Shown one piece after another: positions 1 through 64,000 of a stretch of DNA of 64,000 nucleotides. The translations under genes were made by a program, and so were the position numbers. Each line of letters begins with the position of its first letter. Positions within the stretch are counted from its first letter, which is position 1. Under the pieces are notes generated by a model. That model saw only the letters and a program-made list of their open reading frames with translations. It did no database searches and was not told the DNA's origin. The stretch is from the sequence record OQ603353.1; one strand, given 5' to 3'.

Positions 1-1151
1 TCCTCTTCCTCATCCTTCTTGGACTTCTTGCCAGCAGCCTTCTTGCCACCCTTGGCCGGCTTCTCTTCTTCCTCCTCGTCTTCCTCGTCCTCTTCCTCAG
101 CGTTCATCAGCTCCGCGATCTGCTCCTTGATTTCGTCGATCTGCGCTTGCAGCGACTCCAGAGACAGTTCCGACTTCTTGCCCTTACCCTTGGCAGCGGC
201 CTTCGGCGCAGCCTTGGCAGCCTTCTTGCCACCCTTGGCCGGCTTCTCTTCTTCCTCTTCCTCTTCCTCTTCCTCTTCTTCGTCTTCTTCCTCTTCTTCG
301 TCTTCTTCTTCCTCTTCCTCGTCTTCGTACTCTTCGTCTTCGTCGTCACCCTTCACCGACTTCTTGCCACCCTTGGCCGGCTTCTTGGCAGCGGCCTTCT
401 TGCCACCCTTGGCCGGCTTCTCTTCCTCGGCGTCACCGCCAAAGGTGTAGATGCCCTCGTCGGCCAGATAGGTCAGGAAGCCCTTGAGGCCATCCTTGCT
501 GTTGATCGGATCCAGCGTCGGCAGCAGCTTGGCGATGGCAGCACCGTTGCTGTGCTTCTTCACGTCAATGTCGCCGTCCTCGTAGATTTCCGAGGCCCAC
601 TTGTTATGAGCGACAGCGATGGCCTTGGCCTGCTTGTCGGTCAGCTTCTTGGCTTCCTTCTGGATGTCCGCGATTTGCAGGCCATTGAAGACGGCGCGGC
701 CAGCAGCGGCCTTGGTGTCCTTCTTGGCAGCGGCCTTGGCCGGAGCGGACTTGCCCTTACCCTTCGCAGCCGGCTTACCCTTGCCGCCCTTACCCTTGGC
801 CGGAGCCTTGGCGCTCGACTTCTTGCTCACGACCTTGGCCGTCTTCTTGGTGGTGGCCTTGGCGTCCTTCTTCGGAGCAGCCTTGGCTGCGGTCTTCTTG
901 GCGACCGGCTTCTTCGCAGCAGCCTTGGTGGTCTTGGCGGCAGCCTTCTTGGCCGGAGCAGCCTTGGTGGTCTTGGCAGCAGCCTTCTTCACGGCCGGCT
1001 TCTTGGCGGCAGCCTTCGGCGCAGCCTTGGTCTTGGTGGCCGGAGCCTTCTTCGCAGCGGTCTTCTTCACGGTGGTCTTTTCCGATTTGCCCTTGGCAGC
1101 AGCCTTGGTCTTGGTGGCGGCGGTCTTGGTGGTCTTCTTGGTGGTAGCCAT
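1..1151 (-). CDS. Histone H1-like / AlgP-like Lys-Ala-rich protein with acidic tracts (runs off the window edge)
   Basis: Not in the ORF track because there is no stop in the window. ATG at 1151 with AAGGA upstream. Reads MATTKKTTKTAATKTKAAAK..., then a central folded-looking segment (AGRAVFNGLQIADIQKEAKK...GFLTYLADEGIYTF), repeated EKPAKGGKKAA units, poly-E/D tracts and a heptad LSLESLQAQIDEIKEQIAELM. Confidence 0.85.
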   Translation of the reverse strand, partial: MATTKKTTKTAATKTKAAAKGKSEKTTVKKTAAKKAPATKTKAAPKAAAKKPAVKKAAAKTTKAAPAKKAAAKTTKAAAKKPVAKKTAAKAAPKKDAKATTKKTAKVVSKKSSAKAPAKGKGGKGKPAAKGKGKSAPAKAAAKKDTKAAAGRAVFNGLQIADIQKEAKKLTDKQAKAIAVAHNKWASEIYEDGDIDVKKHSNGAAIAKLLPTLDPINSKDGLKGFLTYLADEGIYTFGGDAEEEKPAKGGKKAAAKKPAKGGKKSVKGDDEDEEYEDEEEEEEDEEEEEDEEEEEEEEEEEEKPAKGGKKAAKAAPKAAAKGKGKKSELSLESLQAQIDEIKEQIAELMNAEEEDEEDEEEEEKPAKGGKKAAGKKSKKDEEE

Positions 1152-1211
1152 GTGAAACAGTTTCCTTATAAGGATGAATGGTTGGGTAGTACGTACATGG
1201 TTGGCCGTTCG

Positions 1212-1276
1212 GCGAACTCGTCCATGCCCGAATTCGCTAAAGTGTGCAGCGCCGTCCGGCCTAGCTCGCCGCTGCA
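1212..1276 (-). promoter_or_regulatory. Two-hairpin 5' leader of the H1-like gene
   Basis: Stems UGCAGCG/CGCUGCA (1245-1276) and GCGAAUUCG/CGAGUUCGC (1212-1237); the second loop is GGCAUGGA. Confidence 0.5.
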
Positions 1277-1283
1277 TATCCCT

Positions 1284-1292
1284 TATTTACAG
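1284..1292 (-). promoter_or_regulatory. CTGTAAATA phage promoter-like motif
   Basis: One of 7 identical 9-mers, all upstream of gene starts; resembles the T4-type late promoter TATAAATA. Confidence 0.6.
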
Positions 1293-1294
1293 GA

Positions 1295-1564
1295 TTACTC
1301 GCCAGCGTACTTTCGCTGGAACAGGTACGCTTCAACGTCGCCGATGGTCACCCACTTCTCAGCGTCCTCATCCGACACTTCGATCTGGAAGGTTTCCTCC
1401 AGTTCCATCAGCAGTTCGATCAAGTCGAGCGAATCTGCCCCGAGGTCAGAGACAAGGCTGGCGGTGGGGAGAACCTCTTCCGGCTTGACGCCGAGGAACT
1501 CCACTACCGCGTCGGTCACCCGCTTATGCAGGGTGGGGTAAAGGGGACTTTGTTCGATGCTCAT
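1295..1564 (-). CDS. acpP: Acyl carrier protein
   Basis: 89 aa, acidic, with the LGADSLDLIELLMELEETF phosphopantetheine-attachment motif. Confidence 0.92.
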   Translation of the reverse strand: MSIEQSPLYPTLHKRVTDAVVEFLGVKPEEVLPTASLVSDLGADSLDLIELLMELEETFQIEVSDEDAEKWVTIGDVEAYLFQRKYAGE

Positions 1565-1589
1565 AAGTACCGTCCTGTGGATGTGTCAG

Positions 1590-1598
1590 TATTTACAG
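1590..1598 (-). promoter_or_regulatory. CTGTAAATA phage promoter-like motif
   Basis: 26 nt upstream of the ACP start. Confidence 0.6.
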
Positions 1599-1640
1599 TA
1601 TTGAGGTGGCCGGAGCCACCTCAAGTTGCCCCAAGTGGGG

Positions 1641-2621
1641 TCAGTCGTCCAAGCTCTCGAAGAGATCCGCGAGGTTGGCTCGGCTGACCACCCGGACCAG
1701 CTGGTCCTGCTGGATGAGGGCGTTAGTGAACACCGGATTGCCTTGGCGATTGCGGCGCACTTCGTACATGATCTTGAAGTTGTCCCACCGGACTGCCCTG
1801 CCTTGCGTCTTGATGCCCCGGTCAGCCTCGATCACAAGGGCTCGCGTGTTGGCACTGCTGTCCGTCCACTTGACCTCCACCACGCAGCCCGGTTGCACGT
1901 CTACAAACTTGACCCCGATCGGATAGCCCCCGTTGACCTTCACGTTGTTCATCTTGAAGGCCGTGTTGGAGTGGTGCACAATGTAGTCAGCGTTGAAGTG
2001 CTTGGTCCGGGGCTTGCGTACCTCAAAGTGGTCCGGGTCATCAAGCATGAAGCCAACCACGTCTGCCGCAATGTAGGCAGTGACGTAATCCACGTCAGGA
2101 GCCGACTCGTCCAGTGTGCCAACTTGGTGGCAGATGACGCCTCCGATCCGAACCTCGCGGCGCGAATCAAGGATGACGGCAAAGGAACCGTCGCCTTGAA
2201 GGAGGGTGAACGCGTCCCGCAGGCGACGGATGACCGGCGTGGTGTCATGAAGCATTTCCTTGCCACTCCGCTTCCACTCCTTGATGAACTTCTCCGAAGG
2301 GGTCAGCGGAGCCTTGGGCAGCTTGGCGACCGTGGCCGATTGGGTCGGCATCTGCTCCGGGTGCAGGGTAAAGACGACGAGGAACGCGTAGTTGGAGGCG
2401 ATCACTTCGACCGCCTTGACCTTCTCCTTGCGACGGCGCATGACGCGCAGGACCGTCTTACGCACTGCCGCCTTATCCGTGATGGTGTGGGGGAAGAAGA
2501 TCCGAATCTCATTCTGCTTGTGCAGGGTGGTCTGTCGGACGCCCTTCAACGGCAGGTGGAAAGCCTCGCACAGGTCGGACTTGATGAAGGTGTGATTGAA
2601 GCCGGTGATTGCGTTGCTCAT
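1641..2621 (-). CDS. Hypothetical early protein (326 aa)
   Basis: Long ORF with GAAGGA RBS before ATG 2621; first gene after a sigma70-type promoter. No family recognised. Confidence 0.75.
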   Translation of the reverse strand: MSNAITGFNHTFIKSDLCEAFHLPLKGVRQTTLHKQNEIRIFFPHTITDKAAVRKTVLRVMRRRKEKVKAVEVIASNYAFLVVFTLHPEQMPTQSATVAKLPKAPLTPSEKFIKEWKRSGKEMLHDTTPVIRRLRDAFTLLQGDGSFAVILDSRREVRIGGVICHQVGTLDESAPDVDYVTAYIAADVVGFMLDDPDHFEVRKPRTKHFNADYIVHHSNTAFKMNNVKVNGGYPIGVKFVDVQPGCVVEVKWTDSSANTRALVIEADRGIKTQGRAVRWDNFKIMYEVRRNRQGNPVFTNALIQQDQLVRVVSRANLADLFESLDD

Positions 2622-2658
2622 GTGTGATCCTTCATTGGTCGGAGTGTTCCGGGAAATT

Positions 2659-2805
2659 TGCCAAGTGTGCTTGGCGAATCTGGCGTAGCGTGCAGGCACA
2701 GGGCATGACTCTACACCACTATCATACACCACCCCTAGCCGGGTGTCAAACCACCCCTGTCAGCCGTTCAGGTTCCGTTCAGGTTCGATTTGGGCACACT
2801 TGGCA
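2659..2805 (-). repeat. Early-promoter cassette copy 1 (inverted arms, GTTCAG iterations, leader)
   Basis: Shares CCACCCCTG, GCCGTTCAGGTTC and the GTGCCTG...CCAAGCACACTT leader with the copies at 17.3, 26.8 and 60.9 kb. Confidence 0.7.
2721..2749 (-). promoter_or_regulatory. Sigma70-type promoter
   Basis: TTGACA-17 bp-TATGAT on the minus strand. Confidence 0.85.
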
Positions 2806-2812
2806 GAATCTC

Positions 2813-3244
2813 TTATTCCGCAATCTCCATTTCTAGGCGTTCCTGCCACGTCTTCGGGCGGAGGGTCAGGGAGTGTGACCAGTGGCCTAGCCTCATTCGT
2901 GCCACCTCGTTAGCACCACACCCGTAAGGCACAGGCAGCGAGTTGACCCATTGGTGGAATCCCTGGGACGACTTGGCTGACTTGCCTGCCAGCTGCCTTG
3001 CCGTGAGATTGATTCCGGCGTTGAATGGCAGTGGGCAAATCCGGGTGCGATTGATGTGGTCAAGTAGCACAGTCGCAGGCATTGTCTCAACGCAATTCTG
3101 GCATGGTCGGAATCCTGTACCCACGAACTCTTCTGGAATCTGCTCCGTTTCGCACCAGCCCTCCATGCGACTGAATGCACGCACGCAGCAACTCGGATAG
3201 CCAAACCACAAGCCAAACAGAACGTACTGAGTAGACAATTCCAT
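2813..3244 (-). CDS. Conserved Cys-containing phage hypothetical protein
   Basis: GLWFGYPSCCVRAF and GTGFRPCQNC motifs, recalled from a common phage hypothetical family. Confidence 0.7.
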   Translation of the reverse strand: MELSTQYVLFGLWFGYPSCCVRAFSRMEGWCETEQIPEEFVGTGFRPCQNCVETMPATVLLDHINRTRICPLPFNAGINLTARQLAGKSAKSSQGFHQWVNSLPVPYGCGANEVARMRLGHWSHSLTLRPKTWQERLEMEIAE

Positions 3245-3267
3245 TTCGGTTCCCCTAGGTAGTGGCC

Positions 3268-4776
3268 TCAGATTGAGGCCACCATTGTATCAATGTCAGC
3301 CACGATCTTGTCGGCTGGCTTCTTGAGCCACTTATCCAGCTGAGTCAGGAATGCCTTCGTCTCCTTGATCTTCTCCACAAGCTTCTCGGCTTCCAGAGCC
3401 TTCAAGCTGCGAATCTGACGACTCAGGATCGTGTCCACCTGCTCGGCCGTGATCTTGAGGCCCTTCATCAACACCTCTTCGGTGTTCTTCGCTTTCAGCG
3501 CCTTGACGATCAAGTCGATGTTCTTGCATGCCAGCAGCATCAGTTCCTGCAACGCCAACTGCTCTTGCGTCTTGCCCTTCCGATAATTCAGGGCCTTGAC
3601 CTCAAGGTCGATGCGCCACTTGGTCCACTTCTTGAAGAAGTCCAGCACGCTGGTCTGCAACAGTTCAGCTGACGGCGTTTCGGTCTCGTAGTCGAAGCTC
3701 TTTTCGATGGCGTTGATTCGGAAGCTGCATCGCTTGGAGAAGTGCTTCTCGATCACTTCAAGCGCCTTGGCCTCAACCATCCGAACACCAATGTCCTGCT
3801 TGAGAACCACTTGAATCAGGAAGGGGTCTTTCCGACTCGTCTCATCCGTACAGGACTTGACACGATCATCCTCAGCGACTCGCCCGATCAGCTTCTCCAC
3901 GTCAGTCTGCGGAGGAATGGACGTGATGTTGATCGTCCTATTCTTGGCGTCGATGGTGTAGTCCGAAGTGACGATGGCACGGCCAGCACCAGTGGACAGC
4001 AGCTGGCGCCACTCCTTCCGGATTTCCTTCTGCTCGTTGCTGCCCTTGTTCAGGGTGCAGGAAGTGGAGCCATGACGGGCGTAGTTGATCTTGAGCGCCT
4101 TGCTGCAATCCTTCACGTCGATGGGCTGCTTCCGAAGGGCCTTCTTCGTCAGTTCGATGACGCCCTTCATGCCAAAGGCAGGCACCCAACCCGCCGTGCC
4201 CACCGCGATGTTGCCCGAACTACCATTCAACAGCAGGTTCGGCAGCAGCGACGGGAGGATCATTGGCTCTTGATCCTTACCATCATAGTTCGGCACCATG
4301 TCCGAAACTTCAAGGTGGTCGGCCGAGAAGAAGACGTTGTAGCCATACTTACTCAACTTCAACTCGGTGTATCGCATCGCCGCAGCTTCGTCCGTCATCG
4401 AACCAAAGTTGCCTTGGCCGATGAAGTACGGTTCCGAAGCATTCACCATCTGCACCACCGAGCCATAGGCTGCGGTGTCACCGTGCGGATGGTACTTACC
4501 GATCACGTCACCAACCAGTCGCGCAGACTTCTTGGTGCCACCGCTCGGAGCCATGCCCATCTTGTACGCCGCGTAGAGGATACGGCGCTGCACAGGCAGC
4601 AGCCCATCGCGGTAGTCCGGGAAGGCACGATCCTCAATGACCGCACGGCCATAGGTGAACATGCACTCGTCGCCATGGGTGGCCAAGTCAATATCGACTA
4701 CCACGTTGTTGCCCGAAGCCTTGACCTTACCCGACTTCACTTTCTTGCCTTTCACTTTCTTGGCTACCTTAGCCAT
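3268..4776 (-). CDS. gyrA: Type IIA topoisomerase subunit A (GyrA/ParC-like, no C-terminal pinwheel)
   Basis: RAFPDYRDGLLPVQRRIL, KSARLVGDVIGKYHPHGD, AAAMRYTE (catalytic Tyr); 502 aa. Confidence 0.95.
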   Translation of the reverse strand: MAKVAKKVKGKKVKSGKVKASGNNVVVDIDLATHGDECMFTYGRAVIEDRAFPDYRDGLLPVQRRILYAAYKMGMAPSGGTKKSARLVGDVIGKYHPHGDTAAYGSVVQMVNASEPYFIGQGNFGSMTDEAAAMRYTELKLSKYGYNVFFSADHLEVSDMVPNYDGKDQEPMILPSLLPNLLLNGSSGNIAVGTAGWVPAFGMKGVIELTKKALRKQPIDVKDCSKALKINYARHGSTSCTLNKGSNEQKEIRKEWRQLLSTGAGRAIVTSDYTIDAKNRTINITSIPPQTDVEKLIGRVAEDDRVKSCTDETSRKDPFLIQVVLKQDIGVRMVEAKALEVIEKHFSKRCSFRINAIEKSFDYETETPSAELLQTSVLDFFKKWTKWRIDLEVKALNYRKGKTQEQLALQELMLLACKNIDLIVKALKAKNTEEVLMKGLKITAEQVDTILSRQIRSLKALEAEKLVEKIKETKAFLTQLDKWLKKPADKIVADIDTMVASI

Positions 4777-4975
4777 CGTTACGTGCTCCCAAATGGCTCA
4801 TGGCGAGATACCCGAATGGGTATCCCTCCGTCTCGTGATACATGCAAGCCGCGTTGACTCGGAACTCGCTGCCATCAGTGAAGGTCAGTTGGACAGCCTT
4901 TAGCTCGCCGTCCTCCCGAAACTCTTCCGCCTTGGCAATCGTCTTGCCTGCCAGCAGTGCTTGAATGTCCATCAC
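4769..4975 (-). CDS. Small hypothetical protein
   Basis: Fills the gap between the topoisomerase subunits, with overlaps on both sides. Confidence 0.6.
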   Translation of the reverse strand: MMDIQALLAGKTIAKAEEFREDGELKAVQLTFTDGSEFRVNAACMYHETEGYPFGYLAMSHLGARNDG

Positions 4976-6864
4976 GGAATCCCCAGCAGGCGTTTTCTGG
5001 CGGTCACGTCGTCGGCCATCAGCAACGTAAACCGGGAGAGCGACTTTGCATCCTTGAGCGTGATGCGCTTGAGCTTACGGGTGGTGGCATCGAACGCTGC
5101 CTCCCGCAGCATTTCCGGAGCCGCCTCACCCCACCCCTTGAGGTGGTTGACCTTGTTGCGGTCTGCGCCCTTCGGCATCTTGGCCCACAGTTCCTTACGC
5201 GACTTCGCCATGTAATAGGTCTTGGTCTTGGCGTCGTAGTAGGTATACTCGGGGCTGTCCACGGTGTAGATCAGGCCACGCTCGAACACACCCGGCACAT
5301 ACTTGACCAGCAGGGCGATCACAAGCGTTTCGATGTGGCGACCGTCAACGTCCGCGTCGGTCAGCATAATCATCTTGCCAGTACGCAGGTGGTCAAGCGG
5401 ATTCTTCTTGGTCGGATCGAAGCCCAGCGCACGCAGGATGAACAACACTTCGTCACTGTTGAAGGCCGCGTTAATGTCCTTCTGCTTCATGACATTCAAA
5501 ATCTTGCCGCGCAACGGCAGGATTTCCTGATGCGTCTTATCGCGGGCCTTCTTCGCCGTGCCGCCTGCCGAGTCACCTTCCACCAAGAACGTCTCACGCT
5601 TATGCGGAGCGCAGTTGGCGCTGACGAACTTGGCAGGCATGTTGTTGCCCTTCTTCTTGCCCGAGTTCAGCGCAGCGATGGCCTTCTTTGAGGCAGTGAA
5701 CTCCGCCTTAGCCCCACGCACAGCCGCTGCCTTCTCGCACAGCGTCTTGGCCAGAGTCTTGTTTTGTGCGAAGAATTCATCCAGCTTCTTCTGCAACGGC
5801 GTGGGCAGCATGTCGTTGACCCGGCCGTCAACCAGCTGTGCCTTGTCCTGACTGCTGAATCGGGGAGCATCGAGTTTGGCGTTGATGATGCCTACTGCAC
5901 CTTCGAGCACGTCGTCCTTTCGGAAGGACTGCTTGCTGTTGGCGTACTTGACGATGGCATTGTAGAGACACTGTTTCAGAATGTCTACATGCAGACCGCC
6001 ATTCTTGTTGTGGATCGAGTTGGTGTATGCCTCGATGTTGTCGCCTTCGGCATCTGTGAACGCCAGCGCAATCTCAGCAGGGAACCCCTTCTCGGTCAGG
6101 ACGAACGGCTTGCCAGTGACAGTAGCCTTGAGCTTCTTGCACTGCGCACCGAGGAAGTCCTTGACACCATCCTTGAACTTCCACTGCTTCTTCTTGCCAT
6201 CAACGATGAGCGTGACTTCCAGCCCGGCGTTGAGGTAAGCAGCAAGTTCACACCACTGCTCGAAGTAGTCGATCGGAATCTTCGAGCCCTTGTCGAAATA
6301 CTTGAGGTCCGGAATCCAGTGGATCGCCGTGCCCTTCTTGACCTTGACCCCGAACGGCAACTTGGGGGCAGTCGCCTTCTTGACCGGCTTCTTCTCCACG
6401 CCATCGGCGTACTGAGTATGCCACCACACCTTGTCTCGGAAGGTGTGAACCTCAAAGTGCTTCGACAGCGCATTGGTAGCCTTGAGGCCAACGCCGTGCG
6501 TACCACCCGCGTTCTCGTAAGCACCCTTGTCAAACTTTGCGCCTGCATGCAGACGACTGACCAGCGACTTGAGTGCCGACTCCTTGACCTTGCGGCCTTC
6601 GATTTCCAGCGTGTGAGGCTTGACTGGCATACCACCTGCCGAGTCAATGGTCCAGAATTTCCACGCCTTCGTGTCGATCAACAGGGTGACAGAAGCGCCA
6701 CGGCCTGCCTTGAATTCGTCAACGATGTTGTCCAGCGGCTCGCGGCCGATGGTGCCGATACCCGTTGAATCTGTAAGGCCGATATACATACCGGCTTTGG
6801 CCTGAACGGCTTTCAAGCCAATCAGGACTTTTACTTGCTTCTCTGAATAGCTGGCTTTCGCCAC
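4972..6864 (-). CDS. gyrB: Type IIA topoisomerase subunit B (GyrB/ParE-like)
   Basis: GHKL motifs (EPLDNIVDE, GGTHGVG) and TOPRIM motifs (EGDSAGG, PLRGKILN, TDADVDG). Start moved to GTG 6864 with GAGGA RBS. Confidence 0.95.
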   Translation of the reverse strand: MAKASYSEKQVKVLIGLKAVQAKAGMYIGLTDSTGIGTIGREPLDNIVDEFKAGRGASVTLLIDTKAWKFWTIDSAGGMPVKPHTLEIEGRKVKESALKSLVSRLHAGAKFDKGAYENAGGTHGVGLKATNALSKHFEVHTFRDKVWWHTQYADGVEKKPVKKATAPKLPFGVKVKKGTAIHWIPDLKYFDKGSKIPIDYFEQWCELAAYLNAGLEVTLIVDGKKKQWKFKDGVKDFLGAQCKKLKATVTGKPFVLTEKGFPAEIALAFTDAEGDNIEAYTNSIHNKNGGLHVDILKQCLYNAIVKYANSKQSFRKDDVLEGAVGIINAKLDAPRFSSQDKAQLVDGRVNDMLPTPLQKKLDEFFAQNKTLAKTLCEKAAAVRGAKAEFTASKKAIAALNSGKKKGNNMPAKFVSANCAPHKRETFLVEGDSAGGTAKKARDKTHQEILPLRGKILNVMKQKDINAAFNSDEVLFILRALGFDPTKKNPLDHLRTGKMIMLTDADVDGRHIETLVIALLVKYVPGVFERGLIYTVDSPEYTYYDAKTKTYYMAKSRKELWAKMPKGADRNKVNHLKGWGEAAPEMLREAAFDATTRKLKRITLKDAKSLSRFTLLMADDVTARKRLLGIP

Positions 6865-6896
6865 GTCGGTTCCTCTTGGTTGAACGTCATACCCTA

Positions 6897-6905
6897 TATT
6901 TACAG
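6897..6905 (-). promoter_or_regulatory. CTGTAAATA phage promoter-like motif
   Basis: 33 nt upstream of the gyrB start. Confidence 0.6.
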
Positions 6906-6956
6906 GATGCCTCAATGTGCAGAAAGCCCTGCGATTTCTCACAGGGCTCTCCGGTC

Positions 6957-7643
6957 TTACTCCGCTGCGCTCCCCTGCTGGCGACGCAGCCACTCCTGCC
7001 GTTCCACGATTACGGGATGCACCATATCCCCTTCCACAAGTTCGTAGATATGGTACACCCACACCGCGTCGATGGCCTTGCCATCCGAACGGTTCTCCGC
7101 CGTCTCGTCATAGAGATACTCGAACTGCGGTTCACGTGTACCAAGGTACGCGCCCCACTTGTGCCAGCGCCAACCACCATTCGGCTCCTGCTCGTCCCTG
7201 CGCATTTCAACCATGCTGACGCAGAAGTACCGATTCTCCAGAGCGTCGATGATGGGGAACAGTTCAAACAGCTGTTCCGGGGTGTCCACCACACCATAGC
7301 AGTTGAGGTAGCGCCTCTTCGGTTCTCCGTCCTCTCCCACGTTGTCGTAGATGCCTGCGTTGTGCTCAGGGAACTCCGGATAGTCAAGATCGAACTTGCG
7401 CTTGCCGTCCTGCTTGGAGCGGTTGATTTCATGATCGAAGTTGAGGTCGCCCGTGAACACACCCGGCAGCGTTGCGTGCTCGTACACGAATGGGGCACGG
7501 TAGGAACCATCCTCCAGCTTCTGGAACTGATCCAGATGCTCATGGAAACTTTCGTTGTGGGGATTGGCACCGATGGGGTACTGGTCGCGCAGACCCTGCA
7601 ACCATTCGGCGGTATAGGTGATGAGCTTCGGAGTAACGAGCAT
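6957..7643 (-). CDS. Conserved phage hypothetical protein
   Basis: GGWRWHKWGAYLG...PQFEYLYDE motif; AAAGGA RBS before ATG 7643. Confidence 0.75.
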   Translation of the reverse strand: MLVTPKLITYTAEWLQGLRDQYPIGANPHNESFHEHLDQFQKLEDGSYRAPFVYEHATLPGVFTGDLNFDHEINRSKQDGKRKFDLDYPEFPEHNAGIYDNVGEDGEPKRRYLNCYGVVDTPEQLFELFPIIDALENRYFCVSMVEMRRDEQEPNGGWRWHKWGAYLGTREPQFEYLYDETAENRSDGKAIDAVWVYHIYELVEGDMVHPVIVERQEWLRRQQGSAAE

Positions 7644-7653
7644 TTCAATTCCT

Positions 7654-7845
7654 TTATCGTAGTTGTGCAGTGTGCTCAATGCGTTCACGCAGCTTGTCGG
7701 TGTCGAACGTCTGCTCCATCAGCAGCTTGTTGACCCAAAGCTGGTACTCTGTCCGACCGTCTACGTCACGCTTCTTGATGACGTAGTTCTTGCCGTTGTG
7801 CGGCGCCACCTGTTCGGTGACAATCTCCCATGTTACTCCTGCCAT
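7654..7845 (-). CDS. Small hypothetical protein
   Basis: Directly downstream of the E1 gene and overlapping it. Confidence 0.5.
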   Translation of the reverse strand: MAGVTWEIVTEQVAPHNGKNYVIKKRDVDGRTEYQLWVNKLLMEQTFDTDKLRERIEHTAQLR

Positions 7846-8516
7846 GTTACGCTGTGCATTCCCCATTCTTCACCCACGCTTGTCACCACCGTGTTAGGTG
7901 TCGGGCGGCCCATGACGAAATTCATGAACTGCCAGATCATCTGTGACGCGACAATCTGCGCCGTAGCTCCGACACTGAGGGTTGCCCCACAAGCCGCGCG
8001 CTCTACATTGGCGTCGTCGTCATCGAACAGGCCACCAATGTAATTAGTGCGTTGCCATTCCTTGCTGCGATCAAGCAGGAACGAGATTGCATCCCGGGCT
8101 CCCATGCGTCCATCCAGAAACGCACCACCCTCACACGGCAAGTAGTTCTCCGCGAAGGCACGGCGCGATGCCATGTTGTCCACGCATACGAACACGTATG
8201 GAGTGGCCTCAAACCTGGGCTTATTGAGGCGGCGAGGACACGCGCCCACTCGCGTGTCCGAAACTTGACGCAGGCGATCCACCAAGGCAACAGCCTTGTT
8301 CGCCCCCACGTCATCGGGACCGTACAGGCATTGGTTCGGCAGGTTGTGGGATTCCACCACGTCATCATCATAGACAACGAACGGTACACCGATCTTCGAC
8401 AACTGCAACGCTACCGCGCTGCCCAAGGCTCCTGCCCCGACAACCACCGCAGGCGTGCGCTCAGTGGCCTTACTTTTGCTCAGGTCGAAGATACCGGTCA
8501 ATCGAATTTGATCCAT
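7833..8516 (-). CDS. ThiF/MoeB/E1-like adenylyltransferase
   Basis: VVGAGALG nucleotide-binding loop, YDDDVVESHNLPNQ, NKAVAL, VFVCVDN, LDGRMG, and a C-terminal AACG candidate catalytic Cys. Confidence 0.9.
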   Translation of the reverse strand: MDQIRLTGIFDLSKSKATERTPAVVVGAGALGSAVALQLSKIGVPFVVYDDDVVESHNLPNQCLYGPDDVGANKAVALVDRLRQVSDTRVGACPRRLNKPRFEATPYVFVCVDNMASRRAFAENYLPCEGGAFLDGRMGARDAISFLLDRSKEWQRTNYIGGLFDDDDANVERAACGATLSVGATAQIVASQMIWQFMNFVMGRPTPNTVVTSVGEEWGMHSVTWQE

Positions 8517-8528
8517 CGTTAGTGCTCC

Positions 8529-11207
8529 TTAAAGTTCGTCATCCTCAATATCATCGTCGCACTCGCAATCTTCTGGAGTGCACAAGCAGCGGTTGCAACA
8601 CTTGCAGGGAGAGGACTCACAGTCCGAGCAGCAACTGCACCGAGTACGCTTGCACGTACCACAACAGCCACATTCTTCGCTCGGCTCATGTTTGCAACAT
8701 ACGCACTTGTGTTGCAGCATGTTACAGCCGGGGCAACTTTCGTTGCTGATGTTGTTCAACTTGAAATAACCTTCGGTTACATGGACCAACTCTTCAAGCC
8801 TCAGCACTGTCTCCCGAGTAACAGGAATCCTGTGCCAGTCTAGTTCCGCATTGGACACCTGTGCAACGATGTTGTCGAACTTCGGATTGCTAGTCTGACT
8901 CTTCAACGCAAGCAACTTCGAGCCTGATGCTCCCATGTTTTGATGGGAACCCTTCGACCTCCTGCGTGTACCAATTGGTGACAGGGAGGGCGCCATGTTT
9001 CCGATGAGGTCTTTCCACGGAGAAACCGCCGTGTACTCAGCGTCGGGCTTATCTCCATACGTCTTGGCCCATGCCCTCACGTACAGATCGTTGCGATCCG
9101 GCGTAGCCAAGAAGTCGTAAAGCAGCTGCAACCTGTAACGCAAGTTACCTACAACCGAATTGGAAGCGGTGGAAATGTGGTCCTCCAACTCGCTATGGAA
9201 CGAACCTAAGCACAGGGAGCCATGCGACTCTTGGCTGCTCGGGACAGCCATGTGTGGATGGATGCGCATACGCAGCCGGGGCTCAGAGTATTCCAATTCG
9301 TAGGCAAGCGGTGTTGCAATGTTGCGAATGGCGAGGTCGGTATTGACTAGAGACAGTGCAATCTGATACTGACCAATGTAGAACTGGCTTGGCACCGCCC
9401 GGTTATCCGTTTCGTCCTCATCGTCAAAGCCTGACACTTCCGGCGGCTGGTAGTACAGGTCATTCGTTTGGACGATGACCGTGCCCGAGGGCAGCAACTC
9501 CACATGCTCAATCCACGTGTAGCTATTGAGTTCTGCCAGTGCGAGGTTCACGTCCTCCGCAGTGAAAGAACAGATGCGACGAATCTGCTCCTGCAACTCG
9601 GCCTTACGTGCACGCAAAGTCAGCAGCGACTTTGTGGTTTCCGTCAAGTCTCGTTCCACGTCCTCGTAATCATGCAGGAGCGCCGTCGCCCGCTTAATCT
9701 GAATCCCGGTAACCAAGGAATCCTGAGTGGATACAACGTCCGTAGTCAGCGAGTTAAGCAGGGCGTGATACGTGAGGGCAGGAGAAGCCGACAGGAAGAT
9801 GTTACCTACCCGCACCACCGTAGGTGCGGTGCCCTTACGGAAGCGTTCCCACTTCACCACGCGGCTGGGGAAGTCACGCGCCTCGGGGTAGCCCGATATG
9901 TAACCAAGGAAGCGATCCTCGTAGGGGTCTAACGCAGAGTCGAAGACTTCCGCGATGGCCTTCCATCCAAGGTTGACCAGCATGGATTCAGCCTTGGCTT
10001 TCGTTTCAGCGGTGACATTGAAGTGGATGCCCTCGATGTGAGCGGGTCCATACAGCCTGTACTGCGTAGGCTCTGTCACTTGGAAGCCGAACGTCCTGCG
10101 CACTGCTATGCGACGCTCCTGCTCTTTACGATCGGCCTCAAACTCGCGCTGGCTGCGCCCTGTGTCGAAGCTGAGGCGTTCCATCCAGTTGATGAGTTGT
10201 GTCTCGTTCTCCATAGCCTCCAGAGGAATGACCAGCGGCATGCGTCCGACGCACGCCATCGCGTACATGTGGACCTGATCCTCCTTCATCATTACCTGTT
10301 CGACGCTAAAATGAATTTGGCTTGTTGCAGCCCGCCGACTGAACACGTCGTTTGCCACGGCGCTTTGCAGATTGCGGAAGTCAATCTCGTACAGTGGAAT
10401 GGAGTCTGTGTTGCCATTCACGAACGCCTGCTCACGGGTGGACTTGTAGTTGTCCGGATCATCGTCGCGGGCACGATCTTGGGACAGCAGGATGAAGAAG
10501 AACGCCCACACATGGTACACGTCAGGGAACGTGTTGGAATCCATCAAATCCCACTTGCAATCTTGCACAGGGAATACGTCGTTACCGAAGCACTGCTCAG
10601 TCATGGCTCGGGCGGCTACGCCAAGGTCGTTCGTGACGTGACCTGTACTGAACTCAGTTACCGAGTTGTATTCGTGTGCGTTGGAACCGGACATGTAGGC
10701 AGAGCGCACCGTGTTAGGCATGATGCGCTCGTGGCCTGCTGCTTCCTTTGCAATCACCCAAGAGCTAGGAATGACAGCAGGCTGGTTGAATGCTGGGTAT
10801 AGATCAGGGGAGTCCTTGAGGTAGGCAGCCACTGTTGGCACAGCCATCCCGAGGTACTTGTAGAATATCTCCTGCATTTCAGGAGAGCGGCGATTACGGA
10901 ACAGAGTCGCCATGTTCTCCCGCAGGGAGTCCACGATGAAAAGAATGCAGGCGCGAAGCGTGGCAGTATCCTGAACCTTGATGTAGGGCCTTTCTAGCAA
11001 AGGCACGTCTTCGGCCGCTACGTCAAGAGAGACACCCTTGCAGCAATCTCGGCACCGAACGTTCTCAGAGTACCTGTTCTCGGTGTCGTGGCACTCGCAG
11101 TCACAATCGGAGGTGCAGCACATGCACTCGTCATCATCGCAGTAGTCCCACAACTGAACAACCTTCTGCTTCGCTGCTGCTTTGGGGAACCTTCCGTTAC
11201 TCATCAT
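8529..11207 (-). CDS. Large protein with a prokaryotic E2-like (UBC-fold) domain, coiled coil and Cys-rich termini
   Basis: GQYQIAL...IRN...RIHPHM...GSLCLGSF...LQLLYDFL pattern (Cys codon 9210-9212) preceded by a heptad coiled coil; lies between Ubl and E1. Confidence 0.65.
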   Translation of the reverse strand: MMSNGRFPKAAAKQKVVQLWDYCDDDECMCCTSDCDCECHDTENRYSENVRCRDCCKGVSLDVAAEDVPLLERPYIKVQDTATLRACILFIVDSLRENMATLFRNRRSPEMQEIFYKYLGMAVPTVAAYLKDSPDLYPAFNQPAVIPSSWVIAKEAAGHERIMPNTVRSAYMSGSNAHEYNSVTEFSTGHVTNDLGVAARAMTEQCFGNDVFPVQDCKWDLMDSNTFPDVYHVWAFFFILLSQDRARDDDPDNYKSTREQAFVNGNTDSIPLYEIDFRNLQSAVANDVFSRRAATSQIHFSVEQVMMKEDQVHMYAMACVGRMPLVIPLEAMENETQLINWMERLSFDTGRSQREFEADRKEQERRIAVRRTFGFQVTEPTQYRLYGPAHIEGIHFNVTAETKAKAESMLVNLGWKAIAEVFDSALDPYEDRFLGYISGYPEARDFPSRVVKWERFRKGTAPTVVRVGNIFLSASPALTYHALLNSLTTDVVSTQDSLVTGIQIKRATALLHDYEDVERDLTETTKSLLTLRARKAELQEQIRRICSFTAEDVNLALAELNSYTWIEHVELLPSGTVIVQTNDLYYQPPEVSGFDDEDETDNRAVPSQFYIGQYQIALSLVNTDLAIRNIATPLAYELEYSEPRLRMRIHPHMAVPSSQESHGSLCLGSFHSELEDHISTASNSVVGNLRYRLQLLYDFLATPDRNDLYVRAWAKTYGDKPDAEYTAVSPWKDLIGNMAPSLSPIGTRRRSKGSHQNMGASGSKLLALKSQTSNPKFDNIVAQVSNAELDWHRIPVTRETVLRLEELVHVTEGYFKLNNISNESCPGCNMLQHKCVCCKHEPSEECGCCGTCKRTRCSCCSDCESSPCKCCNRCLCTPEDCECDDDIEDDEL

Positions 11208-11237
11208 CGTCGCCTTTTCGGTAGTCCTGAATGTACG

Positions 11238-11268
11238 AAAGGCCCGAGCGTCTTTCGACGCCCGAGCC
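11238..11268 (-). terminator. Hairpin / weak intrinsic terminator between Ubl and E2
   Basis: 12-bp stem GGCUCGGGCGUC/GACGCUCGGGCC with GAAA tetraloop, followed by UUUCG. Confidence 0.65.
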
Positions 11269-11286
11269 TAGGTGGTACGTGTAGCT

Positions 11287-11712
11287 TTAGCCGCCGCTCG
11301 CCTTGGCGATAGCGGTCAGCTTGAGGTTTTCCGACAGCTTGCGGTCAAGCGCAACCGGCTTACCCTTGTCGTCCTGATACTTGAAGTTCTCGTAGCCAGT
11401 ACCGCCGCCAGCCTTGATGGCCGAACGCACGGTCGAGCCTGCGGTGGCGGAGCCGGTGACGGTCAGCTTGCCAGTGACCTGCACGGTGTAGGTGGCGACT
11501 GCCACTTCCGCCGCCGGAACGTCCGTCACTTCCGTGGTCGGACTGGCAGCTGCGGTAGCTTCTGCCTGACCTTCACTACCTGCTGCCGGGACACTGACGT
11601 TTCCATCAGTCGCGGTGCTGGTTTCCGAATTGGTTCCAACGGTGACACTACCTTCGGCAGCGACGTTGGTGGCTTCTTCGTTGTTCTGGACGTTCTTTTC
11701 ATTGGTGTTCAT
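11287..11712 (-). CDS. Ubiquitin-like (beta-grasp) protein with C-terminal GG
   Basis: Low-complexity T/A/E N-terminal half, then TYTVQVTG-KLTVTG-STVRSAIKA-FKYQD-GKPVALDRKL-LKLTAIAKASGG-stop; adjacent to E2 and E1. Confidence 0.75.
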   Translation of the reverse strand: MNTNEKNVQNNEEATNVAAEGSVTVGTNSETSTATDGNVSVPAAGSEGQAEATAAASPTTEVTDVPAAEVAVATYTVQVTGKLTVTGSATAGSTVRSAIKAGGGTGYENFKYQDDKGKPVALDRKLSENLKLTAIAKASGG

Positions 11713-11757
11713 CGTTTCGATTCCTTGAGATACAGGGATTGGTTACTGCCTGACGTA

Positions 11758-11781
11758 GCAGGGAGGATCATTCCTCCCTGC
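11758..11781. other. Perfect 10-bp stem-loop GCAGGGAGGA/TCCTCCCTGC
   Basis: Intergenic, upstream of Ubl, no U tract; same outer arms as the hairpin at 57742-57766. Confidence 0.6.
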
Positions 11782-11797
11782 GAGATTACTGCCGAAC

Positions 11798-12238
11798 TTA
11801 CTTGACCTTCTTCTTGCCCTTCTTGCCCTTCTTCTTCTCGCCCTTCTCCGGCTTCTCAGCCTTGCCGCCCTTCGACTTCTTCTTGGCAGCCTCTTCGGCC
11901 TCACCCACGAACGAAACGTTCGTGTTGGCGACGACGTAGGTATCACCGTTCTCGGCCACGAACGTGGTGAAGTTGCCCTTCACTTCGATGGTGTCCGGCG
12001 CCACCTTGATGTTGGCCAGTTCCGCACGCGGATTCACGACCGCGATTTCCACCGAACCGTCTTCACCAACAGCGGCGTACTGCACGTTGGTGCGCGGGAT
12101 GACAGCCTGCTCGAACTTGGACGAACGCGGGCGCTTGTAGTGGACGGTGATCTGATTCGCGTCTTCCGCGACCACGGTGCCTTCGATGGTGCGGATGGCC
12201 GGCCCGTACAGGGTGGCGGTATAAATCTGCTTCGACAT
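11798..12238 (-). CDS. Beta-rich protein with Lys-rich tail; paralogue of 12988-13767
   Basis: TATLYGPAIRTIEGTVV...ITVHYKRPRSSKFEQAVIP aligns with TVTIQHPGIVEVYGEVI...ITLRRRIHRSRGKFEDVTYP. Confidence 0.75.
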   Translation of the reverse strand: MSKQIYTATLYGPAIRTIEGTVVAEDANQITVHYKRPRSSKFEQAVIPRTNVQYAAVGEDGSVEIAVVNPRAELANIKVAPDTIEVKGNFTTFVAENGDTYVVANTNVSFVGEAEEAAKKKSKGGKAEKPEKGEKKKGKKGKKKVK

Positions 12239-12264
12239 TGTGATACCTCAGAGGTTGGGTTGGA

Positions 12265-12936
12265 TCAATTGGAGGAACGAATGAGTTCCAAGAAACGCCG
12301 GTTGACGAGGCCCTGCATGGTTTCGTCAAAGGTGGCGAGCTTGCGGCGAATCTTGAGGTCTTGCTCAAGATCACCCCGACGCGTTGCCTCAAACAAGGCG
12401 AGCGCCGTTTCTTCGATGGGCAGGCCCCGAACCAGTCGCGTCGTGCGCGCTGGGCAGTTCTTGTTGCCACTCATGTAGTGGCATTCCTTGTACGCCTTGA
12501 GTTGCTCCGAACGCTTCTGATCGGTACTCACCAAGTGGGTGCACTTGAAGCACCACGGCTTGTCCATGATGAGAAGGTTCTTGGCCGAGTCGTCAATCTC
12601 GATGGGGACTTCATCAACGTCGTCGTCCTCCGGGATGACTTGGGAGGTGAAGGAAGGCGTAGCGCCGACCACCTCGACAGGAATCTCCCGACCAGTAACT
12701 CGCGGCTTGACCGGCAGAACGACTTCGGTACCTTCATCCTCGTATTCGTCCGCGTCCGCACTGGAGACTTCCGCAGCCTTGCGCAGCTGCTTGTCCACTA
12801 GCGCCTCAGTCAGCGCTACCGTGATTGCGGAATCATGCAGTGCCTTGGCAGCGGGTTCCGCCTTGCGCTTTTTGAGTCGAGGACGATCTTCCTGGGTTGC
12901 TGCCTTGGTTGATGCCTTGGTCTTTGCCATGTTCAT
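12265..12936 (-). CDS. Hypothetical protein with possible Zn-binding Cys/His cluster
   Basis: WCFKC...ECH...NCP motif after a basic/acidic disordered N-terminus. Confidence 0.7.
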   Translation of the reverse strand: MNMAKTKASTKAATQEDRPRLKKRKAEPAAKALHDSAITVALTEALVDKQLRKAAEVSSADADEYEDEGTEVVLPVKPRVTGREIPVEVVGATPSFTSQVIPEDDDVDEVPIEIDDSAKNLLIMDKPWCFKCTHLVSTDQKRSEQLKAYKECHYMSGNKNCPARTTRLVRGLPIEETALALFEATRRGDLEQDLKIRRKLATFDETMQGLVNRRFLELIRSSN

Positions 12937-12987
12937 TCACCTGTCTTCGTGGAGGGGCACGTCCCCTCCGATTTCTGTAGCGAAGAC

Positions 12988-13767
12988 TCACTCGTCTTCG
13001 TATTCGTCTTCATCTTCGTCATGCTCTTCCACTTCCACTTCTTGTTCGGATTCTTCTTCGTCTTCTTCATCCTCTTCGTCGTCTTCATCGTCATCGTCAT
13101 ATACAGGCGGCAACGGCTTTGCGGGCTTCACTACCTTCTGTACTGGCTTGGTAGGGAAGGGAGGCGCATCATCTTCTTCCTCGTCCTCGGTATCGTCCTC
13201 TTCCTCAACAGGAGGTGCAGGCGGCGCTACCTTCTTCTTGCGTACCGGACGTTCTTCCTCTTCATCCTCATCCTCTTCCTCGCGGCGCTTCTTGTACGTC
13301 CGCTCGGGAATATCTTCCGCACTACGAATCTGCACAACACTGGTGATGCTAGGATGGCACAAATGAATTGTACCGTCTTCTTCATCAGTCAGTACGTACA
13401 TGCCACCCTGGACTTCAAAGTCGCTGACCTCAAACACGTCATACTCATGGTTCGGGTCATCAATCAGCAGGGTTGCCTGGGGTTCGTTGATGTAGAACGC
13501 TGCCTTGACTGCTGACAGCGGATAGGTCACGTCTTCAAACTTGCCACGGGACCGATGGATGCGGCGACGCAGGGTAATGTGAACGTCACTACGGCTAATC
13601 ACCTCACCGTAGACTTCAACGATTCCCGGATGCTGAATGGTTACAGTAAAGGGAATCTTCTTGACCGGCTTCTTGTGGGCCTTTGCCTTTTCCAACTTTT
13701 TCTTGGTCTTGACCTTTTCCGGCACAGCCTTCTTGGTCTTGGTAGGCGCAGGCTTGGTTTTGCTCAT
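12988..13767 (-). CDS. Beta-rich protein with basic N-terminus and long acidic tail; paralogue of 11798-12238
   Basis: See the paralogue alignment; C-terminal poly-D/E. Confidence 0.75.
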   Translation of the reverse strand: MSKTKPAPTKTKKAVPEKVKTKKKLEKAKAHKKPVKKIPFTVTIQHPGIVEVYGEVISRSDVHITLRRRIHRSRGKFEDVTYPLSAVKAAFYINEPQATLLIDDPNHEYDVFEVSDFEVQGGMYVLTDEEDGTIHLCHPSITSVVQIRSAEDIPERTYKKRREEEDEDEEEERPVRKKKVAPPAPPVEEEDDTEDEEEDDAPPFPTKPVQKVVKPAKPLPPVYDDDDEDDEEDEEDEEESEQEVEVEEHDEDEDEYEDE

Positions 13768-13806
13768 TTAGTACCTCGGACGGGGATGGCTAACTTGCTT
13801 ATCCTT

Positions 13807-13815
13807 TATTTACAG
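13807..13815 (-). promoter_or_regulatory. CTGTAAATA phage promoter-like motif
   Basis: 40 nt upstream of the 13767 start; heads the gene run that contains Ubl-E2-E1. Confidence 0.6.
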
Positions 13816-13822
13816 TATCGCC

Positions 13823-14368
13823 CTAGCGCTCAAATTCAAGGCTGTAGCGGCTGATGATGTGCTCCGGCACCCTGCTGGCGCTGGCCTTGTGGAGCGCCCG
13901 AATCTTCTCCGCGTCCACATTGAAGGGATCGCCGACGATCCGTTCTTCGATGTAGTAATAGTAGAACCCGGCGGAGGTGGCGTAGTGGTAAAAGTGCGAC
14001 CGGCGCACGTTCGGATTGACCAAGATGACCACCTCAGTCCCGAGCATGAAGTGCATACAAGCGCGCTCGTAGTTGCGGCGATGCGCATTCTGCAACTCGT
14101 ACCCGTTGAACTTGTAGCGCCCCTTGTCATCCTTGAGGAAGTCCTCGGAGGACAGGATGGCCACGGTTTTGACTCCATTCGCCAGCGCAGTTGCCGCAAT
14201 TTCCTGGGCGGCTTCGTCCAGTGGCTCACCCGGTAGGCCCCGCAGGATGTAGAACGCACACTTGATGTTGTTGGGATGTTGCTGAGCCCGGGTGGGACTC
14301 AGCGTTACACCTTGGCGCTTAGGGGGATTGGGATAATCCCCGACGCCGATAGACTGGTTGGTGTCCAT
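13823..14368 (-). CDS. AAA_33/N4BP2-like polynucleotide-kinase homologue with a broken P-loop
   Basis: YILRGLPG followed by EPLDE instead of SGKST; the downstream SSEDF...GRYKF...LQNAH, VILVNPN and VPEHII..Y..FE pattern of that family is retained. Confidence 0.6.
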   Translation of the reverse strand: MDTNQSIGVGDYPNPPKRQGVTLSPTRAQQHPNNIKCAFYILRGLPGEPLDEAAQEIAATALANGVKTVAILSSEDFLKDDKGRYKFNGYELQNAHRRNYERACMHFMLGTEVVILVNPNVRRSHFYHYATSAGFYYYYIEERIVGDPFNVDAEKIRALHKASASRVPEHIISRYSLEFER

Positions 14369-14373
14369 GACGG

Positions 14374-16143
14374 TTAGCCTTTCACAGAATTGTAGAATTT
14401 CAGGAACTTAGGGTAGCCGGCCACGAACAGGTCAATGCTTTCTTCGCCAAGGCCGTCCACGGCGGACAGTGCCTTCCGAAGTGCCTTGGGCTTCGCGCCG
14501 TAGCTATACAGCTTCTTTCCGAGGGCATCGTACACCAAACTCAGCTTGGCATCTGCCATCGACATACCCGGACGGATGAAAGCGCCGCTAACCACCATCC
14601 AGTCCACAGCGTTGAATTTCGCAACCTTGGCGGAGATCGACTTGTGCACCTTTGCGCCCGCCGCGTTACCCAACAGCTTTTGCAGCTTCGGAGCGCTTGC
14701 TGCGATCAGCTTGGCAAAGGTGTTCAGGCCCGCATCGTACACCTTGACCATACCTACACCGCCCATGCCGTCAAAGTTGACAAACTTGAGCGCCTTCTCG
14801 AACCGAGCACGCAGCGTCTCAGCGCATGTGTCCGGTTTGGAACAGTACAGGTGCGCGTCGCCCATCTTGAGCTTGGCACCACAAGAACACACAGCAGGCA
14901 GTCCTGCCTTCTTGCCCGGCTTGATGACTTCCACCACATGAGGAATGACACCACCGCTGCGCACCACCTTGATCTTGGCCCCGAGGTTGAGGTTCAGAGC
15001 CATGACGTTCTTGGCATTGTGTGCCGAAGCATTCGTCATCGTGGTATTGCCAACCTTGATGGGCGCGTATGAAACGTTGGGGATACGAGCACCATCTGCG
15101 CCTGCCGTCCAGAAGAACTCCGTGACTTGAGTGATCTGTGCGGTGGCGTCTTCGGTTACGCCATACTTGTACGCCATAGCGTAGTAGGGGCGCTTGTCAG
15201 GACCACGCTGGTCACGCAGAGCGCCTCGCACCGAAGCCTTGTTCGCCTCGATCACCACGCCGTCGCACTCGATCATGTAGTCCGGAGAGCTAACCTTGGC
15301 GAGCATTGCATCCAGCGTGGGCTTGATCTTGTCACCCGACACCAGCTTGACCGTCTTGGCGAACATATCCGAGAAGCCTTGATCGGCGAGCCACTTGACC
15401 GCCGCCAGCTTGGTGTCCATTACCGCATTGCCGTTCGCGTCCATCAGTTCAAACGCGACCACCGAGCAATCCTTCACGAACGCATCATGGAAGCGAGTGC
15501 CAGTCAGGATGCCGTTGACCGAGTTGCGCGCTTCGCCATAGGTGCGTCCATCCACCTTCTTGCCCGACCACTTCTTGAACGCCTTGCGGGTGATGCACAG
15601 TTCGCAGCGAACGTAGATGGGCGAGTTCGGATTGGTGCCCTTGATCTTGGCGACCTTGGCAGGCACAACACCGAGTTCGATCATCTTGCGCAGATGCTTG
15701 GTGACGTTGCGCCCTACGCTACCACTACCGCGCGTGTAGGCTGCAACCGGAATCTGATTCACGATCTTGATGAGGAAAGAAGTGCCATCGAACTTCGGTC
15801 CCACCACGTATTGCTTCGCACCGACCTTGGCCGTGCGTTCGATGTACTTGTCGAACCACTTGGGTTCGTCGGTCTTGAGCTTGTCGAGCGACGGCAGGTA
15901 GAAGGGAAGATTGACTTTCTCACCCCCGGTCTCCTTCGCGCCAGTGCCCGCCAGATACTTCTTGACCGCTGCTGCGAGCTTCTTGTCACCGACCTTGGCT
16001 TTTTCCAAGGCGTCGCGCAGCTTGTCGTATTCAGCATCCGCCATGATGGGCTTGACCTTCTTCCCGTCGGCGTTGAAGTAAGCGGTGTCCGCTTTCTGCA
16101 ACAGGTTCAGGGTCTTCTTTGCGTCAAAAGGTTTCTTGAACAT
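14374..16143 (-). CDS. ligA: NAD+-dependent DNA ligase
   Basis: ADTAYFN...IMADAEYDKL (domain Ia), LPSLDK, PKFDG active-site Lys, CDGVVI, VVRSGGVIPHV, Zn finger CSC...C...C. Start moved to ATG 16143 (GAGGA). Confidence 0.92.
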   Translation of the reverse strand: MFKKPFDAKKTLNLLQKADTAYFNADGKKVKPIMADAEYDKLRDALEKAKVGDKKLAAAVKKYLAGTGAKETGGEKVNLPFYLPSLDKLKTDEPKWFDKYIERTAKVGAKQYVVGPKFDGTSFLIKIVNQIPVAAYTRGSGSVGRNVTKHLRKMIELGVVPAKVAKIKGTNPNSPIYVRCELCITRKAFKKWSGKKVDGRTYGEARNSVNGILTGTRFHDAFVKDCSVVAFELMDANGNAVMDTKLAAVKWLADQGFSDMFAKTVKLVSGDKIKPTLDAMLAKVSSPDYMIECDGVVIEANKASVRGALRDQRGPDKRPYYAMAYKYGVTEDATAQITQVTEFFWTAGADGARIPNVSYAPIKVGNTTMTNASAHNAKNVMALNLNLGAKIKVVRSGGVIPHVVEVIKPGKKAGLPAVCSCGAKLKMGDAHLYCSKPDTCAETLRARFEKALKFVNFDGMGGVGMVKVYDAGLNTFAKLIAASAPKLQKLLGNAAGAKVHKSISAKVAKFNAVDWMVVSGAFIRPGMSMADAKLSLVYDALGKKLYSYGAKPKALRKALSAVDGLGEESIDLFVAGYPKFLKFYNSVKG

Positions 16144-16163
16144 GAATAAGTCCTCGGTGTGTT

Positions 16164-16472
16164 TCAATTGAAATAAGTGTTGATGCTTCGCAGCCACACC
16201 ACAAAGGCAGGCAAGCCTGCATTGCCTTTGAAGTGCCCGAACATCATTCCCGTCTTGGTACGAATCTGAATTCGTGGCTCAACGTATTTGAAATTGACGC
16301 CTGACACATTGAGCTTACGGAAGTGGTACTTCCTGTGGAGTCGCCAGAAACGTTGACGTACCTCCCGAAGGGTTCCGTTCAAAGAGACGTTGACTAGCTT
16401 GCCGTTACGTCCCCGAATTTTTACCGCCCCTTCAACGGTGGCTCCCTTGAGCATCTTCCGAAGGTGATCCAT
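16164..16472 (-). CDS. Basic hypothetical protein
   Basis: Co-oriented ORF with RBS-like spacing. Confidence 0.6.
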   Translation of the reverse strand: MDHLRKMLKGATVEGAVKIRGRNGKLVNVSLNGTLREVRQRFWRLHRKYHFRKLNVSGVNFKYVEPRIQIRTKTGMMFGHFKGNAGLPAFVVWLRSINTYFN

Positions 16473-16490
16473 AAACGTTCCCTTGAACCT

Positions 16491-16516
16491 AAGAAAGCGA
16501 GCCCCGAAGGGCTCGC
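16491..16516 (-). terminator. Intrinsic terminator
   Basis: GCGAGCCC-UUCG-GGGCUCGC followed by UUUCUU. Confidence 0.8.
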
Positions 16517-16523
16517 ATCATGT

Positions 16524-17249
16524 TTACTTGCCGCCGTGCAAACGCAGTTCGCGCTTGCTCATGACGCAGGAGTGCATCGCATTCGGATAGCGCTGCTTGC
16601 TCGCGCTGCTCCACTTGATGCCACACTGGTTGCCTTCCACGTAGGCAACCCGCCCGGTGATGATCTTGCCCTTGTAACCACCTTCGCGCGCCGCCGGGCC
16701 GTTGGCAGCGAACGACACCTTGCTCCCGACCTTGATGCCAGTGCGCTTGGCGTCGTACACGATCTTGGGGCCGGGCCCCTTGGACACGTACACTGCACCC
16801 TTCTTCGGCTCCGGCTTCTGGAAGGTGCCGCTCTTGACCTTGCGCTCCAGGTTCTCTGCCCACTCGCGCACGTACTCCGCATTCACCGCTTCAAGGAACG
16901 CGACCATGTGGTAGGTGTCGATGCCGAAGGTGCGGCCGAGCTTTGCAATCTCGTTGCGCAGTTCCTTCTCGCGGAGGTCCATGTTGCCAGTCCACATTTC
17001 CTCGCTGTACTTGGACTCAAGCAGTTCCGGCGTGCACAGCAAGCCACCTTCCACGAAATACTGGAACGACAGCACCGGACGGGCTGCCACGTTCTCCTCA
17101 CCTTGCTTCACCTGAACCTCGGTGAAGAACACCGTCAGGATGCCATTCTCGTAGGAGGTGCTGAGGCCGACCTTGCGTGCGGTCGAACTGATGATGCCGA
17201 AGATGACGTTGGCGAGAGCGTTGAAGGTGCTGGAGTTAATGTCTTTCAT
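16524..17249 (-). CDS. Early hypothetical protein with possible C-terminal SH3/KOW-like domain
   Basis: First gene after promoter cassette 2; IKVGSKVSF...ITGRVAYVEGNQCGIKW. Confidence 0.7.
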   Translation of the reverse strand: MKDINSSTFNALANVIFGIISSTARKVGLSTSYENGILTVFFTEVQVKQGEENVAARPVLSFQYFVEGGLLCTPELLESKYSEEMWTGNMDLREKELRNEIAKLGRTFGIDTYHMVAFLEAVNAEYVREWAENLERKVKSGTFQKPEPKKGAVYVSKGPGPKIVYDAKRTGIKVGSKVSFAANGPAAREGGYKGKIITGRVAYVEGNQCGIKWSSASKQRYPNAMHSCVMSKRELRLHGGK

Positions 17250-17288
17250 GATGGCTTCCTTGATTCAATAGATGCCCGAAGGCGTGAG

Positions 17289-17438
17289 ATTTCAAAGTGT
17301 GTTTGGTATGCCATAAGCGACAGGCACACTCCCACACCCCTATCATAACACAAGTCAAGTCGGGTGACTACCACTCCTGACTTTCGTTCAGCTGCCGTTC
17401 AGGTTCCGAGGGTGGTCATTTCGAGCATCCTTTGAAAA
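17289..17438 (-). repeat. Early-promoter cassette copy 2
   Basis: Conserved leader AGTGTGCCTGTCG-N6-GCA-N2-CCAAACACACTTTGAAA, GTTCAG iterations, upstream arm CATCCTTTGAAAA. Confidence 0.8.
17342..17370 (-). promoter_or_regulatory. Sigma70-type extended -10 promoter
   Basis: TAGTCA-17 bp-TATGAT with TG at -15/-14. Confidence 0.7.
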
Positions 17439-17465
17439 ATCGAGGGGTCGGTGTTCTGACCCCTC
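17434..17465 (-). terminator. Intrinsic terminator
   Basis: GAGGGGUC/GACCCCUC stem then GAUUUUU. Confidence 0.75.
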
Positions 17466-17470
17466 ACGTG

Positions 17471-17833
17471 TTACTGCGCTACCTGCCGCACCTCAATCCC
17501 GAGGTGGTGGCACGTCAAGATGATTTGATCCACCGTCATCTGAGTGGACGCAACTACCTTGACACCTACTTCACGCGCTGCCTTTTGGAAGATGGCGAAA
17601 GGCACTCGGATGTTCTCCGCAGCCTTGGACGCCGCAGCAGGCTCCAGCCGTACCGGCTTTAGAGTCGCTTTCTCAAACGCCTGACCAATCATGTAGAGTG
17701 TGGTCAAGGTGTGGAGAGACGACAGCTTGCTGGTTCCTACATGGTGCTGCTTTGGCTTAGGCTGCGGCTTTGGTGCCTCCGGTACCTTACGGCCAGTGAG
17801 GGCAGCCAACTGCTCTGCCATTGACAGGCTCAT
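17471..17833 (-). CDS. Hypothetical protein
   Basis: ATGA overlap with the upstream gene. Confidence 0.65.
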   Translation of the reverse strand: MSLSMAEQLAALTGRKVPEAPKPQPKPKQHHVGTSKLSSLHTLTTLYMIGQAFEKATLKPVRLEPAAASKAAENIRVPFAIFQKAAREVGVKVVASTQMTVDQIILTCHHLGIEVRQVAQ

Positions 17834-18261
17834 GCCTTACCTCGCTTCTTGTTCTTCCGACGTTCGATGGCCTTCCACGCTCGACGCTCTGCACGATTGC
17901 CATTCGGATTAGGACCACCATCAAAGCAGGGCTCTATCACCATGTCATCGTACTCATGCTTACGGATAGCTTCCATCAGCCCCTTGGTGTTAATGGGTTG
18001 ATCGTGAAGCAACTGGATACGCGGATCGTCCAGAGGCAGCACCATATCGCCGATCACGTCCGGATGTTCCAGCAGCGCATCCGCTACTCGTACATCCGTG
18101 GCAATGAGGTTCAGCACACTACCGAGTGTGTACATGCTCATTGTGCGCGCCATGCGTGACTTGCCACCACGCATCACCTCAAGATCGGGAGCCGCTTCCA
18201 TCATCTGCCGCTTGATTACCTCAAGCGTTTCCACGTCGATTTCTCGGTCGCGCTCGATCAT
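17830..18261 (-). CDS. Hypothetical protein
   Basis: ATGA-coupled; basic NRAERRAWK tail. Confidence 0.65.
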   Translation of the reverse strand: MIERDREIDVETLEVIKRQMMEAAPDLEVMRGGKSRMARTMSMYTLGSVLNLIATDVRVADALLEHPDVIGDMVLPLDDPRIQLLHDQPINTKGLMEAIRKHEYDDMVIEPCFDGGPNPNGNRAERRAWKAIERRKNKKRGKA

Positions 18262-18530
18262 TCTTCATGGCCGGTGAGGATTTGGGCCAACAACTCCGTG
18301 GGAACGTTGACGAACTGCGCACCATCTACGTGGTAGAACTGGAAGCCGATCACCTTGTCGTCTGCCTTCATACCAGTGGTGCCCCGGTAGACGATGAACT
18401 CTCCGCGACGCAGGACAACCTGATCGGATGACCCACGAGTGGACAGGGTGACGGTGGTGTCTTCCACAACCTGATAGACAGCATCCTTGATGAGGACAGG
18501 AGACAGAACGTTGGTTCGGATAGAGTACAT
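18258..18530 (-). CDS. Hypothetical protein
   Basis: Co-oriented and translationally coupled. Confidence 0.6.
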   Translation of the reverse strand: MYSIRTNVLSPVLIKDAVYQVVEDTTVTLSTRGSSDQVVLRRGEFIVYRGTTGMKADDKVIGFQFYHVDGAQFVNVPTELLAQILTGHEE

Positions 18531-18540
18531 GGAGACTTCC

Positions 18541-19494
18541 TTAGATCAGGGGAACGGTGGCGGTGACGCTGGCCGGCTTCTTGGTGGATTTCTTGGCACC
18601 CTTCTTGCCGTAGGGCTTACCCATCGTAGCAGGTGCAGCTTCCTTGCGCTTGTCGGCCTTCGGCTTCGTCGCCTTGCTGGCTTGCTTGAGCAACTTCTTT
18701 TCGGCCTTGGCCTTCTTGGCCATCGACTTCTTGTGGGCCTTCTCGCGCTTGTCCTGCTCCTTCTCGAAGGCTTCGATGTACTTGGACTGCCGGACTTCGA
18801 TCAGGGACTTGTGCTCCTTGAAGCGGGTAAGCAGTTCGAGGTCACCCGAACTATAGACGCCGATCTTCTCCAGCTTCTTGTACGCCTTGAGTGCAGACTT
18901 CGGAACATTGGCCCACGGAATCGAGACGGCGATGATGCCACTCAACGGCAGCACCCGATAGGACGCGGCCTGACGTGCGAAGTAGGGGAAGCCGAAGCTG
19001 ACGCCCAGCTGCTTCTCCAGCGACTTGCTTTTGCCCTTGGTCTTCGGGGCGACTTCCTTGGACAGGGCGGTCAGGGCGGTCAGCAGGGCCTCACCTTCCG
19101 GCGAAGTCTTGTCCTTGCGCAGCTGGTACACCGTATCACGAACACCCTTGACGCGCACCAGCGCAAGATCACGCACGGAGTTGGTCAGGCGGAAGCGCAG
19201 GTTGCTCGGTACAGCCTCGCCCGAGAGGCTCATGCCTGCCACGTGCTGACCGAAGCTGGAATCCTTCACCAGCTTGTAGGCGCCCTTCATGAAGTCCTGC
19301 TGGGCCTTGTGGACCGCCAGCATGTTCTTGAGCACGTCGCCCGACTTGATGAGGAAGTAGCGCGTGTGAATGTCGCCATTGTGCATATCGACTTCGGCCT
19401 CACGCACTTGCTGGATCAGTGCCTCCTGCTGGTCGTTGGACAGGTAGTGCTTGAGCTTGACCGGCTTGGTGTCCGTGGCGGTGGTATCGTTCAT
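18541..19494 (-). CDS. Hypothetical protein with Lys/Ala-rich H1-like C-terminal tail
   Basis: Start moved to ATG 19494 (AAAGGA); biased, high-expression-like codon use. Confidence 0.75.
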   Translation of the reverse strand: MNDTTATDTKPVKLKHYLSNDQQEALIQQVREAEVDMHNGDIHTRYFLIKSGDVLKNMLAVHKAQQDFMKGAYKLVKDSSFGQHVAGMSLSGEAVPSNLRFRLTNSVRDLALVRVKGVRDTVYQLRKDKTSPEGEALLTALTALSKEVAPKTKGKSKSLEKQLGVSFGFPYFARQAASYRVLPLSGIIAVSIPWANVPKSALKAYKKLEKIGVYSSGDLELLTRFKEHKSLIEVRQSKYIEAFEKEQDKREKAHKKSMAKKAKAEKKLLKQASKATKPKADKRKEAAPATMGKPYGKKGAKKSTKKPASVTATVPLI

Positions 19495-19525
19495 GATGAT
19501 TCCTTTGTAATGATGGGAGGGTTGG

Positions 19526-20029
19526 TTACTTGACCGCGTACAGCGGCTTCGGGGTGACGAGGTTGCGGAACTCTTGGCCGATGTTGCTTGCCTTGATGGG
19601 GTGGCGACTGGACGCACGCGATGCGAACGCCCGGATCGCAGTCTCGTAATCAGTGAGGGCGAAGTATTCGAGTTGGTGCACGGTGGCCCCGAGCGTTTCC
19701 TCATCGTACTTGGTCACCTCGTAGTAGCCCACGCTGATAAGGTGGGCCGGCTCAAAACCTTGGAAGTGGACCGGGCCATCGTAGTGGATGCCAATGTAGT
19801 CAAGGGAGGTGCGCGCGGCACTCGGTTCCGTCAGGTCCACTTTGTCCATGTAGGCACGGCCCTCAATGCCAGTTACCTGACGGCCCTCCTCGATAGCCTT
19901 GATATTCAAGGCACCGAAAGCATGCACAAGAATGTCGGTGGTCCCTGCTTCCACGTTGGCTAGCAGGAGGCGATTGGGGAATTCAATTAGGTCCGGATCA
20001 CGCTTCATCTTCTGCCTCGTTCTTGTCAA
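19526..20029 (-). CDS. Hypothetical protein
   Basis: Co-oriented ORF. Confidence 0.6.
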   Translation of the reverse strand: MTRTRQKMKRDPDLIEFPNRLLLANVEAGTTDILVHAFGALNIKAIEEGRQVTGIEGRAYMDKVDLTEPSAARTSLDYIGIHYDGPVHFQGFEPAHLISVGYYEVTKYDEETLGATVHQLEYFALTDYETAIRAFASRASSRHPIKASNIGQEFRNLVTPKPLYAVK

Positions 20030-20423
20030 AGAAAGCTTCCGTAGGGGTCTTGCCGTGCTTGATGCACCAGTCCATCAGCAGGTCCAGCCCGGTCACGTCG
20101 CGGCGTGGGTCGTTGAGCCGCAGTTCGTCCATTTCGGTCACGTCGTGTTCGTGCAGCACGTGGTAACGAACGTGATCCATCTTGAAGAACTTCTGGAACG
20201 CCTCCCAACGATCAGCGACCTGTTGCACTTGAGCCAGTCGCTGCTCAAGGTTCTTGATGCGGTCAGCTTGATTGTTGAGGTCATGCGCCAAATAGTTCGC
20301 CGACACTTCCCCGATGATGTGGATGCGCGACTGCTTCCCATCAGGTGTGGTCAGGGTCATGATCGGAATTTCATGGTGCTTTTCTTTGGTGTCCAGATAC
20401 CACCAGCGTCCTTGTCTACTCAT
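19998..20423 (-). CDS. Hypothetical protein with coiled coil
   Basis: ATGA overlap with the upstream gene. Confidence 0.6.
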   Translation of the reverse strand: MSRQGRWWYLDTKEKHHEIPIMTLTTPDGKQSRIHIIGEVSANYLAHDLNNQADRIKNLEQRLAQVQQVADRWEAFQKFFKMDHVRYHVLHEHDVTEMDELRLNDPRRDVTGLDLLMDWCIKHGKTPTEAFFDKNEAEDEA

Positions 20424-20872
20424 CGTCTCTTCTCCAGTGAAATGCCTTCGCGCTCAGAGACGCGAATTGTGTCCCGTCCTACCCGTTGGGCAAGGGATGA
20501 CGAGCACCTGTAGGTCATGGTGCCCCGTACCTTCGGGCTGATTGTGGCTACGCCTATCGCGCGCTCCACGCTCCAGCCCCGACGCAGACGCATGTAAAGC
20601 GTCATGTACTTGATCCCTGTTTCCTCCGCCAGTTGCCGAAGGGTTATCTTTCTCCCTTGATACTCTACGCACACCTGCATGTTCGGATCGTACTCTGACT
20701 TGAGCCCCTGTTTGCAGCCGCAACTGCGAACGTCGCCGGACCTCAAGTTGGTTGTGGTAACGATCTTGTAGATGCCGCAGTCACACAGGCACCGCCATTT
20801 CGTTCCACCGCAACGCTCTAGGACTTCCAGCATCCCGAAACGTTGCCCTTCCAGATTCAGCATGTTTGACAT
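20420..20872 (-). CDS. Homing-endonuclease-associated DNA-binding domains without the HNH nuclease
   Basis: NLEGQRFGMLEV...WRCLCDCG...NLRSG..RSCGC followed directly by VEYQGRKITLRQLAEETGI....LYMRLRRGWSVERAI; no HNH motif in between. Confidence 0.7.
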   Translation of the reverse strand: MSNMLNLEGQRFGMLEVLERCGGTKWRCLCDCGIYKIVTTTNLRSGDVRSCGCKQGLKSEYDPNMQVCVEYQGRKITLRQLAEETGIKYMTLYMRLRRGWSVERAIGVATISPKVRGTMTYRCSSSLAQRVGRDTIRVSEREGISLEKRR

Positions 20873-20881
20873 GGTGACTTC

Positions 20882-21181
20882 CTAGGAATGATGCTGCCTG
20901 TAGACCTGCATGACACTTTCGGGGAGGCCATGACCTGTTGCGCGGACGTAAATCATATCACGCGTGCAGGTGTCACCCATGCCCCACTGGTGGATTTCGG
21001 CCAGTTCGTCGTCAGGCAGTGACGCCAAGAACGCATCGACCACGGCTGCATTCAAGAAACCGTTCGGCTCGATCCCCGAATAGTCGAGGATGTTGATGAG
21101 CAGATCGTGGGCCGAGTCCAATTCATGCTTGTCTGCCTTGACCTTCGCAATGATCGCTTCGTTGATTGCCTTGTTGCTCAC
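20882..21181 (-). CDS. Hypothetical protein
   Basis: Co-oriented and coupled. Confidence 0.6.
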   Translation of the reverse strand: MSNKAINEAIIAKVKADKHELDSAHDLLINILDYSGIEPNGFLNAAVVDAFLASLPDDELAEIHQWGMGDTCTRDMIYVRATGHGLPESVMQVYRQHHS

Positions 21182-21567
21182 AGCTTTCTCCCGAGTGCCT
21201 GAATAATCTCAGGTGGTGCGTTTGGATCGATGTAGGTGTAACCGGCCTTGTTGCAGATGGGTGCGATACGCATTTTCTTGCGTTCGATTTCCTCACGCGC
21301 TGCCTTTTCACGCGCAGCCCACTCCGGAGTCACCTCACGTACCACGTGCTTGACCGTGCTAGGAGCACGCATCGTCGCTGAGGGACCCGAGGCGGCTTTC
21401 TGCATACCTTCGGTGATGACGTACTTACTTTCACGTGGCTTCAACTCAGTGAACTGTTTCTTCGGTCTCTTCTTCGCAGTGTTAGCCTCAATCTCTGCCT
21501 CACGCTTTGCAGCGTTCTCGGCTCGCTTGATCGCCCACAGTTTCTTCTTACGCTGACCTGTTGCCAT
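21178..21567 (-). CDS. Conserved phage hypothetical protein
   Basis: C-terminal IAPICNKAGYTYI resembles the AP.YNKG.YQ motif recalled from large-phage hypotheticals. Confidence 0.6.
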   Translation of the reverse strand: MATGQRKKKLWAIKRAENAAKREAEIEANTAKKRPKKQFTELKPRESKYVITEGMQKAASGPSATMRAPSTVKHVVREVTPEWAAREKAAREEIERKKMRIAPICNKAGYTYIDPNAPPEIIQALGRKL

Positions 21568-21764
21568 TACGAGGTACGCCCAACGTAAATGTCCTTGTCG
21601 CTGCCAATCAGCAGACTCTGACCCGGCTGCAAATCGGCGATGGCGTCGAACTCTTCATCGCTGTAGTCCGTCATGTTGAACACCTGCTGCAACGTGAGGT
21701 CGTTGCGCGTGGTGCTTTCAGCAGCCGAGGGTTCCGAACGATCCTGCATGGTGAAACGGCGCAT
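21567..21764 (-). CDS. Small hypothetical protein
   Basis: TAATG-type coupling. Confidence 0.55.
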   Translation of the reverse strand: MRRFTMQDRSEPSAAESTTRNDLTLQQVFNMTDYSDEEFDAIADLQPGQSLLIGSDKDIYVGRTS

Positions 21765-21988
21765 TAGACTTTCTCCTTCTTGAAGTAGTTGCGGAGGGTT
21801 TCCTCATAGTAGAACATGAGGTCCCGATTTCGTTTGAGATCATCCTGCACACCTGCACCACGCCCCGGATACTTGCGCAGACGCTCAACTTCGCGGGTGG
21901 CCTTGGGAAGGTTCAAGTAGGCCACGCGTGCCTGCTCAAACGACGGCTCACTCGGAGCCGTCACCAAATCGTCGTCGTCGAAATCCAT
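21764..21988 (-). CDS. Small hypothetical protein
   Basis: TGATG overlap places the start at 21988. Confidence 0.55.
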   Translation of the reverse strand: MDFDDDDLVTAPSEPSFEQARVAYLNLPKATREVERLRKYPGRGAGVQDDLKRNRDLMFYYEETLRNYFKKEKV

Positions 21989-22986
21989 CACGAACCCCGA
22001 CTGGCTTCTCGCTCCCACGCATCAGCCTCACGCGGGGTCATGTGGGCATCCAGCGGGAAGTCTTCGGCTGTGTCTTCCTCACGCTGGCGCTTCTCTTCTT
22101 CGTAGATGCGAACCGACTCAGTGAACTGAGCATCCTGTTCGCGTTCTTCTTCGCGCGACCACAGTTCCCGATCACGTTCCAGCTGATCGTAGTTCGGTTC
22201 ATCCAGCGTTTCGCCGAGGCCGTCAACCCCATCGTACTGGCGGTCGAGGTCTTCCGCCCAGTCCGACATTGAATCGTTGTACTCCTGCTCCCGCCTACGT
22301 TCCTCGAAGCGGTAGTTGATGTAGTTGCTGGACAGCAGACGACGGAGGATGCTTTCCATCGCACTCCGCGATGAAGTGCAGAAGACGAAACCGCTATGGC
22401 CACGCATGCTGTCGAAATAGTGCAGCTTGCCTTGGGTGTAGTCGATGGTACCCGACGGGGAATCGTACTCGATGTTCGATTCCAACTGGCGCAGTGAACG
22501 CTGCACTGCCCTCGGGCCACCGAGCCTACCAGCAGTAGCCTGATAGTGGATGCTCACCGAAGTGGCGCGTCGTCCACGCTCTGCCCACATGTACCCGATT
22601 GACTGCAATGGCATCATGAGCTTCGGGGTAGCCTTCTTGAACGGCGGCGCGTCTTCCTTGTTTTCGTGCATCATGCCGTGCACGATCTTGCTGGTTTCTT
22701 CCAGCTTCTCGTACCACTTCTTGCTACGCCAACCGAACTGATTCATGGGACGAACCGGACCGAGGACGATCATGTGATCGACACTGATGCCGTCCTCCAT
22801 GATGACTGCACGGAACAGGTGATCGCCAAGGCGCAACTTGCGCAGTGCCTTGTCCGACAAGGAAGGTATATCGAACCCCGTCTTGTCGTAGCCCCAGCCG
22901 TGATTCCAACGGTCACGCTGGCAAATCACGCGATGCTTCGGCGAGGTGTTGCTCTTGCGGGTACGGTAGTTGGTGGTCATCGTCAT
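21988..22986 (-). CDS. Hypothetical protein with acidic coiled C-terminus
   Basis: 332 aa ORF directly after a CTGTAAATA motif. Confidence 0.7.
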   Translation of the reverse strand: MTMTTNYRTRKSNTSPKHRVICQRDRWNHGWGYDKTGFDIPSLSDKALRKLRLGDHLFRAVIMEDGISVDHMIVLGPVRPMNQFGWRSKKWYEKLEETSKIVHGMMHENKEDAPPFKKATPKLMMPLQSIGYMWAERGRRATSVSIHYQATAGRLGGPRAVQRSLRQLESNIEYDSPSGTIDYTQGKLHYFDSMRGHSGFVFCTSSRSAMESILRRLLSSNYINYRFEERRREQEYNDSMSDWAEDLDRQYDGVDGLGETLDEPNYDQLERDRELWSREEEREQDAQFTESVRIYEEEKRQREEDTAEDFPLDAHMTPREADAWEREASRGS

Positions 22987-23000
22987 CGTCTCGTCTAGGT

Positions 23001-23009
23001 TATTTACAG
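23001..23009 (-). promoter_or_regulatory. CTGTAAATA phage promoter-like motif
   Basis: 15 nt upstream of the 22986 start. Confidence 0.55.
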
Positions 23010-23016
23010 AAGGTGA

Positions 23017-23517
23017 TTACTGGTTGACTTGGTACTTGTGGTTGCACTTGACGCAGCCGTGTTCCCACATGCCCCACGCGTTGAACTTGCCTTGCCCGAA
23101 CACCATGCCACCTGCCTGCCACGAATGGGCACCGATGCAGTGGCGATGGTCCAGTTCCTTGTTGTGGTCCAGCACCACTGGCGCGATGATGACAGGATTG
23201 TCACCGAAGGTCTGCTTCGCGTCGAGGCCAGTAAGGCCACCGCCTTCAAACTCGGCGCGGATGGCAGTCACGATGTTTTCGCGGGTTTCGTTAGCGGCCG
23301 ATGCCGCAATCTGCGCCGCCAGCGTCTCAATCTCGCTAACGCTCAGGCCGCTGAACTGTAGGATTTCACCCGAGCCCCACTCCACGGTGCAGCCGTTGCG
23401 TGCCTTGCACTTTATCCACTCACGTACCACACCGAGGAAATCACCACCACGCTCCATATACAATGTCAGGGCGTTTGCTGCCTTGCCGGTCATCACTTCT
23501 TCATGGTTCAAGATCAT
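23017..23517 (-). CDS. Hypothetical protein with C-terminal Cys/His cluster
   Basis: HRHC..AH...CVKCNH. Confidence 0.6.
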   Translation of the reverse strand: MILNHEEVMTGKAANALTLYMERGGDFLGVVREWIKCKARNGCTVEWGSGEILQFSGLSVSEIETLAAQIAASAANETRENIVTAIRAEFEGGGLTGLDAKQTFGDNPVIIAPVVLDHNKELDHRHCIGAHSWQAGGMVFGQGKFNAWGMWEHGCVKCNHKYQVNQ

Positions 23518-23532
23518 CGTCTTGTCCTCGGA

Positions 23533-23784
23533 TCAGTAGGTAGTTGTCAGGAGGCGTTTCAATAACTTGTTGTCACGTTCCGGGTTGCTTTTCAGGTCGA
23601 GCGAAACAGATTCGCCGTATGCACAGGGTTCACCGTCTGCATTGAGCCGCACGAATCCACCACTTTCGGGCTTATGTCCAACGAACGCGCTGGCCATACG
23701 ATCATGCTCCATGTACTCCGGGAAGATGATCGCTCCAAGCACCGATCCGTACTTGGCATTCAATTCGCCCACAAGATATTTCAT
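23533..23784 (-). CDS. Conserved phage hypothetical protein
   Basis: IIFPEYMEH...SGGFV...CAYGESVSLDLKS...D pattern. Confidence 0.65.
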   Translation of the reverse strand: MKYLVGELNAKYGSVLGAIIFPEYMEHDRMASAFVGHKPESGGFVRLNADGEPCAYGESVSLDLKSNPERDNKLLKRLLTTTY

Positions 23785-24218
23785 TACCGCAGGCCTCCGA
23801 TGAACTCATTGTAGGGAACAACCACGTTCTCTACTGCCGGGTGGTAAGCAGGGTTGACGCGAATCTCGTTCTTGAAGAACGGATACGAACACGTCATGAA
23901 GACGTAGCGTTCAAGGGTGATGGCAGGTGCACCCTTGGTTGAGTCCGGCTTCCATTTGCCCTGTGCCACCTGCCCGGCCAGTCGCGGATACTGGCGTGCG
24001 ATGCAGGAGGAAATGCCCGCCACCTTGGGGCCGTTGGGATCATCGAAGGCACCCGTCTCGATCCAGTCCACTTCCACCTGCGCGAACGTTGCAGCATTGT
24101 CGCCCGTGGTCAGGTTGCCACTACGCGCCCACATGCTCGCACGATCTTCCTGGGAGTACGAGGTGGCGGAGGCTACGGCGGAGAAAGCGAGCAGCGCAAT
24201 ACCGATCAGCATTTTCAT
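23784..24218 (-). CDS. Secreted hypothetical protein
   Basis: Sec signal MKMLIGIALLAFSAVASA. Confidence 0.7.
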   Translation of the reverse strand: MKMLIGIALLAFSAVASATSYSQEDRASMWARSGNLTTGDNAATFAQVEVDWIETGAFDDPNGPKVAGISSCIARQYPRLAGQVAQGKWKPDSTKGAPAITLERYVFMTCSYPFFKNEIRVNPAYHPAVENVVVPYNEFIGGLR

Positions 24219-24991
24219 CAGTAGGTTACCTGTCGAGCGATGAGGGTAGCAGCGCGTTCACCGATACCCGGATGAATCGGCATGCCTTGCATGAGGTGGT
24301 CGATGGCCTGTCCGATGACCCAGCGGCCATGCAGGCGTTCGGGGAGTCGCTCACCAGCGTCGATCTGCTCGCGGGTCAGTACGCTGTCGTTGCGCACGTA
24401 ACCTTCCGCGATCAGGAGGTTCGCAACCAATTCATGATCGAAGTGCAGGCGTATGTTGTCGTTGATGGCAGCGAAGTCACTGATCCACTGGAGCAAATCA
24501 CTCTCGTAGCCGTCGGCTGGGAATATTTGGATCAGGCGGTCAATCTGGGCTTGGTCAATCTGCGCAAGTTTGACCCTCACAGCTTCCGCCTGCTTGTACG
24601 CATCCGTTTCCCTGTACTCCCGGGTACGTTCTTCGCACAGTTCGTGGAACCTGCTTTCCCATTTGGTGACGGCAGGGGAGGGCCGGTGGTTGATGATGTG
24701 CTCTGCCTCGTCACGCGTCAGGCGGACTTCAACGTCAATGCCATTGGCGCGCACGTTGAGCTTGCTTTCCCACCCGAACATCTGCTGCATGATCACCAGC
24801 ATGTTCTCGCACTTGGCGAGTACGGTGGGAATGTGTGCGCCCGGTTCCTCAATGGTGGTGAGGAACAACGTGGCATCACGGTCGCTCTGGACCAACTCGC
24901 CGATTACGCCAGCGAGGCCGCTCAGGTGAGCCGGGCCACGCAGTTCGCGCTTGGAAGGAATGTAGGGCTTGCCGTTCAGGGTCATTGTCAT
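24218..24991 (-). CDS. Hypothetical protein
   Basis: 257 aa, coupled to its neighbours. Confidence 0.65.
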   Translation of the reverse strand: MTMTLNGKPYIPSKRELRGPAHLSGLAGVIGELVQSDRDATLFLTTIEEPGAHIPTVLAKCENMLVIMQQMFGWESKLNVRANGIDVEVRLTRDEAEHIINHRPSPAVTKWESRFHELCEERTREYRETDAYKQAEAVRVKLAQIDQAQIDRLIQIFPADGYESDLLQWISDFAAINDNIRLHFDHELVANLLIAEGYVRNDSVLTREQIDAGERLPERLHGRWVIGQAIDHLMQGMPIHPGIGERAATLIARQVTY

Positions 24992-25017
24992 CGTCTCTTC
25001 TTGGGAGGGGTTGTGAA

Positions 25018-25458
25018 TCAGTCCAGCAGGTTGTTGAAAGCGTCGTCGATCAGTTCATCGAGGTTGTCACCGACAACGCAGTACCCGCCTTCGCTTGCAT
25101 CGAGGGTCGCACTTTCGTAGTCCACATTGGCGCACACCATCCATGCGCCCTTGAAGACCGTGTTGCGCTTGGGGTCGCGCGGACCGATGTAGTAGCCTTC
25201 CTTCTGGAGGGCGTGGGCGCGTGCGAAGCGCTCCGAAGTTTGCTCAGTGTTCTTGCTCATGTTCGTTTCCTTGGGCACGTGGCCCGGGTAAGGGTTTTCT
25301 TTGGTCAGAATCCACTCGGGATTCTCTGCGACTTTGGCAAGTGCCTCTGGCACAGAGGCACCGAATGTGGTGATGATGCGGCGTGGCCATTCTTTGACAT
25401 TCACCAAAATGAGGTGATCGTATCCCGAAGACCACTCGATTCCTACTTCAATGGTCAT
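25018..25458 (-). CDS. Hypothetical protein
   Basis: ATGA overlap places the start at 25458. Confidence 0.55.
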   Translation of the reverse strand: MTIEVGIEWSSGYDHLILVNVKEWPRRIITTFGASVPEALAKVAENPEWILTKENPYPGHVPKETNMSKNTEQTSERFARAHALQKEGYYIGPRDPKRNTVFKGAWMVCANVDYESATLDASEGGYCVVGDNLDELIDDAFNNLLD

Positions 25459-25736
25459 TTGGTCGCCGCCCATTCCAGCTTGAACTCGGCCATCGCTTGG
25501 CGCAAGGCCGTGTCGATGTGTTCGTCGTTGAGGTAATCGTACACCGGCCACAGAGTACGCATGCCAACGCTGTCACCCGGTTGCAGCTGCGAGGCACGAA
25601 GGGCATCCCATCGGAAACGCATCGGCGTCAGGCCATTGTTTTGATAGATGGCTTCGGACAGCGTGAGCTTGGGGAGAATGGTGGTCAGCGCATCGCGCAG
25701 CTGAGTGTAATGTTCCGGCTTCATCTTCATCATCAA
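25455..25736 (-). CDS. Conserved phage hypothetical protein
   Basis: RFRWDAL...YDYLNDEHIDTALR motif. Confidence 0.7.
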   Translation of the reverse strand: MMMKMKPEHYTQLRDALTTILPKLTLSEAIYQNNGLTPMRFRWDALRASQLQPGDSVGMRTLWPVYDYLNDEHIDTALRQAMAEFKLEWAATK

Positions 25737-25903
25737 TCTCCGTCATCACAGGTGCAGGTGGACCACATGTAGCAGTAACCGCAGGGGCGCAGGTCCGGGT
25801 TCTCAACCCAATCACCAGCTGGCCGAGGATTCTCGCTGTCGGCGAGCGCGGCGCATCGTTCGCATCCGCACATTTCACTGTGCAACACGTATTCCTTAGC
25901 CAT
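25733..25903 (-). CDS. Small Cys-rich protein
   Basis: HSEMCGCERC and PCGYCYMWSTCTC. Confidence 0.5.
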   Translation of the reverse strand: MAKEYVLHSEMCGCERCAALADSENPRPAGDWVENPDLRPCGYCYMWSTCTCDDGD

Positions 25904-26117
25904 TGTCCTCGGCCTCCGTCGGCTCAGGCAGTTTGTCCCACTCCTTCGTTCCTGGGTTCCACTCGTAGCCAAGCGGCTGGCCCGGATAGTGGATCATGTA
26001 GAAATCGAGCGCCCGCACCGCACCTGCTCCGTAACCTGCGTTGGTGAAGGCGTCTTCAATCGTTTCACCCTCGACCAGTTCATGCGTGCCCGAACGCCAA
26101 TACAGAACGTAGTTCAT
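25896..26117 (-). CDS. Small conserved phage hypothetical protein
   Basis: GETIEDAFTNAGYGAGAVRALDFY motif. Confidence 0.65.
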   Translation of the reverse strand: MNYVLYWRSGTHELVEGETIEDAFTNAGYGAGAVRALDFYMIHYPGQPLGYEWNPGTKEWDKLPEPTEAEDNG

Positions 26118-26127
26118 GTTTCTTTCC

Positions 26128-26370
26128 TTAGAGAATGGTGGTGCGCCGCTTGCCCTTGGGGTGCAGCGCTACCGAGTGGAGGTTGTTGAGGTCGATCAGG
26201 TCCGTTGGTTCAACCGCTGCGCCGTTGATATGCACAGCGCCATTGTTCATCCATCGCCTCAACTCCGAATTGCTTGCGGGTGACTTGGGGTTTTCAGTGG
26301 ACCAAAAGCCACCCGCTCCGAATTTGTGGATGCCTTGCAAGTATGCAAGCGCAGTTGTCAGTCGCTTCAC
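26128..26370 (-). CDS. S4-like RNA-binding protein (TyrRS C-terminal-like)
   Basis: SNSELRRWMNNGAVHING; GTGA overlap places the start at 26370. Confidence 0.6.
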   Translation of the reverse strand: MKRLTTALAYLQGIHKFGAGGFWSTENPKSPASNSELRRWMNNGAVHINGAAVEPTDLIDLNNLHSVALHPKGKRRTTIL

Positions 26371-26765
26371 AGGTAACCCCGGTACAGGTTTTCCATTTCG
26401 CCGCCCGTAACATAGAAATAGACGCCTTGCTTCTTGAAGATATGGAACCACTCCGAGTTCTCAATCTCCTTGATGACAAGGAGCAACGCATCGTGTCGCG
26501 TCTTACCGCCCCGAACCACAGTGTAGTAGTCGAACCCACCCGCCATTGGAATCTCCAACGACATTTCTGCGTAGTGAATCCCGTGCTTGGGAGATACCAC
26601 GTTGAAGTGCATCGGCAGGATCATGGTTGCGTCGCTCGGTTCCACCCATGCGCGCTTATGCTTGCGCACCTTGCCAAGCTTGCCGGCCAGCTTTTCCGTG
26701 CGGCTCTTGCCAGTTGGTTCAGCGAGGACTCGGGTGGTGCGAATGACAATATTGCTAAGGGACAT
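26367..26765 (-). CDS. Early hypothetical protein
   Basis: First gene after cassette 3; GGAG RBS before ATG 26765. Confidence 0.65.
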   Translation of the reverse strand: MSLSNIVIRTTRVLAEPTGKSRTEKLAGKLGKVRKHKRAWVEPSDATMILPMHFNVVSPKHGIHYAEMSLEIPMAGGFDYYTVVRGGKTRHDALLLVIKEIENSEWFHIFKKQGVYFYVTGGEMENLYRGYL

Positions 26766-26787
26766 GCTAGCTCCGATGAGTGCGTTA

Positions 26788-26928
26788 TTTTCAAAGTGTG
26801 TTTGGCCTGCTCTAGACGACAGGCAGACTTTCTCACAACTACAGTATAGCACAAATCTTCTCGGTGTGCGGCCACCCCTGATTCCCGTTCAGCTGCCGTT
26901 CAGGTTCAGTTCGAGCATCCTTTGAAAA
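26788..26928 (-). repeat. Early-promoter cassette copy 3 (extended -10 TGCTATACT at 26843-26851)
   Basis: Near-identical to copy 4 over the leader and the upstream GTTCAG block. Confidence 0.85.
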
Positions 26929-26949
26929 AATCGACCCATTCGGGAAACG

Positions 26950-26983
26950 AAAAGGGGCCACCAAGATCGCTCCCGGCAGCCCC
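26950..26983 (-). terminator. Intrinsic terminator closing the modification operon
   Basis: GGGGCUGCC/GGUGGCCCC stem then UUUUCGUUU. Confidence 0.75.
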
Positions 26984-26988
26984 TAAAT

Positions 26989-27837
26989 TCAGCCTAGTTT
27001 GAAGTCGATGCCCACAGCCACCTTGCTAGTGACCGGATGCACGCCACGTAGGACTGAGGAAATCTGCCGTTCAAACAACGGGGCTTCCCAATCCAAGTAC
27101 GTAGTGGTATCACCATGACGGACGACTATTTCCGCATCCTCTAACAGCGGCGCACCTACCAACTCTGCCACGCCTGCTGCATTCGGATTGTACATTGCGG
27201 CTACTTCGATCACGTCATCGAACCCTAGCACTTGAACTTCACCACTCCAATTTACTGGAGTAGTTGCGGCATGGTCTACCTTTGCAGCCACGTCGAAGCC
27301 ACGCTGCCATCCGATGATGCTCATCAGATGGAAGCCTAGATCGTACTTGATTACATGGTTCCATTGAGAACCATCGGTAGGCATGTTGTTGTGGTACATA
27401 GCCAGCGCAGTGATTGGTTCGTGCACGTCTGCCAGTTTGGAATGGTAAATCCATTCGGCGGAAACAAGCACACGATCATCAATCACGTCTGACTTATACG
27501 GCTTCTCACACAGCACGCGAGACTCAGGGAAGCATTGTACGGACTGCCTAACCATCAGGTCATGAGTGCTATCTGGCGTGGCGATGATAATGAGGTCCGG
27601 AGCATTCCACGTACTCATCATTGCGCCAGTCAGTGTTTTGTATACTGGAACCTGACGCTCCAGCACTGCTTCTTCGTAGAACGAACCCCACTGATTAACC
27701 AGCACCGATCTGCTGTAGACTTCACTAGCCTTGGGGTTCACGTCTACGACAAAGGACAGCGTATGTCCGAGATTCAAGGCAGCGATGGCGTGAGCTTTAC
27801 CCACGCCAAGGCCACCTACAATTCCAATGCGCGCCAT
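26989..27837 (-). CDS. Gfo/Idh/MocA-family NAD(P) oxidoreductase
   Basis: RIGIVGGLGVG Rossmann motif, IIATPDSTH, VLCEKP. Confidence 0.85.
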   Translation of the reverse strand: MARIGIVGGLGVGKAHAIAALNLGHTLSFVVDVNPKASEVYSRSVLVNQWGSFYEEAVLERQVPVYKTLTGAMMSTWNAPDLIIIATPDSTHDLMVRQSVQCFPESRVLCEKPYKSDVIDDRVLVSAEWIYHSKLADVHEPITALAMYHNNMPTDGSQWNHVIKYDLGFHLMSIIGWQRGFDVAAKVDHAATTPVNWSGEVQVLGFDDVIEVAAMYNPNAAGVAELVGAPLLEDAEIVVRHGDTTTYLDWEAPLFERQISSVLRGVHPVTSKVAVGIDFKLG

Positions 27838-27840
27838 TGC

Positions 27841-28950
27841 TTAGTTCGGGTAGCGGTCGTTGTCGAGCAACTTGGTCAGGCGAGTGGTAATCGTGTGCTC
27901 AAACGCATTGACCTGCACGAACACTGGGGCCAGCAACACGTCGAACAGAGTGTGGCGTACCCAATCCTTACTCAGGAGTTGGGCTGCATCTTCCAGCGTG
28001 TAGTACAGGTGCTCGTCGCGGTACATGTATGGGTAGCACGCGCGGTTGGGCACTACCGGAATCGCGCCTAGGACCACTGCATCAATAACGCTGTAACCGA
28101 AAGTCTCCAGCGTTGCAGAGCTAAACAGGAAACTCAGTTTCGCCACCTCGGTCCAATACTTGTCCTTGGTATCACATAGGACGAACTCAATACCTGCATC
28201 CACCGCTTCCTGATACAGTGGTGCGGTGTCGAGGGGGACCGGGTGCAGAACGCGGAAGGTGCGGGTGTCGCCAAGACGATGGGCCAGTTCGATGAAGTCT
28301 TCGGGGCGCTTATCCTCTGCCCAACGATGGCTCCAGCCCACGACAGGCTTTGCCTCTTCAGCACGCGCAGTCAGCGAACGGCGCAGCTGCGCAGGGTTGG
28401 TATCTTGTGGGCTAATGACCGGCAGACCAATGACGTTGACGTTGGTGGAGTTTAGTAGGTCCACTCCATAGTCGGTAGCTACGTAGGTTTCGGTGAAACA
28501 ATCCAGCAGGGTTTCTTCGAGGCTGCGTACCCACGAGCCTGCCGAATACAGGAAGTCACCCGGAGTCTCAACGCTGCTATGGAAGAAGCCGGTCAGGTGG
28601 GCCTTGATGCCTGCGCAGTGCATGTGGAACTTGAGCACCGGAACGGCAGGCGACCAACCATCGGCAAAGTAAACCACGTCGCCATCAGCGATGTGATCCA
28701 GCACACCCAGCACACCCTTGCAGAACGATTTGGTCATCGTCTCGTCGGAGTAGAACATGGACTGCGACGACATGCTGTTGAATTCTTCGCCGCTGTTCAC
28801 CTCAACGACTTCAAACTCATGACCGTTAAGGGTCCGAGTCTTGTCTGCTGCGGTTTGGCGGAGGGCGGCGATCACCTTGTTAGTGATCCACTTCTCAGGG
28901 CGGAAGTCCGACTCGGGACTGCGAACTACAATGATCTTCTTCACTTTCAA
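27841..28950 (-). CDS. GT-B (GT4-like) glycosyltransferase with GTDC1/QTMAN-like motifs
   Basis: WSHRWAEDKRPEDF and KDKY...FSSATLETFGYSVIDAVVLGAIPVVPNRACYP...HLY. Confidence 0.85.
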   Translation of the reverse strand: MKVKKIIVVRSPESDFRPEKWITNKVIAALRQTAADKTRTLNGHEFEVVEVNSGEEFNSMSSQSMFYSDETMTKSFCKGVLGVLDHIADGDVVYFADGWSPAVPVLKFHMHCAGIKAHLTGFFHSSVETPGDFLYSAGSWVRSLEETLLDCFTETYVATDYGVDLLNSTNVNVIGLPVISPQDTNPAQLRRSLTARAEEAKPVVGWSHRWAEDKRPEDFIELAHRLGDTRTFRVLHPVPLDTAPLYQEAVDAGIEFVLCDTKDKYWTEVAKLSFLFSSATLETFGYSVIDAVVLGAIPVVPNRACYPYMYRDEHLYYTLEDAAQLLSKDWVRHTLFDVLLAPVFVQVNAFEHTITTRLTKLLDNDRYPN

Positions 28951-29555
28951 TCCTCTTTGAACTTTCGGTGGTGGAGGCTGCGAGTTACCTCAACATGAAG
29001 CGACGGTCCGCGCTCTCCCTTTTCATGCAACACGAACGACTCTGCAATCAGATCGAAGTTGCCGATCATATACATTTCGCGCTCGTAGATTTGCAGGCAC
29101 TTGCTCTTGGCTTTGGTTTCGCTGTAGAGCGTGAAGTCCGGCACCTTATAGTTGAATGCAGGCACCAGCACGGATGGGCGCTCCTTGACTGGCAGCATCG
29201 ACCACGCGAGCATGGTGTGCTTATGTAGCTCCCGATGATGGCGGTGGCCATACTCACCGTTCGGGTTGTGCGTTACGAGGTAGTTGTACCCATTGTGCAA
29301 CTGCTGATAGATGTTCTCCACCAGCAGCGCAGTGTCCTCGGTCAGCGTGCCTTGGTAATCGTCGTCCAACGCAAGCTGGATACCCCTCGATTTCAACACC
29401 TTACAGGCGGCAAGGAATTCCTTGCCGCGTGCAGTGCGATGACCGTAAGTGGCACATAGATCGTGCCACTCGATATGAGGCGTGGCCTGCCGGATGTTGT
29501 GGCCGAAAATGAAACTGTCATCCGGGTGGGCCATTACAATCAGTGCTTTCATCAC
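28947..29555 (-). CDS. PIG-L/LmbE-family N-acetylhexosamine deacetylase
   Basis: MAHPDDS and THNPNGEYGHRHH metal-binding motifs. Confidence 0.85.
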   Translation of the reverse strand: MMKALIVMAHPDDSFIFGHNIRQATPHIEWHDLCATYGHRTARGKEFLAACKVLKSRGIQLALDDDYQGTLTEDTALLVENIYQQLHNGYNYLVTHNPNGEYGHRHHRELHKHTMLAWSMLPVKERPSVLVPAFNYKVPDFTLYSETKAKSKCLQIYEREMYMIGNFDLIAESFVLHEKGERGPSLHVEVTRSLHHRKFKED

Positions 29556-31075
29556 AGTCCTACTAGCGGCGCGTCCTGCATATACTTTACAGGATCGTCC
29601 TTACCAATCATGGCAAACGCGGTTCGCCGCAACTGGCATGGGCCACAGTTTCCGCAATGAAGCTCACCGCCGTGGTAGCAACTCCAGCTAAGATGGATCG
29701 GCGCTTCAAGCAGCAGACCCGTCTGCGCCACTTCATGCTTCATCAGCTTGTCCAGAGGGTTGACCAACTTCGGAGCGGCCTTGGAGCCAATGGCGATGGC
29801 CTTCTCCATGAGGTCGAAGAACTCCTTCTCGTTGTCTCCGAATGCGCCTGCTTCTTCAAGATTGGCGCCGGTGTAGATTGCACCAAAGCTCCACCGATCA
29901 GCATATGCTGCCATCATGGCGACCATCAGGCCATTACGGAATGGCACCCACTCATTCGCGTATTCGATGCCGTCCTTGCCGGTTGCCACTTCCATCGTGT
30001 CGTCCACCAGCGGGTTGCCACCCAGCTGCTTGAGGAAGTCAAGGTCGAAGAACTTGAGGGTGATCGTCTTCCTGGGATGACGTTCAACCAGCGCAGCGTG
30101 GATAGCTGTCACTGCCTCTGTCTCGCGCGTCTGTGCCCGGCAGCCATAATGGAAGTGGGCGAGCACGATATTGGTGTGATCCCGACAGGCGATTTCTGCA
30201 CTAACCGTGCTATCCATACCGCCGGACAGAATCACGATGGCGCTCTCAGGATTGCCACCGTTCGGATCCTTGTCGAAGCGAGTGGTTGCCGCCTTGCCTA
30301 CGAAGAAGGAGTTCCGGTCGTGGTGGCCATTGAACTTCCAAGTCGAGTTGGCGGCGATGTGGAAGTCAGTATACATGCCATCCCGAATCAGTGCACGCGT
30401 AATGGCCTGACGTTCACTGGCGAATACCACCGCAGCGGCGTTTTCGTGGAAGCCAAAGCTAGGGCACACAGCGGAGAGGGGCCGATAGTTGCGGGCGAGC
30501 CACAGCGTATCAGTCTCCACGTCGTAGACCGCTGACGCGACAGAACCGATCAGGCTTTCAAACTCGCCACGCTCAACCGCGTAGGGAATCGCAGCGCTGT
30601 CCACCTTGGTGCGGGAATGTTCCGGGATGAATTGCGCATCGTTGGCGATGACGCCGTTGTGAACAGCGAAATAGCGTTCAGCGGGCCAGTTGGCGTAGGG
30701 CTGAATGTCATCCTCGCGCTGGTCCTGTAGCCATTCAGTAGTCGGCTCGGCTCGGCAGTTTGCGATCAGGGTGAAACTTCTCACCTCGTTCGGAGTCATG
30801 GCGTCGAGGTTGCGCATCATGATCTGCACCTGACTGATTACAGCCAGTGCACGTGCATTGAGGTCAGGATGGGTATCCCGAATCGAACGGAACGACTGAC
30901 GCTGGAATACGCGATGTGTGCTGCCATCAAGCGACGTGATGAAGGCAGCGTAGCCCATTGCATCACGGCCACGCTCGCAACTTTCAACAGCCAGCGTCAT
31001 CAGTGCGTTGAAGACGACACGCTTCTGCTGTGCGTCAGACCAACGCAGGTTATGGACACCGAAAATGGAACACAT
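29552..31075 (-). CDS. queC: Glutamine amidotransferase class II - QueC fusion (Gat-QueC)
   Basis: N-terminal Ntn Cys (MCSIFG), RGRDAMG, NCRAEPT, HNGVIAND; QueC SGGMDS PP-loop, VPFRNGL, NLEEAGAFGDN, Zn site SCY...HCGNCGPC. Confidence 0.92.
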   Translation of the reverse strand: MCSIFGVHNLRWSDAQQKRVVFNALMTLAVESCERGRDAMGYAAFITSLDGSTHRVFQRQSFRSIRDTHPDLNARALAVISQVQIMMRNLDAMTPNEVRSFTLIANCRAEPTTEWLQDQREDDIQPYANWPAERYFAVHNGVIANDAQFIPEHSRTKVDSAAIPYAVERGEFESLIGSVASAVYDVETDTLWLARNYRPLSAVCPSFGFHENAAAVVFASERQAITRALIRDGMYTDFHIAANSTWKFNGHHDRNSFFVGKAATTRFDKDPNGGNPESAIVILSGGMDSTVSAEIACRDHTNIVLAHFHYGCRAQTRETEAVTAIHAALVERHPRKTITLKFFDLDFLKQLGGNPLVDDTMEVATGKDGIEYANEWVPFRNGLMVAMMAAYADRWSFGAIYTGANLEEAGAFGDNEKEFFDLMEKAIAIGSKAAPKLVNPLDKLMKHEVAQTGLLLEAPIHLSWSCYHGGELHCGNCGPCQLRRTAFAMIGKDDPVKYMQDAPLVGL

Positions 31076-31080
31076 GTGGG

Positions 31081-31875
31081 TTACTCCGTGGGGTCGAGCA
31101 AGACCGGAACCTTGCGCTCAAAAGGAATGGGCTTCCACGTCTTCTTGTAGTCGAAGACGGCGAGGCCGAGGTTGAGATACAACACGTTCGCCTTGTAGCA
31201 CAGGCGTAGGGCTTGCAGGAGCATCACGTTCCCGACGGTGTACTCCTTGGCGTATTGGTCACGCAGGAGCAACGTGTTGACCCAGTGATACTCATCGTTC
31301 TCTGGGCACATTTGGAACATGCCAATGCCGCATGGGGTGAACTTGCCATCCTCGCTAGGACGGAAAACCAGCACCACGTCACTGTTGGGAATCAGCGACC
31401 ATGCAGCGATGTATTCAAGGTATGCCACCGCCGTTTCTGTCGCACCTTCAAACGTCATGCCCGGATTGAAGTGTTGCAGGTTCGAGACGATGATGTGGAT
31501 GAGTCCAGCCTTGAACTGGTCAAACTCCCCACCACGCGCGGGATGGAACATGAGGTTGGCCGTGTTCTTCCAGCTGCGCTTCAATTGCGACAGTGATTGC
31601 AGGTGCGCCTCAAAACTGGGACGGCTTGCAATGACACGAACCTCTGGACGCATCGTGTGCGCCAGATTGTCCGACAGGTTCAGCACCTCATCGTAGAAGG
31701 CAGGGAACTCAGTGTCGCCCATAGGGACAAGTATGGTCCCTGCGTCTTCGGTATGGACTTCCTCAACGGTAAAGCCATTCGGTGCGGCGACCGGCTTGAA
31801 GGGTAGGCCCTTATTGCGCGCCAGAACCTCGCGGTATACGCGGTACTTCTCGAAGGCTGCGCGAACGTTACTCAT
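31081..31875 (-). CDS. FemAB/BioF2-like GNAT (Acetyltransf_6-type) paralogue 1
   Basis: FEAHLQSLSQLKR and GNVMLLQALRLCYKANVLYLNLG...DYKKTW; start moved to ATG 31875 (GGAG, overlap). Confidence 0.7.
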   Translation of the reverse strand: MSNVRAAFEKYRVYREVLARNKGLPFKPVAAPNGFTVEEVHTEDAGTILVPMGDTEFPAFYDEVLNLSDNLAHTMRPEVRVIASRPSFEAHLQSLSQLKRSWKNTANLMFHPARGGEFDQFKAGLIHIIVSNLQHFNPGMTFEGATETAVAYLEYIAAWSLIPNSDVVLVFRPSEDGKFTPCGIGMFQMCPENDEYHWVNTLLLRDQYAKEYTVGNVMLLQALRLCYKANVLYLNLGLAVFDYKKTWKPIPFERKVPVLLDPTE

Positions 31876-32911
31876 AAACCCATGCTCCTGCTTGGTAGTA
31901 AGGAGGCCACATTTTCTCTTTGGGGGTGGCCGAACAAATTGCGATACCTGCATACGTCATCGTGTCATTACACACGGGACGCTTGTACTGACTGTAGGTG
32001 TGGCCTTCCACAAAGTCAGCAGCCAGCGTGGTATCAATGATGGCGGTCCCCGTCTCCGGCCGCTGTAGGTAATACTGCACAGCATGCGCCAGAACCGCAG
32101 TGCCCAGCCCATTCGGAGCATCGTAGGTGGAGTCCTTGAAGAAGCCAACGAACACGCGACGATTGACGCGCTTCACAAACGTACCGACTGCCACAAGGCG
32201 CAAGCCATCGTAAACCTTGATGGTGTCGCACCCTGAACCAGCAGCCACCGACATTGCCAGCGGTAGCAGCGAACCTTCCACTACCAACGGATGCCACGTA
32301 GAGCACGTCTCTGCTGTCTGCGCGCTCCAGTGTTCCTGCATCCACTCGGCGATGACTGGAATCTCGTAGTCGAACAAGGGCTCGACCTCAAACGTGAGGT
32401 GCTCGGATACGCGCAGCTTCTGGCGTACCTGTGCTCTACGCTTAGTGGACAGAGACGTGAGATATTCATCCCACGTCATGACACCGGCGCGATCACGATA
32501 CCCTAGGTACACCACGTCCGACTTGAGTGAGTAGATTTCTCGTGGGAAGTCTTCGCCGTATCTATGTGGGCAGTCAAGGGCAGGAGGTGCGACGACTGCA
32601 TTATCCTGCTCAAAGGTTGGGATGGATTGAGACAGGTCGATCAAGGTGTTCTTGATTTGATCGACCGTACCTAGCATGAAGCCGGTTGCCATCCCCATAT
32701 TGGTGAACCCTGCGTACAGGGTTCCGTCCGGGTAAGACTCAACAGCGATTGAGCCGTCCGTGCTCACGTAGAGCGGCTTGTCCGCATAGGAAGGTGCAAG
32801 CTTTCTGCGGAGCTTTACCCACTGTGCTTGCACGTCCTTATCTAGCTCAGGGTAGATCGAGTTTGAACATCCGAAACGTTCAATGTAATGCTCGGCAGTC
32901 ATTACGTGCAT
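31868..32911 (-). CDS. FemAB/BioF2-like GNAT paralogue 2
   Basis: WDEYLTSLSTKRRAQVRQKLR; LGTAVLAHAVQY; YKRP. Confidence 0.75.
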   Translation of the reverse strand: MHVMTAEHYIERFGCSNSIYPELDKDVQAQWVKLRRKLAPSYADKPLYVSTDGSIAVESYPDGTLYAGFTNMGMATGFMLGTVDQIKNTLIDLSQSIPTFEQDNAVVAPPALDCPHRYGEDFPREIYSLKSDVVYLGYRDRAGVMTWDEYLTSLSTKRRAQVRQKLRVSEHLTFEVEPLFDYEIPVIAEWMQEHWSAQTAETCSTWHPLVVEGSLLPLAMSVAAGSGCDTIKVYDGLRLVAVGTFVKRVNRRVFVGFFKDSTYDAPNGLGTAVLAHAVQYYLQRPETGTAIIDTTLAADFVEGHTYSQYKRPVCNDTMTYAGIAICSATPKEKMWPPYYQAGAWVYE

Positions 32912-32913
32912 GG

Positions 32914-33789
32914 TTATTCCTTTGCAGTGTTGTTCAGCAGTGCGTGGCGCAACTTGAGGATGCTTTCGGGATGAGTCAAGTCGCGGTCAGTACGCGCGTG
33001 GAAGAGGGAGCCCCGGAAGGTGCTGTAGCTGACGCCGTATTCCACTGCCGTAACCTGCGCACCCTTGACGTAAGACACCACCGCAGTGTGGAAGGTACGC
33101 GAGAAGTAATCTCGGATGTTCCACATTTGCTTATAGGTGTCATCCCACACAGAGTAGTGCTGGTCCGGTAGCAGATTACTCAGGTCTTCCGGCACGATAC
33201 CAGCAGCGCCGTCGAGGATCAGCAGATACCACTTTTCACGAATACCGAGTTGGGTCAGGAGGTTCTGAGTCAACTCGATGATTTCAGGATTGTTTGGAAC
33301 AACCAGCACGTGCGGTCGCGTGGGAGCGTACAGTTCCCTAGCAGCTTCGATACCTATGACCTTGGCACGACGCTCTGCCATCACAGGGTTAGGTACGAAA
33401 TCGTGCTCGGGCTCAGCGAACTCGTAGCCCCTGCGCGACTGCGGGATGGGCGTTTCCGAATCCAGCAGACGCAGCACGATGGAGGTTTCGGGGCGAATGG
33501 CACACATGGCTTCCAACACAACCTCGGTCATGTTGCGGCCGTAGTCTGCTGCCTGCCATGCAGGACCAACAATCTCATCGCCTTGCAGTTCGACCGTGGT
33601 GCTGCCGATAGCGAAGCACAGGTAGGTCAGCAGTGGAGCCCACGAACTCGGCACACCTTGCAGCGTGTAGTTGCCATCCAGCGATGCTAGATAGGACAGC
33701 GTGTTGACCAGTTCAGGCAGGCTCTTGGAATCCGGACTCAGCTGCGAGGATGCGCCGTCCTCAGTTTGGGAATGAATCTCAATCTTCAT
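32914..33789 (-). CDS. Unknown protein inside the modification operon
   Basis: 291 aa, tightly coupled to both neighbours; no family recognised. Confidence 0.75.
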   Translation of the reverse strand: MKIEIHSQTEDGASSQLSPDSKSLPELVNTLSYLASLDGNYTLQGVPSSWAPLLTYLCFAIGSTTVELQGDEIVGPAWQAADYGRNMTEVVLEAMCAIRPETSIVLRLLDSETPIPQSRRGYEFAEPEHDFVPNPVMAERRAKVIGIEAARELYAPTRPHVLVVPNNPEIIELTQNLLTQLGIREKWYLLILDGAAGIVPEDLSNLLPDQHYSVWDDTYKQMWNIRDYFSRTFHTAVVSYVKGAQVTAVEYGVSYSTFRGSLFHARTDRDLTHPESILKLRHALLNNTAKE

Positions 33790-35416
33790 GCTTCAACCTC
33801 TTGTAGTAGTAGAATGCGTCCGTGCTATCAAGGTCATTACCAAACGAATCTGTCTTGTCATCGTAGTAGCCTACGACAGGCAGGCTCTGCTCAAACCCGA
33901 GGGCACGATACAGGCGCTTGGCAGGATCGTTGGTAACCGAAGTGTGCAAGGCAACGCCATCAAACTCATTCGACAGCAGCGCGAACGCCTTTTGCATCAT
34001 CTGCCTACCGACACCGTGGCCACGCATCTGCTCAGTGACGTACACAAGGTCGATATAGGCGTTCGGATTAAATTGGTTGAAAACAATGTAGCCGATGGGG
34101 TTCCGATACCGCCACCTTGCGACAAGAATCCGAACCCTTCCGCCCTCACGTGCCGTCATCAGGATGTGCGACAGCTGATTGATCGTCTCAAGATCGAAGG
34201 TGTTGAGGTCGTCTTCCCCGAACAGTTCAGAAGTCAGCTTGAGGAACTCAGCCAGCTTGATCTCCGACACGTCGATCTGATCGTTCCACTTGCTGTCCAG
34301 CTTCTTCAACTCCCATCCCTTACCACGGATGTATACCGGAGGTTCAAAGCCGTACTCAGCGCAGTAGTTGCCTGCGCAGAAATCCGAATCCACCACAGCG
34401 TAGTCGAGGGGAACGATGGGCAGTTCAAAGCCTACCGGAATGAACTTTTCCTTGTAGGTACCTTCGGTGTCTAGGTGGTAATACTTTACGTCGAGCGGCA
34501 GTTCTTCCGCAATGAATCGGATCGCCTCGTAGATGGCGAGGAAGCCGATGCGACGCTTCTTGTACTCTTCGTAGCTCACACCCGGCACGGCCAGCTTGTC
34601 CACGTACACAGCGCCACGCACTTCACCGATGTTGGTGCAGATGAGGCGGTTGTCCGCGTCGTAGATATTGAGGACCAACGCATTACGGTCCTCAAGGTTA
34701 TGCAGCATGTTGTTGATGTGGATGATGTTGGTGACGTTATCATCCGAGGTGTAGGTCCACCGCTCAAGGTTGGCGGTGTAGTTCTTGTGGAAGTCAGCAG
34801 ACTTCATCACGTCGCGCAGGCTAACCTGCTCCACCCGAACGCCTTCGTTCAGGCGCATCACAGCACGATAGTTCTCCCGGTTCTTCTTCGACAGGGAGGC
34901 AACGTAGCTTTCCATCGATTCGGGGATGTAGAGGCCATAGGACTTGTCATCCTGATAGCCATACTCACGCGGGTAGATCGGGAAGTAGTTGACGATCATG
35001 CAGGGCGGCAGCTGCTCAAACACGTCATCCAGAAATTCTGGCAGCGCCGGTGGGACGCTGACTTCAAAGTAGCTCGCACCAAACAGGTCAAACTTGGCTT
35101 GCTTGAGGGGATCACGGGTGTTCCACAGATCGTGCAGGATCGTATGGCCTACCATCTGCCCGGTGTTCAGGTCATACACATTCGTAATCACCAGCACGCT
35201 TTGATGCACAAAGTTTGCCAGCAGTACCGAAATGTATTCGTCGTAGGTGGGCAGCAAGTCACCAAAGATGCCCACACCATCAAGTGCTTTGACCCGATGC
35301 AGGTACTGCTCAAACTTTGCCTTCGGGATGAGCTTCACAACGTCAGCGGTGGGTGCGACAACATGCTGCTCGCCGAACACCCGATCAGTGCGAAACTCGC
35401 GCAGTCCGTAATTCAT
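33779..35416 (-). CDS. FemAB-like GNAT paralogue 3 fused to a RimI-like GNAT
   Basis: MESYVASLSKKNRENYR; C-terminal YIDLVYVTEQMRGHGVGRQMM...NDPAKRLYRALGF (acetyl-CoA motifs A and B). Confidence 0.8.
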   Translation of the reverse strand: MNYGLREFRTDRVFGEQHVVAPTADVVKLIPKAKFEQYLHRVKALDGVGIFGDLLPTYDEYISVLLANFVHQSVLVITNVYDLNTGQMVGHTILHDLWNTRDPLKQAKFDLFGASYFEVSVPPALPEFLDDVFEQLPPCMIVNYFPIYPREYGYQDDKSYGLYIPESMESYVASLSKKNRENYRAVMRLNEGVRVEQVSLRDVMKSADFHKNYTANLERWTYTSDDNVTNIIHINNMLHNLEDRNALVLNIYDADNRLICTNIGEVRGAVYVDKLAVPGVSYEEYKKRRIGFLAIYEAIRFIAEELPLDVKYYHLDTEGTYKEKFIPVGFELPIVPLDYAVVDSDFCAGNYCAEYGFEPPVYIRGKGWELKKLDSKWNDQIDVSEIKLAEFLKLTSELFGEDDLNTFDLETINQLSHILMTAREGGRVRILVARWRYRNPIGYIVFNQFNPNAYIDLVYVTEQMRGHGVGRQMMQKAFALLSNEFDGVALHTSVTNDPAKRLYRALGFEQSLPVVGYYDDKTDSFGNDLDSTDAFYYYKRLKHED

Positions 35417-36246
35417 TTCTTCGTTCTCAGGTAACGTGCATGGTTGAATACTTGCGTGGCGTCGAGGGCCTGAATGCCATCAAACAAAGGAAGGTTGGAC
35501 CCAAGGGCATTCGTAGCTGCGTCCTTCTTGATGCGCTCCACCCAATCGCGGAAGTCGAGGCCATCCATATCCATAGCGCCGAGGGCACCGAGGTGTGGGG
35601 CAAACGTTTCCATATCGACAAGGCGCTTGCCCGCCTGACCGGCCCACAGGTCCAGCGCGACCATTGCAGCCTTGGATGCGTTCGGGGTCAGGGAGAACAT
35701 GCTGTCTACGCTAATGTAAGTGGGGAAGTTTAGGCCGAACAGGCCACCTACGATTTCGCCTTCTGCGTTGAGCACTGTGACCGAGTACGCTTTACGTTCC
35801 TTACCATAGTGGAGTGCCTTGTATGCACGCTGAGTAGGAGTATCGAGCCATTGCGTGTACTCGTCTGCATCCTCTTCCTTATCTTCCGGACGCTCAACCG
35901 TAGCGCAGTGGTGAATCACCTTGTCGAAGCCGACGTTCAGCTGGTAGTTCCAACCCTGCTTGCGAATGAACTGCTCGGTAGTCTTGGAAACGTGCAGGCC
36001 ACCAACAGGCAGCACGGCTCGGCGACCGCTGACTTCCCAAATCCATTCGGATTCATCCTCTGTGCCAACGAACCCCATCGGGTGCGCCTGCGCCCTGTCT
36101 GCCAAACCATACAGAAGGTGCGGCGTCATTTCTACGGTCCAGCAGTAGTCGTCATCATCCAGCGGGAAGTGCTCTGCATTGATGTGGCGAACGTCGTTCA
36201 AGTCGTACAGCTTGAACGGAATCTTAGTGTCGCTCGAAGTGTCCAT
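35413..36246 (-). CDS. aat: Leucyl/phenylalanyl-tRNA-protein transferase homologue
   Basis: RAVL..GGLHVSK, FDKVIHHCA, AYKALH, VGGLFG, DSMFS...NASKAA, LVDME...HLGALGA follow the E. coli Aat pattern. Confidence 0.85.
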   Translation of the reverse strand: MDTSSDTKIPFKLYDLNDVRHINAEHFPLDDDDYCWTVEMTPHLLYGLADRAQAHPMGFVGTEDESEWIWEVSGRRAVLPVGGLHVSKTTEQFIRKQGWNYQLNVGFDKVIHHCATVERPEDKEEDADEYTQWLDTPTQRAYKALHYGKERKAYSVTVLNAEGEIVGGLFGLNFPTYISVDSMFSLTPNASKAAMVALDLWAGQAGKRLVDMETFAPHLGALGAMDMDGLDFRDWVERIKKDAATNALGSNLPLFDGIQALDATQVFNHARYLRTKK

Positions 36247-36946
36247 TCAGTTCGTTTCCGTAAAATTCAGTAAGGGTCATACCAAGGTGTGCAGTTTCGT
36301 CAACGGTGTCTGCCTCAATGGAAGCAGAATCCCAAGGAGTGCGCTGAATGAAACTGTTCAGGTGCTTGCAGAGAGCATCGAATGCTTCCCGATTCGTGAT
36401 GAATCGCTTGGCGTGATCGTCACCTTCGCGCCCAGCGTTCTGGATGACCATGACAGGCTCACCCTTGAACCACACGGAAGCCAGCCTCCAGAAGCGGCGC
36501 GGATCGAAGAAGAATTCCTTGAGGACGCGCACTTCAATCTCGGTGTCTTTGTGAAGCGCCTCCATATCGAAGTCGCTGAGTTCTACGTCTAGGCCACCCT
36601 TTAGATGGTTGAAGTAGAAGCCACGCAGAGCGTAAATGGCCGGCTCAACCTTATCGAAGTTTTCGATGGCGTAGACTTCCTCGCAGGTAAAGGGAACCTT
36701 GGCAGCCTCGGCCCTAGCCAGCTGATCCGCCTTGTACTCATTGATGGCGTCTACAAGTTGAGTGACCTCACGGTCCCCCTGTGCACCACCGTCCACCTCC
36801 TCCATCTTGATTTCCACACCGATACTTTTCAGCATGGGCTCAATCTTTACGAGGGCCTGTATGTAGTGCATCGGTCCTAGGCCAGCCTCAATAGCTGCAT
36901 AGACTATGTGGGCAGGCTTGAACACAATCACAGTTTGTTCCGACAT
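36224..36946 (-). CDS. Hypothetical protein, first gene of the modification operon
   Basis: RRFWRLASVWF.GEPVM.IQNAGREGDDH..RFITN motif; follows a CTGTAAATA motif. Confidence 0.75.
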   Translation of the reverse strand: MSEQTVIVFKPAHIVYAAIEAGLGPMHYIQALVKIEPMLKSIGVEIKMEEVDGGAQGDREVTQLVDAINEYKADQLARAEAAKVPFTCEEVYAIENFDKVEPAIYALRGFYFNHLKGGLDVELSDFDMEALHKDTEIEVRVLKEFFFDPRRFWRLASVWFKGEPVMVIQNAGREGDDHAKRFITNREAFDALCKHLNSFIQRTPWDSASIEADTVDETAHLGMTLTEFYGNELNGHFERH

Positions 36947-36972
36947 TGGAATCTCCTTGAGGATACAGTCTA

Positions 36973-36981
36973 TATTTACAG
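36973..36981 (-). promoter_or_regulatory. CTGTAAATA phage promoter-like motif
   Basis: Between a terminator and the modification operon. Confidence 0.65.
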
Positions 36982-36994
36982 GATCGGGAAACGC

Positions 36995-37024
36995 AAAAGG
37001 GGCAGCCGCTAGGCCACCCCCTTT
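36995..37024 (-). terminator. Intrinsic terminator
   Basis: GGGGUGGCC-UAGC-GGCUGCCCC then UUUUG. Confidence 0.8.
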
Positions 37025-37033
37025 CGTGTGTTC

Positions 37034-37309
37034 TCAGGAACGACCCGCGAACACAAGGCGACGGCCCGAACCCTTGGGGCGCAGGTTGCCTTCCAATTCG
37101 CGGAAGAGCTTGCGCTCCCCGTTCTTGTTGGATTCAATGCTTGCGGTCGTGCCCTTGGCCGACAGTTCCAGCGCCACCACTTTTCCGCTCCGGGTGGAAA
37201 TCATAGACTCTGCGCCTTCCTCCCAGCCCTCACGAAGACACGCAGGCACCGGGGTCGTAATCACTTCAACCTCGTCACCCAACTTGAACTTGAACGGATA
37301 CAGATTCAC
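37034..37309 (-). CDS. Small SH3/KOW-like hypothetical protein
   Basis: FKFKLGDEVEV...GKVV. Confidence 0.6.
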   Translation of the reverse strand: MNLYPFKFKLGDEVEVITTPVPACLREGWEEGAESMISTRSGKVVALELSAKGTTASIESNKNGERKLFRELEGNLRPKGSGRRLVFAGRS

Positions 37310-37319
37310 GCTTGCTCCT

Positions 37320-37928
37320 TTAGTGTAGATGCTTCTTGCTTGTGGTAGTACCGTCTAGCTTGAATAGGCGGCGTAGAACAGGGCCATCCAGAATGAATGG
37401 GTCAAAGTATTCTGGATCAATCTCGTCCATGTCTTCCTGCGTCATGCCCATTAGCGCAGCATACTCCTCTCGGGTAGGCTCGATGATGGAATCAACATAG
37501 GTGAACAGGTGGTGCGGATGAGTGTCGTCCCCGACCAGCGTTACCAAGCCAGCGGCCTGACTGATACAACTCTCGGGGCCGTAGTGAAGGGAATGCAGCT
37601 TGCGAATCTCTTCCAGCATTTCGTCGCGCTCGTGGCCAGTGCGTGCAGCCAGCTGATTTCGAGTGACGATATACATGGGGTCTTCGGGGCCACGGTCGAT
37701 CTTGAACATGACCAACACATTGACCCGCTGTATTCCGGTTGCTACGATTTGCGCCTTGTTGTTGGAGAGACGCAAGGTGTAGTCATGACCACACACAGGG
37801 CAACTCCATTCCATGATTCCGTTTGCAGGGATCGGAGAACAATCCACTGTAGCCTTCTCACAGTTGAGGCACGTTGCTTCAACCCCGTTAAATACTTTCT
37901 TGGTCGAGGTAGGGGACGACACAAACAC
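37320..37928 (-). CDS. Zinc-ribbon protein
   Basis: CLNC...CPVC. Confidence 0.7.
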   Translation of the reverse strand: MFVSSPTSTKKVFNGVEATCLNCEKATVDCSPIPANGIMEWSCPVCGHDYTLRLSNNKAQIVATGIQRVNVLVMFKIDRGPEDPMYIVTRNQLAARTGHERDEMLEEIRKLHSLHYGPESCISQAAGLVTLVGDDTHPHHLFTYVDSIIEPTREEYAALMGMTQEDMDEIDPEYFDPFILDGPVLRRLFKLDGTTTSKKHLH

Positions 37929-37968
37929 TCCGAATGGTGAGGGCGCATTGCTGCGCCCTATGGGTTAC

Positions 37969-39435
37969 TTAGTATTCGTCAGGGACAATATCCGGAGACG
38001 TGGTGGACGGCGGGGTAGTGTCGTCCTCCGTCTTGACACCGAGGCGGTTCAGGACAGCAGCACCCGCTGGGGTGTTGGCAAAGCTTTCAACCATCGCGCC
38101 CATGTTCAGGCCACCAGCAGCGCCGAACAGACCGGAGACCTTGTTGATGCCTTCGGTCGGGGTACCAGTGTTGGCGATGACCTTGACGCTTGCGCCTTCC
38201 AGCGCCTTGGCCTGTGCGATGCCGACTTCCTTGGTAGCGTTGATGCTTTCCACGCTCAGGAGGTACGTCTGATAGCCTTGGTTCTCACCGATTTCCTTGG
38301 CCAGTTCGATCTGAGTGGTGACCGGGGCACGCAGGCGTGCAGTCTCAGCGGCTGCCTCAGCTTCGCCTCGGGCCTGAATACCCTCAGCCTCACGCTGCGC
38401 CTGAGTCAGTGCTGCATCGGCCTCAAGCTCGATCTGACGCTTGTTACCTTCCGCCCGAATAACCTGCGATTCCTTCTGCGCAGTTGCGGCGATCAGGGCC
38501 GTCTTCTGCTGTGCTTCGGCGTTGATTACCGAGGTCTGACGATCTTCCTCTGCCTTGACCACACTCACTTCACGGCGAATGTCAGCGCCTCGCACTTCCT
38601 CAACCTTGCGCACTTCCATTTCGCGGGTCTTGGTGACCGCAGCTTCCTGCGAGACTTCCTGCTGGGTACGCTCCCGAGCAATACCCACAGTCTTTTCCTT
38701 CTCAGCAGTACGCTTGCCAATCGTCTCTTCCGATTCCTGACGGCGCATTTCCACTTCCTGCTGGGCTTCGATTTCCACCAGCGAAGCAGTGCGCAGGTTG
38801 CGTGCGACCTCAGTACGGCTTTCGGATTCGATCTGAGAAATCTTCTTTGCCATGATGTTGGCAATGACTTCCTGACCCGGCGCATCCTTAATGTCCATCA
38901 ACTCGATGGACTTGACGCTCTTGACGCCCCACGCCGGAAGCTGCTGCTGTACGTCCTCAGTGAAAGCCTTACCGAAGGTGCTACGCTCGGTCATGATTTC
39001 GTTAATGTCGTAGGTCGCCAGCATCGAACGCGCTGCACCCTTTACGATGGATTCCAGCTGGGAGGTCAGTTCCTCAAAGTTCTCAACGCTCTGCGCCGCC
39101 ACGTCCGAATCAGCGATCTGGAAGAAGGCTTCCACTTCGATACGGAACGGGGTCCGATCCTTATCGTATGCCTCGTAGTCGTTCAGGCGAACGCTGAACA
39201 TGGTAGTCGGCAGGATGCGGCGAGTCATACCGATGCGCGGGAACCATTCCGGCCACTTGTAGTAGACGTTACCTGCATCCTTGTCCTTGCCGTAGCTGAC
39301 GGTAGCCTTGGCTTGCTGGACAATGTGTACTTCGTTGGTGGGGACAACAGTGCGGCGACCGAATGCCCAAAGGCAAATGATCGCAAGCAGTGCAAGGATG
39401 GCGAGCACTGCGATACCGATGACGATGATTCCCAT
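37969..39435 (-). CDS. SPFH/Band 7 (flotillin-like) membrane protein
   Basis: N-terminal TM, RRTVVPTNEVHIVQ, SPFH core and long A/E-rich coiled coil. Confidence 0.9.
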   Translation of the reverse strand: MGIIVIGIAVLAILALLAIICLWAFGRRTVVPTNEVHIVQQAKATVSYGKDKDAGNVYYKWPEWFPRIGMTRRILPTTMFSVRLNDYEAYDKDRTPFRIEVEAFFQIADSDVAAQSVENFEELTSQLESIVKGAARSMLATYDINEIMTERSTFGKAFTEDVQQQLPAWGVKSVKSIELMDIKDAPGQEVIANIMAKKISQIESESRTEVARNLRTASLVEIEAQQEVEMRRQESEETIGKRTAEKEKTVGIARERTQQEVSQEAAVTKTREMEVRKVEEVRGADIRREVSVVKAEEDRQTSVINAEAQQKTALIAATAQKESQVIRAEGNKRQIELEADAALTQAQREAEGIQARGEAEAAAETARLRAPVTTQIELAKEIGENQGYQTYLLSVESINATKEVGIAQAKALEGASVKVIANTGTPTEGINKVSGLFGAAGGLNMGAMVESFANTPAGAAVLNRLGVKTEDDTTPPSTTSPDIVPDEY

Positions 39436-39466
39436 AGATGAAACGTTTCCTTGTGGTTAGTAGCTG

Positions 39467-39766
39467 TTACCAGCGGATTGTGGTGCCTTTGATGAAACCG
39501 GAACACGCTATGCCTTCTACCTTGGCACCTTGAGGGGACGTAGCGCGGAACTTGGCACGGAAGGTGTCGCTGTCAGCGCAACCTAGCCATGAATAACCGA
39601 GGTATTCAACGTCGGTGTAGCCCTGCGCGTGCAGAGCCTCCACCATCTTGCCCTGCCCGAAGGCTCGCGTTTTCAGCGGACCTCCGAGGAAGAAGATCGC
39701 CAAGAGGGCGATCACTGCGACTACGATGAGGAGTTCGATCAGAGTAAAGCCCGATTGCTTCTTCAT
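39467..39766 (-). CDS. Small protein with type IV prepilin N-terminal methylation signal
   Basis: MKKQSG/FTLIELLIVVAVIALLA; two-Cys C-terminal domain. Confidence 0.8.
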   Translation of the reverse strand: MKKQSGFTLIELLIVVAVIALLAIFFLGGPLKTRAFGQGKMVEALHAQGYTDVEYLGYSWLGCADSDTFRAKFRATSPQGAKVEGIACSGFIKGTTIRW

Positions 39767-40068
39767 TGCTGATCCAGAGTTCTGAGGAACTTGCGGCGAC
39801 GGAAAAGGTCGTACTTGAGAGTACGGAAGAAATCAACCACAGGCCACCACAGACGGTGGACCAGTGGATCGTGCTTGCTCACATGCCGATAAACCGCACG
39901 ATGCTCCATGCGATCAAGCGCCATTAGCAGTTCACGCTCTACCTTTACAGGATCAGCGCCATGCACTGCCGTGGCGTGGAAGCGTACTGCACCCATAGAC
40001 TGGAGCTTTTCTTTGACGCGATCCGTAGACGCGCCTTTATTCTCTACGTCAAACAATGGCACTTCCAT
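39763..40068 (-). CDS. Hypothetical protein
   Basis: ATGA-coupled. Confidence 0.55.
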   Translation of the reverse strand: MEVPLFDVENKGASTDRVKEKLQSMGAVRFHATAVHGADPVKVERELLMALDRMEHRAVYRHVSKHDPLVHRLWWPVVDFFRTLKYDLFRRRKFLRTLDQQ

Positions 40069-40069
40069 C

Positions 40070-40384
40070 TTAGTCCTCGTTGGCTATCTTGAGTAATACG
40101 TGACCGTGGCAAGGGGCAGGTGCACACCAGCACACCAAGTCCTTGCCTTTCAATCGCTGCTTGATTTTACGCACCATGTTCGGATCAGCGAGCACCCATT
40201 CCTTGAATGCCTGAATCGCCTCATGGCGCGAGGACACACGGAACTTAGCTTGTGTGCCATCTTTACTGCCGAAGGGATTGCCCCACTCAGACGGCCTACC
40301 TATGTAGACAGCACCTTCGGGTGCGTTCCCGCGTCGCTTGTTGTATACCTTTGGTCCCGAAGGTACGTCAAAGAGTTTCTTCAC
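40070..40384 (-). CDS. DUF4326-family protein
   Basis: VYIGRPSEWGNPF...LKGKDLVCWCAPAPCHGHVL; GTGA overlap start. Confidence 0.85.
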   Translation of the reverse strand: MKKLFDVPSGPKVYNKRRGNAPEGAVYIGRPSEWGNPFGSKDGTQAKFRVSSRHEAIQAFKEWVLADPNMVRKIKQRLKGKDLVCWCAPAPCHGHVLLKIANED

Positions 40385-40800
40385 TTGATGCCTACAAATC
40401 CGAGGTAGCGATAGGGAGCTTCCATTCCCCACTTGTCGCACAGGCGAGTAATCATTTCCGTGTAGTGACAGCCATGCTTGGTCTTGAACTTCTGCTCCAG
40501 ATTGTTGGCTATCGCGCGCCATCGTCGGGTAGCCTGCTCGGCTGGAGTGAGGGCTTCCCCGTCCCCTTCGTCGGCATGCTCAGAATCGAGGTCATCGAAC
40601 TCTCCGAGCACATTCTCCCCACTGCCGCTCTCTGCCAAGGATAGAGCCCTACAGATGCCTTCCTCGGTTGCTCTAGCGAGGAGCCAGATGGAATGGTCGG
40701 GGTGGTCATGGGGTATCTGCACCTGTAGTTTCATGCTGGGATTCGTAGAATTGTTGGCGAGTAATCCACTCGCCGTTGTGCCACAGGTAGCCGAGTTCAA
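40381..40800 (-). CDS. Hypothetical protein (start uncertain)
   Basis: Co-oriented ORF filling the gap. Confidence 0.5.
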   Translation of the reverse strand: MNSATCGTTASGLLANNSTNPSMKLQVQIPHDHPDHSIWLLARATEEGICRALSLAESGSGENVLGEFDDLDSEHADEGDGEALTPAEQATRRWRAIANNLEQKFKTKHGCHYTEMITRLCDKWGMEAPYRYLGFVGIK

Positions 40801-40875
40801 TCAACTTTTCGACCGCCTTGATGCGACGTGGAGTTCCCATGTTCCTGTCGAACAGGTGGGACTGAGGGCCTTCAC

Positions 40876-41826
40876 TCATTTGCGGATACCTACGAGTACG
40901 TTGGCCTTGATACTTTCGAGCACATCCTCATCATCCGTATCGTCTTCATCCCATGTAAGGACGGGATCGAGTTGCTCGAAATCGTTGGCATCGTAATCAC
41001 AACGCCACGCATCGACCTGAGCGAATCCCGCATCGCGCAACATATCCGTTAGCTCCGGTTCAGAGAAGTAGCGCTGACAGAATGGATTCTTGATCTTGAC
41101 CGATACGACCACACGCCCATCGACCTTGATGGAAATGTTACTGAACTCGTCAATGTTGTTAGAGATTGCCCGATCGTAGTACGACTTGACGCGGGCAACT
41201 ACCGTTACATTGGAGTACCGAGTGTTGCTGGCGAGGTTCTTGCTGACCAGCCAGCGGTACATGGGAGTGTAACAGTCTACATGGAATTCTTGGGTGGAGA
41301 CACGTCCATTCATACGTTCATCAGGGGATAGCGCCGTGGCATAGCCATCCGAGCAGAAATCCATGATGAAGATACCACCTTTCTTGGTGGCCGAGAATGC
41401 CGAGTTGATGAAGCCTTGTACGCCAGCGCGAGTGACGATGCCGCCCTTGTCCATATCACATACGGAACTCGGCGAGTAATAGTGGGCGGTCACAATGTCC
41501 CACTGCTGCTTGAAAACGTGCTGCGTAATATCGCGCACTTGGATGATGCCGGGATTGCCTGCGGACAGAGTGCCATCAGTGCCCGAATACTTGAGGCCCT
41601 GCACAGGCCATGCCTTCTTGAAGTAATCGGCATGTTTGCTGTGTGCACCGGAGAGAAGCTCCAGCAGTGAGGATGCGCGCGGACGCATTTGGAATGCGAT
41701 ATGAGCGAAGGCATGCGCCTCCTGCATCTTGTACCCTTCGCTCCGATTGTAGATGGCTTGGTATAGCTCACTGAAATCGTACAGGTGATGCAGCTTCATG
41801 TTGATTGTTTTGCGCGGACCTTTCAT
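40876..41826 (-). CDS. Class I SAM-dependent methyltransferase
   Basis: LYQAIY, LLELLSG (motif I-like), DIT...WDIVT, TKKGGIFIMDF, RYFSEPELTDMLRDAGF. Confidence 0.75.
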   Translation of the reverse strand: MKGPRKTINMKLHHLYDFSELYQAIYNRSEGYKMQEAHAFAHIAFQMRPRASSLLELLSGAHSKHADYFKKAWPVQGLKYSGTDGTLSAGNPGIIQVRDITQHVFKQQWDIVTAHYYSPSSVCDMDKGGIVTRAGVQGFINSAFSATKKGGIFIMDFCSDGYATALSPDERMNGRVSTQEFHVDCYTPMYRWLVSKNLASNTRYSNVTVVARVKSYYDRAISNNIDEFSNISIKVDGRVVVSVKIKNPFCQRYFSEPELTDMLRDAGFAQVDAWRCDYDANDFEQLDPVLTWDEDDTDDEDVLESIKANVLVGIRK

Positions 41827-41883
41827 TCCTTATCCTCGTTGTTTGTCTTTCCAAAGTGGAGAGGTTTCCCTCCCCACGAATAG

Positions 41884-42264
41884 TTACCAGTACCAGCGAT
41901 CAGCCCAACTCAGGATGCGCTTGCTCGGACGTTCCACGTCGCCAATGTCATCGAGGTCAACGAGCTTGCGTACCTTGTCCGTGCAGCGACGGGAGGCAGC
42001 GCGCAGCTTATGCTCTGCGATGTTACGGTAGCTTCGGGGAATGCTTCCCATCAGGTAGGCCCGGTAGCCATCCGAATGGAAGTAAGCGACAGCAGCCTTG
42101 TGGGCTTTCTCAATGTCGGTGTGACCATAGACTCGCTGACAGTGGTTCAGTACAAGTTCTTCACCAGTCCAATACTCGGACTTGTATTGACGCCCGGGGT
42201 TGAAATTGTCGTGAACGTGCCAGTTCAGGTCATAGTGGTTTCGGCGACGGATGGTGCGACTCAT
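41884..42264 (-). CDS. Basic hypothetical protein
   Basis: MSRTIRRR start, Arg-rich. Confidence 0.6.
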   Translation of the reverse strand: MSRTIRRRNHYDLNWHVHDNFNPGRQYKSEYWTGEELVLNHCQRVYGHTDIEKAHKAAVAYFHSDGYRAYLMGSIPRSYRNIAEHKLRAASRRCTDKVRKLVDLDDIGDVERPSKRILSWADRWYW

Positions 42265-42339
42265 GGTGATGCCCTCTCGTTGTAGTTAACGATCGGGTAT
42301 CACGAATCCAGTACCAGTAGCTCTTGCTCATGCTGTTCC

Positions 42340-42780
42340 TCAGTTGGTGTTCGGGAAAGCGTTCATGATGGTGTCGATGTGCGCGTGCATAGCGGCCCCG
42401 TCAATGGTGGTCATGTTGGCAGTGTCGTTGGCAATGCTGCGCACAGCGTTGCGGTACGCCAGCACCAGCTGATTGCTGCGCTCGGCCAGCAGCTGCTGGA
42501 GGCCCATATCAGCAACTGCATCCGGGGTTTCGATGTGAGCGTTCAGGTGGATGGTGTGGTTGCTGCCAGTGTTGCCGAACTGCGGGTAGGTAACGACACC
42601 CGACAGATCGAACACGTAACCACGCTGGTAACCAGCCGGGGTAGCCGAAACAACGACGCTACCGCCCGAGCCCTGAGCGCGCAGGGCATCTTCCAGATGA
42701 CCAGCGACGGCAGTAGCATCGTCAACGTTGACGATCAGCGGGTTGAAAGCAATGGTGATGGTTTCATTGTAAGCCGACAT
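42340..42780 (-). CDS. Hypothetical protein
   Basis: GGAG RBS and strongly biased codons. Confidence 0.7.
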   Translation of the reverse strand: MSAYNETITIAFNPLIVNVDDATAVAGHLEDALRAQGSGGSVVVSATPAGYQRGYVFDLSGVVTYPQFGNTGSNHTIHLNAHIETPDAVADMGLQQLLAERSNQLVLAYRNAVRSIANDTANMTTIDGAAMHAHIDTIMNAFPNTN

Positions 42781-42820
42781 TAGGATTCTCCATAGTTGTG
42801 TCGGTGGATGGTGCGGAGCG

Positions 42821-43009
42821 TTATGCTCCTTCGTGCACCGCTGCCATTTCCGCAGCGGTAAGGTGCCTGCATCCCGCCATCAGCATTTCCATGCAGATAG
42901 GACAGTGGTACATGCCAATAGGCATGCCCATCAGGAGTTCGGGATGCTCATGGCATTCAAAGTCAGCGTTGCGGTAGAAGCGCGCAAGCACCAACTGGAT
43001 GTTCTCCAT
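42821..43009 (-). CDS. Small Zn-ribbon-like hypothetical protein (start uncertain)
   Basis: GMPIGMYHCPICMEMLMAG motif. Confidence 0.45.
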   Translation of the reverse strand: MENIQLVLARFYRNADFECHEHPELLMGMPIGMYHCPICMEMLMAGCRHLTAAEMAAVHEGA

Positions 43010-43376
43010 CTTGGGATAGTCGTAGTAGACGCCCCCGAGTGGCAGCGTGGATGGGCGCTGCCTTGAATTCAGCAGAATCGAAAATCTGGCGCAGGTACTT
43101 GTTGATGAGGTCCAGCGGACGGCTAATGTCGCCAACGTGGTCAATCAGGAAAGCAAGATCGACGCACTTGAGAACACGGTCATCAGCGCACTTGACCTTC
43201 GCAGCGTAGATGGTTCGCTGCTCGGACTTCCACGGGATGAAAGAGGGGTCACTTTCAAAGACGGCCATCGTCACGTAGGACGGCAGGTAGCCCTTGTACG
43301 GAAGATTGACCGAGAAGCCTTCAATCTCAACGCTCTTGTTGGTGTCACACACCACGATGTAGGGAATGTCGTTCAC
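42963..43376 (-). CDS. Hypothetical protein
   Basis: Coupled ORF. Confidence 0.55.
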   Translation of the reverse strand: MNDIPYIVVCDTNKSVEIEGFSVNLPYKGYLPSYVTMAVFESDPSFIPWKSEQRTIYAAKVKCADDRVLKCVDLAFLIDHVGDISRPLDLINKYLRQIFDSAEFKAAPIHAATRGRLLRLSQDGEHPVGACALLPQR

Positions 43377-43708
43377 TCAGTAACCTCCACCTGAATCCAC
43401 AGTTCACGCAGCTTGCGCAACGCCTGATACCGTGCTTCCTCAAAGTCGTCGTAATCGAACACGAACGTTTCTTCACAGAGGTCCACACCCGGCACCGTAA
43501 CGTAGTCACCTTTGCCATAGTGCTGGGTGTTGGCACCCATGATAGGGTCAGCCATCCACGATGCGTTATACATGACCTCATCAGTGCAGCGGGCGAGCTT
43601 GATGATGAAGATGACACGCTCAGCCCGTTCACCCTCCCCACGATTCGGCACTACGTCCGGAAAGCCCTGACAGAAGATGTGACGGATGAACAGGAAAGGA
43701 ATCTTCAC
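43373..43708 (-). CDS. Hypothetical protein
   Basis: Coupled ORF. Confidence 0.55.
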   Translation of the reverse strand: MKIPFLFIRHIFCQGFPDVVPNRGEGERAERVIFIIKLARCTDEVMYNASWMADPIMGANTQHYGKGDYVTVPGVDLCEETFVFDYDDFEEARYQALRKLRELWIQVEVTE

Positions 43709-44007
43709 TTGTCCGTCTCCAGCAGGCCCGCCTTGATCGCACGCTTCTCAGCCTTCTTGAGCATCTTGATGTACTCAGGCAGCTGCGCCACGGGAATGCT
43801 CATGCCCTTGCCGGGATTGAATTCCTTGTCGTTCTTTTTCTTGTACCACGTGCGAGTATCGACCAAGCTGCGACCGTCCTCAAACGTGTTGATGGTGACG
43901 CGGAGTTCCGTGGTGTCAGTCTCAGCGAAGATGCCGATGTTGCGAACCTTTTCAGGGGCGAACGTCTTGGCGGGCTTCTCTTCGCGCTTTCCTTTGGACT
44001 TGCTCAT
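43705..44007 (-). CDS. PC4/YdbC-like ssDNA-binding transcription cofactor
   Basis: ELRVTINTFEDGRSLVDTRTWY....FNPGKGMSIP. Confidence 0.8.
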   Translation of the reverse strand: MSKSKGKREEKPAKTFAPEKVRNIGIFAETDTTELRVTINTFEDGRSLVDTRTWYKKKNDKEFNPGKGMSIPVAQLPEYIKMLKKAEKRAIKAGLLETDK

Positions 44008-44015
44008 GTGTTCCT

Positions 44016-44333
44016 CTACTTGGAGTGTAAGACTTCGACGTGTGACCCGCCCGGAATCAGGAATCGCTTGATCCTGTAGTCCACGGCAGGGAGGGTGTAC
44101 TCTACGGCGCGAATGGCGCCGGTGTGAATCATCGCATCAATGAAGTTACAGATTCCATGTGTGCTAAAGCGTACCGTAACGCCCGCAGTGTGCAAGCGTG
44201 ACATTAGCTCTGGAATGAGTTCCATCGCCTTGCATCCTTGCTTGATCGAAACAATCTCGACAATCATCCTCCGAAGAACCTGTGCAGACTCTTCATCAAT
44301 GGCGGACGCATCATCGCACTGCTGAATGGACAT
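44016..44333 (-). CDS. Hypothetical winged-helix-like protein
   Basis: Start moved below the terminator; helix pattern followed by IHTGAIRAVEY. Confidence 0.55.
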   Translation of the reverse strand: MSIQQCDDASAIDEESAQVLRRMIVEIVSIKQGCKAMELIPELMSRLHTAGVTVRFSTHGICNFIDAMIHTGAIRAVEYTLPAVDYRIKRFLIPGGSHVEVLHSK

Positions 44334-44343
44334 GGCTAGTACC

Positions 44344-44368
44344 GAGAAAGGTGCCCCGAAGGGCACCT
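44344..44368 (-). terminator. Intrinsic terminator
   Basis: AGGUGCCC-UUCG-GGGCACCU then UUCUC. Confidence 0.75.
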
Positions 44369-44373
44369 GTAGG

Positions 44374-44682
44374 TTAGAGGTCGTTCAACTGGTCACGCAT
44401 ATCGTTGTCAGCGCTGACGCGAGAAAGTCCACGCCCGGTCCAACTATTGCCGTAGCTGGATTTGTACGCACGATGCAGACGGCACGAATGGCACTTGCAA
44501 TGCGGCTTCGTGGTATTGATCCTACGCCGAGCATTGTTGACAGCCCACTCCTTCTGATTGAAGTAGGACTCCACGTAGTTGGACCGAGAGGGATCACCCA
44601 TCTTTTCAGTGCGAAGGGTGTTCTGCTTCAAACGCTTTGCAAAGATGCGTTCACGGTGGTGACGACGAATTGCACGGTTCAT
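44374..44682 (-). CDS. Basic Cys-containing phage hypothetical protein
   Basis: MNRAIRRHHRER...TTKPHCKCHSC. Confidence 0.6.
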   Translation of the reverse strand: MNRAIRRHHRERIFAKRLKQNTLRTEKMGDPSRSNYVESYFNQKEWAVNNARRRINTTKPHCKCHSCRLHRAYKSSYGNSWTGRGLSRVSADNDMRDQLNDL

Positions 44683-44766
44683 TGCTGGTCTCCATAAGGC
44701 CCCCTGCCCACGGCGGACAGGGGCTGCCTATGACGGAAATCAGCGATTCGCTCTTGACGTTCATGC

Positions 44767-45024
44767 TCACCTCAGCTGGGAGTCTTTCGATCCGCGACGG
44801 TTGTAATACGTTTCGCCAGTAACGGCGTACTTGCTTTGACAGCATACACACCGAGTTGCGTTGGGCATCGCCTTACGGCGTGCGAGGGGAATGGGGTTGT
44901 CGCAATCCACACAATCCTCAGTGCCCGTTCCTTGTAGCATCAGGCGCGCTCGATCAATCGCGTTGTTAACCGTTGCGTCAATCGTATCCTGCACGCCATC
45001 TGCTGGTCCGAAACCTACTGCCAT
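44767..45024 (-). CDS. TraR/DksA C4-type zinc-finger protein (YbiI-like)
   Basis: GFGPADGVQDTID...CVDCDNPIPLARRKAMPNATRCVCCQ. Confidence 0.9.
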   Translation of the reverse strand: MAVGFGPADGVQDTIDATVNNAIDRARLMLQGTGTEDCVDCDNPIPLARRKAMPNATRCVCCQSKYAVTGETYYNRRGSKDSQLR

Positions 45025-45036
45025 CTTGTCACCTAC

Positions 45037-45228
45037 TTAGAAGCCGTGGTAGTCGTCACGCTTCACTGCGTTCTCGGGATGCTGTGCCGCAGTGGAGCTA
45101 AACCACGATACACCCTTCATCTTGTCCGGGCCCATCGTGGTCATTTGCTGCTCAAACGCCGCCGCCAGATTGGCAGTCAGCGTAGGCCGAAGTTGATTGA
45201 ATTGCTCAGTCGTCATTGGTTCCCTCAA
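45037..45228 (-). CDS. Small hypothetical protein
   Basis: Co-oriented ORF. Confidence 0.45.
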   Translation of the reverse strand: MREPMTTEQFNQLRPTLTANLAAAFEQQMTTMGPDKMKGVSWFSSTAAQHPENAVKRDDYHGF

Positions 45229-45772
45229 TTACCTTGGAGAGTTTCGGCTTCACGTATTTCAGATCAGCCAGCTTCTTGATGGTCGCCAGATTGGCGTACT
45301 GCTTCAACATGCTGGAGATTGCTTCTGCATGCAGGCCCTTTTCCATCTTGCGGCGCTGTACCGGAGTCAGCAGGCCCTTGCGGAAGAGGGAGTCTGCATC
45401 CGAACCGGAGTAGTGACGCTGGAACTGCTCCACCCACTTGACTTCCAGCGCGAACCGAACAGTCTCTGCGTTGGTGGGCCATGCGCCTACCGTCAGCAGC
45501 GCCTCAGTCACTTCCGGCGTGAGGTACCGAGCATTGGAGGTGTGCTTGCGAGGAGACAGCAGGAGGATGTTCTCGTTCCTGCCAATGTTCCTTCGGTGGT
45601 GGTCAAACTGACTGCTGTAGACAGTGCCCCGAGTACCCACTGCGAACAGACCGCCAGACAGGTTGTAGACGCGAGGACGATCAGGGTGCAGCACCACTGA
45701 GTCCGAAGGGAACGCGCGCATCTGAACGTCAGGCAGGTTGAGTTGCGGGGCAGTAATGATGAGAGCAGTCAT
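45206..45772 (-). CDS. Hypothetical protein
   Basis: 188 aa with RBS. Confidence 0.65.
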   Translation of the reverse strand: MTALIITAPQLNLPDVQMRAFPSDSVVLHPDRPRVYNLSGGLFAVGTRGTVYSSQFDHHRRNIGRNENILLLSPRKHTSNARYLTPEVTEALLTVGAWPTNAETVRFALEVKWVEQFQRHYSGSDADSLFRKGLLTPVQRRKMEKGLHAEAISSMLKQYANLATIKKLADLKYVKPKLSKVIEGTNDD

Positions 45773-45784
45773 GCTAGGACTTCC

Positions 45785-46468
45785 TTATGCGTTGATGGCT
45801 ATGTAAGCCGAGGTTGGGTTGCACGGTTGCAGGTCGTACCCATTGACGTAGTAGGTACGGGTCCAGAAAGTACGGTCAAGCTGAGGGACAGCAATCCAGC
45901 AGTCAACATCAACTACCGGCTTGGAGAAAGCAACCTCAAACCGTTCACGCTTGATGGTCAAGGTTGGTTGGAGCGGTACGCCCGAAGAGCGAGCGTATAC
46001 AGCGAGGTCACGATTGTGTTGAGCCACCAACCGTGAGTACCTGGTACTTGTGAAACGTTGTGCGTGTCCGGGCCCACCGTTGTAGCACACAAGTGCTCTC
46101 TGGCTGTGACCGAAGGTATCGACACACTCACGTAGATAAAGAGCAGCTACTCGCAACCCCAATTCAGTGTCGTTGCGTAGACGGGCTGGCGTTATCGTCC
46201 CGAGTTCTGGATGCCGCGTAGCGACATACTTTGCCGTAGCAAGGTTTACGTGCCCGACGCCGAAGTGCTTGCCTCCTGCGTCTGTCGTTATCCTGCCCAG
46301 CGAGGACTCTCGGAAGACGAGTCCGGGCAGCATGTCCGAAACTCCATACTCCGCGCCAATCTGTGCAGACAGGTGCAGTACGGTTTGCTGTTTCGGGGTA
46401 AGCTTTAGTGCCATCGCCTCTGACGCGAACGGCACAAACATAAGAAGCATAGCGAGAATGAAGCGCAT
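45785..46468 (-). CDS. Secreted lytic transglycosylase (SLT-like)
   Basis: Signal peptide MRFILAMLLMFVPFASEA; VFRESS catalytic Glu; ALYLREC...ALVCYNGG. Confidence 0.8.
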   Translation of the reverse strand: MRFILAMLLMFVPFASEAMALKLTPKQQTVLHLSAQIGAEYGVSDMLPGLVFRESSLGRITTDAGGKHFGVGHVNLATAKYVATRHPELGTITPARLRNDTELGLRVAALYLRECVDTFGHSQRALVCYNGGPGHAQRFTSTRYSRLVAQHNRDLAVYARSSGVPLQPTLTIKRERFEVAFSKPVVDVDCWIAVPQLDRTFWTRTYYVNGYDLQPCNPTSAYIAINA

Positions 46469-46571
46469 GTTAACCTCATGGGTGCGGTGGCCCTGACTGT
46501 CCTTTATGTCCGGGTCACATTGTCTACTCAAGCTCCGCCGGTGTACGGCTGTAGAGGATTAATGGGAAGGG

Positions 46572-46904
46572 TTAGAAGATGGTTACAGCAAGAACGGCCC
46601 ACATGACTTTACACAACACATGCAAACCTTGATCCACGTTGATTCCGATTAAGCGTTCGCTCTTGAGAAAATCAATTGCGAAGTGACACGCAGTTTCCAG
46701 TACACCCAGCAGTGCGGAGCCTGTTATGAGAGCAACCGCACCACCATGAATCATGGCGTGTGCAGTCAGCGCATGCCACCAAGGCACGTGCTTGTCTCCA
46801 GTACGTCTACACTTGTTTGCTGCGATGAATGGTCCCTGTAATGGATAGTCGGCCAAGGCATGACCAACTATCAGGAAGAACAGAATGGATAGGAACTCGG
46901 TCAA
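46572..46904 (-). CDS. DUF3307-family membrane protein
   Basis: GHALADYPLQ...HAMIHG...HFAIDFLK...DQGLH. Confidence 0.85.
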   Translation of the reverse strand: MTEFLSILFFLIVGHALADYPLQGPFIAANKCRRTGDKHVPWWHALTAHAMIHGGAVALITGSALLGVLETACHFAIDFLKSERLIGINVDQGLHVLCKVMWAVLAVTIF

Positions 46905-47326
46905 TCGTTGTCCTCGATTTCTTCGTCTTCATCGTCCGGATGAAGCTCCGAGAAGGTTCCGTCGGCGTTCTTGACTTGGGTAGGCAACGCGGTAAGCAAC
47001 TTACCTTCGTACCAATCGCCAATGCCCCGCCAGAAGCTGCCACCCTGACCAGTGTAGCTAGTTCCCGAATTCTTGCGGTAGCCCATGAACTCCAACACGT
47101 AGCTAAAGAAAGCACACAGCAGCGGCCACCAATAGGTAAGGTAGAACTCACCCATCTTGGCTTCGGGCTTCTGCACCTTGTAGACCTTCATCTGCCAGCG
47201 CAAATGGGAGAAGGCGTTGGCCACTCCGATCACAAGAAGCTCAAACAGGAACAACAAAAGCAGGATGCCAAGTAGGCTCCATACCAACACACCTGTTCCG
47301 AAGAACAACGTTTTCATATAGCTCAC
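46901..47326 (-). CDS. Membrane hypothetical protein
   Basis: Long hydrophobic N-terminal segment. Confidence 0.6.
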   Translation of the reverse strand: MSYMKTLFFGTGVLVWSLLGILLLLFLFELLVIGVANAFSHLRWQMKVYKVQKPEAKMGEFYLTYWWPLLCAFFSYVLEFMGYRKNSGTSYTGQGGSFWRGIGDWYEGKLLTALPTQVKNADGTFSELHPDDEDEEIEDND

Positions 47327-47865
47327 TCAACAACCTCCTGATTGGCTGGGTCCGGCGTCATGTCGTACCATTCATGCCCCTCGTAGAACGGAGCCACTCC
47401 GACCACACCGCCAACATCATCATGCAGGGAGGGTGCCACAGTATCTCCGAATTCCTTGGAAGCAACGTACCGCCATTTGCGCGGGAGGCCGGTATCGTGT
47501 TTGCCGGTAGGGTAGCAAAGCGAACGGCCTTGGTAAAAGAAGAAGCATTGATCGCCAATGCGAACACCGAGCTCGGCATTGTCGTTTACTACCCACTTGA
47601 CTTCGCTGGCGAGGATTGCTTCGCGCGAAGACGGTCCAGCTGCCGAACGCATCATGCTGAGATACGATCGGAAGTCTACGATGTTGGTAACACTCACGCG
47701 CATCACTGAGCCATTAGGCCAGCCCACTAGGGCCTGCGGTGAGAATAGGACCACCTCCACGTAGTCATCGGTCACCGTCCATCCCGTAATGAAGATGGGA
47801 TTAGGCGAACCATTCACTTCCTTGTTGTATGTCCTGATAGCTGCTTCAACTTCCGTTGCTTCCAT
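47323..47865 (-). CDS. Hypothetical protein
   Basis: WVVNDNAELGVRIGDQCFFFYQG motif. Confidence 0.65.
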   Translation of the reverse strand: MEATEVEAAIRTYNKEVNGSPNPIFITGWTVTDDYVEVVLFSPQALVGWPNGSVMRVSVTNIVDFRSYLSMMRSAAGPSSREAILASEVKWVVNDNAELGVRIGDQCFFFYQGRSLCYPTGKHDTGLPRKWRYVASKEFGDTVAPSLHDDVGGVVGVAPFYEGHEWYDMTPDPANQEVVE

Positions 47866-47873
47866 ATCGCACC

Positions 47874-48146
47874 TTACAAAGTCCCTAGTTCTTTCCGACG
47901 CCGCAGTGCCCTACGTAGGTCTGCAACGTTTCCGTATTCTGCCGAATCTTCAATCATGCCGCTGACTTCGCGCAGCAGCGTGTAACGCTGTGCAATCACG
48001 TCTGAGCGCACAAACCATCCGTTACTCAGAGTGAGCATGTTGTTCGTAACCGGGATGGCCGCTGCGTCCACGCCAAGGGTAGTGGCGAGCTTGCTGCGTA
48101 CAATCTCAAGATCGGCCTCAAAGGTCTTGTTCGTGTTTGCTGCCAT
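47874..48146 (-). CDS. Hypothetical protein
   Basis: GGAGG RBS before ATG 48146. Confidence 0.6.
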   Translation of the reverse strand: MAANTNKTFEADLEIVRSKLATTLGVDAAAIPVTNNMLTLSNGWFVRSDVIAQRYTLLREVSGMIEDSAEYGNVADLRRALRRRKELGTL

Positions 48147-48159
48147 TTGATCCTCCAAG

Positions 48160-48187
48160 AAAAACTGAAAGGGCCCTCCGTGGCCCT
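48160..48187 (-). terminator. Intrinsic terminator with a CsrA-consensus loop
   Basis: AGGGCC-ACGGAG-GGCCCU then UUCAGUUUUU. Confidence 0.7.
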
Positions 48188-48196
48188 ATCGGTGTA

Positions 48197-48433
48197 TCAG
48201 GTTGCTTCGCTTTCCGCACCCGAAGTGACTTCGGTTGGGCTAGTTGACTTGGCAAACGGCACGCCGCGCTGGATGCGTTCGTGGACTTCCTGACGATTGA
48301 CCGGGGTTTCCTTCGGTGCGTCAATACCGATTTTCACTTGATTGCCCTTGACACCAAGGATACGCACCGTAGACATATTCGAGCCGGTGCCAATCATGAC
48401 TGCTTCACCAATGCGGCGAGTAAGAAGCAACAT
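48197..48433 (-). CDS. csrA: Carbon storage regulator CsrA/RsmA
   Basis: [15 protein letters not shown]...[33 protein letters not shown]. Confidence 0.95.
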
Positions 48434-48524
48434 TTTTTGTTTCTCCGTGAAAGTAGTGGGCGACTTTCTTGGTCAGCCCTAGTGAATTGAAAAACGAATG
48501 AGACGTTCCGTGTTAGACCTAACC

Positions 48525-48630
48525 ACGCATTCGATTGCTGTGCCCCTAGGTGGTGCTGCGCATAGGGCGCAGCTTGTCAGAGCGCATATCCAACAAGCTG
48601 CGAGCGTCAGAGGGCTCCAATCGGATGCGT
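48525..48630 (-). ncRNA. Candidate structured RNA (four-way junction) in the csrA upstream region
   Basis: Four contiguous helices with 0/0/0/4-nt linkers, found by manual pairing; see findings. No family recognised. Confidence 0.55.
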
Positions 48631-48691
48631 GTAGATCGTTAATCCTTACGTGTTTGAGTGGTTGCTTGCGCGTGATTCAATCAAGGTGCTG

Positions 48692-49051
48692 CTATACCTT
48701 ATTTACAGTATCCGAGCTACCCATTTGAGCGAAAGCGGAACGCCAACTATCCATGCGTGCCTGCTTTTCTGGATCAAGGGGCAGGCTGTGATAGAAGGGG
48801 TCATGGTCCTTGACCGTCCTCCCCGTGATGGTCAGCATGGTCACGTCGTTCGACCGCACCGCACAAGAGCGCAGGCAACCGGGACATATGTGAACGTACT
48901 CCTGCCCGTGAGGCACATACAGCATCATCGGCGGTTCATGCTCAGGATGCTGGCACGGCTTCCACGCTTCCTGCACGGGGCGCATGTGGGATTGGATTTT
49001 CTCTTCCAGTTCAGAGAAGTCCGTCTTGATGGTAAGCTGTTGCTTGTTCAT
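48692..49051 (-). CDS. Hypothetical protein with CxH/CxxC cluster
   Basis: PCQHPEHEPPM...HICPGC; ATGA overlap start. Confidence 0.6.
   Translation of the reverse strand: MNKQQLTIKTDFSELEEKIQSHMRPVQEAWKPCQHPEHEPPMMLYVPHGQEYVHICPGCLRSCAVRSNDVTMLTITGRTVKDHDPFYHSLPLDPEKQARMDSWRSAFAQMGSSDTVNKV
48700..48708 (-). promoter_or_regulatory. CTGTAAATA phage promoter-like motif
   Basis: Heads the 260-nt non-coding region and csrA. Confidence 0.6.
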
Positions 49052-49254
49052 TGCTCGATCATCCCAAGTTCTTGGGCCCGAAGAAGAGCCACGTGTTTCG
49101 TGTTGGCTTCCCACAGGATCGAATCGGTCCGATGCTTGGCCACGTCGGGGTCATGGTTGAACTCGTTCATCAACGCCTGACCATAGCGCTGATGCTGCGG
49201 CTTGGTGCCGAAGAACTTCTTGTCGAAAGCGACCAGTGCGTTTGCGGAAATCAC
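49048..49254 (-). CDS. Small hypothetical protein
   Basis: RYGQALMN motif; GTGA overlap start. Confidence 0.55.
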   Translation of the reverse strand: MISANALVAFDKKFFGTKPQHQRYGQALMNEFNHDPDVAKHRTDSILWEANTKHVALLRAQELGMIEQ

Positions 49255-49613
49255 TTTGCCTCCATAGCATCGGCGAGGGTCAGGGTTGCGACATAGGGGA
49301 CCGCAACCGTGGACATTGCGATGAACTCCCAATCACCCATCGGATCAGGCGGTACGAAATGCGCGTCCTTGACCTGAACTCCCTTGCTTTCCAGATAGCG
49401 GAGCACTTCGTTGCGCCAGTCTTCATTTGCCATCCACTCCCACCCACCTAGGTCCGTATTGCGACGGGGCAGGCGATAGAAGCGTACCACGCGATCCTGC
49501 TGTGCAGCTTCGGCAACCAGCGAGACGAAACGCTCGGCTGCCTCGAAGCCAGTCTCAGTGGGCACAGCACGGCCGATGATGGGAAGGGAGCGAAGGGTGG
49601 CGATCAGTTTCAT
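49251..49613 (-). CDS. Hypothetical protein
   Basis: AAGGAG RBS before ATG 49613. Confidence 0.6.
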   Translation of the reverse strand: MKLIATLRSLPIIGRAVPTETGFEAAERFVSLVAEAAQQDRVVRFYRLPRRNTDLGGWEWMANEDWRNEVLRYLESKGVQVKDAHFVPPDPMGDWEFIAMSTVAVPYVATLTLADAMEAK

Positions 49614-49818
49614 TCGGTTCTCCTTGATCGGGCGCATGACCCGACAATTCCTGAGTCAGTAGATTGGCCAGCGCGGCCATGTGTTGTTGAATGATGCTTT
49701 GCTGCTCACGTTTCTGCTCGGTGGGAGAAAGAGCGGACAACTCGATCCGCTTCTTCCAGAGCGCCGCGTTACACTCACGTGCAACTCGACCAACGTGTTC
49801 CCGCGTTTTCTTATTCAC
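49555..49818 (-). CDS. Hypothetical protein
   Basis: GTGA-coupled; tail overlaps the next gene. Confidence 0.45.
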   Translation of the reverse strand: MNKKTREHVGRVARECNAALWKKRIELSALSPTEQKREQQSIIQQHMAALANLLTQELSGHAPDQGEPNETDRHPSLPSHHRPCCAH

Positions 49819-50069
49819 TTTGCGCGTCTGCGCCTCCGTGCTAGCCGGGCATTCCTATAGTGCTGATAACCCGGAATCAAAACAAAGGGTATTGCGACAA
49901 TGAAGCCTCCCGCCAGAAGCAGCAGGAGGGCAACACCTAGGACCGTGATGTGGCCCTTCATGCCAGTGGCGATCCACATTCCTACCAACCCAATACCAAG
50001 GAAGGCGTACAACGTGACGAGGCTGTTAACCCCGCGTGCTTCATGCAACAACAGGAATCGCAGGAACAT
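49815..50069 (-). CDS. Small membrane protein
   Basis: Two hydrophobic segments and a basic tail. Confidence 0.55.
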   Translation of the reverse strand: MFLRFLLLHEARGVNSLVTLYAFLGIGLVGMWIATGMKGHITVLGVALLLLLAGGFIVAIPFVLIPGYQHYRNARLARRRRRAK

Positions 50070-50078
50070 AACCGCTCC

Positions 50079-50354
50079 TTACATTTGAATGGTGGCCTCG
50101 CCGTAGTGGCGACCACGCACCGGGAAATTACTGACGCCAGTGACGCCAATACTCTTGAGGACAACGCTGATGCGTCCCGCTTCTGCCGGGGTCAGCTTGG
50201 TAGCTGCCAGCAGCTTAGTCATTTCCGGCGACTGGAAATGGTGACTCAGGCCATACTTCGGATCGTCACGCAACGCGATGGCTGCACGTTGCAGACTGAG
50301 GGCGTTGGCTTTGTGCAGGGGATTGATACCCACCGCGTTGACGGTCTTGCTCAT
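50079..50354 (-). CDS. Hypothetical protein
   Basis: GGAG RBS before ATG 50354. Confidence 0.55.
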   Translation of the reverse strand: MSKTVNAVGINPLHKANALSLQRAAIALRDDPKYGLSHHFQSPEMTKLLAATKLTPAEAGRISVVLKSIGVTGVSNFPVRGRHYGEATIQM

Positions 50355-50371
50355 TCGTCGAACTACTCCGG

Positions 50372-50887
50372 TTAGTTGAGCGCGAGGTCGCGTTCTTTGG
50401 TCTTGTATGCGCACATGATTGCACGCGTGTTCATGTAGTCAGGATCGGACATCTGCTCACCAGTCGTCTGACCGTTCCACATAATGTCGAAGATGCAGCC
50501 GCAGAAGATGTTCGGCATCGTGCGAGCTTCTACCAGCACTTCCTCATCATCGAAGCCCATGCCTTCCGACGCCTTCAAGTCAGGGACGCACTGTGCAATG
50601 AAGTGCGCCCGACGTTCGTCTTTCGACGGTGCCACGAACTCGGGCAGCGGCTTGCGCGGCGTACCTTCTTGGATGGATTTCTCAATGTCCTCCATGAGGA
50701 CTTCGGAGGTCGTCTTCTCCGTGACCCCTTGCGGCGGCTTGGACTCGATGGTCGGAGGGGCGGAAGGGATGGCGCTGGCGGACGGAGGCTGCGGCCCGAA
50801 GAAGTACAGGGCAGCCAGCACGATGACAGCGATCAGGAGAGGGTAAACGAGCCAGCCCGGCGGCTGGAACTTGGACTTCTTTTCCAT
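50372..50887 (-). CDS. Membrane-anchored hypothetical protein
   Basis: N-terminal TM, Pro linker, C...FCGCIF...C domain. Confidence 0.65.
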   Translation of the reverse strand: MEKKSKFQPPGWLVYPLLIAVIVLAALYFFGPQPPSASAIPSAPPTIESKPPQGVTEKTTSEVLMEDIEKSIQEGTPRKPLPEFVAPSKDERRAHFIAQCVPDLKASEGMGFDDEEVLVEARTMPNIFCGCIFDIMWNGQTTGEQMSDPDYMNTRAIMCAYKTKERDLALN

Positions 50888-50927
50888 GACAGATTCCTTT
50901 TGGTTGGCGACCTATGAAATTAGGTCA

Positions 50928-51413
50928 TTACGTGATTTCGAGGCCAAGGCAAGCGAAGGTCAACTCACCGATGAATTTACCGCCTGCACACTCCAGTCGG
51001 ACGAAAGAGCCTAGCGGCACCATCTTGGACCGAGCGTATGCCTTCTGTTCAGCGAGATACAGGACACCAACGACACCGTTCTTGTAGTCCGAACGGGCGG
51101 AGGAAGACAGGTCGGAAATGTAGAACGTGGTGCTGCCGTCCTTGTTATCGGTGACGCGATCCAGCACGCCTGCGATCAACAGCTGCTGGTTCTCGAATTC
51201 GCCGAGGCGGTGGGGTTCATACACCCGAGCTTGGTAGATGCCAAGAGGCAGGGTTTCCTTGAACCCCTTGGCATTCCACTCGGCCCTGCTGATGATGGTG
51301 TTGACCTCGTTGTCATTGGAAGCGGCTTGGCCGTTCCCCGAACACGCCGCGAACAGTGCGGTCAGGGTGGCGATGACGATGGCACGGAACGAAGCGCTCA
51401 GATACTTGTGCAT
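50928..51413 (-). CDS. Lipoprotein, possible OB-fold (tRNA_anti-like)
   Basis: Lipobox FAAC; QLLIAGVLDRV...VRLECAG pattern. Confidence 0.6.
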   Translation of the reverse strand: MHKYLSASFRAIVIATLTALFAACSGNGQAASNDNEVNTIISRAEWNAKGFKETLPLGIYQARVYEPHRLGEFENQQLLIAGVLDRVTDNKDGSTTFYISDLSSSARSDYKNGVVGVLYLAEQKAYARSKMVPLGSFVRLECAGGKFIGELTFACLGLEIT

Positions 51414-51436
51414 GGTGAACTTCCTTGACGGTTGAG

Positions 51437-51838
51437 TTAGTGCTTGCAGGAACAGGAGTTGTTGTGCCGGTGCACGTGCCACGCACGCATGTTGACGATG
51501 TGCGCAATGATGAGTGCTACACCGAACACCACCATTGGGATCGCGTGTAGCCATTCGGATTGGTCAAACCAGTCGTGCCAGATGATTGAGGCACTCATGG
51601 CAACCGCAGCGAGGAACATCCACTTCCACGAATGCGGATCACGATGACGCCATGTGCCAATCGCCAGCGTGGCAGCAGCGAACGCAAACGTACCGAGCAG
51701 CAGGTAGGTGTGGATGATTTCTTCGCCTTGGACGAATCCAAAGAAGGAGACGCCGAAGAACGCGAGGACAGGAACAGCGGCGCAGTGCACAGCGCACAGA
51801 GCCGATGCAGAGATACCGAGGCGGTCGAGAATCTTCAT
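51437..51838 (-). CDS. MerC-domain membrane protein
   Basis: LDRLGISASALCAVHC, four TM segments, AHIVN, His/Cys-rich tail. Confidence 0.85.
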   Translation of the reverse strand: MKILDRLGISASALCAVHCAAVPVLAFFGVSFFGFVQGEEIIHTYLLLGTFAFAAATLAIGTWRHRDPHSWKWMFLAAVAMSASIIWHDWFDQSEWLHAIPMVVFGVALIIAHIVNMRAWHVHRHNNSCSCKH

Positions 51839-51839
51839 G

Positions 51840-52235
51840 TTAGGCCCTCAGAGCGAAGTTATCGTCATGAGCGCAGTCACCGATTTCTTCCTCGTAGAAG
51901 CGAAGGCCCTTGGCAGTCAGCTTGTAGTACACGTCGGTACCACGGCGAGTCTCGATCAGCACCGAACGGAACAGGCCCTGACGAAGTGCCCACGCCATCG
52001 TGTCGGTGTTGATCGCGTCGCCAACATTGAGGATACGTGTGGGCCGACCATCTTCCAGCATGCCGATGCGGTAGCTGTAGATCGGACGTTCAATGGGCCA
52101 GCCGCCCTTGGTGTGACCAATCACCTCGTTGCGTTCCAGCTGCGGGAACAGGATGCGTTGCGCAGTGTTGACCATGATGGAAGACAGCACAGCGGTGATG
52201 GCGGCGGTGGATTCTGCGGCAGTGCGACGATTCAT
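51840..52235 (-). CDS. Hypothetical protein, possible winged helix
   Basis: ALRQGLF...YYKLTAKGLRFY. Confidence 0.55.
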   Translation of the reverse strand: MNRRTAAESTAAITAVLSSIMVNTAQRILFPQLERNEVIGHTKGGWPIERPIYSYRIGMLEDGRPTRILNVGDAINTDTMAWALRQGLFRSVLIETRRGTDVYYKLTAKGLRFYEEEIGDCAHDDNFALRA

Positions 52236-52277
52236 TTCCAGCTTCCTTGGTTGAAGATATTGAGATACAGGCGCTAC

Positions 52278-52610
52278 TCACTCGGAGTAGATGGTAGGGC
52301 GTTTGGTTTGCTTGCTCTTGAGTTCGCCAGTGAGGGAGCGAAGACGCTCCCACGTGATCGGTCCAGCCATGCCCTTCGCTTTCTTGAAAGCAGTACGCAC
52401 GAATCGGTCTTCGCAGTCGAGGCGTTGAGCCATATCGGCGTAGCTGACGTTCTCGCCCTCGATCAAGTAACGATCAATCTTGACCGGGCGCTTCTTGGCA
52501 AAGTCACGCTGCGTTGCAATGTGGAAGCCTTGCATCGTAGGTGCTTTGTCGGGTTTGCTAAGGGGATCGTATGATCCCCGTTTGATGAGGTGACTCACAG
52601 CTTTTTCCAT
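52278..52610 (-). CDS. Hypothetical HTH-like protein (start uncertain)
   Basis: SYADMAQRLDCEDRFVR. Confidence 0.5.
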   Translation of the reverse strand: MEKAVSHLIKRGSYDPLSKPDKAPTMQGFHIATQRDFAKKRPVKIDRYLIEGENVSYADMAQRLDCEDRFVRTAFKKAKGMAGPITWERLRSLTGELKSKQTKRPTIYSE

Positions 52611-53383
52611 TCCTCGTAGGTCATGACTTGCGTGACGTAGCCCGGCCACGTCTTTTCAGTGGCGACGTTGAGGGCAGTTTCGTGCAAGTCGAACAACCAC
52701 GGCTCAACATCGCCGAAGTCCTTACCGAAGTGTTCGATCTGGCCATAGGTGCCCGCGTATCGACCCGGCTCCCCATTCTCCAGTGCGACACGACGGATGA
52801 TGCACCAGCGCGTAGGTTCGATGAAGGGTATACCCTCAGCTTCGGCCATGCCCTTCGCTTCTTCGACCGCTTCCTTAGCGGTGGCGTAACTGCCGAACCC
52901 GGTGTTGAACGGTTCATGCAGTCCCTCTTCATTTACAATGATGATGACGGCGAAGAAGCCCCGAATGCCGTGCGTCACAGTTGCATATGCAGTGATGGGC
53001 GGTTCGTAGTCCGGGTAGTGCTCCTTCAACGCCTCAGCAATCGTGGCTTCGGTGTCGAACGTGTTGCTCAGTTCCTTCGGCAGTTCGTAGAACGTGGAGT
53101 AATCATGGTCATCCATGAAGCCCCCGAACTCGCGCGCATGGTCATCGTTGAGGATGATGAAGCGACCGACCAGTTCGTACTTGAGCTTGAGGACAGTGTG
53201 CACACCATTCTCAGCGTATTGCGATCGGACAGTGCTTGCACCCTTTCGCTCACGATCGGCTTGTTCTTCCGCAGCCTTGGCCGTGCGGTACAGGCCCGAG
53301 CAGTAGTCCTCGTAGTTGCAGCAGGTGCAGCCGGTGCCGTGGTGGATGGTGTAGCAGAAACCGACGGGTGCATGCTTGCTCAT
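52595..53383 (-). CDS. Hypothetical multidomain protein
   Basis: 262 aa, N-terminal CTCC. Confidence 0.65.
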   Translation of the reverse strand: MSKHAPVGFCYTIHHGTGCTCCNYEDYCSGLYRTAKAAEEQADRERKGASTVRSQYAENGVHTVLKLKYELVGRFIILNDDHAREFGGFMDDHDYSTFYELPKELSNTFDTEATIAEALKEHYPDYEPPITAYATVTHGIRGFFAVIIIVNEEGLHEPFNTGFGSYATAKEAVEEAKGMAEAEGIPFIEPTRWCIIRRVALENGEPGRYAGTYGQIEHFGKDFGDVEPWLFDLHETALNVATEKTWPGYVTQVMTYEEWKKL

Positions 53384-53691
53384 GTTTCATCCTCAGTGCT
53401 GTAGGTGCGCCATGCGCTTTCGCGGGCGGGTGCGTAACGCAGATGCTTGACGGCGTAACGGTTTCCGTAGTGATCCGTCTTCCACTCATCGGTGAACCCG
53501 ATTTCACGAACCGCTGCTTGGTAGGTGTCCGGATCGTCCTCGTAGTAACCGTTGGTGTTGTCGATGCTGTGCCAGTGGGCAAACTTGCCACCGCACACGT
53601 TGCACTTGTTGGGATAGCTCGCGTTGTGCGTGTCCCAAATCATGTGGTGCCCGTTTTCGCACAGGCGTTCTTCACTTCCTCGATAGCCCAC
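53380..53691 (-). CDS. Conserved Cys-containing phage hypothetical protein
   Basis: LCENGH...CNVCG...WHSIDNTNG motif. Confidence 0.65.
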   Translation of the reverse strand: MGYRGSEERLCENGHHMIWDTHNASYPNKCNVCGGKFAHWHSIDNTNGYYEDDPDTYQAAVREIGFTDEWKTDHYGNRYAVKHLRYAPARESAWRTYSTEDET

Positions 53692-53692
53692 G

Positions 53693-54262
53693 TCACTTCC
53701 TCTTGGCGTAGTAGCGATGCCCCTTGTGGGGGAATGCGTTGTGGCCGAACGGATGGATGGTGTCCAACTCGTAGCCGGAACTATGGCGATAGATGCGCGT
53801 CGTTTCGTGTGTCGAAGTGGTTTTCGTTACGCGGTCCACATACACACGTTGATCGTCCATCAATGCCTCGCGCACGATCTGGCGCACTTGACGCAACGTG
53901 CGAACCTTGCGGTCGATGGGGATTTCACCGAAGACTTCATACACGCGACGGCGCTTGTACTTCGGACGGTTTCGGCTGAACGATACTGCTTCCTTGAACG
54001 CTGCTTTCAACAGCGCGACCGAATCGCCGTGATGCTCCTGCGGCGACCAAAACTCAATGAAGCACCACCCGCCCTTCTCATCATAGCTTTGCAGGAAGGC
54101 GTGCGACTTTCGGTGCGCCTTGTAGTGAGGGCTCTCAATCCAGTTGTCCGTGACACTGGAACGAAGGGCAACCATTTGCTCCGGCGTGCCGTTCTCAACG
54201 ACGACGCCCCAATTCTTGTCAGCGAACGGCTTGCAGTAGGTGAAGGTCGGGCGACGGCTCAT
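53693..54262 (-). CDS. Hypothetical protein
   Basis: ATGA overlap places the start at 54262. Confidence 0.6.
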   Translation of the reverse strand: MSRRPTFTYCKPFADKNWGVVVENGTPEQMVALRSSVTDNWIESPHYKAHRKSHAFLQSYDEKGGWCFIEFWSPQEHHGDSVALLKAAFKEAVSFSRNRPKYKRRRVYEVFGEIPIDRKVRTLRQVRQIVREALMDDQRVYVDRVTKTTSTHETTRIYRHSSGYELDTIHPFGHNAFPHKGHRYYAKRK

Positions 54263-54483
54263 CCTGTGAAACTCCTTTTCATCAAATCGCGTGGGTTCGG
54301 ATACTGCTGTTTCAACTTGTGCGTTCGCATAGCATCCCGATCCTGCCGGATGAGTTGCTTCGCTTTGTCTTTCACCGTCAGCTGCCAATCGCCCGCCGCA
54401 CGCAACCCACCTTTCACGCTCAGGGATCGCAGCAGGGATTGTGTGGCGTTGGTGTTGGTGATTGCAACGATGGGGAGGATCAT
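54259..54483 (-). CDS. Hypothetical protein
   Basis: ATGA overlaps on both sides. Confidence 0.55.
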   Translation of the reverse strand: MILPIVAITNTNATQSLLRSLSVKGGLRAAGDWQLTVKDKAKQLIRQDRDAMRTHKLKQQYPNPRDLMKRSFTG

Positions 54484-54863
54484 TTTGTATCCCTCGGATA
54501 GTGGTAACCGAAGAACCACACCGGGTAGCCATTGGACTGGTTGGTGTAGTGAGTGATCTTGGTCAGTACGAGTTCGGGCTGATCGAAATACAACCGCAGG
54601 AACTCTTCGATTTGGGCCGGAGTGCGCTGCGGGCTATAGAAATACTGACCCGAGTTGCCCCACACTTTCTTAGCGCAACGGTCGAACTTGCTGCTATCCC
54701 ACGAGAACATGCGGTCACTATATGCGCCGCTGTTGAGGTGGGTTTCCAAAACGTCCACGTGATTCTGGAATTGAACACGGCCACCGAATTCATCGGTAAG
54801 CTCTTGGAACTGACCATCCACGAAGACGAAGGTGCGGTGGCCGAACTGATTATCCAGCGACAT
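54480..54863 (-). CDS. Conserved phage hypothetical protein
   Basis: AYSDR...WD..KF...IE.FL..YF...NQSNGYPVWFF motif. Confidence 0.7.
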   Translation of the reverse strand: MSLDNQFGHRTFVFVDGQFQELTDEFGGRVQFQNHVDVLETHLNSGAYSDRMFSWDSSKFDRCAKKVWGNSGQYFYSPQRTPAQIEEFLRLYFDQPELVLTKITHYTNQSNGYPVWFFGYHYPRDTK

Positions 54864-55149
54864 AGTGCTTCCCCTTTAGGGCCTTGAATACGTATTCGTT
54901 GATGTGAACGAACTGGAAACAAGCAGCGACGCACGCAGCAACGAGGAAACACAGGGCTAACACAAGCTTGCCCTTGCCAGCCAACGCCACACACCAGCAC
55001 GCATAGGTCAACACGGTTACGATATTGAGATTTATCTCCACCCTATCTCGTTGGTAGCACCAGCCAAAGTAAAGCAGAACGTCCCACATGTTGTAGAAGA
55101 TGTACGCCCGGTCACCGTGGATATACATGCGATCACTCCATCGCATCAA
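54850..55149 (-). CDS. Small membrane protein
   Basis: Hydrophobic C-terminal half. Confidence 0.5.
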   Translation of the reverse strand: MMRWSDRMYIHGDRAYIFYNMWDVLLYFGWCYQRDRVEINLNIVTVLTYACWCVALAGKGKLVLALCFLVAACVAACFQFVHINEYVFKALKGKHYVAG

Positions 55150-55417
55150 GTGCAGTACGAACGAATTCGCGGAAGTCTTGATCGCTCAGGTTGTTGATGT
55201 TGGCGCGCACCTGCTCGACGAAGTGCTCCGCTTTCAAGGGGACGCGGTTGGTAACTAGATTACCCCGAGTGTGCTTTTCACACACGGCGCAGAAGTCCCT
55301 GTAACTCGCCCTGCGCACGTGATGCGCGGGTGTACTGTCAGGCGTGCAATCGTCGCACAGGTAAGAGGTCTTGACCTGCACGCGCACCGAAAGATGCTTA
55401 GACTGAACTTGGTTCAT
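55133..55417 (-). CDS. Small Zn-ribbon protein
   Basis: CDDC...CAVC. Confidence 0.55.
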   Translation of the reverse strand: MNQVQSKHLSVRVQVKTSYLCDDCTPDSTPAHHVRRASYRDFCAVCEKHTRGNLVTNRVPLKAEHFVEQVRANINNLSDQDFREFVRTALDAME

Positions 55418-55629
55418 TTACCCAACTCCTTGTAGAAAGCAATGTCCAACCGCCATGTGGCGAAGACGATCAGGGCGACCAGCAGGTTGATTGATCCGAT
55501 GATCGAGAACGCAAGCCCTAACGATTTGAAGAAGGCTGGCAGCGCGCACATGATGCTGCCGATGAGGGTGCCCACAATGAGGTTCTTGCCCTTATGGCGC
55601 TTGAACCACGGAATGAATCGCATATCCAT
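55414..55629 (-). CDS. Small two-TM membrane protein
   Basis: TAATG overlap start. Confidence 0.55.
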   Translation of the reverse strand: MDMRFIPWFKRHKGKNLIVGTLIGSIMCALPAFFKSLGLAFSIIGSINLLVALIVFATWRLDIAFYKELGK

Positions 55630-55862
55630 TAGCGCTTCCCTGGCTTGGTCTTTGGCATGCCGATGGCGCTTGAAGCAGCCCGGCGATCCTTGGATGATTT
55701 GATCTTGAGTGCAGCGTCGGCGTGGCACTTGGCCGTGTAGATGTTGAACGTCTCTCCGGTACGCTCGCTACGTACCTTGCTTTCCAGTGCGCCATACTCG
55801 ATGACTTTGTGAATGCCATCGCGGCCTTCGACGCGGCAGAACTTGTCCCAAGACTGGATCAT
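55629..55862 (-). CDS. Small hypothetical protein
   Basis: Co-oriented ORF. Confidence 0.55.
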   Translation of the reverse strand: MIQSWDKFCRVEGRDGIHKVIEYGALESKVRSERTGETFNIYTAKCHADAALKIKSSKDRRAASSAIGMPKTKPGKR

Positions 55863-55904
55863 TGCGTTACCCCTTGTGGTGAATAGTCAGGCGATGCCCG
55901 TGCG

Positions 55905-56249
55905 TTACTTGATGATGAGCTTTTGATTGGAGCAGCAGTCCAACAATTGCTCGTACACTTCCGGTGTTACGTTGACACAGCCAGCGGTAATGCCTCGGCG
56001 GTCAGCAGGGTTGTCTGACTGGATGCGACGTTCCCGATGCTGTGCGTTGCCAAGTGTGTAGGTGCGGTGGATAGCAGACACGCCCTTGGCAGTGTGCCTG
56101 AACATGAGAACGTCGCCGCCGTATCCCGGCCAGTCCGTCTCAGCGTGCGTCATCTGAAACTCGCCGCGCGGAGTATCGGTTCCTACTAAAGCAGGATGGC
56201 ACTGACCCGCAAAGCAAATCAGCGCCAACGTCACGTCTACGATTACCAT
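55905..56249 (-). CDS. L,D-transpeptidase-like protein
   Basis: TPRGEF, GYGGDVLMF, AIHRT, ITAGCVNV (His/Cys catalytic pattern). Confidence 0.8.
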   Translation of the reverse strand: MVIVDVTLALICFAGQCHPALVGTDTPRGEFQMTHAETDWPGYGGDVLMFRHTAKGVSAIHRTYTLGNAQHRERRIQSDNPADRRGITAGCVNVTPEVYEQLLDCCSNQKLIIK

Positions 56250-56261
56250 GATCCTTTCCTT

Positions 56262-56291
56262 GAAAGGAGGGGCAGCCTAAGCCACCCCTCC
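56262..56291 (-). terminator. Intrinsic terminator
   Basis: GGAGGGGUGGC-UUAG-GCUGCCCCUCC then UUUC. Confidence 0.75.
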
Positions 56292-56297
56292 GGTGAA

Positions 56298-57671
56298 TCA
56301 ACCTTCGATCTTGCTGCGGATGATGTACTGCACCGGCTTCACTTCCTGCGGCAGTTCGCACAGGCGAAGCTGGATGGTAGTGACCATGCGCTGATTGGCG
56401 CTCGACGTGCCCATGCCAGCCTGACCCCATTCCTGACTGCGACCACCGCCGCCCAGCGCAACGTTGCGATTACCCGAAACACCAACCACCGTGGTGAACA
56501 TGGTGACCTGATGCCCGTAGTAGCGCGGGCCAGTCGGACCTTCAAAGGTCAGGTACGGCACCAAGTTACCATTGGCATCGGTGTAGGGCACCAGTTCCTG
56601 GGTGATGCCTTGGTCGATGCTCGACTTGATGAACAGGCCGTGGAAGGTTCCGTTGACTCGCTCAGTCACAACCTTTTGCAGCGGACCACAGGCCGACGTT
56701 TCCTTGATGATGTTGCCAGTGGCGACATACGAGGAAGGAGTCAGCGGCACGACAGCTGGGATGCTCAGGGCCAGTGCGCGGTAGCTCGAATTGTTGGAAG
56801 CGTCAACGTGCGTGCTGCTGTTGCCACTGCCATCATTCGACATGCTGCTCGACTGCCCACCAACCTTGGTGCTGGTCGATTGGCCACCGACATTGGTGGA
56901 CTGACCAACCGCGTTGGTGTTGGCGCTGCTCTGGCCCTGCGAGGCCGAGTTCGCATTCTTGTTGCTGCTGTTACCGCTGCCGTCATTCGACAGGCCGTTG
57001 ATGCTGCTCTGGCCCAGCGCGTTGGTGTTGTTGCCAGTGGTTGCCGAGTTGTTACCTCCGGTCAGCGCGTTCGCGTTGCCATTGGTATTGCTGCTCGACT
57101 GACCTTGGCCTTGCGATGCGGAACCGCCCTGACCACCCGCACCACCTGCACCACCAGCGCCGCCGTTGGCAGTGGTCGTGTTGTTCGACCCGTTGCCATT
57201 GCCCATGTTGCTGTTGGAACTGTTGCCGCCGTTGATGGCGTTGGCGTTGGAGGAATTGCCGCCCGTCATATCGCCCGTGCGGTTGCCACCATTCGACAGG
57301 GAGTTTCCGCCGCTGCTACTCGACGTGTTGCCAACCGAGGAACGGTTGTCGTTGTCGTTGTTGCTCAGGTTGCCTGTGGCCGAACCGCCTGCGCCACCCT
57401 GAGCATGACCACCCTGCACCGTGTTGCCGCTTTGGTCAACCGTGTTACCGCTCTGCTGGAGGTTGTTCTCACCAGTGTTGCTGTTGCCCGATTGGTTCGA
57501 TGCAGTCGAGTTGCCGATCTGCGTGGAGTTGGAATTGGTGTTGTCCGCCGTGGTGGACGTGTCACCCATGTTCTGATTGGAGCAGTTGACCGTACCTTCG
57601 GGGCACGGCGGGTTCTGCGCCAGTGCGGAGAACGACAGGGACAGTGCCAATGCAAGAATGAGCTTGTTCAT
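56298..57671 (-). CDS. Secreted Gly/Asn/Ser/Gln-rich repeat protein
   Basis: Sec signal MNKLILALALSLSFSALA, about 290 aa low-complexity N/G/S/Q region, globular C-terminus. Confidence 0.8.
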   Translation of the reverse strand: MNKLILALALSLSFSALAQNPPCPEGTVNCSNQNMGDTSTTADNTNSNSTQIGNSTASNQSGNSNTGENNLQQSGNTVDQSGNTVQGGHAQGGAGGSATGNLSNNDNDNRSSVGNTSSSSGGNSLSNGGNRTGDMTGGNSSNANAINGGNSSNSNMGNGNGSNNTTTANGGAGGAGGAGGQGGSASQGQGQSSSNTNGNANALTGGNNSATTGNNTNALGQSSINGLSNDGSGNSSNKNANSASQGQSSANTNAVGQSTNVGGQSTSTKVGGQSSSMSNDGSGNSSTHVDASNNSSYRALALSIPAVVPLTPSSYVATGNIIKETSACGPLQKVVTERVNGTFHGLFIKSSIDQGITQELVPYTDANGNLVPYLTFEGPTGPRYYGHQVTMFTTVVGVSGNRNVALGGGGRSQEWGQAGMGTSSANQRMVTTIQLRLCELPQEVKPVQYIIRSKIEG

Positions 57672-57705
57672 AGATTCCTTTTTTAGGGACGCCTTCGCTT
57701 TAATC

Positions 57706-57766
57706 GTAACCCTGCGCCTCGGGTTACCGCGCTAATGTGAAGCAGGGATACACCATGTATCCCTGC
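57706..57766. other. Two intergenic perfect stem-loops
   Basis: GTAACCC/GGGTTAC (57706-57727) and GCAGGGATAC/GTATCCCTGC (57742-57766). Confidence 0.6.
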
Positions 57767-57780
57767 CGTGCTACCGAAGA

Positions 57781-58419
57781 TTACTCTTCGTCTTCCTCGT
57801 CATCGCCGTTGTCGTCCGGATTCTCCGTGATGGCCTCCTGCGCAGCGCGTGCTGCCTTCTTTTCCGCACGCTTGCGTTCCTGGGCTGCCTCTTCCTCCGC
57901 TTCGCGTGCAGCACGCTCTGCATCGGCGACGGCCTGACGTGCCTGGAACACTTGTTCCATCGACTCACCCAGCGCGCCGTCCAGCAGTTCTTCCAGCAGC
58001 TTGTCAGCGCTCAGTTCGCCTTCGGCCGTCGCATCCTTGTTCGCCAGAAGGGCCGCAGCCTTCTTCTTGAGAACCTTGATGTGCGGCATGACGTTGACCT
58101 CGTAGTTCTCGGCCAGTTCCTTGCTGGTGAACAGCTTCCCGTCCTTCGCCTTGTAACGCGTCACCTTGACCGCGCCAGTGGAACCGGCTTCAACCGTGAA
58201 GCTGCCGTCAGCGTGTGCCTTGATCGCGTTGCGGTAGTCTGCGATCAGGCCGCCGATTTCCCCTTCGATCAGTTCACGGAACATGTTGGCCTTGCGATCC
58301 TGCGCGCCTTCCAGTGCAGTCTGGATCAGACCACGCATCTGTGCGAGGCAGACGGCCTCTTCCGACTGGAACAAGGTGTTGGTGCCATCGGCGATCCAGC
58401 GAGCGACTTTCTTTGCCAT
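57781..58419 (-). CDS. Hypothetical protein with internal repeat and coiled coil
   Basis: Two copies of V.R[WY].A.DG..LF.S; A/E-rich tail. Confidence 0.7.
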   Translation of the reverse strand: MAKKVARWIADGTNTLFQSEEAVCLAQMRGLIQTALEGAQDRKANMFRELIEGEIGGLIADYRNAIKAHADGSFTVEAGSTGAVKVTRYKAKDGKLFTSKELAENYEVNVMPHIKVLKKKAAALLANKDATAEGELSADKLLEELLDGALGESMEQVFQARQAVADAERAAREAEEEAAQERKRAEKKAARAAQEAITENPDDNGDDEEDEE

Positions 58420-58458
58420 GATGCTACTTCCTTCTTTGAGTGATGTTGCGAGTGGGTG

Positions 58459-58968
58459 TTACGGAGTGGTGGGTTCTTGCTCGATTTCTTGGACAGCAGC
58501 GAGCACTTCTGCTTCGGGAATCTCGATGTAGTTGGATTCCCAATCCAACTTGCCGAACGGCAGCATGAGGCATTCATCCGGTTCCATTACAATTGGCACG
58601 TCGTTGTTATGTGCCATGAGGCGTGCAATTGCCTCCTTGAGGGTCGGCGCCATCACCGACTTATCGTAGATGAAAATGTCGTTCTGTTCTTTTTCGTGAT
58701 CTTCCTTGAAGGTGTAGTAGAGACGGTACTTGTTGTTGGGAAGTCGAGGCTCCATAACCTCTTCTTCATCATCGACATAATCGTCCGAAGAATCCGTGGC
58801 GACTTTGCCATAGGACTCACGGTACAGTTCACCCATGCGGCTGAGGTCGTCAGGAAGTGACGCAGTGACCGAGAGTGCTCCGTTGCAGTAGCGAACAACG
58901 AAAACCTCTTGCTCGCCGCCGTCAACGTCAATGACAAGGGTATCCCCTTCCGCGATTACGATACGCAT
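58459..58968 (-). CDS. Acidic hypothetical protein
   Basis: Coupled ORF. Confidence 0.6.
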   Translation of the reverse strand: MRIVIAEGDTLVIDVDGGEQEVFVVRYCNGALSVTASLPDDLSRMGELYRESYGKVATDSSDDYVDDEEEVMEPRLPNNKYRLYYTFKEDHEKEQNDIFIYDKSVMAPTLKEAIARLMAHNNDVPIVMEPDECLMLPFGKLDWESNYIEIPEAEVLAAVQEIEQEPTTP

Positions 58969-59363
58969 TAAAGCTCCCCGAGCTCTTGCTCGATCAGGTT
59001 GAGATTGATTTCAAGTTTACGCGCCTGCTCCGTAAACTCATTGGCTTCGACATGGAGCCGCCGAATATCCGAGGGTAGCGACCACAGCACTTGATGCGCA
59101 ACCACGACACACCCGAAGATCAGCGCCACGATGGGAATTGCTATCATCGGGATGTTGTTCGCAAAGATGGACAGTACAATAAGCGTCACCAGCATCACTG
59201 CTGCACCCAGCAACCCGAACATACGCACGCGGCGCAGTTTCTTGATCGCCTCGAACTTGATGCGTCGCATCGCGTACAGGTGCCCGATGTGCGACACCAA
59301 ATCATCCTTGGCGTCCGTGAGCACCTGTATCCGCATCTTGTTCCGCCAATTATCCGTAATCAT
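58968..59363 (-). CDS. Two-TM membrane protein
   Basis: Hydrophobic hairpin flanked by coiled segments. Confidence 0.65.
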   Translation of the reverse strand: MITDNWRNKMRIQVLTDAKDDLVSHIGHLYAMRRIKFEAIKKLRRVRMFGLLGAAVMLVTLIVLSIFANNIPMIAIPIVALIFGCVVVAHQVLWSLPSDIRRLHVEANEFTEQARKLEINLNLIEQELGEL

Positions 59364-59617
59364 TCAGTACCTACCTGCGAGGAAGAGTAGAAGGCCGCTT
59401 GCTCCTGTTTCAGTTCGGCCTTGCGGTGGAAGAACGTGGCCCGACGCCACATGAGGACAATGTAAGCAACCACTGCGATCAACCCGATCGTCCAGTGGAT
59501 GAAGACCGCCAGAGCGATCCCGACGATCAGTACGAGGTACATGATCGTCGTGTGTTTCTGGATCGCATCCCTGCACCTGCCCAAGTCTGCGATCACGTCC
59601 GAGTAAGTGCGGCTCAC
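59360..59617 (-). CDS. Two-TM membrane protein
   Basis: Hydrophobic hairpin; GTGA overlap. Confidence 0.6.
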   Translation of the reverse strand: MSRTYSDVIADLGRCRDAIQKHTTIMYLVLIVGIALAVFIHWTIGLIAVVAYIVLMWRRATFFHRKAELKQEQAAFYSSSQVGTE

Positions 59618-60159
59618 GGCAGAATCTCCAGTTCATCGAACGAAGGCACGCCATGTACCCGAGACTCGCCGCGCTTTACGTAAGCCTTGCCCGGCACCGT
59701 GGGGCGATACCCCCATGCGTAGCTGGCCAGAGCGCCTTCCCCTTCGGTCTTCAGGATGAGGTTCTCCGGCTTGAAGTGTGGCGATGCCTTGATGGCGTCG
59801 AGTTCCGCTTGGTCCCACACCGGAAAACGCCAGTTGTGGTTGACGTTATCCACTGTCGTGATTAAGCCGTTCAGACGGCCCGGCGTCAACCACTGTTTCG
59901 TTGCAAGATCATATGCCAGCGTGCGGCACATGCTGCCCGTGCACTCGAAACCTGAGTGGTTTATCAGGCGTACCTCGTCAGTGACTGGTTCCACGATCCA
60001 ACCGCGTGGATGGGTGCCAAGCTTGCCAACGATCATGAACTCCGTATCCTCGTCAAGGGCCATGCCCTCGGCGGCACGGGCGAGCACAAGAATCTGATTG
60101 CCCACTCGGGTGGAGAAATTGTTGCGGCGGTTGTCACGAACAAAGATGAGGTTCTTCAT
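59614..60159 (-). CDS. Hypothetical protein
   Basis: GAGGA RBS before ATG 60159; HSGFECTGSMCRT motif. Confidence 0.65.
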   Translation of the reverse strand: MKNLIFVRDNRRNNFSTRVGNQILVLARAAEGMALDEDTEFMIVGKLGTHPRGWIVEPVTDEVRLINHSGFECTGSMCRTLAYDLATKQWLTPGRLNGLITTVDNVNHNWRFPVWDQAELDAIKASPHFKPENLILKTEGEGALASYAWGYRPTVPGKAYVKRGESRVHGVPSFDELEILP

Positions 60160-60178
60160 TGATCCGTCCTCGGATGCG

Positions 60179-60439
60179 TTAGAGTTTGAGCTTGATGACA
60201 GTGGCGTGGTCCCACTCTTCCGGCTTGCGCGCATCGTTGTCGTACTTGACCATGCGCGCTTGATGCAACCACTCTTCGAGTGTGCACCAGTTGAGGTGCA
60301 GGATTGGAACGCTGGATTCGATAGCGTGATCCTGATCCTCCCCGATGAAGTAGTGATAGCCTTCACCCTTCACCAGTTCCAGCTTCATGCCCTCCGCTGC
60401 GATAGCGGCGTTTACTTTCTTGTAGGTCAGACGTGCCAT
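60179..60439 (-). CDS. Hypothetical protein
   Basis: GAGGA RBS before ATG 60439. Confidence 0.6.
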   Translation of the reverse strand: MARLTYKKVNAAIAAEGMKLELVKGEGYHYFIGEDQDHAIESSVPILHLNWCTLEEWLHQARMVKYDNDARKPEEWDHATVIKLKL

Positions 60440-60449
60440 GATCCGATCC

Positions 60450-60878
60450 TCAGTAGGAGGCGACGTTGACCGAAATGCGATCAACAATGTTGCGCTGGGC
60501 GACTTCATCGCACACAAGCATGACGCGCGCCTTGTCGTCTTCCGTCGGGCGGTGACCTTGCAACTTCCACTTGGCCCGAACGTCAACCACGCAACCGCAC
60601 AGCACGTCAGCGCTAACGTCGTAGCCCGAAGAGTAGCCCAGCAGCGGAGCAACTACACTCCGGCACTGGCGCATATCAGCCAAGGCTGCATCGTTCAGGG
60701 TGGGCTCCGATCCCATCACAGCCTTGACGCTATTGACGATGCGCGCGGGCAGCTTGCTCGTCTCTTCCGAGAAGAGCTTGCCCGGATTGACGTGGACAAA
60801 GGCGGCGAGTGCGAGCATCCCGCAAACAACCTTGGCAGCGGCGGCGATGAATTCGTTGGTGGTCGGGGCAGTGTTCAT
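60450..60878 (-). CDS. Early membrane-anchored/exported protein
   Basis: First gene after cassette 4; hydrophobic N-terminus, C...CGC...C. Confidence 0.65.
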   Translation of the reverse strand: MNTAPTTNEFIAAAAKVVCGMLALAAFVHVNPGKLFSEETSKLPARIVNSVKAVMGSEPTLNDAALADMRQCRSVVAPLLGYSSGYDVSADVLCGCVVDVRAKWKLQGHRPTEDDKARVMLVCDEVAQRNIVDRISVNVASY

Positions 60879-60903
60879 TGCATTATCTCCGATGAGTGCG
60901 TTA

Positions 60904-61044
60904 TTTTCAAAGTGTGTTTGGCGTGCTGCATACGACAGGCACACTACTCCACACGTACATTATAGCACAAGTAAATCGGGGTGCACGCCACCCCTGATTC
61001 CCGTTAAGCTGCCGTTCAGGTTCAGTTCGAGCACCCTTTGAAAA
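60904..61044 (-). repeat. Early-promoter cassette copy 4 (extended -10 TGCTATAAT at 60959-60967)
   Basis: Near-identical to copy 3. Confidence 0.85.
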
Positions 61045-61067
61045 ATCGAGGGGTCGGAACACCCTCG
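61041..61067 (-). terminator. Intrinsic terminator after the helicase
   Basis: CGAGGG/CCCUCG stem then AUUUUU. Confidence 0.7.
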
Positions 61068-61069
61068 TT

Positions 61070-62959
61070 TCAGGGCCTATCCTTTAGCCCTTTCTTCATC
61101 TTCTGGAGCTTGGCGTCTAGCTCTTTCATTTCCTTGCCTATCGTCTTATCAGCTGGGTTGAGTTTCAGCTTGCGCTTTAGGTAGACGATGCGATTACTCA
61201 TCTTGCGGAGTTCCTCTGGCATGGAAGCCCTGTACTTGGCTACCCGGCTAGCGGTCTGCGTGCGAATCTTGTGCATGTACTCTTCGGGCGTGCCACGAGT
61301 CTCCTTGGCTTCCTCAGATCGTGCATTGTTGACGCTCCACTCTGCATAGTTGCCCAGCGTCTCCATCGTTTCGTGATCCAGAATCGGGAAGTGATTCATT
61401 CTCTTGTGGATCATCTTGGCTAGACCCAGCGTTGGCACGATGGCGAGCATGGCATCCTTGCTTTCGTGATTGCGCATATTGCCACGCCCCAAACTCTGGA
61501 TCGTCTTGGCCACCACGTAATCCTGCTGCGGATCATACTCCGGCATATACGCTTGCATCAACGAGCGCATTACAGGATCAGGATTCACGCCTGCCAAGAA
61601 CACGACGGCGTTGGTACCGATGAAATCGTTGCGCCCTTCCACACGTCCAGTAGAGAACTTACGGAACAGCTTCTCGTTTACCTCCACGTCTTCCAGCGGT
61701 CCCTTGTTCATCAGCAGGAGCGCCTTGTCCTTACATTTGTGTAGCTTACGGAATCGACTGACAAGCTTCTCCGACATTTCCAATTGCCATGCCAGCGGGT
61801 CCAGCTTGAAGTTGGCTTCCTTCAACTTCTTGTGTAGGCGTTGCAGCTTAGGGCCTGCCTTAGCACGGTTGTTCTTGCCCGGATTGCGTAGGAATTCTGA
61901 GAAGGTCTTCAAATCCCGAGACGTTAGGTTCTGTGCGTCTAGCTCTGCCTTGATCGAAGTAATGTGTTCGCGTGGCACCAACAGGTTGTTGGTATTCATC
62001 GACTTGGACGGCATCGAGCTTGTGTTGAGCAATGGCACGATGGTGACTCGGGAATAGTTCTCCAGAATCTTGGCGTTGGCGTTGGCATAGAAGCCTGTAC
62101 CCAGCTGATCGTCGATGAAAGGAATGGTGACATTGCGTACCGTGCCTGCTGCTTCCTTTTCCATCAGGTAGAACATTTGACTGTCCTCAAAATCCGCTGA
62201 CAGAATATATACCGACTTGAAGCCTTGGAAGGGATACGATGGCAGGGTGATACGCATGAACTGTCGCTTCCCTTTGGCTCCCGTCTTCATAGCGCCAAAC
62301 ACCTTCATGCGTCCGTTAGCCCTTTCGGGATCAATGTCGTGCAGAAGCTGCTTGACTTGTAGAACGTACTTCTTCGGCCCCATTGCCTTAATGAGAGCTT
62401 TGCGTTCCGAGGGCTTCACTTCCTCGTTGACAGCCACCTCAAAGATGTTGGTTCCGTTGAGGCGCCTAGTGACGAACAGCTTGTCTAGCAAATGCTTGAC
62501 CGTTGCGTTGAATTCAATCTTGTCGGTCATAGTCACCCACTTGCGCGCCTCGTCAAACAGCACAGTGGTATGCTCAAAAGTTGGATGGGATCGTAGTTGC
62601 AGGAAGGTGGCGTGCGTGATGAACATGATGCTACCGTGCTTGTACGGATTCCCTACGTACAAGCCATTGCCCTTCTTCCAGTTCAGCACCGAATTGACGA
62701 TACTCATCACATTGTCGTTGGTACTGGAATCGCTACCACTGGCAATGTAGTGCAGGAAGGAATGCTGGGATTCTGGCAGCACTCGCTGCACACTCTTGAC
62801 CGTCTGCTCCAGCAATTTCTTGGTGGGAGCGACGTACAGAATATATCCGGGTTTCTTTTTCGCGTGGCCTGCCTCCACATGCTTCCGCATGAATTCCACA
62901 GCAGCCCTAGTTTTGCCCAATCCCGGAGGAGCGGACACAAAGTTGACAGTCAGGGTCAT
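61070..62959 (-). CDS. SF2-type helicase, possible origin-binding/initiator protein
   Basis: APPGLGKT (Walker A), YVAPTKKLLEQ (Ia), FITHATF, LFDEA (Walker B), LSAD (III), QSLGRGNMR (VI). Confidence 0.8.
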   Translation of the reverse strand: MTLTVNFVSAPPGLGKTRAAVEFMRKHVEAGHAKKKPGYILYVAPTKKLLEQTVKSVQRVLPESQHSFLHYIASGSDSSTNDNVMSIVNSVLNWKKGNGLYVGNPYKHGSIMFITHATFLQLRSHPTFEHTTVLFDEARKWVTMTDKIEFNATVKHLLDKLFVTRRLNGTNIFEVAVNEEVKPSERKALIKAMGPKKYVLQVKQLLHDIDPERANGRMKVFGAMKTGAKGKRQFMRITLPSYPFQGFKSVYILSADFEDSQMFYLMEKEAAGTVRNVTIPFIDDQLGTGFYANANAKILENYSRVTIVPLLNTSSMPSKSMNTNNLLVPREHITSIKAELDAQNLTSRDLKTFSEFLRNPGKNNRAKAGPKLQRLHKKLKEANFKLDPLAWQLEMSEKLVSRFRKLHKCKDKALLLMNKGPLEDVEVNEKLFRKFSTGRVEGRNDFIGTNAVVFLAGVNPDPVMRSLMQAYMPEYDPQQDYVVAKTIQSLGRGNMRNHESKDAMLAIVPTLGLAKMIHKRMNHFPILDHETMETLGNYAEWSVNNARSEEAKETRGTPEEYMHKIRTQTASRVAKYRASMPEELRKMSNRIVYLKRKLKLNPADKTIGKEMKELDAKLQKMKKGLKDRP

Positions 62960-63038
62960 AGTGCGTATTTACGCTGTAACGTTACAGTACCTTTACAGGA
63001 TGCCAAAACAGGGCGTTTCGGTAAAAATACTTCCGCCT

Positions 63039-63228
63039 TTAGACACGCCTGCGTTACAGTAAAATCTGAGCAGTCTGAGGGGAAACCGCCGCAGGGGTCG
63101 AAAACGCAGAAACGCGGATCCTTCAATCCCCAGCAATAAAAAACGCGGAGACTTGATGTTTTGACAGAAATTTTATGTAACGTACCCTCCCCTAGAGATA
63201 TTAGACACGCCACCGTTACAGTAAAATC
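63039..63228. repeat. 28-bp direct repeat pair (63039-63066 and 63201-63228)
   Basis: TTAGACACGCCTGCGTTACAGTAAAATC vs TTAGACACGCCACCGTTACAGTAAAATC (2 mismatches). Confidence 0.9.
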
Positions 63229-63242
63229 GTCTTTTCAGGTGA

Positions 63243-63282
63243 AAACCCCACCCCAAAGGGGCCAGCCTTTGGGGTGGGGTTT
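63243..63282. repeat. Perfect 17-bp inverted repeat with 6-nt spacer
   Basis: AAACCCCACCCCAAAGG-GGCCAG-CCTTTGGGGTGGGGTTT. Confidence 0.9.
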
Positions 63283-63837
63283 CGTACCCAGGTACACATC
63301 AGGAATCTCTAGCTCTACGTTTCTATGAAATCCCCACTAAGGCACAAACCTAGGAATGGCTCCGGCCTCCGGCCTTCTCCATTCGTACAGGTTGTTCTTA
63401 GGGGGAATGCCTTTTCGCTTACGCGATCCTCCCTGATTCAGCCTCTAGAGAACGAAATCCTCTAAAATCACCGCGTTTTTCGTAGTTTACCCTGTAGCTG
63501 GTAAGCCGGAGGCCCAAACTCCGGGTAGTTTAGGGTCCAACCTCCTAAAAATGGTTCCAGAACCTACATTTTCCTGCCTGCGTTTCCGGCAGTTCTGCCC
63601 TTACGGAACCACCCCGCACGGGTCAGGATCGACCCAGGAGGGTCAGAATGGGTCCAGAAGGCCAAAATCGCCTAGGATCGAGCATATCTACGCTGGATGC
63701 ACGCTGTTTTCTCGCAATTTGAGTGTACGAGGGCGATAGAACCCCTCAGCCTACCATCACCTGCTCTGGCGTTGTCCGGGTTGGGGTGGAAATTGTGTCA
63801 TAACAACTTACGGACAACTTCAACTGAGGAACACGTT

Positions 63838-64000
63838 GTGAATCTCATTCCAACTGTTTTTGCTTCACAGAAGCCGTCCCTTCCCAGCGCTGAGGTTGCT
63901 TTCGCTTCCTTTGGCTGCGAAGGCTGCGGCAACCACTTCTCGGTGCAGGCCAGCATGAGCACTCCGTTCTGCGTTCTGTGTGGTTGCGACAATACCACTC
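63838..64000 (+). CDS. Zinc-ribbon protein, 5' part (runs off the window)
   Basis: GAGGA RBS, GTG 63838, MNLIPTVF...FGCEGCGNHFSVQASMSTPFCVLCGCDNTT; not in the ORF track because there is no stop. Confidence 0.7.
   Translation, partial: MNLIPTVFASQKPSLPSAEVAFASFGCEGCGNHFSVQASMSTPFCVLCGCDNTT

What the first reader, a model, noticed from the sequence alone, without database searches (positions are those of the whole stretch)
2659..2805. Each promoter cassette is bracketed by inverted arms 141-150 bp apart that co-vary within a copy
Seen: copy 4 has TTTTCAAAGTGTG (60904) and CACCCTTTGAAAA (61032), 12/13 complementary, span 141. Copy 3 has 26788 and CATCCTTTGAAAA 26916, span 141. Copy 2 has 17289 and 17426, span 150. 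In copy 1 both arms have changed together to a perfect 12-bp pair, TGCCAAGTGTGC (2659) and GCACACTTGGCA (2794), span 147. In copies 2-4 the upstream arm lies at or just past the 3' end of a terminator. Known: T4-type phages have mobile promoter/stem-loop cassettes (PeSL) that shuffle modules. Inference: matched arms suggest an invertible promoter, a MITE-like mobile promoter, DNA looping by a dimeric regulator, or a long processing stem in read-through RNA.
Basis: partly seen in the sequence, partly recalled or inferred. Interest (0 to 1): 0.66.

Follow-up and report, generated by a model that had tools for sequence, protein, structure and literature searches.

The report
Matched arms bracketing phage promoter cassettes
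Four repeated stop-and-start gene-control cassettes of a giant Xanthomonas phage are each flanked by a matched inverted pair of short sequences, which most likely pair up in RNA that reads through the cassette; they are not a flip-switch or a jumping element, and their purpose is still untested.

Summary
All four arm pairs sit at the stated coordinates and spans. The window is a 227-kb Xanthomonas jumbo phage (99.8% Ep026), with its genes on the minus strand.

Each cassette reads: terminator (absent in copy 1), upstream arm, two CTGAACGG direct repeats 11 bp apart, sigma-70-type promoter, leader hairpin, downstream arm, ribosome site. This is a PeSL-like composite terminator/promoter cassette. 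Copy 4 lies exactly at a gene-replacement boundary between sister phages.

I found more distant relatives in public assemblies. The copy-1 orthologue (L119) has a third arm version that is again complementary (16 of 17). Six of 18 arm pairs now show changes on both sides.

The pattern is not universal:
- A copy-2 orthologue (L121) carries two uncompensated mismatches.
- Two cassettes of another relative, and a fifth promoter in this genome, lack the upstream arm.

Cassettes without a terminator keep a strong compensated helix. Those behind terminators have weaker arms.

Best reading (about 0.5): a long-range RNA helix in read-through transcripts that encloses the internal promoter and masks the leader, for processing or insulation. 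DNA looping by a regulator remains possible (about 0.2). An invertible switch and a MITE are not supported.

The parts
2794..2812 (-). Copy 1 upstream arm (core 2794-2805; extension to 2812). It starts 8 nt after the stop codon of gene 2813-3244, with no terminator between.
2653..2670 (-). Copy 1 downstream arm (core 2659-2670), in the 5' leader, 37 nt before the ATG at 2621
2721..2786 (-). Copy 1 direct repeats (2764-2786) and promoter TTGACA-17-TATGAT (2749-2721)
17426..17466 (-). Copy 2 intrinsic terminator (17466-17441) and upstream arm (17438-17426). The arm begins inside the terminator's T-run.
17342..17406 (-). Copy 2 direct repeats (17384-17406) and promoter with TG-extended -10 (17370-17342). 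An 11-bp insert lies between the arm and the repeats.
17289..17329 (-). Copy 2 leader hairpin (17306-17329) and downstream arm (17289-17301)
26916..26984 (-). Copy 3 terminator (26984-26953) and upstream arm (26928-26916)
26843..26907 (-). Copy 3 direct repeats (26885-26907) and extended -10 promoter (-10 hexamer 26848-26843)
26788..26828 (-). Copy 3 leader hairpin (26805-26828; stem compensated relative to copy 4) and downstream arm (26788-26800)
61032..61067 (-). Copy 4 terminator hairpin (61047-61067) and upstream arm (61032-61044)
60959..61023 (-). Copy 4 direct repeats (61001-61023) and extended -10 promoter (-10 hexamer 60964-60959)
60904..60944 (-). Copy 4 leader hairpin (60921-60944) and downstream arm (60904-60916)
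60883..61079 (-). Whole copy-4 cassette. It is a 197-bp block 99.5% identical in PhiXhv-15/-12, while the DNA on both sides is non-homologous or carries an insert.

Best explanation
Each cassette is a composite unit lying between the stop codon of one gene and the ribosome site of the next. It holds an optional intrinsic terminator, a probable activator site (two 8-nt direct repeats one helical turn apart, at a fixed 36-37 bp from the -10), a host sigma-70-type promoter, and a structured 5' leader.

The downstream arm is a conserved block of that leader. The upstream arm is its complement, placed ahead of the promoter.

RNA that starts at the cassette's own promoter lacks the upstream arm, so its leader stays open. 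RNA that reads through from the operon above contains both arms. I infer that they pair into a long-range helix that loops out the roughly 115-125-nt promoter region and masks the leader block. In the L119 relative the helix also masks the ribosome site.

The most likely use is to mark read-through RNA for double-strand-specific processing (host RNase III type), or to insulate the downstream gene from read-through expression.

Shown: the inverted repeat, its compensatory evolution, and the predicted pairing. Inferred: that the pairing is in RNA, and what it does.
For: Compensatory evolution:
- Copy 1 differs from copies 2-4 at two arm pairs on both sides. Its other arm changes all increase the match.
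- The copy-1 orthologue in a relative with 60% topoisomerase identity (L119) has the same spacings (68 and 51 nt). Its arms are a third version with two further adjacent double changes and a perfect 14-bp run, 16 of 17 overall.
- With L119 added, 6 of 18 pairs have changes on both sides. The covariation score is 0.235 against 0.072 in shuffles (0 of 500 reach it) and at most 0.132 in slid controls.

Predicted pairing and terminators:
- Predicted pairing probability is about 1.0 in copy 1 and in L119, the two cassettes with no terminator and so obligatory read-through. It is 0.8 in copy 3.
- Cassettes that sit behind a terminator have weaker arms, 12-14 of 18. This fits relaxed selection where read-through is rare.

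Other support:
- The only SNP in 300 bp of copy 3 in PhiXhv-12/-16 turns an arm mismatch into a G-C pair.
- The alignment-based consensus fold contains the arm helix. The neighbouring leader hairpin shows RNA-type compensation.
- A single-specificity DNA-binding protein would not explain three arm versions, two of them in one genome.
Against: - Among copies 2-4 the arm blocks are nearly invariant (19/20 and 17/18), while the leader hairpin drifts with compensation. That is how a protein site behaves.
- Arm duplexes of copies 2-4 are weak (-8.6 to -10.4 kcal/mol). Predicted pairing is about 0 in copies 2 and 4 and in L121.
- The copy-2 orthologue L121 has a copy-1-type upstream arm with a copy-2-type downstream arm. 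That leaves two uncompensated mismatches at exactly the co-varying positions.
- The cassettes L118 and L122 of another relative, and the fifth promoter here, keep the downstream block or the promoter core without any complementary upstream arm.
- The inter-arm spacers are 115, 115, 124 and 125 bp. They differ by about one helical turn, which hints at DNA geometry.
- No RNA data exist. The runs found are kept only as contigs.
Confidence: 0.5

Rival explanations
1. The arms are two inverted operator sites for a multimeric DNA-binding regulator, phage- or host-encoded. It clamps or loops the promoter from about -87 to +43 to shut it off or time it, as in gal OE/OI.
For: - The arm blocks are invariant among copies 2-4 and 17-20 bp long.
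- The motif occurs only at these promoters.
- Inter-arm spacers of 115, 115, 124 and 125 bp keep the helical phase within about 1.5 bp, through two independent indels of 9-11 bp (own counts).
- The cassette clearly carries another protein-type site, the direct repeats, at fixed spacing.
Against: - There are three different arm versions with changes mirrored on both sides, two of them in one genome. That would need several specificities.
- No HTH_3, H-NS or similar regulator was detected in the phage.
- Some cassettes work without an upstream arm.
Confidence: 0.2
2. The arms have no present function. They are a relic of an inverted duplication of the leader block, kept alike by gene conversion or templated repair between cassettes and arms.
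For: - Cassettes recombine: copy 4 sits at a mosaic boundary, and PhiXhv-15 has a 20-bp leader duplication there.
- L121 looks like a chimera of arm types.
- Some cassettes lack the upstream arm.
Against: Complementarity survived about 35% divergence of the rest of the cassette, and again in L119 with new compensated bases. Templated correction across a 115-125-nt spacer is not expected to be efficient.
Confidence: 0.12
3. Invertible promoter switch: site-specific inversion between the arms, as in fimS or hin.
For: Inverted repeats flank a promoter.
Against: - Orientation is the same at all four sites in 5 GenBank genomes and the window.
- Contigs of four runs cross copy 1 colinearly with no joints.
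- There is no resolvase. The only integrase-like hit is a type IB topoisomerase.
- All neighbouring genes are on one strand, so a flipped promoter would drive nothing.
Confidence: 0.03
4. MITE-like or Correia-like mobile promoter element, with the arms as terminal inverted repeats.
For: The size (about 150 bp), the inverted ends and the internal promoter resemble Correia elements.
Against: - Homology between copies continues beyond both arms: copies 3 and 4 share the leader to the ribosome site, and copies 2 and 4 share the terminator.
- There is no target-site duplication.
- The same four positions are occupied in every relative.
- No transposase was seen.
Confidence: 0.03

Closest known systems
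PeSL (promoter-early stem-loop) cassettes of T4-type phages (PMC2839356, PMC4122927)
   Same: - A composite of a stem-loop terminator and a strong sigma-70-type early promoter, lying between the upstream stop codon and the downstream Shine-Dalgarno site.
- Repeated within the genome.
- Found at replacement and indel boundaries between sister phages (copy 4 here).
   Different: - Only 4-5 copies, 10-35 kb apart, rather than about 50 in hyperplastic regions.
- An unrelated phage lineage (phiRSL1/Sarumanvirus-like by helicase similarity).
- Extra conserved parts: direct repeats, a leader hairpin, and the bracketing inverted arms, which the PeSL passages I read (PMC2839356 section 13; PMC4122927 introduction) do not mention.
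Promoter-adjacent RNase III sites of phage T7 (my own knowledge, not checked here)
   Same: Read-through polycistronic RNA is cut next to internal promoters, so that both kinds of transcript give similar mRNAs.
   Different: T7 sites are local hairpins downstream of the promoter. Here the helix would be long-range and would enclose the promoter. Cleavage is untested.
Correia elements of Neisseria (my own knowledge)
   Same: About 100-150 bp with inverted ends. They can carry promoters and form RNase III-cleaved stems when transcribed.
   Different: Correia elements are true MITEs with TA duplication and 26-bp terminal repeats. Here the arms are not the ends of the repeat unit, and there is no mobility signature.
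Paired operators flanking a promoter (gal OE/OI type looping; my own knowledge)
   Same: Two like sites lie upstream and downstream of the start site, roughly 115-130 bp apart and near an integral number of helical turns.
   Different: No regulator is known, and the arm sequences co-vary within single cassettes.

Membership tests
PeSL-like composite terminator/promoter cassette | Sigma-70-type promoter plus stem-loop terminator in one short intergenic unit, from stop codon to Shine-Dalgarno site | tested here: met
   Promoter and terminator scans and direct reading. Copy 1 lacks the terminator.
PeSL-like composite terminator/promoter cassette | Lies at indel or replacement boundaries between closely related phages | tested here: met
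   Met for copy 4 only. The helicase is replaced by a 37%-identical allele up to the cassette edge, and a 227-bp insert sits at the other edge.
PeSL-like composite terminator/promoter cassette | Many copies concentrated in hyperplastic regions of T4-type phages | tested here: not met
   4 full copies and 1 partial copy in 228 kb. The phage is not T4-type.
Invertible promoter switch | Both orientations present in the population | tested here: not met
   Single orientation in the window plus 5 GenBank genomes and in contigs of 4 runs. Contigs cannot exclude rare variants.
Invertible promoter switch | Cognate serine or tyrosine recombinase | tested here: not met
   PF00239: none. The PF00589 hit is a type IB topoisomerase.
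MITE / Correia-like element | Inverted repeats are the termini of the repeated unit, with a target-site duplication | tested here: not met
   Homology extends beyond both arms, and the flanks show no duplication.
RNase III processing stem | Roughly two turns of double-stranded RNA present in a real transcript | tested here: inconclusive
   Copy 1 has 18 bp with one bulge. L119 has 14 perfect bp, then one mismatch and 2 further pairs. Copies 2-4 have only 9 contiguous bp. No transcript data.
RNase III processing stem | Cleavage in vivo or in vitro | not testable with these tools
   Only assembled contigs of public runs were available. The phage has no RNase III gene of its own.
Looping operator pair | A protein that binds both sites | not testable with these tools
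   No candidate was found by HTH_3 or H-NS searches.
Looping operator pair | Helical phasing of the two sites conserved | tested here: inconclusive
   Spacers of 115, 115, 124 and 125 bp. This could arise by chance roughly 1 time in 10.

The most novel reading that the evidence does not exclude
The arms form an 'origin-sensing' RNA device. The complement of a leader block is placed ahead of an internal promoter, so that transcripts born at that promoter expose the leader and ribosome site. Read-through transcripts fold it away and are processed or silenced. Each operon's first gene would then answer only to its own promoter.
Probability: 0.3. Interest if true: 0.65.

Novelty: new variant of a known kind. 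Interest (0 to 1): 0.45.

Why it matters
Composite terminator/promoter cassettes are known drivers of module shuffling in T4-type phages. Here a similar unit appears in an unrelated jumbo-phage lineage.

It carries an added, evolutionarily maintained long-range complementarity around the promoter. If that helix forms in RNA, it gives a simple way for a phage to tell read-through transcripts from promoter-initiated ones.

It is directly testable with arm and compensatory mutations. The cassettes also give defined early promoters and leaders for engineering these biocontrol-candidate Xanthomonas phages.

Tried and rejected
- IMG/VR pattern scan gave only unrelated hits. One of them, L018, shares the 23-nt repeat core but not the cassette.
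- Protein-guided scans of IMG/VR and of JGI metagenomes, and a strict cassette pattern on metagenomes, found nothing.
- Rfam gave no family, at gathering score on the whole window or at E up to 1 on copy 3.
- The phage collection holds only five near-identical relatives, which gave almost no arm variation.
- Logan relatives at 97% identity have an identical copy-1 cassette.
- Distant relatives (BcepSaruman, phiRSL1, BCSR5) have their own repeated promoter cassettes, with hairpins next to or inside the promoter. They have no homologous arms.
- A third exact copy of the copy-1 arm lies in coding DNA just outside the window, and I judged it chance.
- The poxvirus-type topoisomerase pentamer occurs in the upstream arms of copies 2-4. 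I noted and dropped this, because copy 1 and all downstream arms lack it.
- The MAFFT alignment A4 misplaced the L119 arm, so I did not use it for counts. I used an anchored register table instead.
- Read laying could show only contigs, so it gave no transcript ends and no rare variants.

Full report
WHAT THE DNA IS

The window matches Xanthomonas phage Ep026 and Erwinia phage Ep032 at 99.8%, and PhiXhv-15, -16 and -12 at 97-99%. These are 227-229-kb virulent jumbo myoviruses. Their paper mentions no promoters, terminators or repeats (PMC13340338). All genes near the finding are on the minus strand, so I read the cassettes on that strand.

THE OBSERVATION

- Watson-Crick matches in the 13-nt arms are 10 (copy 2), 11 (copy 3) and 12 (copy 4).
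- Copy 1 is a perfect 12-mer. It extends to about 18 bp with one bulged C and one G-T.
- In an 18-position common register the counts are 14 (+1 G-U), 12, 13 and 12. Unrelated sequence would give about 4.5.
- Shuffles gave an 11-of-12 pair in 2 of 60 trials per cassette, and never a perfect 12-mer.
- The arm words occur only at the cassettes in the whole PhiXhv-15 genome. The exceptions are coding or near-match chance hits.

ANATOMY

Alignment of the copies gives this order:
- The upstream gene's stop codon.
- An intrinsic terminator. Copies 2 and 3 were found by the scan. Copy 4 has a 9-nt loop, seen by reading. Copy 1 has none.
- The upstream arm. In copies 2-4 it starts in the T-run.
- Two 8-nt direct repeats with 11-bp period, at a fixed 36-37 bp from the -10 in all five promoters.
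- A sigma-70-type promoter. This is TTGACA-17-TATGAT in copy 1 and a TG-extended -10 in copies 2-4.
- A leader hairpin whose stem is compensated between copies.
- The downstream arm, then the ribosome site and ATG.

The genome holds exactly four such cassettes plus one partial copy. The partial copy faces the other way, lies outside the window, and has the repeats and a near-consensus promoter but no arms and no hairpin.

THE ARMS ARE NOT THE ENDS OF THE REPEAT UNIT
- Copies 3 and 4 stay alike for 22 nt beyond the downstream arm.
- Copies 2 and 4 share the terminator beyond the upstream arm.
- There is no target duplication.
- The same four sites are occupied in every relative.

This rejects a MITE.

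NO SIGN OF INVERSION
- Orientation is constant in the window and all five GenBank relatives.
- Contigs from four public runs cross copy 1 colinearly, without joints. These are contigs only, so rare forms cannot be excluded.
- The phage has no resolvase. Its one integrase-like hit is a type IB topoisomerase.

CASSETTES AND MOSAICISM

Against PhiXhv-15 and -12, window 60883-61079 (copy 4) is a 99.5% identical island.
- On one side the helicase gene (61079-63581) is replaced by an allele of 37% protein identity.
- On the other side PhiXhv-15 has a 227-bp insert flanked by a 20-bp duplication of the leader's 3' end.

This is the behaviour described for PeSL cassettes of T4-type phages. The more distant relatives BcepSaruman and phiRSL1 have their own repeated promoter cassettes. 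Theirs have hairpins beside or inside the promoter and no homologous arms.

NEW COMPARATIVE DATA

The public phage collection gave almost no arm variation. The one exception is an A-to-G SNP in copy 3 of PhiXhv-12/-16, which repairs an arm mismatch. IMG/VR and JGI scans found nothing.

Homologues of the topoisomerase and ligase led to assemblies of intermediate relatives.

- L119 (topoisomerase 60% identical) carries the orthologue of copy 1.
  - The spacings are the same (68 nt from arm to -10, 51 nt from -10 to arm), and there is no terminator.
  - The arms differ from copy 1 on both sides and are complementary at 16 of 17 positions, with a 14-bp perfect run. The downstream arm ends 3 nt before the ATG, so it covers the ribosome site.
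  - With this sequence added, 6 of 18 arm pairs show changes on both sides, and one pair has three Watson-Crick types. The covariation score is 0.235 against 0.072 in shuffles (0 of 500) and at most 0.132 when the partner columns are slid.
- L121 (ligase 77%) is the orthologue of copy 2.
  - It has the same 78/40 spacings and a terminator with a U-tract.
  - Its upstream arm is of the copy-1 type while its downstream arm is of the copy-2 type. Two mismatches sit exactly at the co-varying positions, and predicted pairing is nil.
- L118 and L122 come from one further phage. They keep the repeats, the promoter, a compensated leader hairpin and the downstream block, but have no complementary upstream arm.
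- L123 has only a 7-bp match at the equivalent places.

WEIGHING THE MECHANISMS

Three arm versions keep their complementarity, and two of them sit in one genome. That is what base pairing predicts. A protein of one specificity would not predict it.

The single-stranded molecule that holds both arms is RNA reading through from the operon above. The two cassettes without a terminator (copy 1 and L119) are the ones where read-through is unavoidable. They have the strongest, compensated helices: duplex energy -21.3 kcal/mol for copy 1, and predicted pairing about 1.0 in both. Cassettes shielded by terminators have weaker arms and pairing probabilities between 0 and 0.8. I therefore favour a long-range RNA helix that encloses the internal promoter and masks the leader in read-through RNA only.

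Its purpose is inferred, not shown. It could be processing by a double-strand-specific nuclease, or insulation of the first gene from read-through expression (L119's masked ribosome site points that way).

Against this reading:
- The arm blocks of copies 2-4 are as invariant as the presumed protein site.
- L121 is uncompensated.
- Some cassettes do without the upstream arm.
- The inter-arm spacers (115, 115, 124, 125 bp) differ by about one helical turn, which a DNA-looping regulator would explain.

No regulator candidate for the arms was found. A weak OmpR-type winged-helix protein may serve the direct repeats.

I put RNA pairing at about 0.5, paired DNA operators at 0.2, a functionless relic at 0.12, and inversion and MITE at 0.03 each. 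The rest goes to unlisted readings such as single-stranded DNA structures.

KNOWN OR NEW

No Rfam family matches, and the phages' paper does not describe the cassettes. As a kind, the cassette is PeSL-like. The bracketing, co-varying arms are an addition for which I found no description.

My data move that reading from DNA sites towards RNA pairing.

Noticed in passing
PhiXhv-15 38595-38700 (+), L003:1480-1650; Ep026 about 23.1 kb: A fifth promoter has the same direct-repeat core and TTGACA-17-CATAAT. It faces the opposite way and has no arms and no leader hairpin. Its -10 context resembles the repeated phiRSL1 promoters.
   Followed up: partly
window 61079-63581 and 60883-60903: The helicase next to copy 4 is replaced by a 37%-identical allele in PhiXhv-12/-15, while the cassette stays identical. 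PhiXhv-15 also has a 227-bp insert (a small extra ORF) flanked by a 20-bp duplication of the leader end.
   Followed up: partly
window 1293, 1599, 6906, 13816, 23010, 36982, 48709 (minus strand): A second promoter-like word, CCTGTAAATA (one mismatch allowed), occurs 18 times in the genome, always on the strand of the downstream gene. It recalls T4 late promoters and is probably a phage-specific middle or late promoter class.
   Followed up: partly
Ep026 about 41276-41845 (L109:1219-1788): A 189-aa ORF matches the OmpR/PhoB winged-helix domain nearly end to end but below cut-off (22 bits, cut-off 26.2). It is a candidate binder of the 11-bp-spaced direct repeats.
   Followed up: partly
L018:3125-3190 (IMG/VR contig): An unrelated viral contig carries the identical 23-nt repeat core plus a third repeat, directly beside three DnaA-box-like words in a long non-coding stretch. 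The repeat may be the site of a widespread protein.
   Followed up: no
Ep026 about 174099-176105 (L108:466-2472): The phage encodes a 668-aa protein with a eukaryote/poxvirus-type topoisomerase IB catalytic core (70.6 bits).
   Followed up: partly
window 62960-63900: A roughly 900-bp divergent intergenic region lies upstream of the helicase. It holds repeated words (28-nt repeats at 63039 and 63201; several GATTTCTAAC-like units in PhiXhv-15). It may be an origin or a regulatory hub.
   Followed up: no
window 1641-2699: GenBank relatives annotate the gene after copy 1 from a GTG inside the leader (352 aa). The ATG at 2621, with a ribosome site, is more plausible (326 aa). This gene is hypervariable: 81% protein identity in relatives that are 97% identical overall.
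   Followed up: partly
window 17250-17290; L121, L118, L122 leaders: Copy-2-type leaders carry a small conserved GC hairpin with a UUCG-like loop between the downstream arm and the ribosome site.
   Followed up: no

Follow-up and report, generated by a model that had tools for sequence, protein, structure and literature searches.

A predicted ubiquitin-like tagging gene module encoded by a Xanthomonas jumbo phage

Bacterial systems of E1, E2 and ubiquitin-like (Ubl) proteins act against phage (PMC10557695, PMC10097602, PMC11601596), and the question raised by the present locus is whether phages, and not only their hosts, carry such machinery to attach protein tags during infection. Three co-oriented genes on the minus strand of the 227-kb Xanthomonas phage Ep026, relatives of which occur in many other phages, suggest that they do; together they encode a small protein ending in Gly-Gly, a putative activating enzyme, and a very large protein with a highly divergent domain of apparent E2 type. 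The analysis was made on a 64,000-nucleotide stretch of record OQ603353.1 (hereafter, the window), and all three open reading frames (ORFs) were confirmed to exist exactly as originally predicted. The features of the locus, in order of transcription, are as follows.

11287..11712, minus strand: Ubl gene (141 aa), ending ...LKLTAIAKASGG-stop; residues 1-70 are a low-complexity, acidic T/A/E/S-rich extension (pI 4.05), residues 72-141 (nt 11290-11499) are the predicted beta-grasp domain, and the terminal Gly-Gly codons (nt 11290-11295) are followed directly by the stop codon.
11234..11269, minus strand: GC-rich stem-loop (11240-11269; 13-bp stem, 4-nt loop) followed by a T-rich run (11234-11239), within the 79-nt spacer between the Ubl gene and the large gene.
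8529..11207, minus strand: large multidomain protein (892 aa), here called E2L, with an N-terminal Cys cluster (10 Cys, nt 11037-11141), a poorly conserved N-domain, an invariant EGIHFN motif (residues 392-397, nt 10017-10034), a coiled coil (residues 495-562, nt 9522-9725), the UBC-like domain, a C-terminal Cys cluster (20 Cys between residues 825 and 883, nt 8553-8741), and an acidic tail.
8973..9521, minus strand: UBC(E2)-like domain of E2L (residues 563-745), with HPH (residues 650-652) at nt 9252-9260, the putative thioester Cys666 at nt 9210-9212, 13 residues lying between them, and FLATPDRND (equivalent to E2 'LL..PNP.DP') at nt 9087-9113.
7833..8516, minus strand: minimal E1 (ThiF-family adenylation domain, 227 aa), starting 12 nt after the E2L stop, with GAGALG at nt 8421-8438, DDDVVESHNLPNQ at nt 8331-8369, K74 at nt 8295-8297, CVDNM (Mg-binding Asp113) at nt 8172-8186, and the invariant Cys176 at nt 7989-7991.

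The identity of the small protein is well supported by structure prediction. AlphaFold2 (AF2), supplied with an 11-sequence alignment, folded its C-terminal domain as a beta-grasp (pLDDT 83.8) with a strand-strand-helix-strand-strand-strand order, and a Foldseek search of the PDB returned only Ubl/beta-grasp structures: the Dsk2 UBL, the bacterial Bil Ubl (8tyx/8tyz), SUMO, MoaD, ISG15, and SAMP1, with probabilities of 0.9-1.0 and TM scores of 0.5-0.64. The core F.D..GK.V.LDRKL is conserved in relatives, as is the GG end. The latter is unlikely to reflect chance; only 4 of 328 annotated CDS in PhiXhv-15, a 99.7%-identical phage, end in GG, and yet the small protein next to this E1 family ends in GG in all 11 loci examined. 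A twelfth Ubl-family protein (P0012), known without its locus, also ends in GG.

The 227-aa protein was likewise assigned with some certainty as an E1. It matches Pfam ThiF at 74.7 bits against a cut-off of 28.1 (8e-21), PADLOC models of Cap2-type E1-E2 proteins down to 4e-12, and BilD at 1e-5. Its family profile, when compared with the PDB, gave ThiF (2e-18) and Uba1 (3e-14), and also MccB, Uba4, MoeB, UBA5, UBA3, Cap2, and BubCD. The GxGxxG motif, D50, K74, D113, and Cys176 (within AACG) are invariant, D52 is also present, and no CxxC occurs. The original prediction had considered the ATP site to be intact, but there is one deviation: the Arg of the E1 motif SNLxRQ is Asn61, which is invariant in the family. 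In addition, the C-terminal half of the protein, including Cys176, does not align to any solved E1, and its role is thus inferred.

Assignment of the third protein as an E2 is only moderately supported. The HPH...Cys motif follows a long helix (residues 495-562) predicted with a pLDDT of 80-93, with which a weak DivIC hit and coiled-coil hits in the PDB agree. An exhaustive phmmer search found four distant relatives matching residues 376-740, and in an alignment of eight sequences, E392, G393, H395, N397, Y610, G612, Q615, I616, R628, N629, H650, P651, H652, C666, F699, L700, D707, V710, and W731 are invariant at about 20% overall identity; relatives have the canonical E2 spacing, HPH-x7-C. 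Comparison of this eight-sequence family with a verified UBC profile using hhalign gave a score of 23.2 (P 0.0075), with HPH placed on HPN and Cys on Cys, and 0 of 300 column shuffles reached that score. A profile of 20 sequences aligned in register to canonical UBC enzymes at YxG.[FY], HPH/HPN, Cys, and FLQT.N..D/LL..PNP.DP, with a probability of 76% and an E value of 2.2e-5; none of 200 shuffles reached the real score (maximum of 16.7 against 37.2). The window family matched relatives of the JAB type (described below) with a probability of 99% (E 6e-18), while these JAB-type relatives alone matched UBC with a probability of 88.5% (E 2.7e-6). However, the window family alone reaches a probability of only 5-9% against UBC, and hence the link to E2 enzymes is partly transitive. 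The order of elements predicted by AF2, viz. a four-strand meander, the HPH loop, the Cys, and three helices, fits UBC, but the model has a pLDDT of 69 overall and below 60 around the catalytic loop. Foldseek searches with this 370-residue model found no significant UBC match in the PDB or BFVD (best E values of 1.2 and 0.12), an RWD domain and Ube2W appearing only at E values of about 5, and no curated E2 model (Pfam UQ_con, Prok-E2) matched any family member, even at E<=10 on the trimmed domain or E<=1 on ten full-length relatives.

The three genes form a conserved unit. An exhaustive HMMER search together with inspection of genomic context identified the same order of Ubl-GG, large protein, and E1 in seven further divergent phage contigs (about 20-25% identity), all of which keep the GG end, the HPH/Cys motif, and the E1 cysteine; three more loci place a GG-ended Ubl after the E1. 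In all eight loci of the window type, E2L and E1 abut or overlap, with spacings of -13 to +13 nt. RNAfold of the spacer revealed the hairpin listed above, and an equivalent hairpin with a T-rich tail sits in the 71-93-nt spacer of all eight loci, conserved in position and structure but not in sequence. It is likely a leaky terminator or 3' stabiliser that sets Ubl in excess over the enzymes, although a simple terminator scan did not flag it because the T run is too short.

What the original prediction did not recognize is that this module is one branch of a much larger, uncatalogued phage cassette family, in which the same E2L domain and an E1 are paired with a JAB protein carrying HxHx7SxxD. 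The wider cassette also occurs in crAss-like and Flavobacterium phages; sub-threshold Prok-JAB hits were obtained with 5 of the 9 IMG/VR JAB-candidate proteins scanned, and with the two JAB-candidate proteins of the crAss-like and FpV4 loci. This combination is the classic gene set of prokaryotic Ub systems. The branch represented by Ep026 is without JAB; no JAB motif was found in any ORF of 60 aa or more in the window, nor in the whole genome of PhiXhv-15, which also revealed no thiamine or Moco genes. The annotated 'GTP 3',8-cyclase' of the latter phage is QueE-like.

Taken together, the core of the original prediction, a phage-encoded conjugation module of Ubl-GG, E2-like protein, and E1 with no sulfur-pathway partners and no need for a maturation protease, survived each of the analyses that could be run, and on this purely computational evidence it is favored with moderate confidence. 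The most likely function is ATP-dependent conjugation of the Ubl to unknown targets, the genes being transcribed as one unit within the early/replication gene array. In the cascade proposed, the Ubl would be made ready to use, its Gly-Gly end already exposed, and probably in excess given the hairpin following its gene. The E1, probably a homodimer, would bind ATP, adenylate the terminal Gly, and may then hold the Ubl on Cys176, prior to its passage as a thioester to Cys666 of E2L, whose gene is translationally coupled to that of the E1. The remaining parts of E2L (N-domain, EG.H.N domain, coiled coil, and the two Cys-rich clusters resembling metal-binding sites) probably choose the substrate, such that the protein would act as an E2/E3 hybrid, and the Ubl would then be transferred to a lysine on host or phage proteins. 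Each of these chemical steps, together with the hybrid activity and the expression ratio, is inferred, and no target, E3, or deconjugating enzyme was identified.

The alternative that competes most closely, while still considered unlikely, is an E2-independent system, as with archaeal SAMP/UbaA, Thermus TtuB/TtuC or Urm1/Uba4, in which the E1 activates a Ubl that is then conjugated or thiocarboxylated directly; E2L would be the substrate, a scaffold, or an adaptor, and its HPH...C a structural or metal-binding motif. Consistent with this notion, the Ubl and E1 identifications are much stronger than that of the E2, Foldseek and Pfam provide no E2 signal, the third position of HPH varies (H, C, Y), the first His is Asn in the sequence labelled L018, and E2L is rich in Cys clusters. 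On the other hand, the in-register match to UBC has clean shuffle controls, the Cys is strictly conserved in all 20 aligned family members that carry the HP[H]...C motif and in five further relatives detected by HMM, the gene is tightly coupled to that of the E1 in every locus, and the same domain co-occurs with JAB and E1 in many phages, which is the pattern of Cap2/Cap3 and of the operons described by Iyer and colleagues in 2006 (PMC1779556). A sulfur-carrier system is more doubtful; here the GG protein would be a ThiS/MoaD-like carrier whose thiocarboxylate donates sulfur for thio-modification of phage DNA, tRNA, or a cofactor, with the Cys666 protein serving as a persulfide relay or sulfur-inserting enzyme. 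The best sequence hits of the E1 are indeed ThiF and MoeB, MoaD is among the structural neighbours of the Ubl, and the phage makes modified DNA bases through other genes (QueE/FolE/QueD). Nevertheless, neither annotation nor the scans run revealed rhodanese, cysteine desulfurase, ThiG/ThiH, MoaE, TtuA, or similar genes in the window or in the genome of PhiXhv-15, the E1 scores far below the equivalog cut-offs (54.7 bits against 275 for ThiF, and 25.9 against 376 for MoeB), and it has neither a Zn CxxC nor a rhodanese domain. Moreover, long disordered or duplicated N-terminal extensions on the carrier are typical of conjugated Ubls, not of ThiS/MoaD (PMC11601603).

The original prediction suggested that the module may tag host or own proteins, or act as a decoy against Bil/CBASS, and none of the present data favors one of these possibilities. 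Dedicated counter-defence, a sub-case of the conjugation model, would involve neutralising host Ubl-based immunity (Bil, type II CBASS, Bub) by competing for or modifying host components, or by pre-emptively capping the phage lysines targeted by the host system. The anti-phage action of the bacterial systems and the resemblance of the E1 to the Cap2 and BilD E1 domains in PADLOC are compatible with this, but no evidence is specific to it and as a dedicated role it appears improbable: the module sits among replication genes (ligase, topoisomerase II) and not in an obvious anti-defence island, the related cassette of crAss-like and Flavobacterium phages also lies in the replication module, and conservation across hosts argues for a core infection function. 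Least likely is peptide or other non-Ubl adenylation chemistry, either MccB/PaaA-like C-terminal modification of a ribosomal peptide or TcdA-like nucleoside chemistry, with the GG protein as precursor of a small-molecule product. Whereas MccB, PaaA, and TcdA are among the E1 profile hits, the substrate is a predicted folded beta-grasp with a conserved GG end and not a short peptide ending in Asn, and no export, immunity, or tailoring genes are present.

Among known systems, the bacterial Bil systems (BilA Ubl, BilB E2, BilC JAB, BilD E1; PMC10557695) also have separate Ubl, E2, and E1 genes, a beta-grasp Ubl with a Gly end, and an expected Cys-based chemistry; the Bil Ubl is among the top structural matches of the phage Ubl, BilD gives a weak hit to the E1, and Bil type II Ubls likewise have variable N-terminal tails and tandem beta-grasp domains (PMC11601603). 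The phage module differs in being encoded by lytic phages and not within host defence islands, in lacking a JAB in this branch, in its E1 of half the size (227 aa against a 453-position BilD model), and in its E2-like domain, which is embedded in a 700-950-aa protein, carries HPH instead of HPN, and is not recognised by the PADLOC BilB model or Pfam E2 models. With type II CBASS (PMC10097602; PDB 7to3), the E1 domain of Cap2 is the best PADLOC match (N-terminal part), E2 and E1 act as one unit (fused in Cap2, translationally coupled here), and the broader phage cassette also carries a JAB, as in Cap3, next to the E1. However, there is no CD-NTase or effector in the phage module, a dedicated free Ubl is present rather than the C-terminus of a cyclase, and E2 and E1 are separate polypeptides, encoded in that order. 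The Bub (6E) operons (PMC11601596) also represent a diverged E1/E2/Ubl pathway found by context, and the BubCD E1 domain is a weak profile hit, but Bub works through Ser oxyesters and lacks catalytic cysteines, whereas the phage E2L and E1 both keep invariant cysteines and no BubE-type serine protease is present.

The operons predicted by Iyer, Burroughs and Aravind in 2006 (PMC1779556, Table 1 rows 6a-6d) share the gene vocabulary (E1-like protein without rhodanese, UBC-like protein with a conserved Cys, JAB, and Ubl with C-terminal Gly) and the logic of inference from context plus profile matches. Those operons are found in bacterial chromosomes, ICEs, and plasmids, and their E2 families either lack the HPN histidine or are fused to the E1; the only phage system described there is the lambda/T1 tail-assembly Ubl-JAB pair (TAPI/TAPK), which has no E1 or E2. 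Finally, the archaeal and bacterial E2-less systems (SAMP/UbaA, TtuB/TtuC, Urm1/Uba4) also combine a small beta-grasp protein ending in GG with a ThiF-like E1; SAMP1 and MoaD are structural neighbours of the phage Ubl, and UbaA and Uba4 are profile hits of its E1. Those systems also serve sulfur transfer and have no E2, whereas a Cys-bearing, UBC-like partner is always adjacent in the phage loci, and no sulfur-pathway genes were found by annotation or by the scans run.

The window was found to be 100% identical to Xanthomonas phage Ep026 (227 kb) and 98-99.7% identical to Erwinia phage Ep032 and the Xanthomonas hortorum jumbo myophages PhiXhv-12, -15 and -16. The three adjacent ORFs of the original prediction are real and lie on the minus strand; in PhiXhv-15 they are annotated as "hypothetical", "hypothetical" and "thiamine biosynthesis protein", respectively, and are located in a long minus-strand array between a DNA ligase and type II topoisomerase subunits. 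The residue-level details of that prediction were also confirmed: HPH occupies residues 650-652 of the 892-aa protein (E2L) and is separated by 13 residues from Cys666, while the 227-aa protein (E1) possesses five Cys residues and no CxxC. The features of the locus are:

12988-13767, minus strand: a 259-aa ORF with a Lys-rich N-terminus and an Asp/Glu-rich C-terminal tail.
11798-12238, minus strand: a 146-aa ORF ending in a Lys-rich tail.
11287-11712, minus strand: the 141-aa protein (Ubl), ending KASGG-stop.
11240-11269 and 11234-11239, minus strand: a GC-rich hairpin and the T-rich run that follows it, respectively.
8529-11207, minus strand: the 892-aa protein, E2L.
11037-11141, minus strand: a cluster of 10 Cys near the N-terminus of E2L.
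10017-10034, minus strand: the E-G-x-H-x-N motif of E2L (residues 392-397).
9210-9212, minus strand: the codon for Cys666 of E2L.
8553-8741, minus strand: a cluster of 20 Cys between residues 825 and 883 of E2L.
7833-8516, minus strand: the 227-aa protein, E1.
6957-7688, minus strand: a 243-aa ORF, two genes downstream of E1, matching PHROG families of unknown function (phrog_12048, 1e-22; phrog_18298, 6e-17).

The two ORFs just upstream of the module, at 11798-12238 and 12988-13767, are weak paralogs of each other (BLASTP E 6e-5, 23% identity over 132 aa), and the same neighborhood is retained in L014, a locus syntenic with the window.

The 227-aa protein was recognized by the curated Pfam model of the E1/ThiF/MoeB adenylating superfamily (PF00899) over residues 10-209, with a score of 74.7 bits against a cut-off of 28.1 (E 8e-21), and it also matched the E1 parts of the CBASS Cap2-type and BilD models in PADLOC. 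A profile of eight family members hit ThiF (2e-18) and the active adenylation domain of Uba1 (3e-14), followed by MccB, PaaA, Uba4, MoeB, UBA5, UBA3, Cap2, TcdA, BubCD and ATG7. The GxGxxG motif (GAGALG in the window), D50/D52, N58, Q62, K74, D113, several Arg residues, and Cys176 within an [AS]CG motif are invariant; of these, GAGALG, D50, N58, Q62, K74 and D113 align to the ThiF residues, whereas the Arg of SNLxRQ is Asn61 in the whole family. Only the nucleotide-binding half of the protein aligns to solved E1s, none of which aligns beyond profile position about 141, and hence the equivalence of Cys176 to the crossover-loop cysteine (ThiF C184 or MoeB C187) is only inferred.

Scans of the Ubl and E2L against Pfam, PHROGs, PADLOC and NCBIfam gave nothing, and sequence searches against the PDB, with both single sequences and family profiles, returned only coiled-coil noise. 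The first 70 residues of the 141-aa protein are acidic and of low complexity (pI 4.05), while the last 70 are basic. Using an 11-sequence alignment, AlphaFold2 modeled the C-terminal 82 residues with a pLDDT of 83.8 and a strand-strand-helix-strand-strand-strand order. The top 50 Foldseek hits of this model in the PDB are nearly all Ubl or beta-grasp structures, including the Dsk2 UBL, the bacterial Bil Ubl in its DUB and E1-E2 complexes (8tyx, 8tyz), SUMO, MoaD, ISG15, ubiquitin and SAMP1; probabilities reached 1.0 with TM values of 0.5-0.64, although the E-values are modest (8e-3 and weaker). The original prediction of a beta-grasp-like domain was thus not contradicted by the predicted fold.

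Little was initially found concerning the relatives of the module. A word-indexed homology search with the 892-aa protein found only itself, tblastn against INPHARED found only five near-identical phages, and single-sequence pattern scans of IMG/VR found nothing. An exhaustive phmmer search of 1.8 billion representatives, however, identified four distant relatives of the 892-aa protein, with 20-26% identity and matching residues 376-740. Each is encoded on a phage-like contig, one of them 201 kb, and in each a small ORF lies upstream while a 220-244-aa ThiF gene follows immediately; all four small proteins end in GG-stop and share the core F.D..GK.V.LDRKL...L.L..K..GG. Profile searches added three more loci of the same order, these being L011 (a 236-kb contig), L012/L013 (which form one locus type) and L014, together with a further GG-ended Ubl (P0012). 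The GG-stop is present in the window and in all 11 other family members, and the gene lies within two genes of the E1 in all 11 loci whose context was fetched; by comparison, only 4 of 328 annotated CDS of PhiXhv-15 end in GG. Several of the Ubls have two beta-grasp domains or other N-terminal extensions, including a Lys-rich repeat in L011, and bacterial Bil and Bub Ubls are reported to vary in the same way (PMC11601603).

Across the eight loci, the invariant residues of the large protein are E392-G393-x-H395-x-N397, Y610, G612, Q615, I616, R628, N629, H650-P651-H652, C666, F699, L700, D707, V710 and W731. The E-G-x-H-x-N motif lies in a domain upstream of the coiled coil; it is conserved in all eight window-type large proteins and in one paralog of L018, a jumbo-phage contig, but is absent from the JAB-type relatives described below. 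HMMs of this domain and of the N-domain found no relatives in the JAB-type loci, and no fold or family could be assigned to the motif-bearing domain.

Whether the HPH...C domain represents an E2 was addressed in several ways. Relatives read IHPHSNTGGTICWGGY, which is the canonical E2 spacing (HPN-x7-C); the spacing is x7-x8 in most relatives, and the x13 of the window protein simply reflects a 6-residue insert. The AlphaFold2 model of residues 376-745 (pLDDT 69) presents a 68-residue helix, extra strands, a four-strand meander, the HPH loop, Cys666 and three helices, an order of elements that fits UBC, although the confidence of the model is modest. On the other hand, Foldseek of this 370-residue model gave no significant hit in the PDB or BFVD, an RWD domain and Ube2W appearing only at E about 5, and the curated E2 models (Pfam UQ_con, Prok-E2_A-E, RWD, UEV) gave no hit at E<=10 for the 8 trimmed domains nor at E<=1 for 10 full-length relatives. 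A reference profile of six canonical E2 cores was therefore built and verified as a UBC profile by its retrieval of 275 E2 chains from the PDB at E<1e-20.

When compared with this UBC profile by hhalign, the 8-sequence domain of the window family alone scored 23.2 (probability only 5-9%, being 5% with P 0.0075 in this comparison), but in register, with none of 300 shuffles reaching the real score (mean 12.3, max 22.7). The 20-sequence profile scored 37.2 (probability 76%, E 2.2e-5), with none of 200 shuffles reaching that value (max 16.7), while 12 JAB-type relatives alone scored 43.0 (88.5%, E 2.7e-6); the window family against the JAB-type relatives gave 115.1 (99%, E 5.9e-18). The 8-sequence alignment places HPH on HPN, Cys666 on the catalytic Cys, and FL.T...D.YV on LL..PNP.DP, and the 20-sequence alignment additionally places YxG.[FY]QI on Y.GG.F.L.I. 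The E2 homology is regarded as probable, but it is not proven structurally. A second HPH...C protein in PhiXhv-15 (35806-37569) was rejected as a paralog (hhalign probability 2%).

A search of IMG/VR with the E1 profile gave 28 loci. In the closest of these (L015, L016 and L018; contigs up to 238 kb), E2L is followed by E1 and then by a GG-ended Ubl, each recognized by the Ubl HMM at E 9e-17 to 3e-4. L018 has two tandem paralogs of the large protein (993-2831 and 2832-4664), both carrying a shortened NPHGS-C active-site loop, ahead of the E1 and the GG-ended Ubl. At least a dozen others (L017, L019-L022, L025, L027, L029-L031, L036 and L039) carry an HPH-x7-8-C protein of 350-600 aa, then a protein with the JAB motif HxHx7SxxD, and then the E1; the Prok-JAB model scored E 6e-5 to 6e-4, just below the cut-off, in 5 of the 9 IMG/VR JAB-candidate proteins scanned. 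The same arrangement, with HSH in place of HPH, occurs next to the primase and UDG genes of crAss-like phages (L003, bajarodcaudo virus 1, 2274-5570) and of Flavobacterium phage FpV4 (L004, 2494-5564). Direct BLASTP of E2L against the 433-aa crAss-like neighbor was not significant, and that protein has HSH, not HPH, and was left out of the profile. Variants of the motif (NPH, HPC, HPY) show that His-Pro and the Cys are the constants. No Ubl of the window's family was found in these JAB-type loci. Many E2L proteins end in CxxC-rich tails, and those following the E2-like domain in L027, L029, L031, L036, L039 and L014, like the extreme Cys clusters of the window protein, may be zinc-binding or RING-like modules. 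In 185,579 bacterial and archaeal genomes, the E1 probe returned only generic matches to the N-terminal Rossmann segment among the 80 loci kept, which were not inspected further.

The spacing of the genes is also conserved. In all eight window-type loci, E2L and E1 are -13 to +13 nt apart, whereas the spacer between the Ubl gene and E2L is 71-93 nt and holds a strong GC-rich hairpin followed by a T-rich run, located right after the Ubl stop codon. This element, found in the window and in the equivalent spacers of L005, L006, L007, L009, L011, L012 and L014, is conserved in position and structure but not in sequence. It looks like an attenuator or stabilizer that sets the ratio of Ubl to enzymes, and it suggests, by inference, that the Ubl is made in excess over a stoichiometric E2L:E1 pair.

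Given these observations, the best-supported mechanism, its chemical steps being inferred, is an ATP-dependent cascade in which a pre-matured Ubl would pass from the E1 to Cys666 of E2L and then to a lysine of unknown targets, with the extra domains of the large protein acting as the specificity (E3-like) part. The repeated location in replication modules hints at an early or middle infection function. The suggestion in the original prediction that the module serves in counter-defense is neither supported nor excluded. More tentatively, and somewhat less likely than not, tailed phages may run their own Ubl-conjugation pathway during infection, in which a phage-specific, previously uncatalogued E2 family (HPH...C) works with a minimal E1, using a ready-made GG-ended Ubl in jumbo phages and being paired with a JAB protease in crAss-like, Flavobacterium and many uncultured phages. 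E2L would then be a combined E2/E3 that covalently tags host or phage proteins, possibly replication-linked ones, to reprogram the cell, and "viral ubiquitylation" would be a widespread phage strategy rather than only a host defense.

The rival explanations considered are E2-independent conjugation, a sulfur-carrier system, a metal-binding rather than catalytic role for HPH/C, and MccB-like chemistry. The lack of recognition of E2L by curated E2 models, and of a significant Foldseek match, favors E2-independent conjugation, whereas the in-register profile match to UBC enzymes speaks against it; MccB is among the hits of the E1 profile. With respect to sulfur-carrier activation for thiamine or molybdopterin, the NCBIfam ThiF and MoeB equivalogs scored the E1 far below their cut-offs (54.7 bits against 275 and 25.9 against 376, respectively), and no ThiS/ThiG/ThiH or MoaD/MoaE/MoaA/MoaC partner genes appear in the window or in the PhiXhv-15 genome, either by annotation or by the scans run. 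The one annotation that could point to molybdopterin, a "GTP 3',8-cyclase" in PhiXhv-15, is QueE-like; with FolE and QueD (PV764602, 220018-220917, 222922-223602 and 18121-18585, all outside the window), it indicates a 7-deazaguanine (DNA modification) pathway. A radical-SAM gene that looks QueE-like by motif in L009 (3737-4576), and a weak Fer4_12 (radical-SAM) hit in L005, lie next to or near the Ubl/E2L/E1 module.

The kinds of component in this module are known. What is not described in the literature that could be searched, including the PhiXhv paper, two jumbo-phage overviews, and the Bil and Bub papers, is the phage origin of an E1/E2/Ubl set, the uncatalogued HPH-type E2 embedded in a giant protein, the minimal E1, the JAB-less, GG-exposed branch, and the link to a widespread phage E2L/JAB/E1 cassette. 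Here the chemistry would appear on the virus side, in a compact and conserved module whose probable E2 is so divergent that no curated library recognizes it. If active, the module would provide a tractable three-protein system for asking what a virus of bacteria gains by tagging proteins, add a new E2 lineage and a possible E2/E3 hybrid architecture to the evolutionary history of ubiquitin signaling, and correct the "thiamine biosynthesis protein" annotation that these E1s carry in the phage records seen here. The same phage also encodes, at 35413-36246 on the minus strand, a leucyl/phenylalanyl-tRNA-protein transferase (Pfam Leu_Phe_trans, E 1.9e-30, above the cut-off), the bacterial N-degron enzyme, and this second protein-fate-modifying activity hints at wider manipulation of protein fate.

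Among the known systems, Bil comprises a four-gene set (BilABCD) with a JAB deubiquitinase, BilC. PADLOC gave only a partial BilD hit (1e-5) for the E1 and nothing for the Ubl or E2L, and no JAB motif occurs in the window or in the whole PhiXhv-15 genome, where all pattern hits were in non-coding frames or unrelated genes. Type II CBASS involves an E2-E1 fusion protein, a JAB, and a CD-NTase whose C-terminus is conjugated; in the phage, E2L and E1 are separate genes, and no CD-NTase, effector or JAB was annotated or detected. The Bub pathway is characterized by serine (oxyester) catalytic residues, an E1 lacking a catalytic Cys, and the BubE serine protease (PMC11601596). No such protease was seen in the phage module, and its E2L and E1 both have invariant Cys residues.

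Follow-up and report, generated by a model that had tools for sequence, protein, structure and literature searches.

A recurrent stretch of about 42 nucleotides in the DNA of a Xanthomonas jumbo phage is the first transcribed part of a composite early-promoter cassette of about 230 bp, four of which lie in the 64,000 nucleotides analysed here (the window). At a probability of roughly 40%, we read two inverted copies of one motif that bracket the promoter, M1 upstream and M6 in the leader, as a pair of double-stranded DNA operators, and the hairpin H1 that precedes M6 as a structure of the 5' end of the mRNA. The preliminary description had taken the 42-nt stretch for a two-hairpin leader and a candidate RNA antiterminator; it drew the conserved block too short, since conservation extends over about 230 nt and reaches upstream of the promoter.

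Three phages match the window at 100% identity, namely Xanthomonas phage Ep026 (OQ603353; record position = window position + 62003), Erwinia phage Ep032 and PhiXhv-15; PhiXhv-12 and PhiXhv-16 match at 95%. The genome of Ep026/PhiXhv-15 comprises 227 kb. These phages are virulent jumbo myoviruses of about 228 kb, for which a new genus without close relative in GenBank has been proposed (PMC13340338). The long open frames of the window lie on the minus strand, as does every gene annotated in PhiXhv-15. Two other regions of the window stood out. At 1-1150 and 12950-13300, the repeat table lists long coding repeats of the minus strand, of GAA/GAG-type (acidic) and lysine/alanine-rich composition, which suggest histone-like or highly charged proteins. 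A non-coding region of about 1 kb upstream of the helicase gene (about 62960-64000) carries two copies of a motif of about 26 nt, TTTTACTGTAACG-NN-GGCGTGTCTAA, of which contig L293 has two close copies (TTTTAATGTAACG...) and contig L296 one; an origin or a region of divergent control is conceivable here.

The 17-mer CCAAACACACTTTGAAA, which corresponds to M6, is present without mismatch on the minus strand in three cassettes (Table 1) and with three mismatches at 2658-2674, also on the minus strand. These four matches compare with 0.22 expected, and none of 100 shuffled sequences reached four. The longer pattern AGT[G/C]TGCCTGTCG-N6-GCA-N2-CCAAAC..., whose part up to N2 corresponds to H1, keeps its spacing in the copies at 17, 26 and 60 kb, in which N6 reads CTTATG, TCTAGA and TATGCA. 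The repeated leader motif is real and far above chance, and the report of three equally spaced copies plus a diverged fourth is thereby borne out, including the N6 strings. No copies beyond these four were detected in the full genomes of PhiXhv-15, PhiXhv-12, PhiXhv-16 and Ep026.

In transcriptional order, the cassette consists of an intrinsic terminator that ends the upstream unit, M1, CTGAAC(GG) direct repeats with a period of 11 bp, a sigma-70 promoter, a G-rich start, H1, M6 and the ribosome-binding site of the first gene. The terminator is present in the 17-, 26- and 60-kb cassettes and absent from the 2-kb cassette. The 2-kb promoter reads TTGACA-N17-TATGAT, and in the other three the -35 box is weak and the -10 box extended; each leader copy begins 12-17 nt past an extended -10 box (TGnTATAAT, TATACT or TATGAT). 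The first genes differ from cassette to cassette and have no known function according to Pfam and PHROG. A domain common to the four, which would have been a candidate for a cognate factor, was not found, and the only related pair among the first genes compared consists of the 2-kb gene and its orthologue in contig L237.

Table 1. Elements of the four early-promoter cassettes, given in window coordinates. Cassettes are named after their approximate position.
Feature	Position	Strand	Remarks
17-kb: terminator-like hairpin right after first gene	16497-16516	minus	8 bp, UUCG loop, tail UUUCUU
17-kb: M7, second inverted near-copy of M1	17264-17280	minus	17-kb cassette only; 16 of 17 pairs including G-U
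17-kb: M6	17290-17306	minus	downstream inverted copy of M1
17-kb: H1	17306-17329	minus	stem GUGUGC(C)/(G)GCAUAC, loop begins CUGUCG
17-kb: extended -10 box TGTTATGAT	17342-17350	minus	
17-kb: CTGAAC(GG) direct repeats	17384-17406	minus	11-bp phase
17-kb: M1 (TTTTTCAAAGGATGCTCGAA)	17420-17439	minus	upstream copy of the bracketing motif
17-kb: intrinsic terminator of upstream unit	17435-17465	minus	T run overlaps M1
26-kb: whole cassette	26789-26984	minus	
26-kb: M6	26789-26805	minus	
26-kb: H1	26805-26828	minus	
26-kb: -10 box	26843-26851	minus	
26-kb: repeats	26885-26907	minus	
26-kb: M1	26910-26930	minus	
26-kb: terminator	26945-26984	minus	
60-kb: whole cassette	60905-61067	minus	
60-kb: M6	60905-60921	minus	
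60-kb: H1	60921-60944	minus	
60-kb: -10 box	60959-60967	minus	
60-kb: repeats	61001-61023	minus	
60-kb: M1	61026-61045	minus	
60-kb: terminator	61041-61067	minus	
2-kb: whole cassette	2656-2811	minus	diverged; without upstream terminator
2-kb: M6	2656-2675	minus	
2-kb: 5' hairpin	2682-2717	minus	
2-kb: -10 box	2716-2721	minus	
2-kb: -35 box	2744-2749	minus	
2-kb: repeats	2764-2786	minus	
2-kb: M1	2789-2811	minus	

A fifth promoter of the early type is located outside the window, at about 38.6 kb of PhiXhv-15 (38560-38750). It reads TTGACA-N17-CATAAT and has four phased TGAAC/TGAAT units and an M1-like sequence, GTGCAAGTTGTCC, with no clear H1 or M6; the orthologue of its first gene (MKRKSP...) lies behind the cassette at the topoisomerase locus in contig L238. 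The statement that the leader stands behind every early promoter was thus too strong, given this sigma-70 promoter with CTGAAC repeats and without the leader motif. The repeats themselves, whose midpoint lies some 70-95 bp upstream of the start, look like a site for an activator or a protein of the response-regulator type. As a separate observation, a box GAACCTGAACGG-N3-CTGAACG, with inverted GTTCA pairs behind it, occurs very frequently beside the starts of genes for OmpR-type response regulators, among named genomes mainly in Acidobacteriota. No Xanthomonas genome matched the exact pattern, and a host response-regulator site was set aside as an explanation for the phage repeats.

Comparison beyond the closest phages was based on metagenomic contigs, for which we use our own handles. 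The cassettes of PhiXhv-12, PhiXhv-16 and L109 are nearly invariant (99-100% identical) and of no use for covariation. Scanning metagenomes with the repeat box delivered three phage cassettes (L126, L141 and L161), and more contigs were reached through homologues of the topoisomerase that adjoins the cassette. Amino acid identity of this enzyme to that of Ep026 is 72% in L237, 60% in L238, 45% in L239 (a contig of 221 kb) and 54% in L141, the latter over its partial copy. A homologous cassette was found on each of these four contigs, and the lineage of L239 has a second one in L295; related cassettes are accordingly present in at least four uncultivated relatives with topoisomerases 45-72% identical. 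Scans of IMG/VR with exact patterns of the leader motif or the repeats returned chance matches only, without cassette context, and searching IMG/VR with the helicase or with a topoisomerase fragment retrieved no relatives. Four sequencing runs labelled "RNA?" contain the phage at flat, contig-like depth; they are probably DNA rather than RNA, and no starts, ends or joints could be read from their contigs.

The 5' part of the leader has the hallmarks of a conserved hairpin. Across the three Ep026 copies, the variable position of AGT[G/C]TG finds its partner among the N2 bases (G-U, C-G and G-C), and 18 of 18 cells of the H1 stem pair. A covariance-model alignment was built from these copies, the loop variant of PhiXhv-16 and the counterpart in L237 (AUUGCGC/GUGCGAU). 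In this alignment, which comprises five sequences and was itself fitted to the structure, 30 of 30 cells pair and three of six pairs carry double changes, a result matched by just 2 of 500 column shuffles. Sliding the partner strand reduces pairing to 13-65%. The non-Watson-Crick pairs, five in number, are without exception G-U when read on the sense strand; on the other strand they would be A-C mismatches. Because of the compensatory changes and the uniform strand of the G-U pairs, H1 fits a real hairpin, most simply one of RNA. It has a stem of 6-7 bp and a loop of 12-13 nt, whose start, CUGUCG, is invariant. The 5' hairpins of the 2-kb cassette, L238 and L141 are different and larger, and most of the ten leaders are predicted to open with a stem-loop about 10 nt or less from the likely start. 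Overall folding of the four Ep026 leaders is uneven (z-scores of -3.2, -2.1, 0.0 and 0.1), two of them folding no better than shuffled sequence.

The second hairpin of the preliminary description, with a CACA loop in the 3' part of the leader, fared differently. It cannot form at that place in L238, L161, L141, L237 and L126, and the exchange of CAAA/UUUG for GCCAAG/CUUGGC, previously seen as co-variation, shifts the pairing register; the region is an inverted copy of M1. The proposal to build a covariance model and search related phages yielded a split result: the 5' hairpin is kept, among paralogues as well as in the relative with a 72% identical topoisomerase, whereas the 3' hairpin is not conserved. 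Judged by this comparison, M6 is the downstream arm of an inverted motif and is not a conserved hairpin.

M1 and M6 have a common core, which at 2 kb reads TGCCAAGTGTGC and in the other three cassettes TTT(T)CAAAG. Conserved in M6 are its sequence, roughly RCASACTTKSRRGAAA, and its mirror relation to M1. The Ep026 form TTTCAAAGKRTG is confined to the cassettes, with three forward sites, three inverted sites and one site with one mismatch vs. 0.85 expected, and M1/M6 as a general phage promoter was rejected on account of this confinement. An exact inverted match between the two arms exists in eight of ten cassettes, in which the sequence varies and the architecture stays constant. We scored the longest exact complement, as unrestricted duplex energy between upstream region and leader proved uninformative. 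Among the Ep026 cassettes it measures 12 nt at 2 kb and 8, 9 and 9 nt in the remaining three; on the contigs it measures 14 nt (L238), 13 nt (L161) and 8 nt (L141), five of these seven values having a shuffle p of 0.01 or less; the eighth match (L239, 10 nt) was spotted by eye. In L237 and L126, M6 is kept and M1 is absent. Spacing is strict: M1 precedes the repeats by exactly 12 nt in six cassettes and by 23 nt (12+11) in a seventh, with differing spacer bases, the repeats are separated from the -10 box by 59-63 nt, and the -10 box from M6 by 43-47 or 54-56 nt. The distance between M1 and M6 is 124-126 or 135-136 bp, i.e. 11.8-12.0 or 12.9-13.0 helical turns, a helical phasing that rests on one or two independent indels only.

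These features suggest a mechanism in which M1 and M6, some 12 or 13 helical turns apart, bracket a host sigma-70 promoter and would be bound as duplex operators by one putative regulator. The regulator would clamp or loop the early promoters, where we infer both its action and the direction of regulation; for example, the early promoters may be shut off as the phage sigma factor takes over. H1, at predicted positions of about +8 to +33, would sit at the 5' end of the early mRNAs and protect or mark them, by acting as a 5' stem-loop that hinders decay or by binding a protein. The conservation of M6 even where M1 is missing and the fixing of spacings at the level of DNA support an operator pair. 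A search for HTH_3 proteins as candidate regulators found none. Some observations speak against the operator reading. GCCAAG occupies both arms in the 2-kb cassette and TCAAAG both arms in the other three, and such a joint change within one genome better fits base pairing or concerted evolution than recognition by one protein. Moreover, when read-through RNA is folded in silico, M1 is paired with leader bases in three of four cassettes.

A switch away from the sigma-70 cassettes is plausible because the phage encodes a sigma factor and CTGTAAATA sites precede seven genes. The sigma factor, a protein of 338 aa encoded outside the window (OQ603353 225384-226400; L298:385-1401), matches phrog_17569 'RNA polymerase sigma factor' (E 9e-50) and weakly Pfam Sigma70_r2. 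The seven CTGTAAATA sites (1284, 1590, 6897, 13807, 23001, 36973 and 48700) are all on the minus, i.e. coding, strand and lie, in each case checked by coordinates, a few tens of nucleotides before gene starts. The version ACTGTAAAYA occurs three times vs. 0.07 expected, and relatives have ACTGTAAACA or CTTGTAAATAAG at equivalent places. CTGTAAATA probably represents the kind of promoter that this sigma factor uses. As a Pfam RNA polymerase beta subunit was not found in the phage genome, while control genomes matched, the phage probably redirects host polymerase; a search for a T7-like polymerase gave no match in the phage, nor in any control genome. Given the CTGTAAATA sites, much of the window is probably served by internal promoters of this type. 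With these sites and the sigma factor, tens of kb need not depend on the four cassettes, contrary to what had been supposed, and there is less need for antitermination.

Pairing of M1 and M6 could alternatively take place in RNA. In transcripts reading through from the upstream unit, M1 would pair with M6 (at 17 kb, alternatively with M7). The stem so formed would enclose the promoter RNA and could be a site of processing, by RNase III for instance, or could insulate one unit from the next. Complementarity that is held despite sequence change in eight of ten cassettes, and the coordinate difference of both arms between the 2-kb cassette and the other three, are what one would expect of such a stem. 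Minimum-energy folds use it in three of four cassettes (M1:M6 of about 18 bp at 2 kb, M1:M7 of 16 bp including two G-U at 17 kb, M1:M6 of 9 bp at 26 kb), the exception being the 60-kb cassette, and the longest stems are seen where the upstream terminator is absent (2-kb cassette, L238). However, M1 is located upstream of the cassette's own promoter, from which it is not transcribed, and in three Ep026 cassettes it follows an intrinsic terminator, so that it would seldom be transcribed at all. Outside the exact core, mismatches on the sense strand are A-C in 26 and G-U in 10 cases, which is the opposite of H1 and gives no sign of selection for pairing in sense RNA. The strict distance of M1 to the repeats has no explanation at the level of RNA, nor does pairing account for M6 without M1 in L237 and L126. 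We consider RNA pairing unlikely and favour the DNA reading of M1/M6.

The cassettes also mark joints of recombination. PhiXhv-12 has another first gene at the 60-kb cassette, and the break falls on the ribosome-binding site. On the other side of this cassette, L296 has a helicase homologue of only 38% identity in place of the helicase, and identity resumes at the terminator and extends through the cassette. The 2-kb first gene (window 1641-2621) forms a patch of 70-92% identity within a background of 98-100%. Genes adjoining cassettes thus appear as hot spots of replacement or divergence (window 1641-2621; L109, L296, L099). In T4-type phages, composite terminator/promoter sequences known as PeSLs mediate gene swaps (PMC4122927, PMC2839356). 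The Ep026-type cassettes resemble them as short modules of terminator and early sigma-70 promoter, repeated within each genome and bordering gene replacements: a terminator stem-loop is found in three of four cassettes, sigma-70-type boxes in all four, and break points of gene replacement between close relatives coincide with them. They differ in being only four to five per genome, in belonging to another phage group (the new Xanthomonas jumbo genus and its uncultivated relatives), and in their phased CTGAAC repeats, M1/M6 and covarying H1, of which we found no PeSL report. One may go further and deny the leader any dedicated function, with the inverted arms as relics or recombination substrates of PeSL-like modules homogenised by recombination, and conservation as the outcome of concerted evolution. 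Cassettes 99-100% identical next to swapped or diverged genes fit this idea. Yet lineages with no more than 45-72% identity in a core enzyme retain the stem of H1, the core of M6 and the exact spacings, and between the modules spacer lengths are fixed whereas spacer bases vary freely, which makes the absence of function improbable in our view.

RNA antitermination, as originally proposed, now appears doubtful. H1, with or without M6, would modify RNA polymerase, either directly as in put or through a phage protein as in nut/boxB, and early transcripts would then pass downstream terminators. A covarying hairpin with a conserved loop immediately behind early promoters is what this explanation predicts, and the 17-kb unit argues in its favour: its first gene is followed by a strong terminator-like hairpin (Table 1), beyond which ligase genes lie without a preceding CTGTAAATA site. 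Phage lambda has the layout pL-nutL-N-tL1, which this unit resembles in having a first gene followed by a terminator. Because of that hairpin, control of read-through is conceivable at this unit. HK022 put and lambda nut share with the cassettes a conserved leader element behind early promoters and at least one real RNA hairpin. In contrast, put needs two larger, adjacent stem-loops (about 65-70 nt), while here one small hairpin is conserved and the second is absent from relatives. No boxA-like CGCTCTT(T)A was apparent on inspection of the leaders, and H1, with its 6-7 bp stem and 12-13 nt loop, is unlike the 5-bp stem and pentaloop of boxB. Known from sequence alone, the Ep026 leaders have neither sequence similarity to put or nut nor a recognised partner protein. 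Rfam gave no match at the gathering threshold, and hits with E up to 5 were noise on or near the upstream terminators. A six-frame search of the 227-kb genome with PF03589, PF06530 and PF02357 (Q families and NusG) found no match, and hence no Q family or NusG paralogue, whereas control genomes matched. Furthermore, folding is at the level of shuffled sequence in two of four leaders. The 2-kb cassette seems to serve one gene only, as does its L237 orthologue, each unit being closed by a hairpin and then a CTGTAAA(T/C)A site, and the fifth early-type promoter does without the element. In a combined version, H1 with its conserved CUGUCG loop would be recognised in processive antitermination of a new type, dependent on a phage protein or factor-independent, and would license host polymerase starting at the four cassettes to pass terminators such as that behind the 17-kb first gene, while M1/M6 would gate the same promoters as DNA; this version appears rather improbable.

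In fimS-type switches, short inverted repeats surround a promoter, and inverted repeats of 8-14 bp likewise bracket the promoter here. That M1/M6 are recombinase sites flipping the promoter segment is nonetheless very improbable, since all independent assemblies (five of phage genomes, at least six of metagenomic origin) have it in one orientation, no strand-change joints were seen in the four sequencing runs (contigs only, which can hide rare variants), all genes are co-oriented and the phage is virulent (PMC13340338).

Both the operator reading and the hairpin have parallels in known systems. At the E. coli gal promoter, the operators OE and OI are bound by GalR as a pair that loops out the promoter. 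M1 and M6 are similarly copies of one motif, upstream and in the transcribed leader, around a sigma-70 promoter, and are whole helical turns apart (about 12 or 13, from few independent events); they differ from OE/OI in being inverted and asymmetric, in lying beside activator-like repeats, in recurring at four phage promoters and in having only a putative regulator. Bacterial and phage mRNAs can be stabilised by a 5'-terminal stem-loop, as in the ompA 5' UTR. Most cassette leaders of Ep026 and its relatives are predicted to begin with a stem-loop as well, with the difference that the CUGUCG loop is conserved, which is not required of a pure stabiliser, and that the start position is a predicted one. 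A literature search found no published description of this cassette, which is a variation on two known themes, repeated early-promoter cassettes and operator pairs.

To our knowledge, little is known about the timing of early genes in jumbo phages without an RNA polymerase of their own. A whole lineage of phages that are probably of this kind, to which Xanthomonas biocontrol candidates belong as well as at least four uncultivated relatives, has a compact early-promoter module that can be dissected and offers four natural replicates per genome for studying early shut-off, mRNA protection or antitermination. The cassettes mark where these phages exchange genes. If the operator reading is true, it points to a regulator of these promoters; if the RNA reading is true, the leader would represent a new type of antiterminator.
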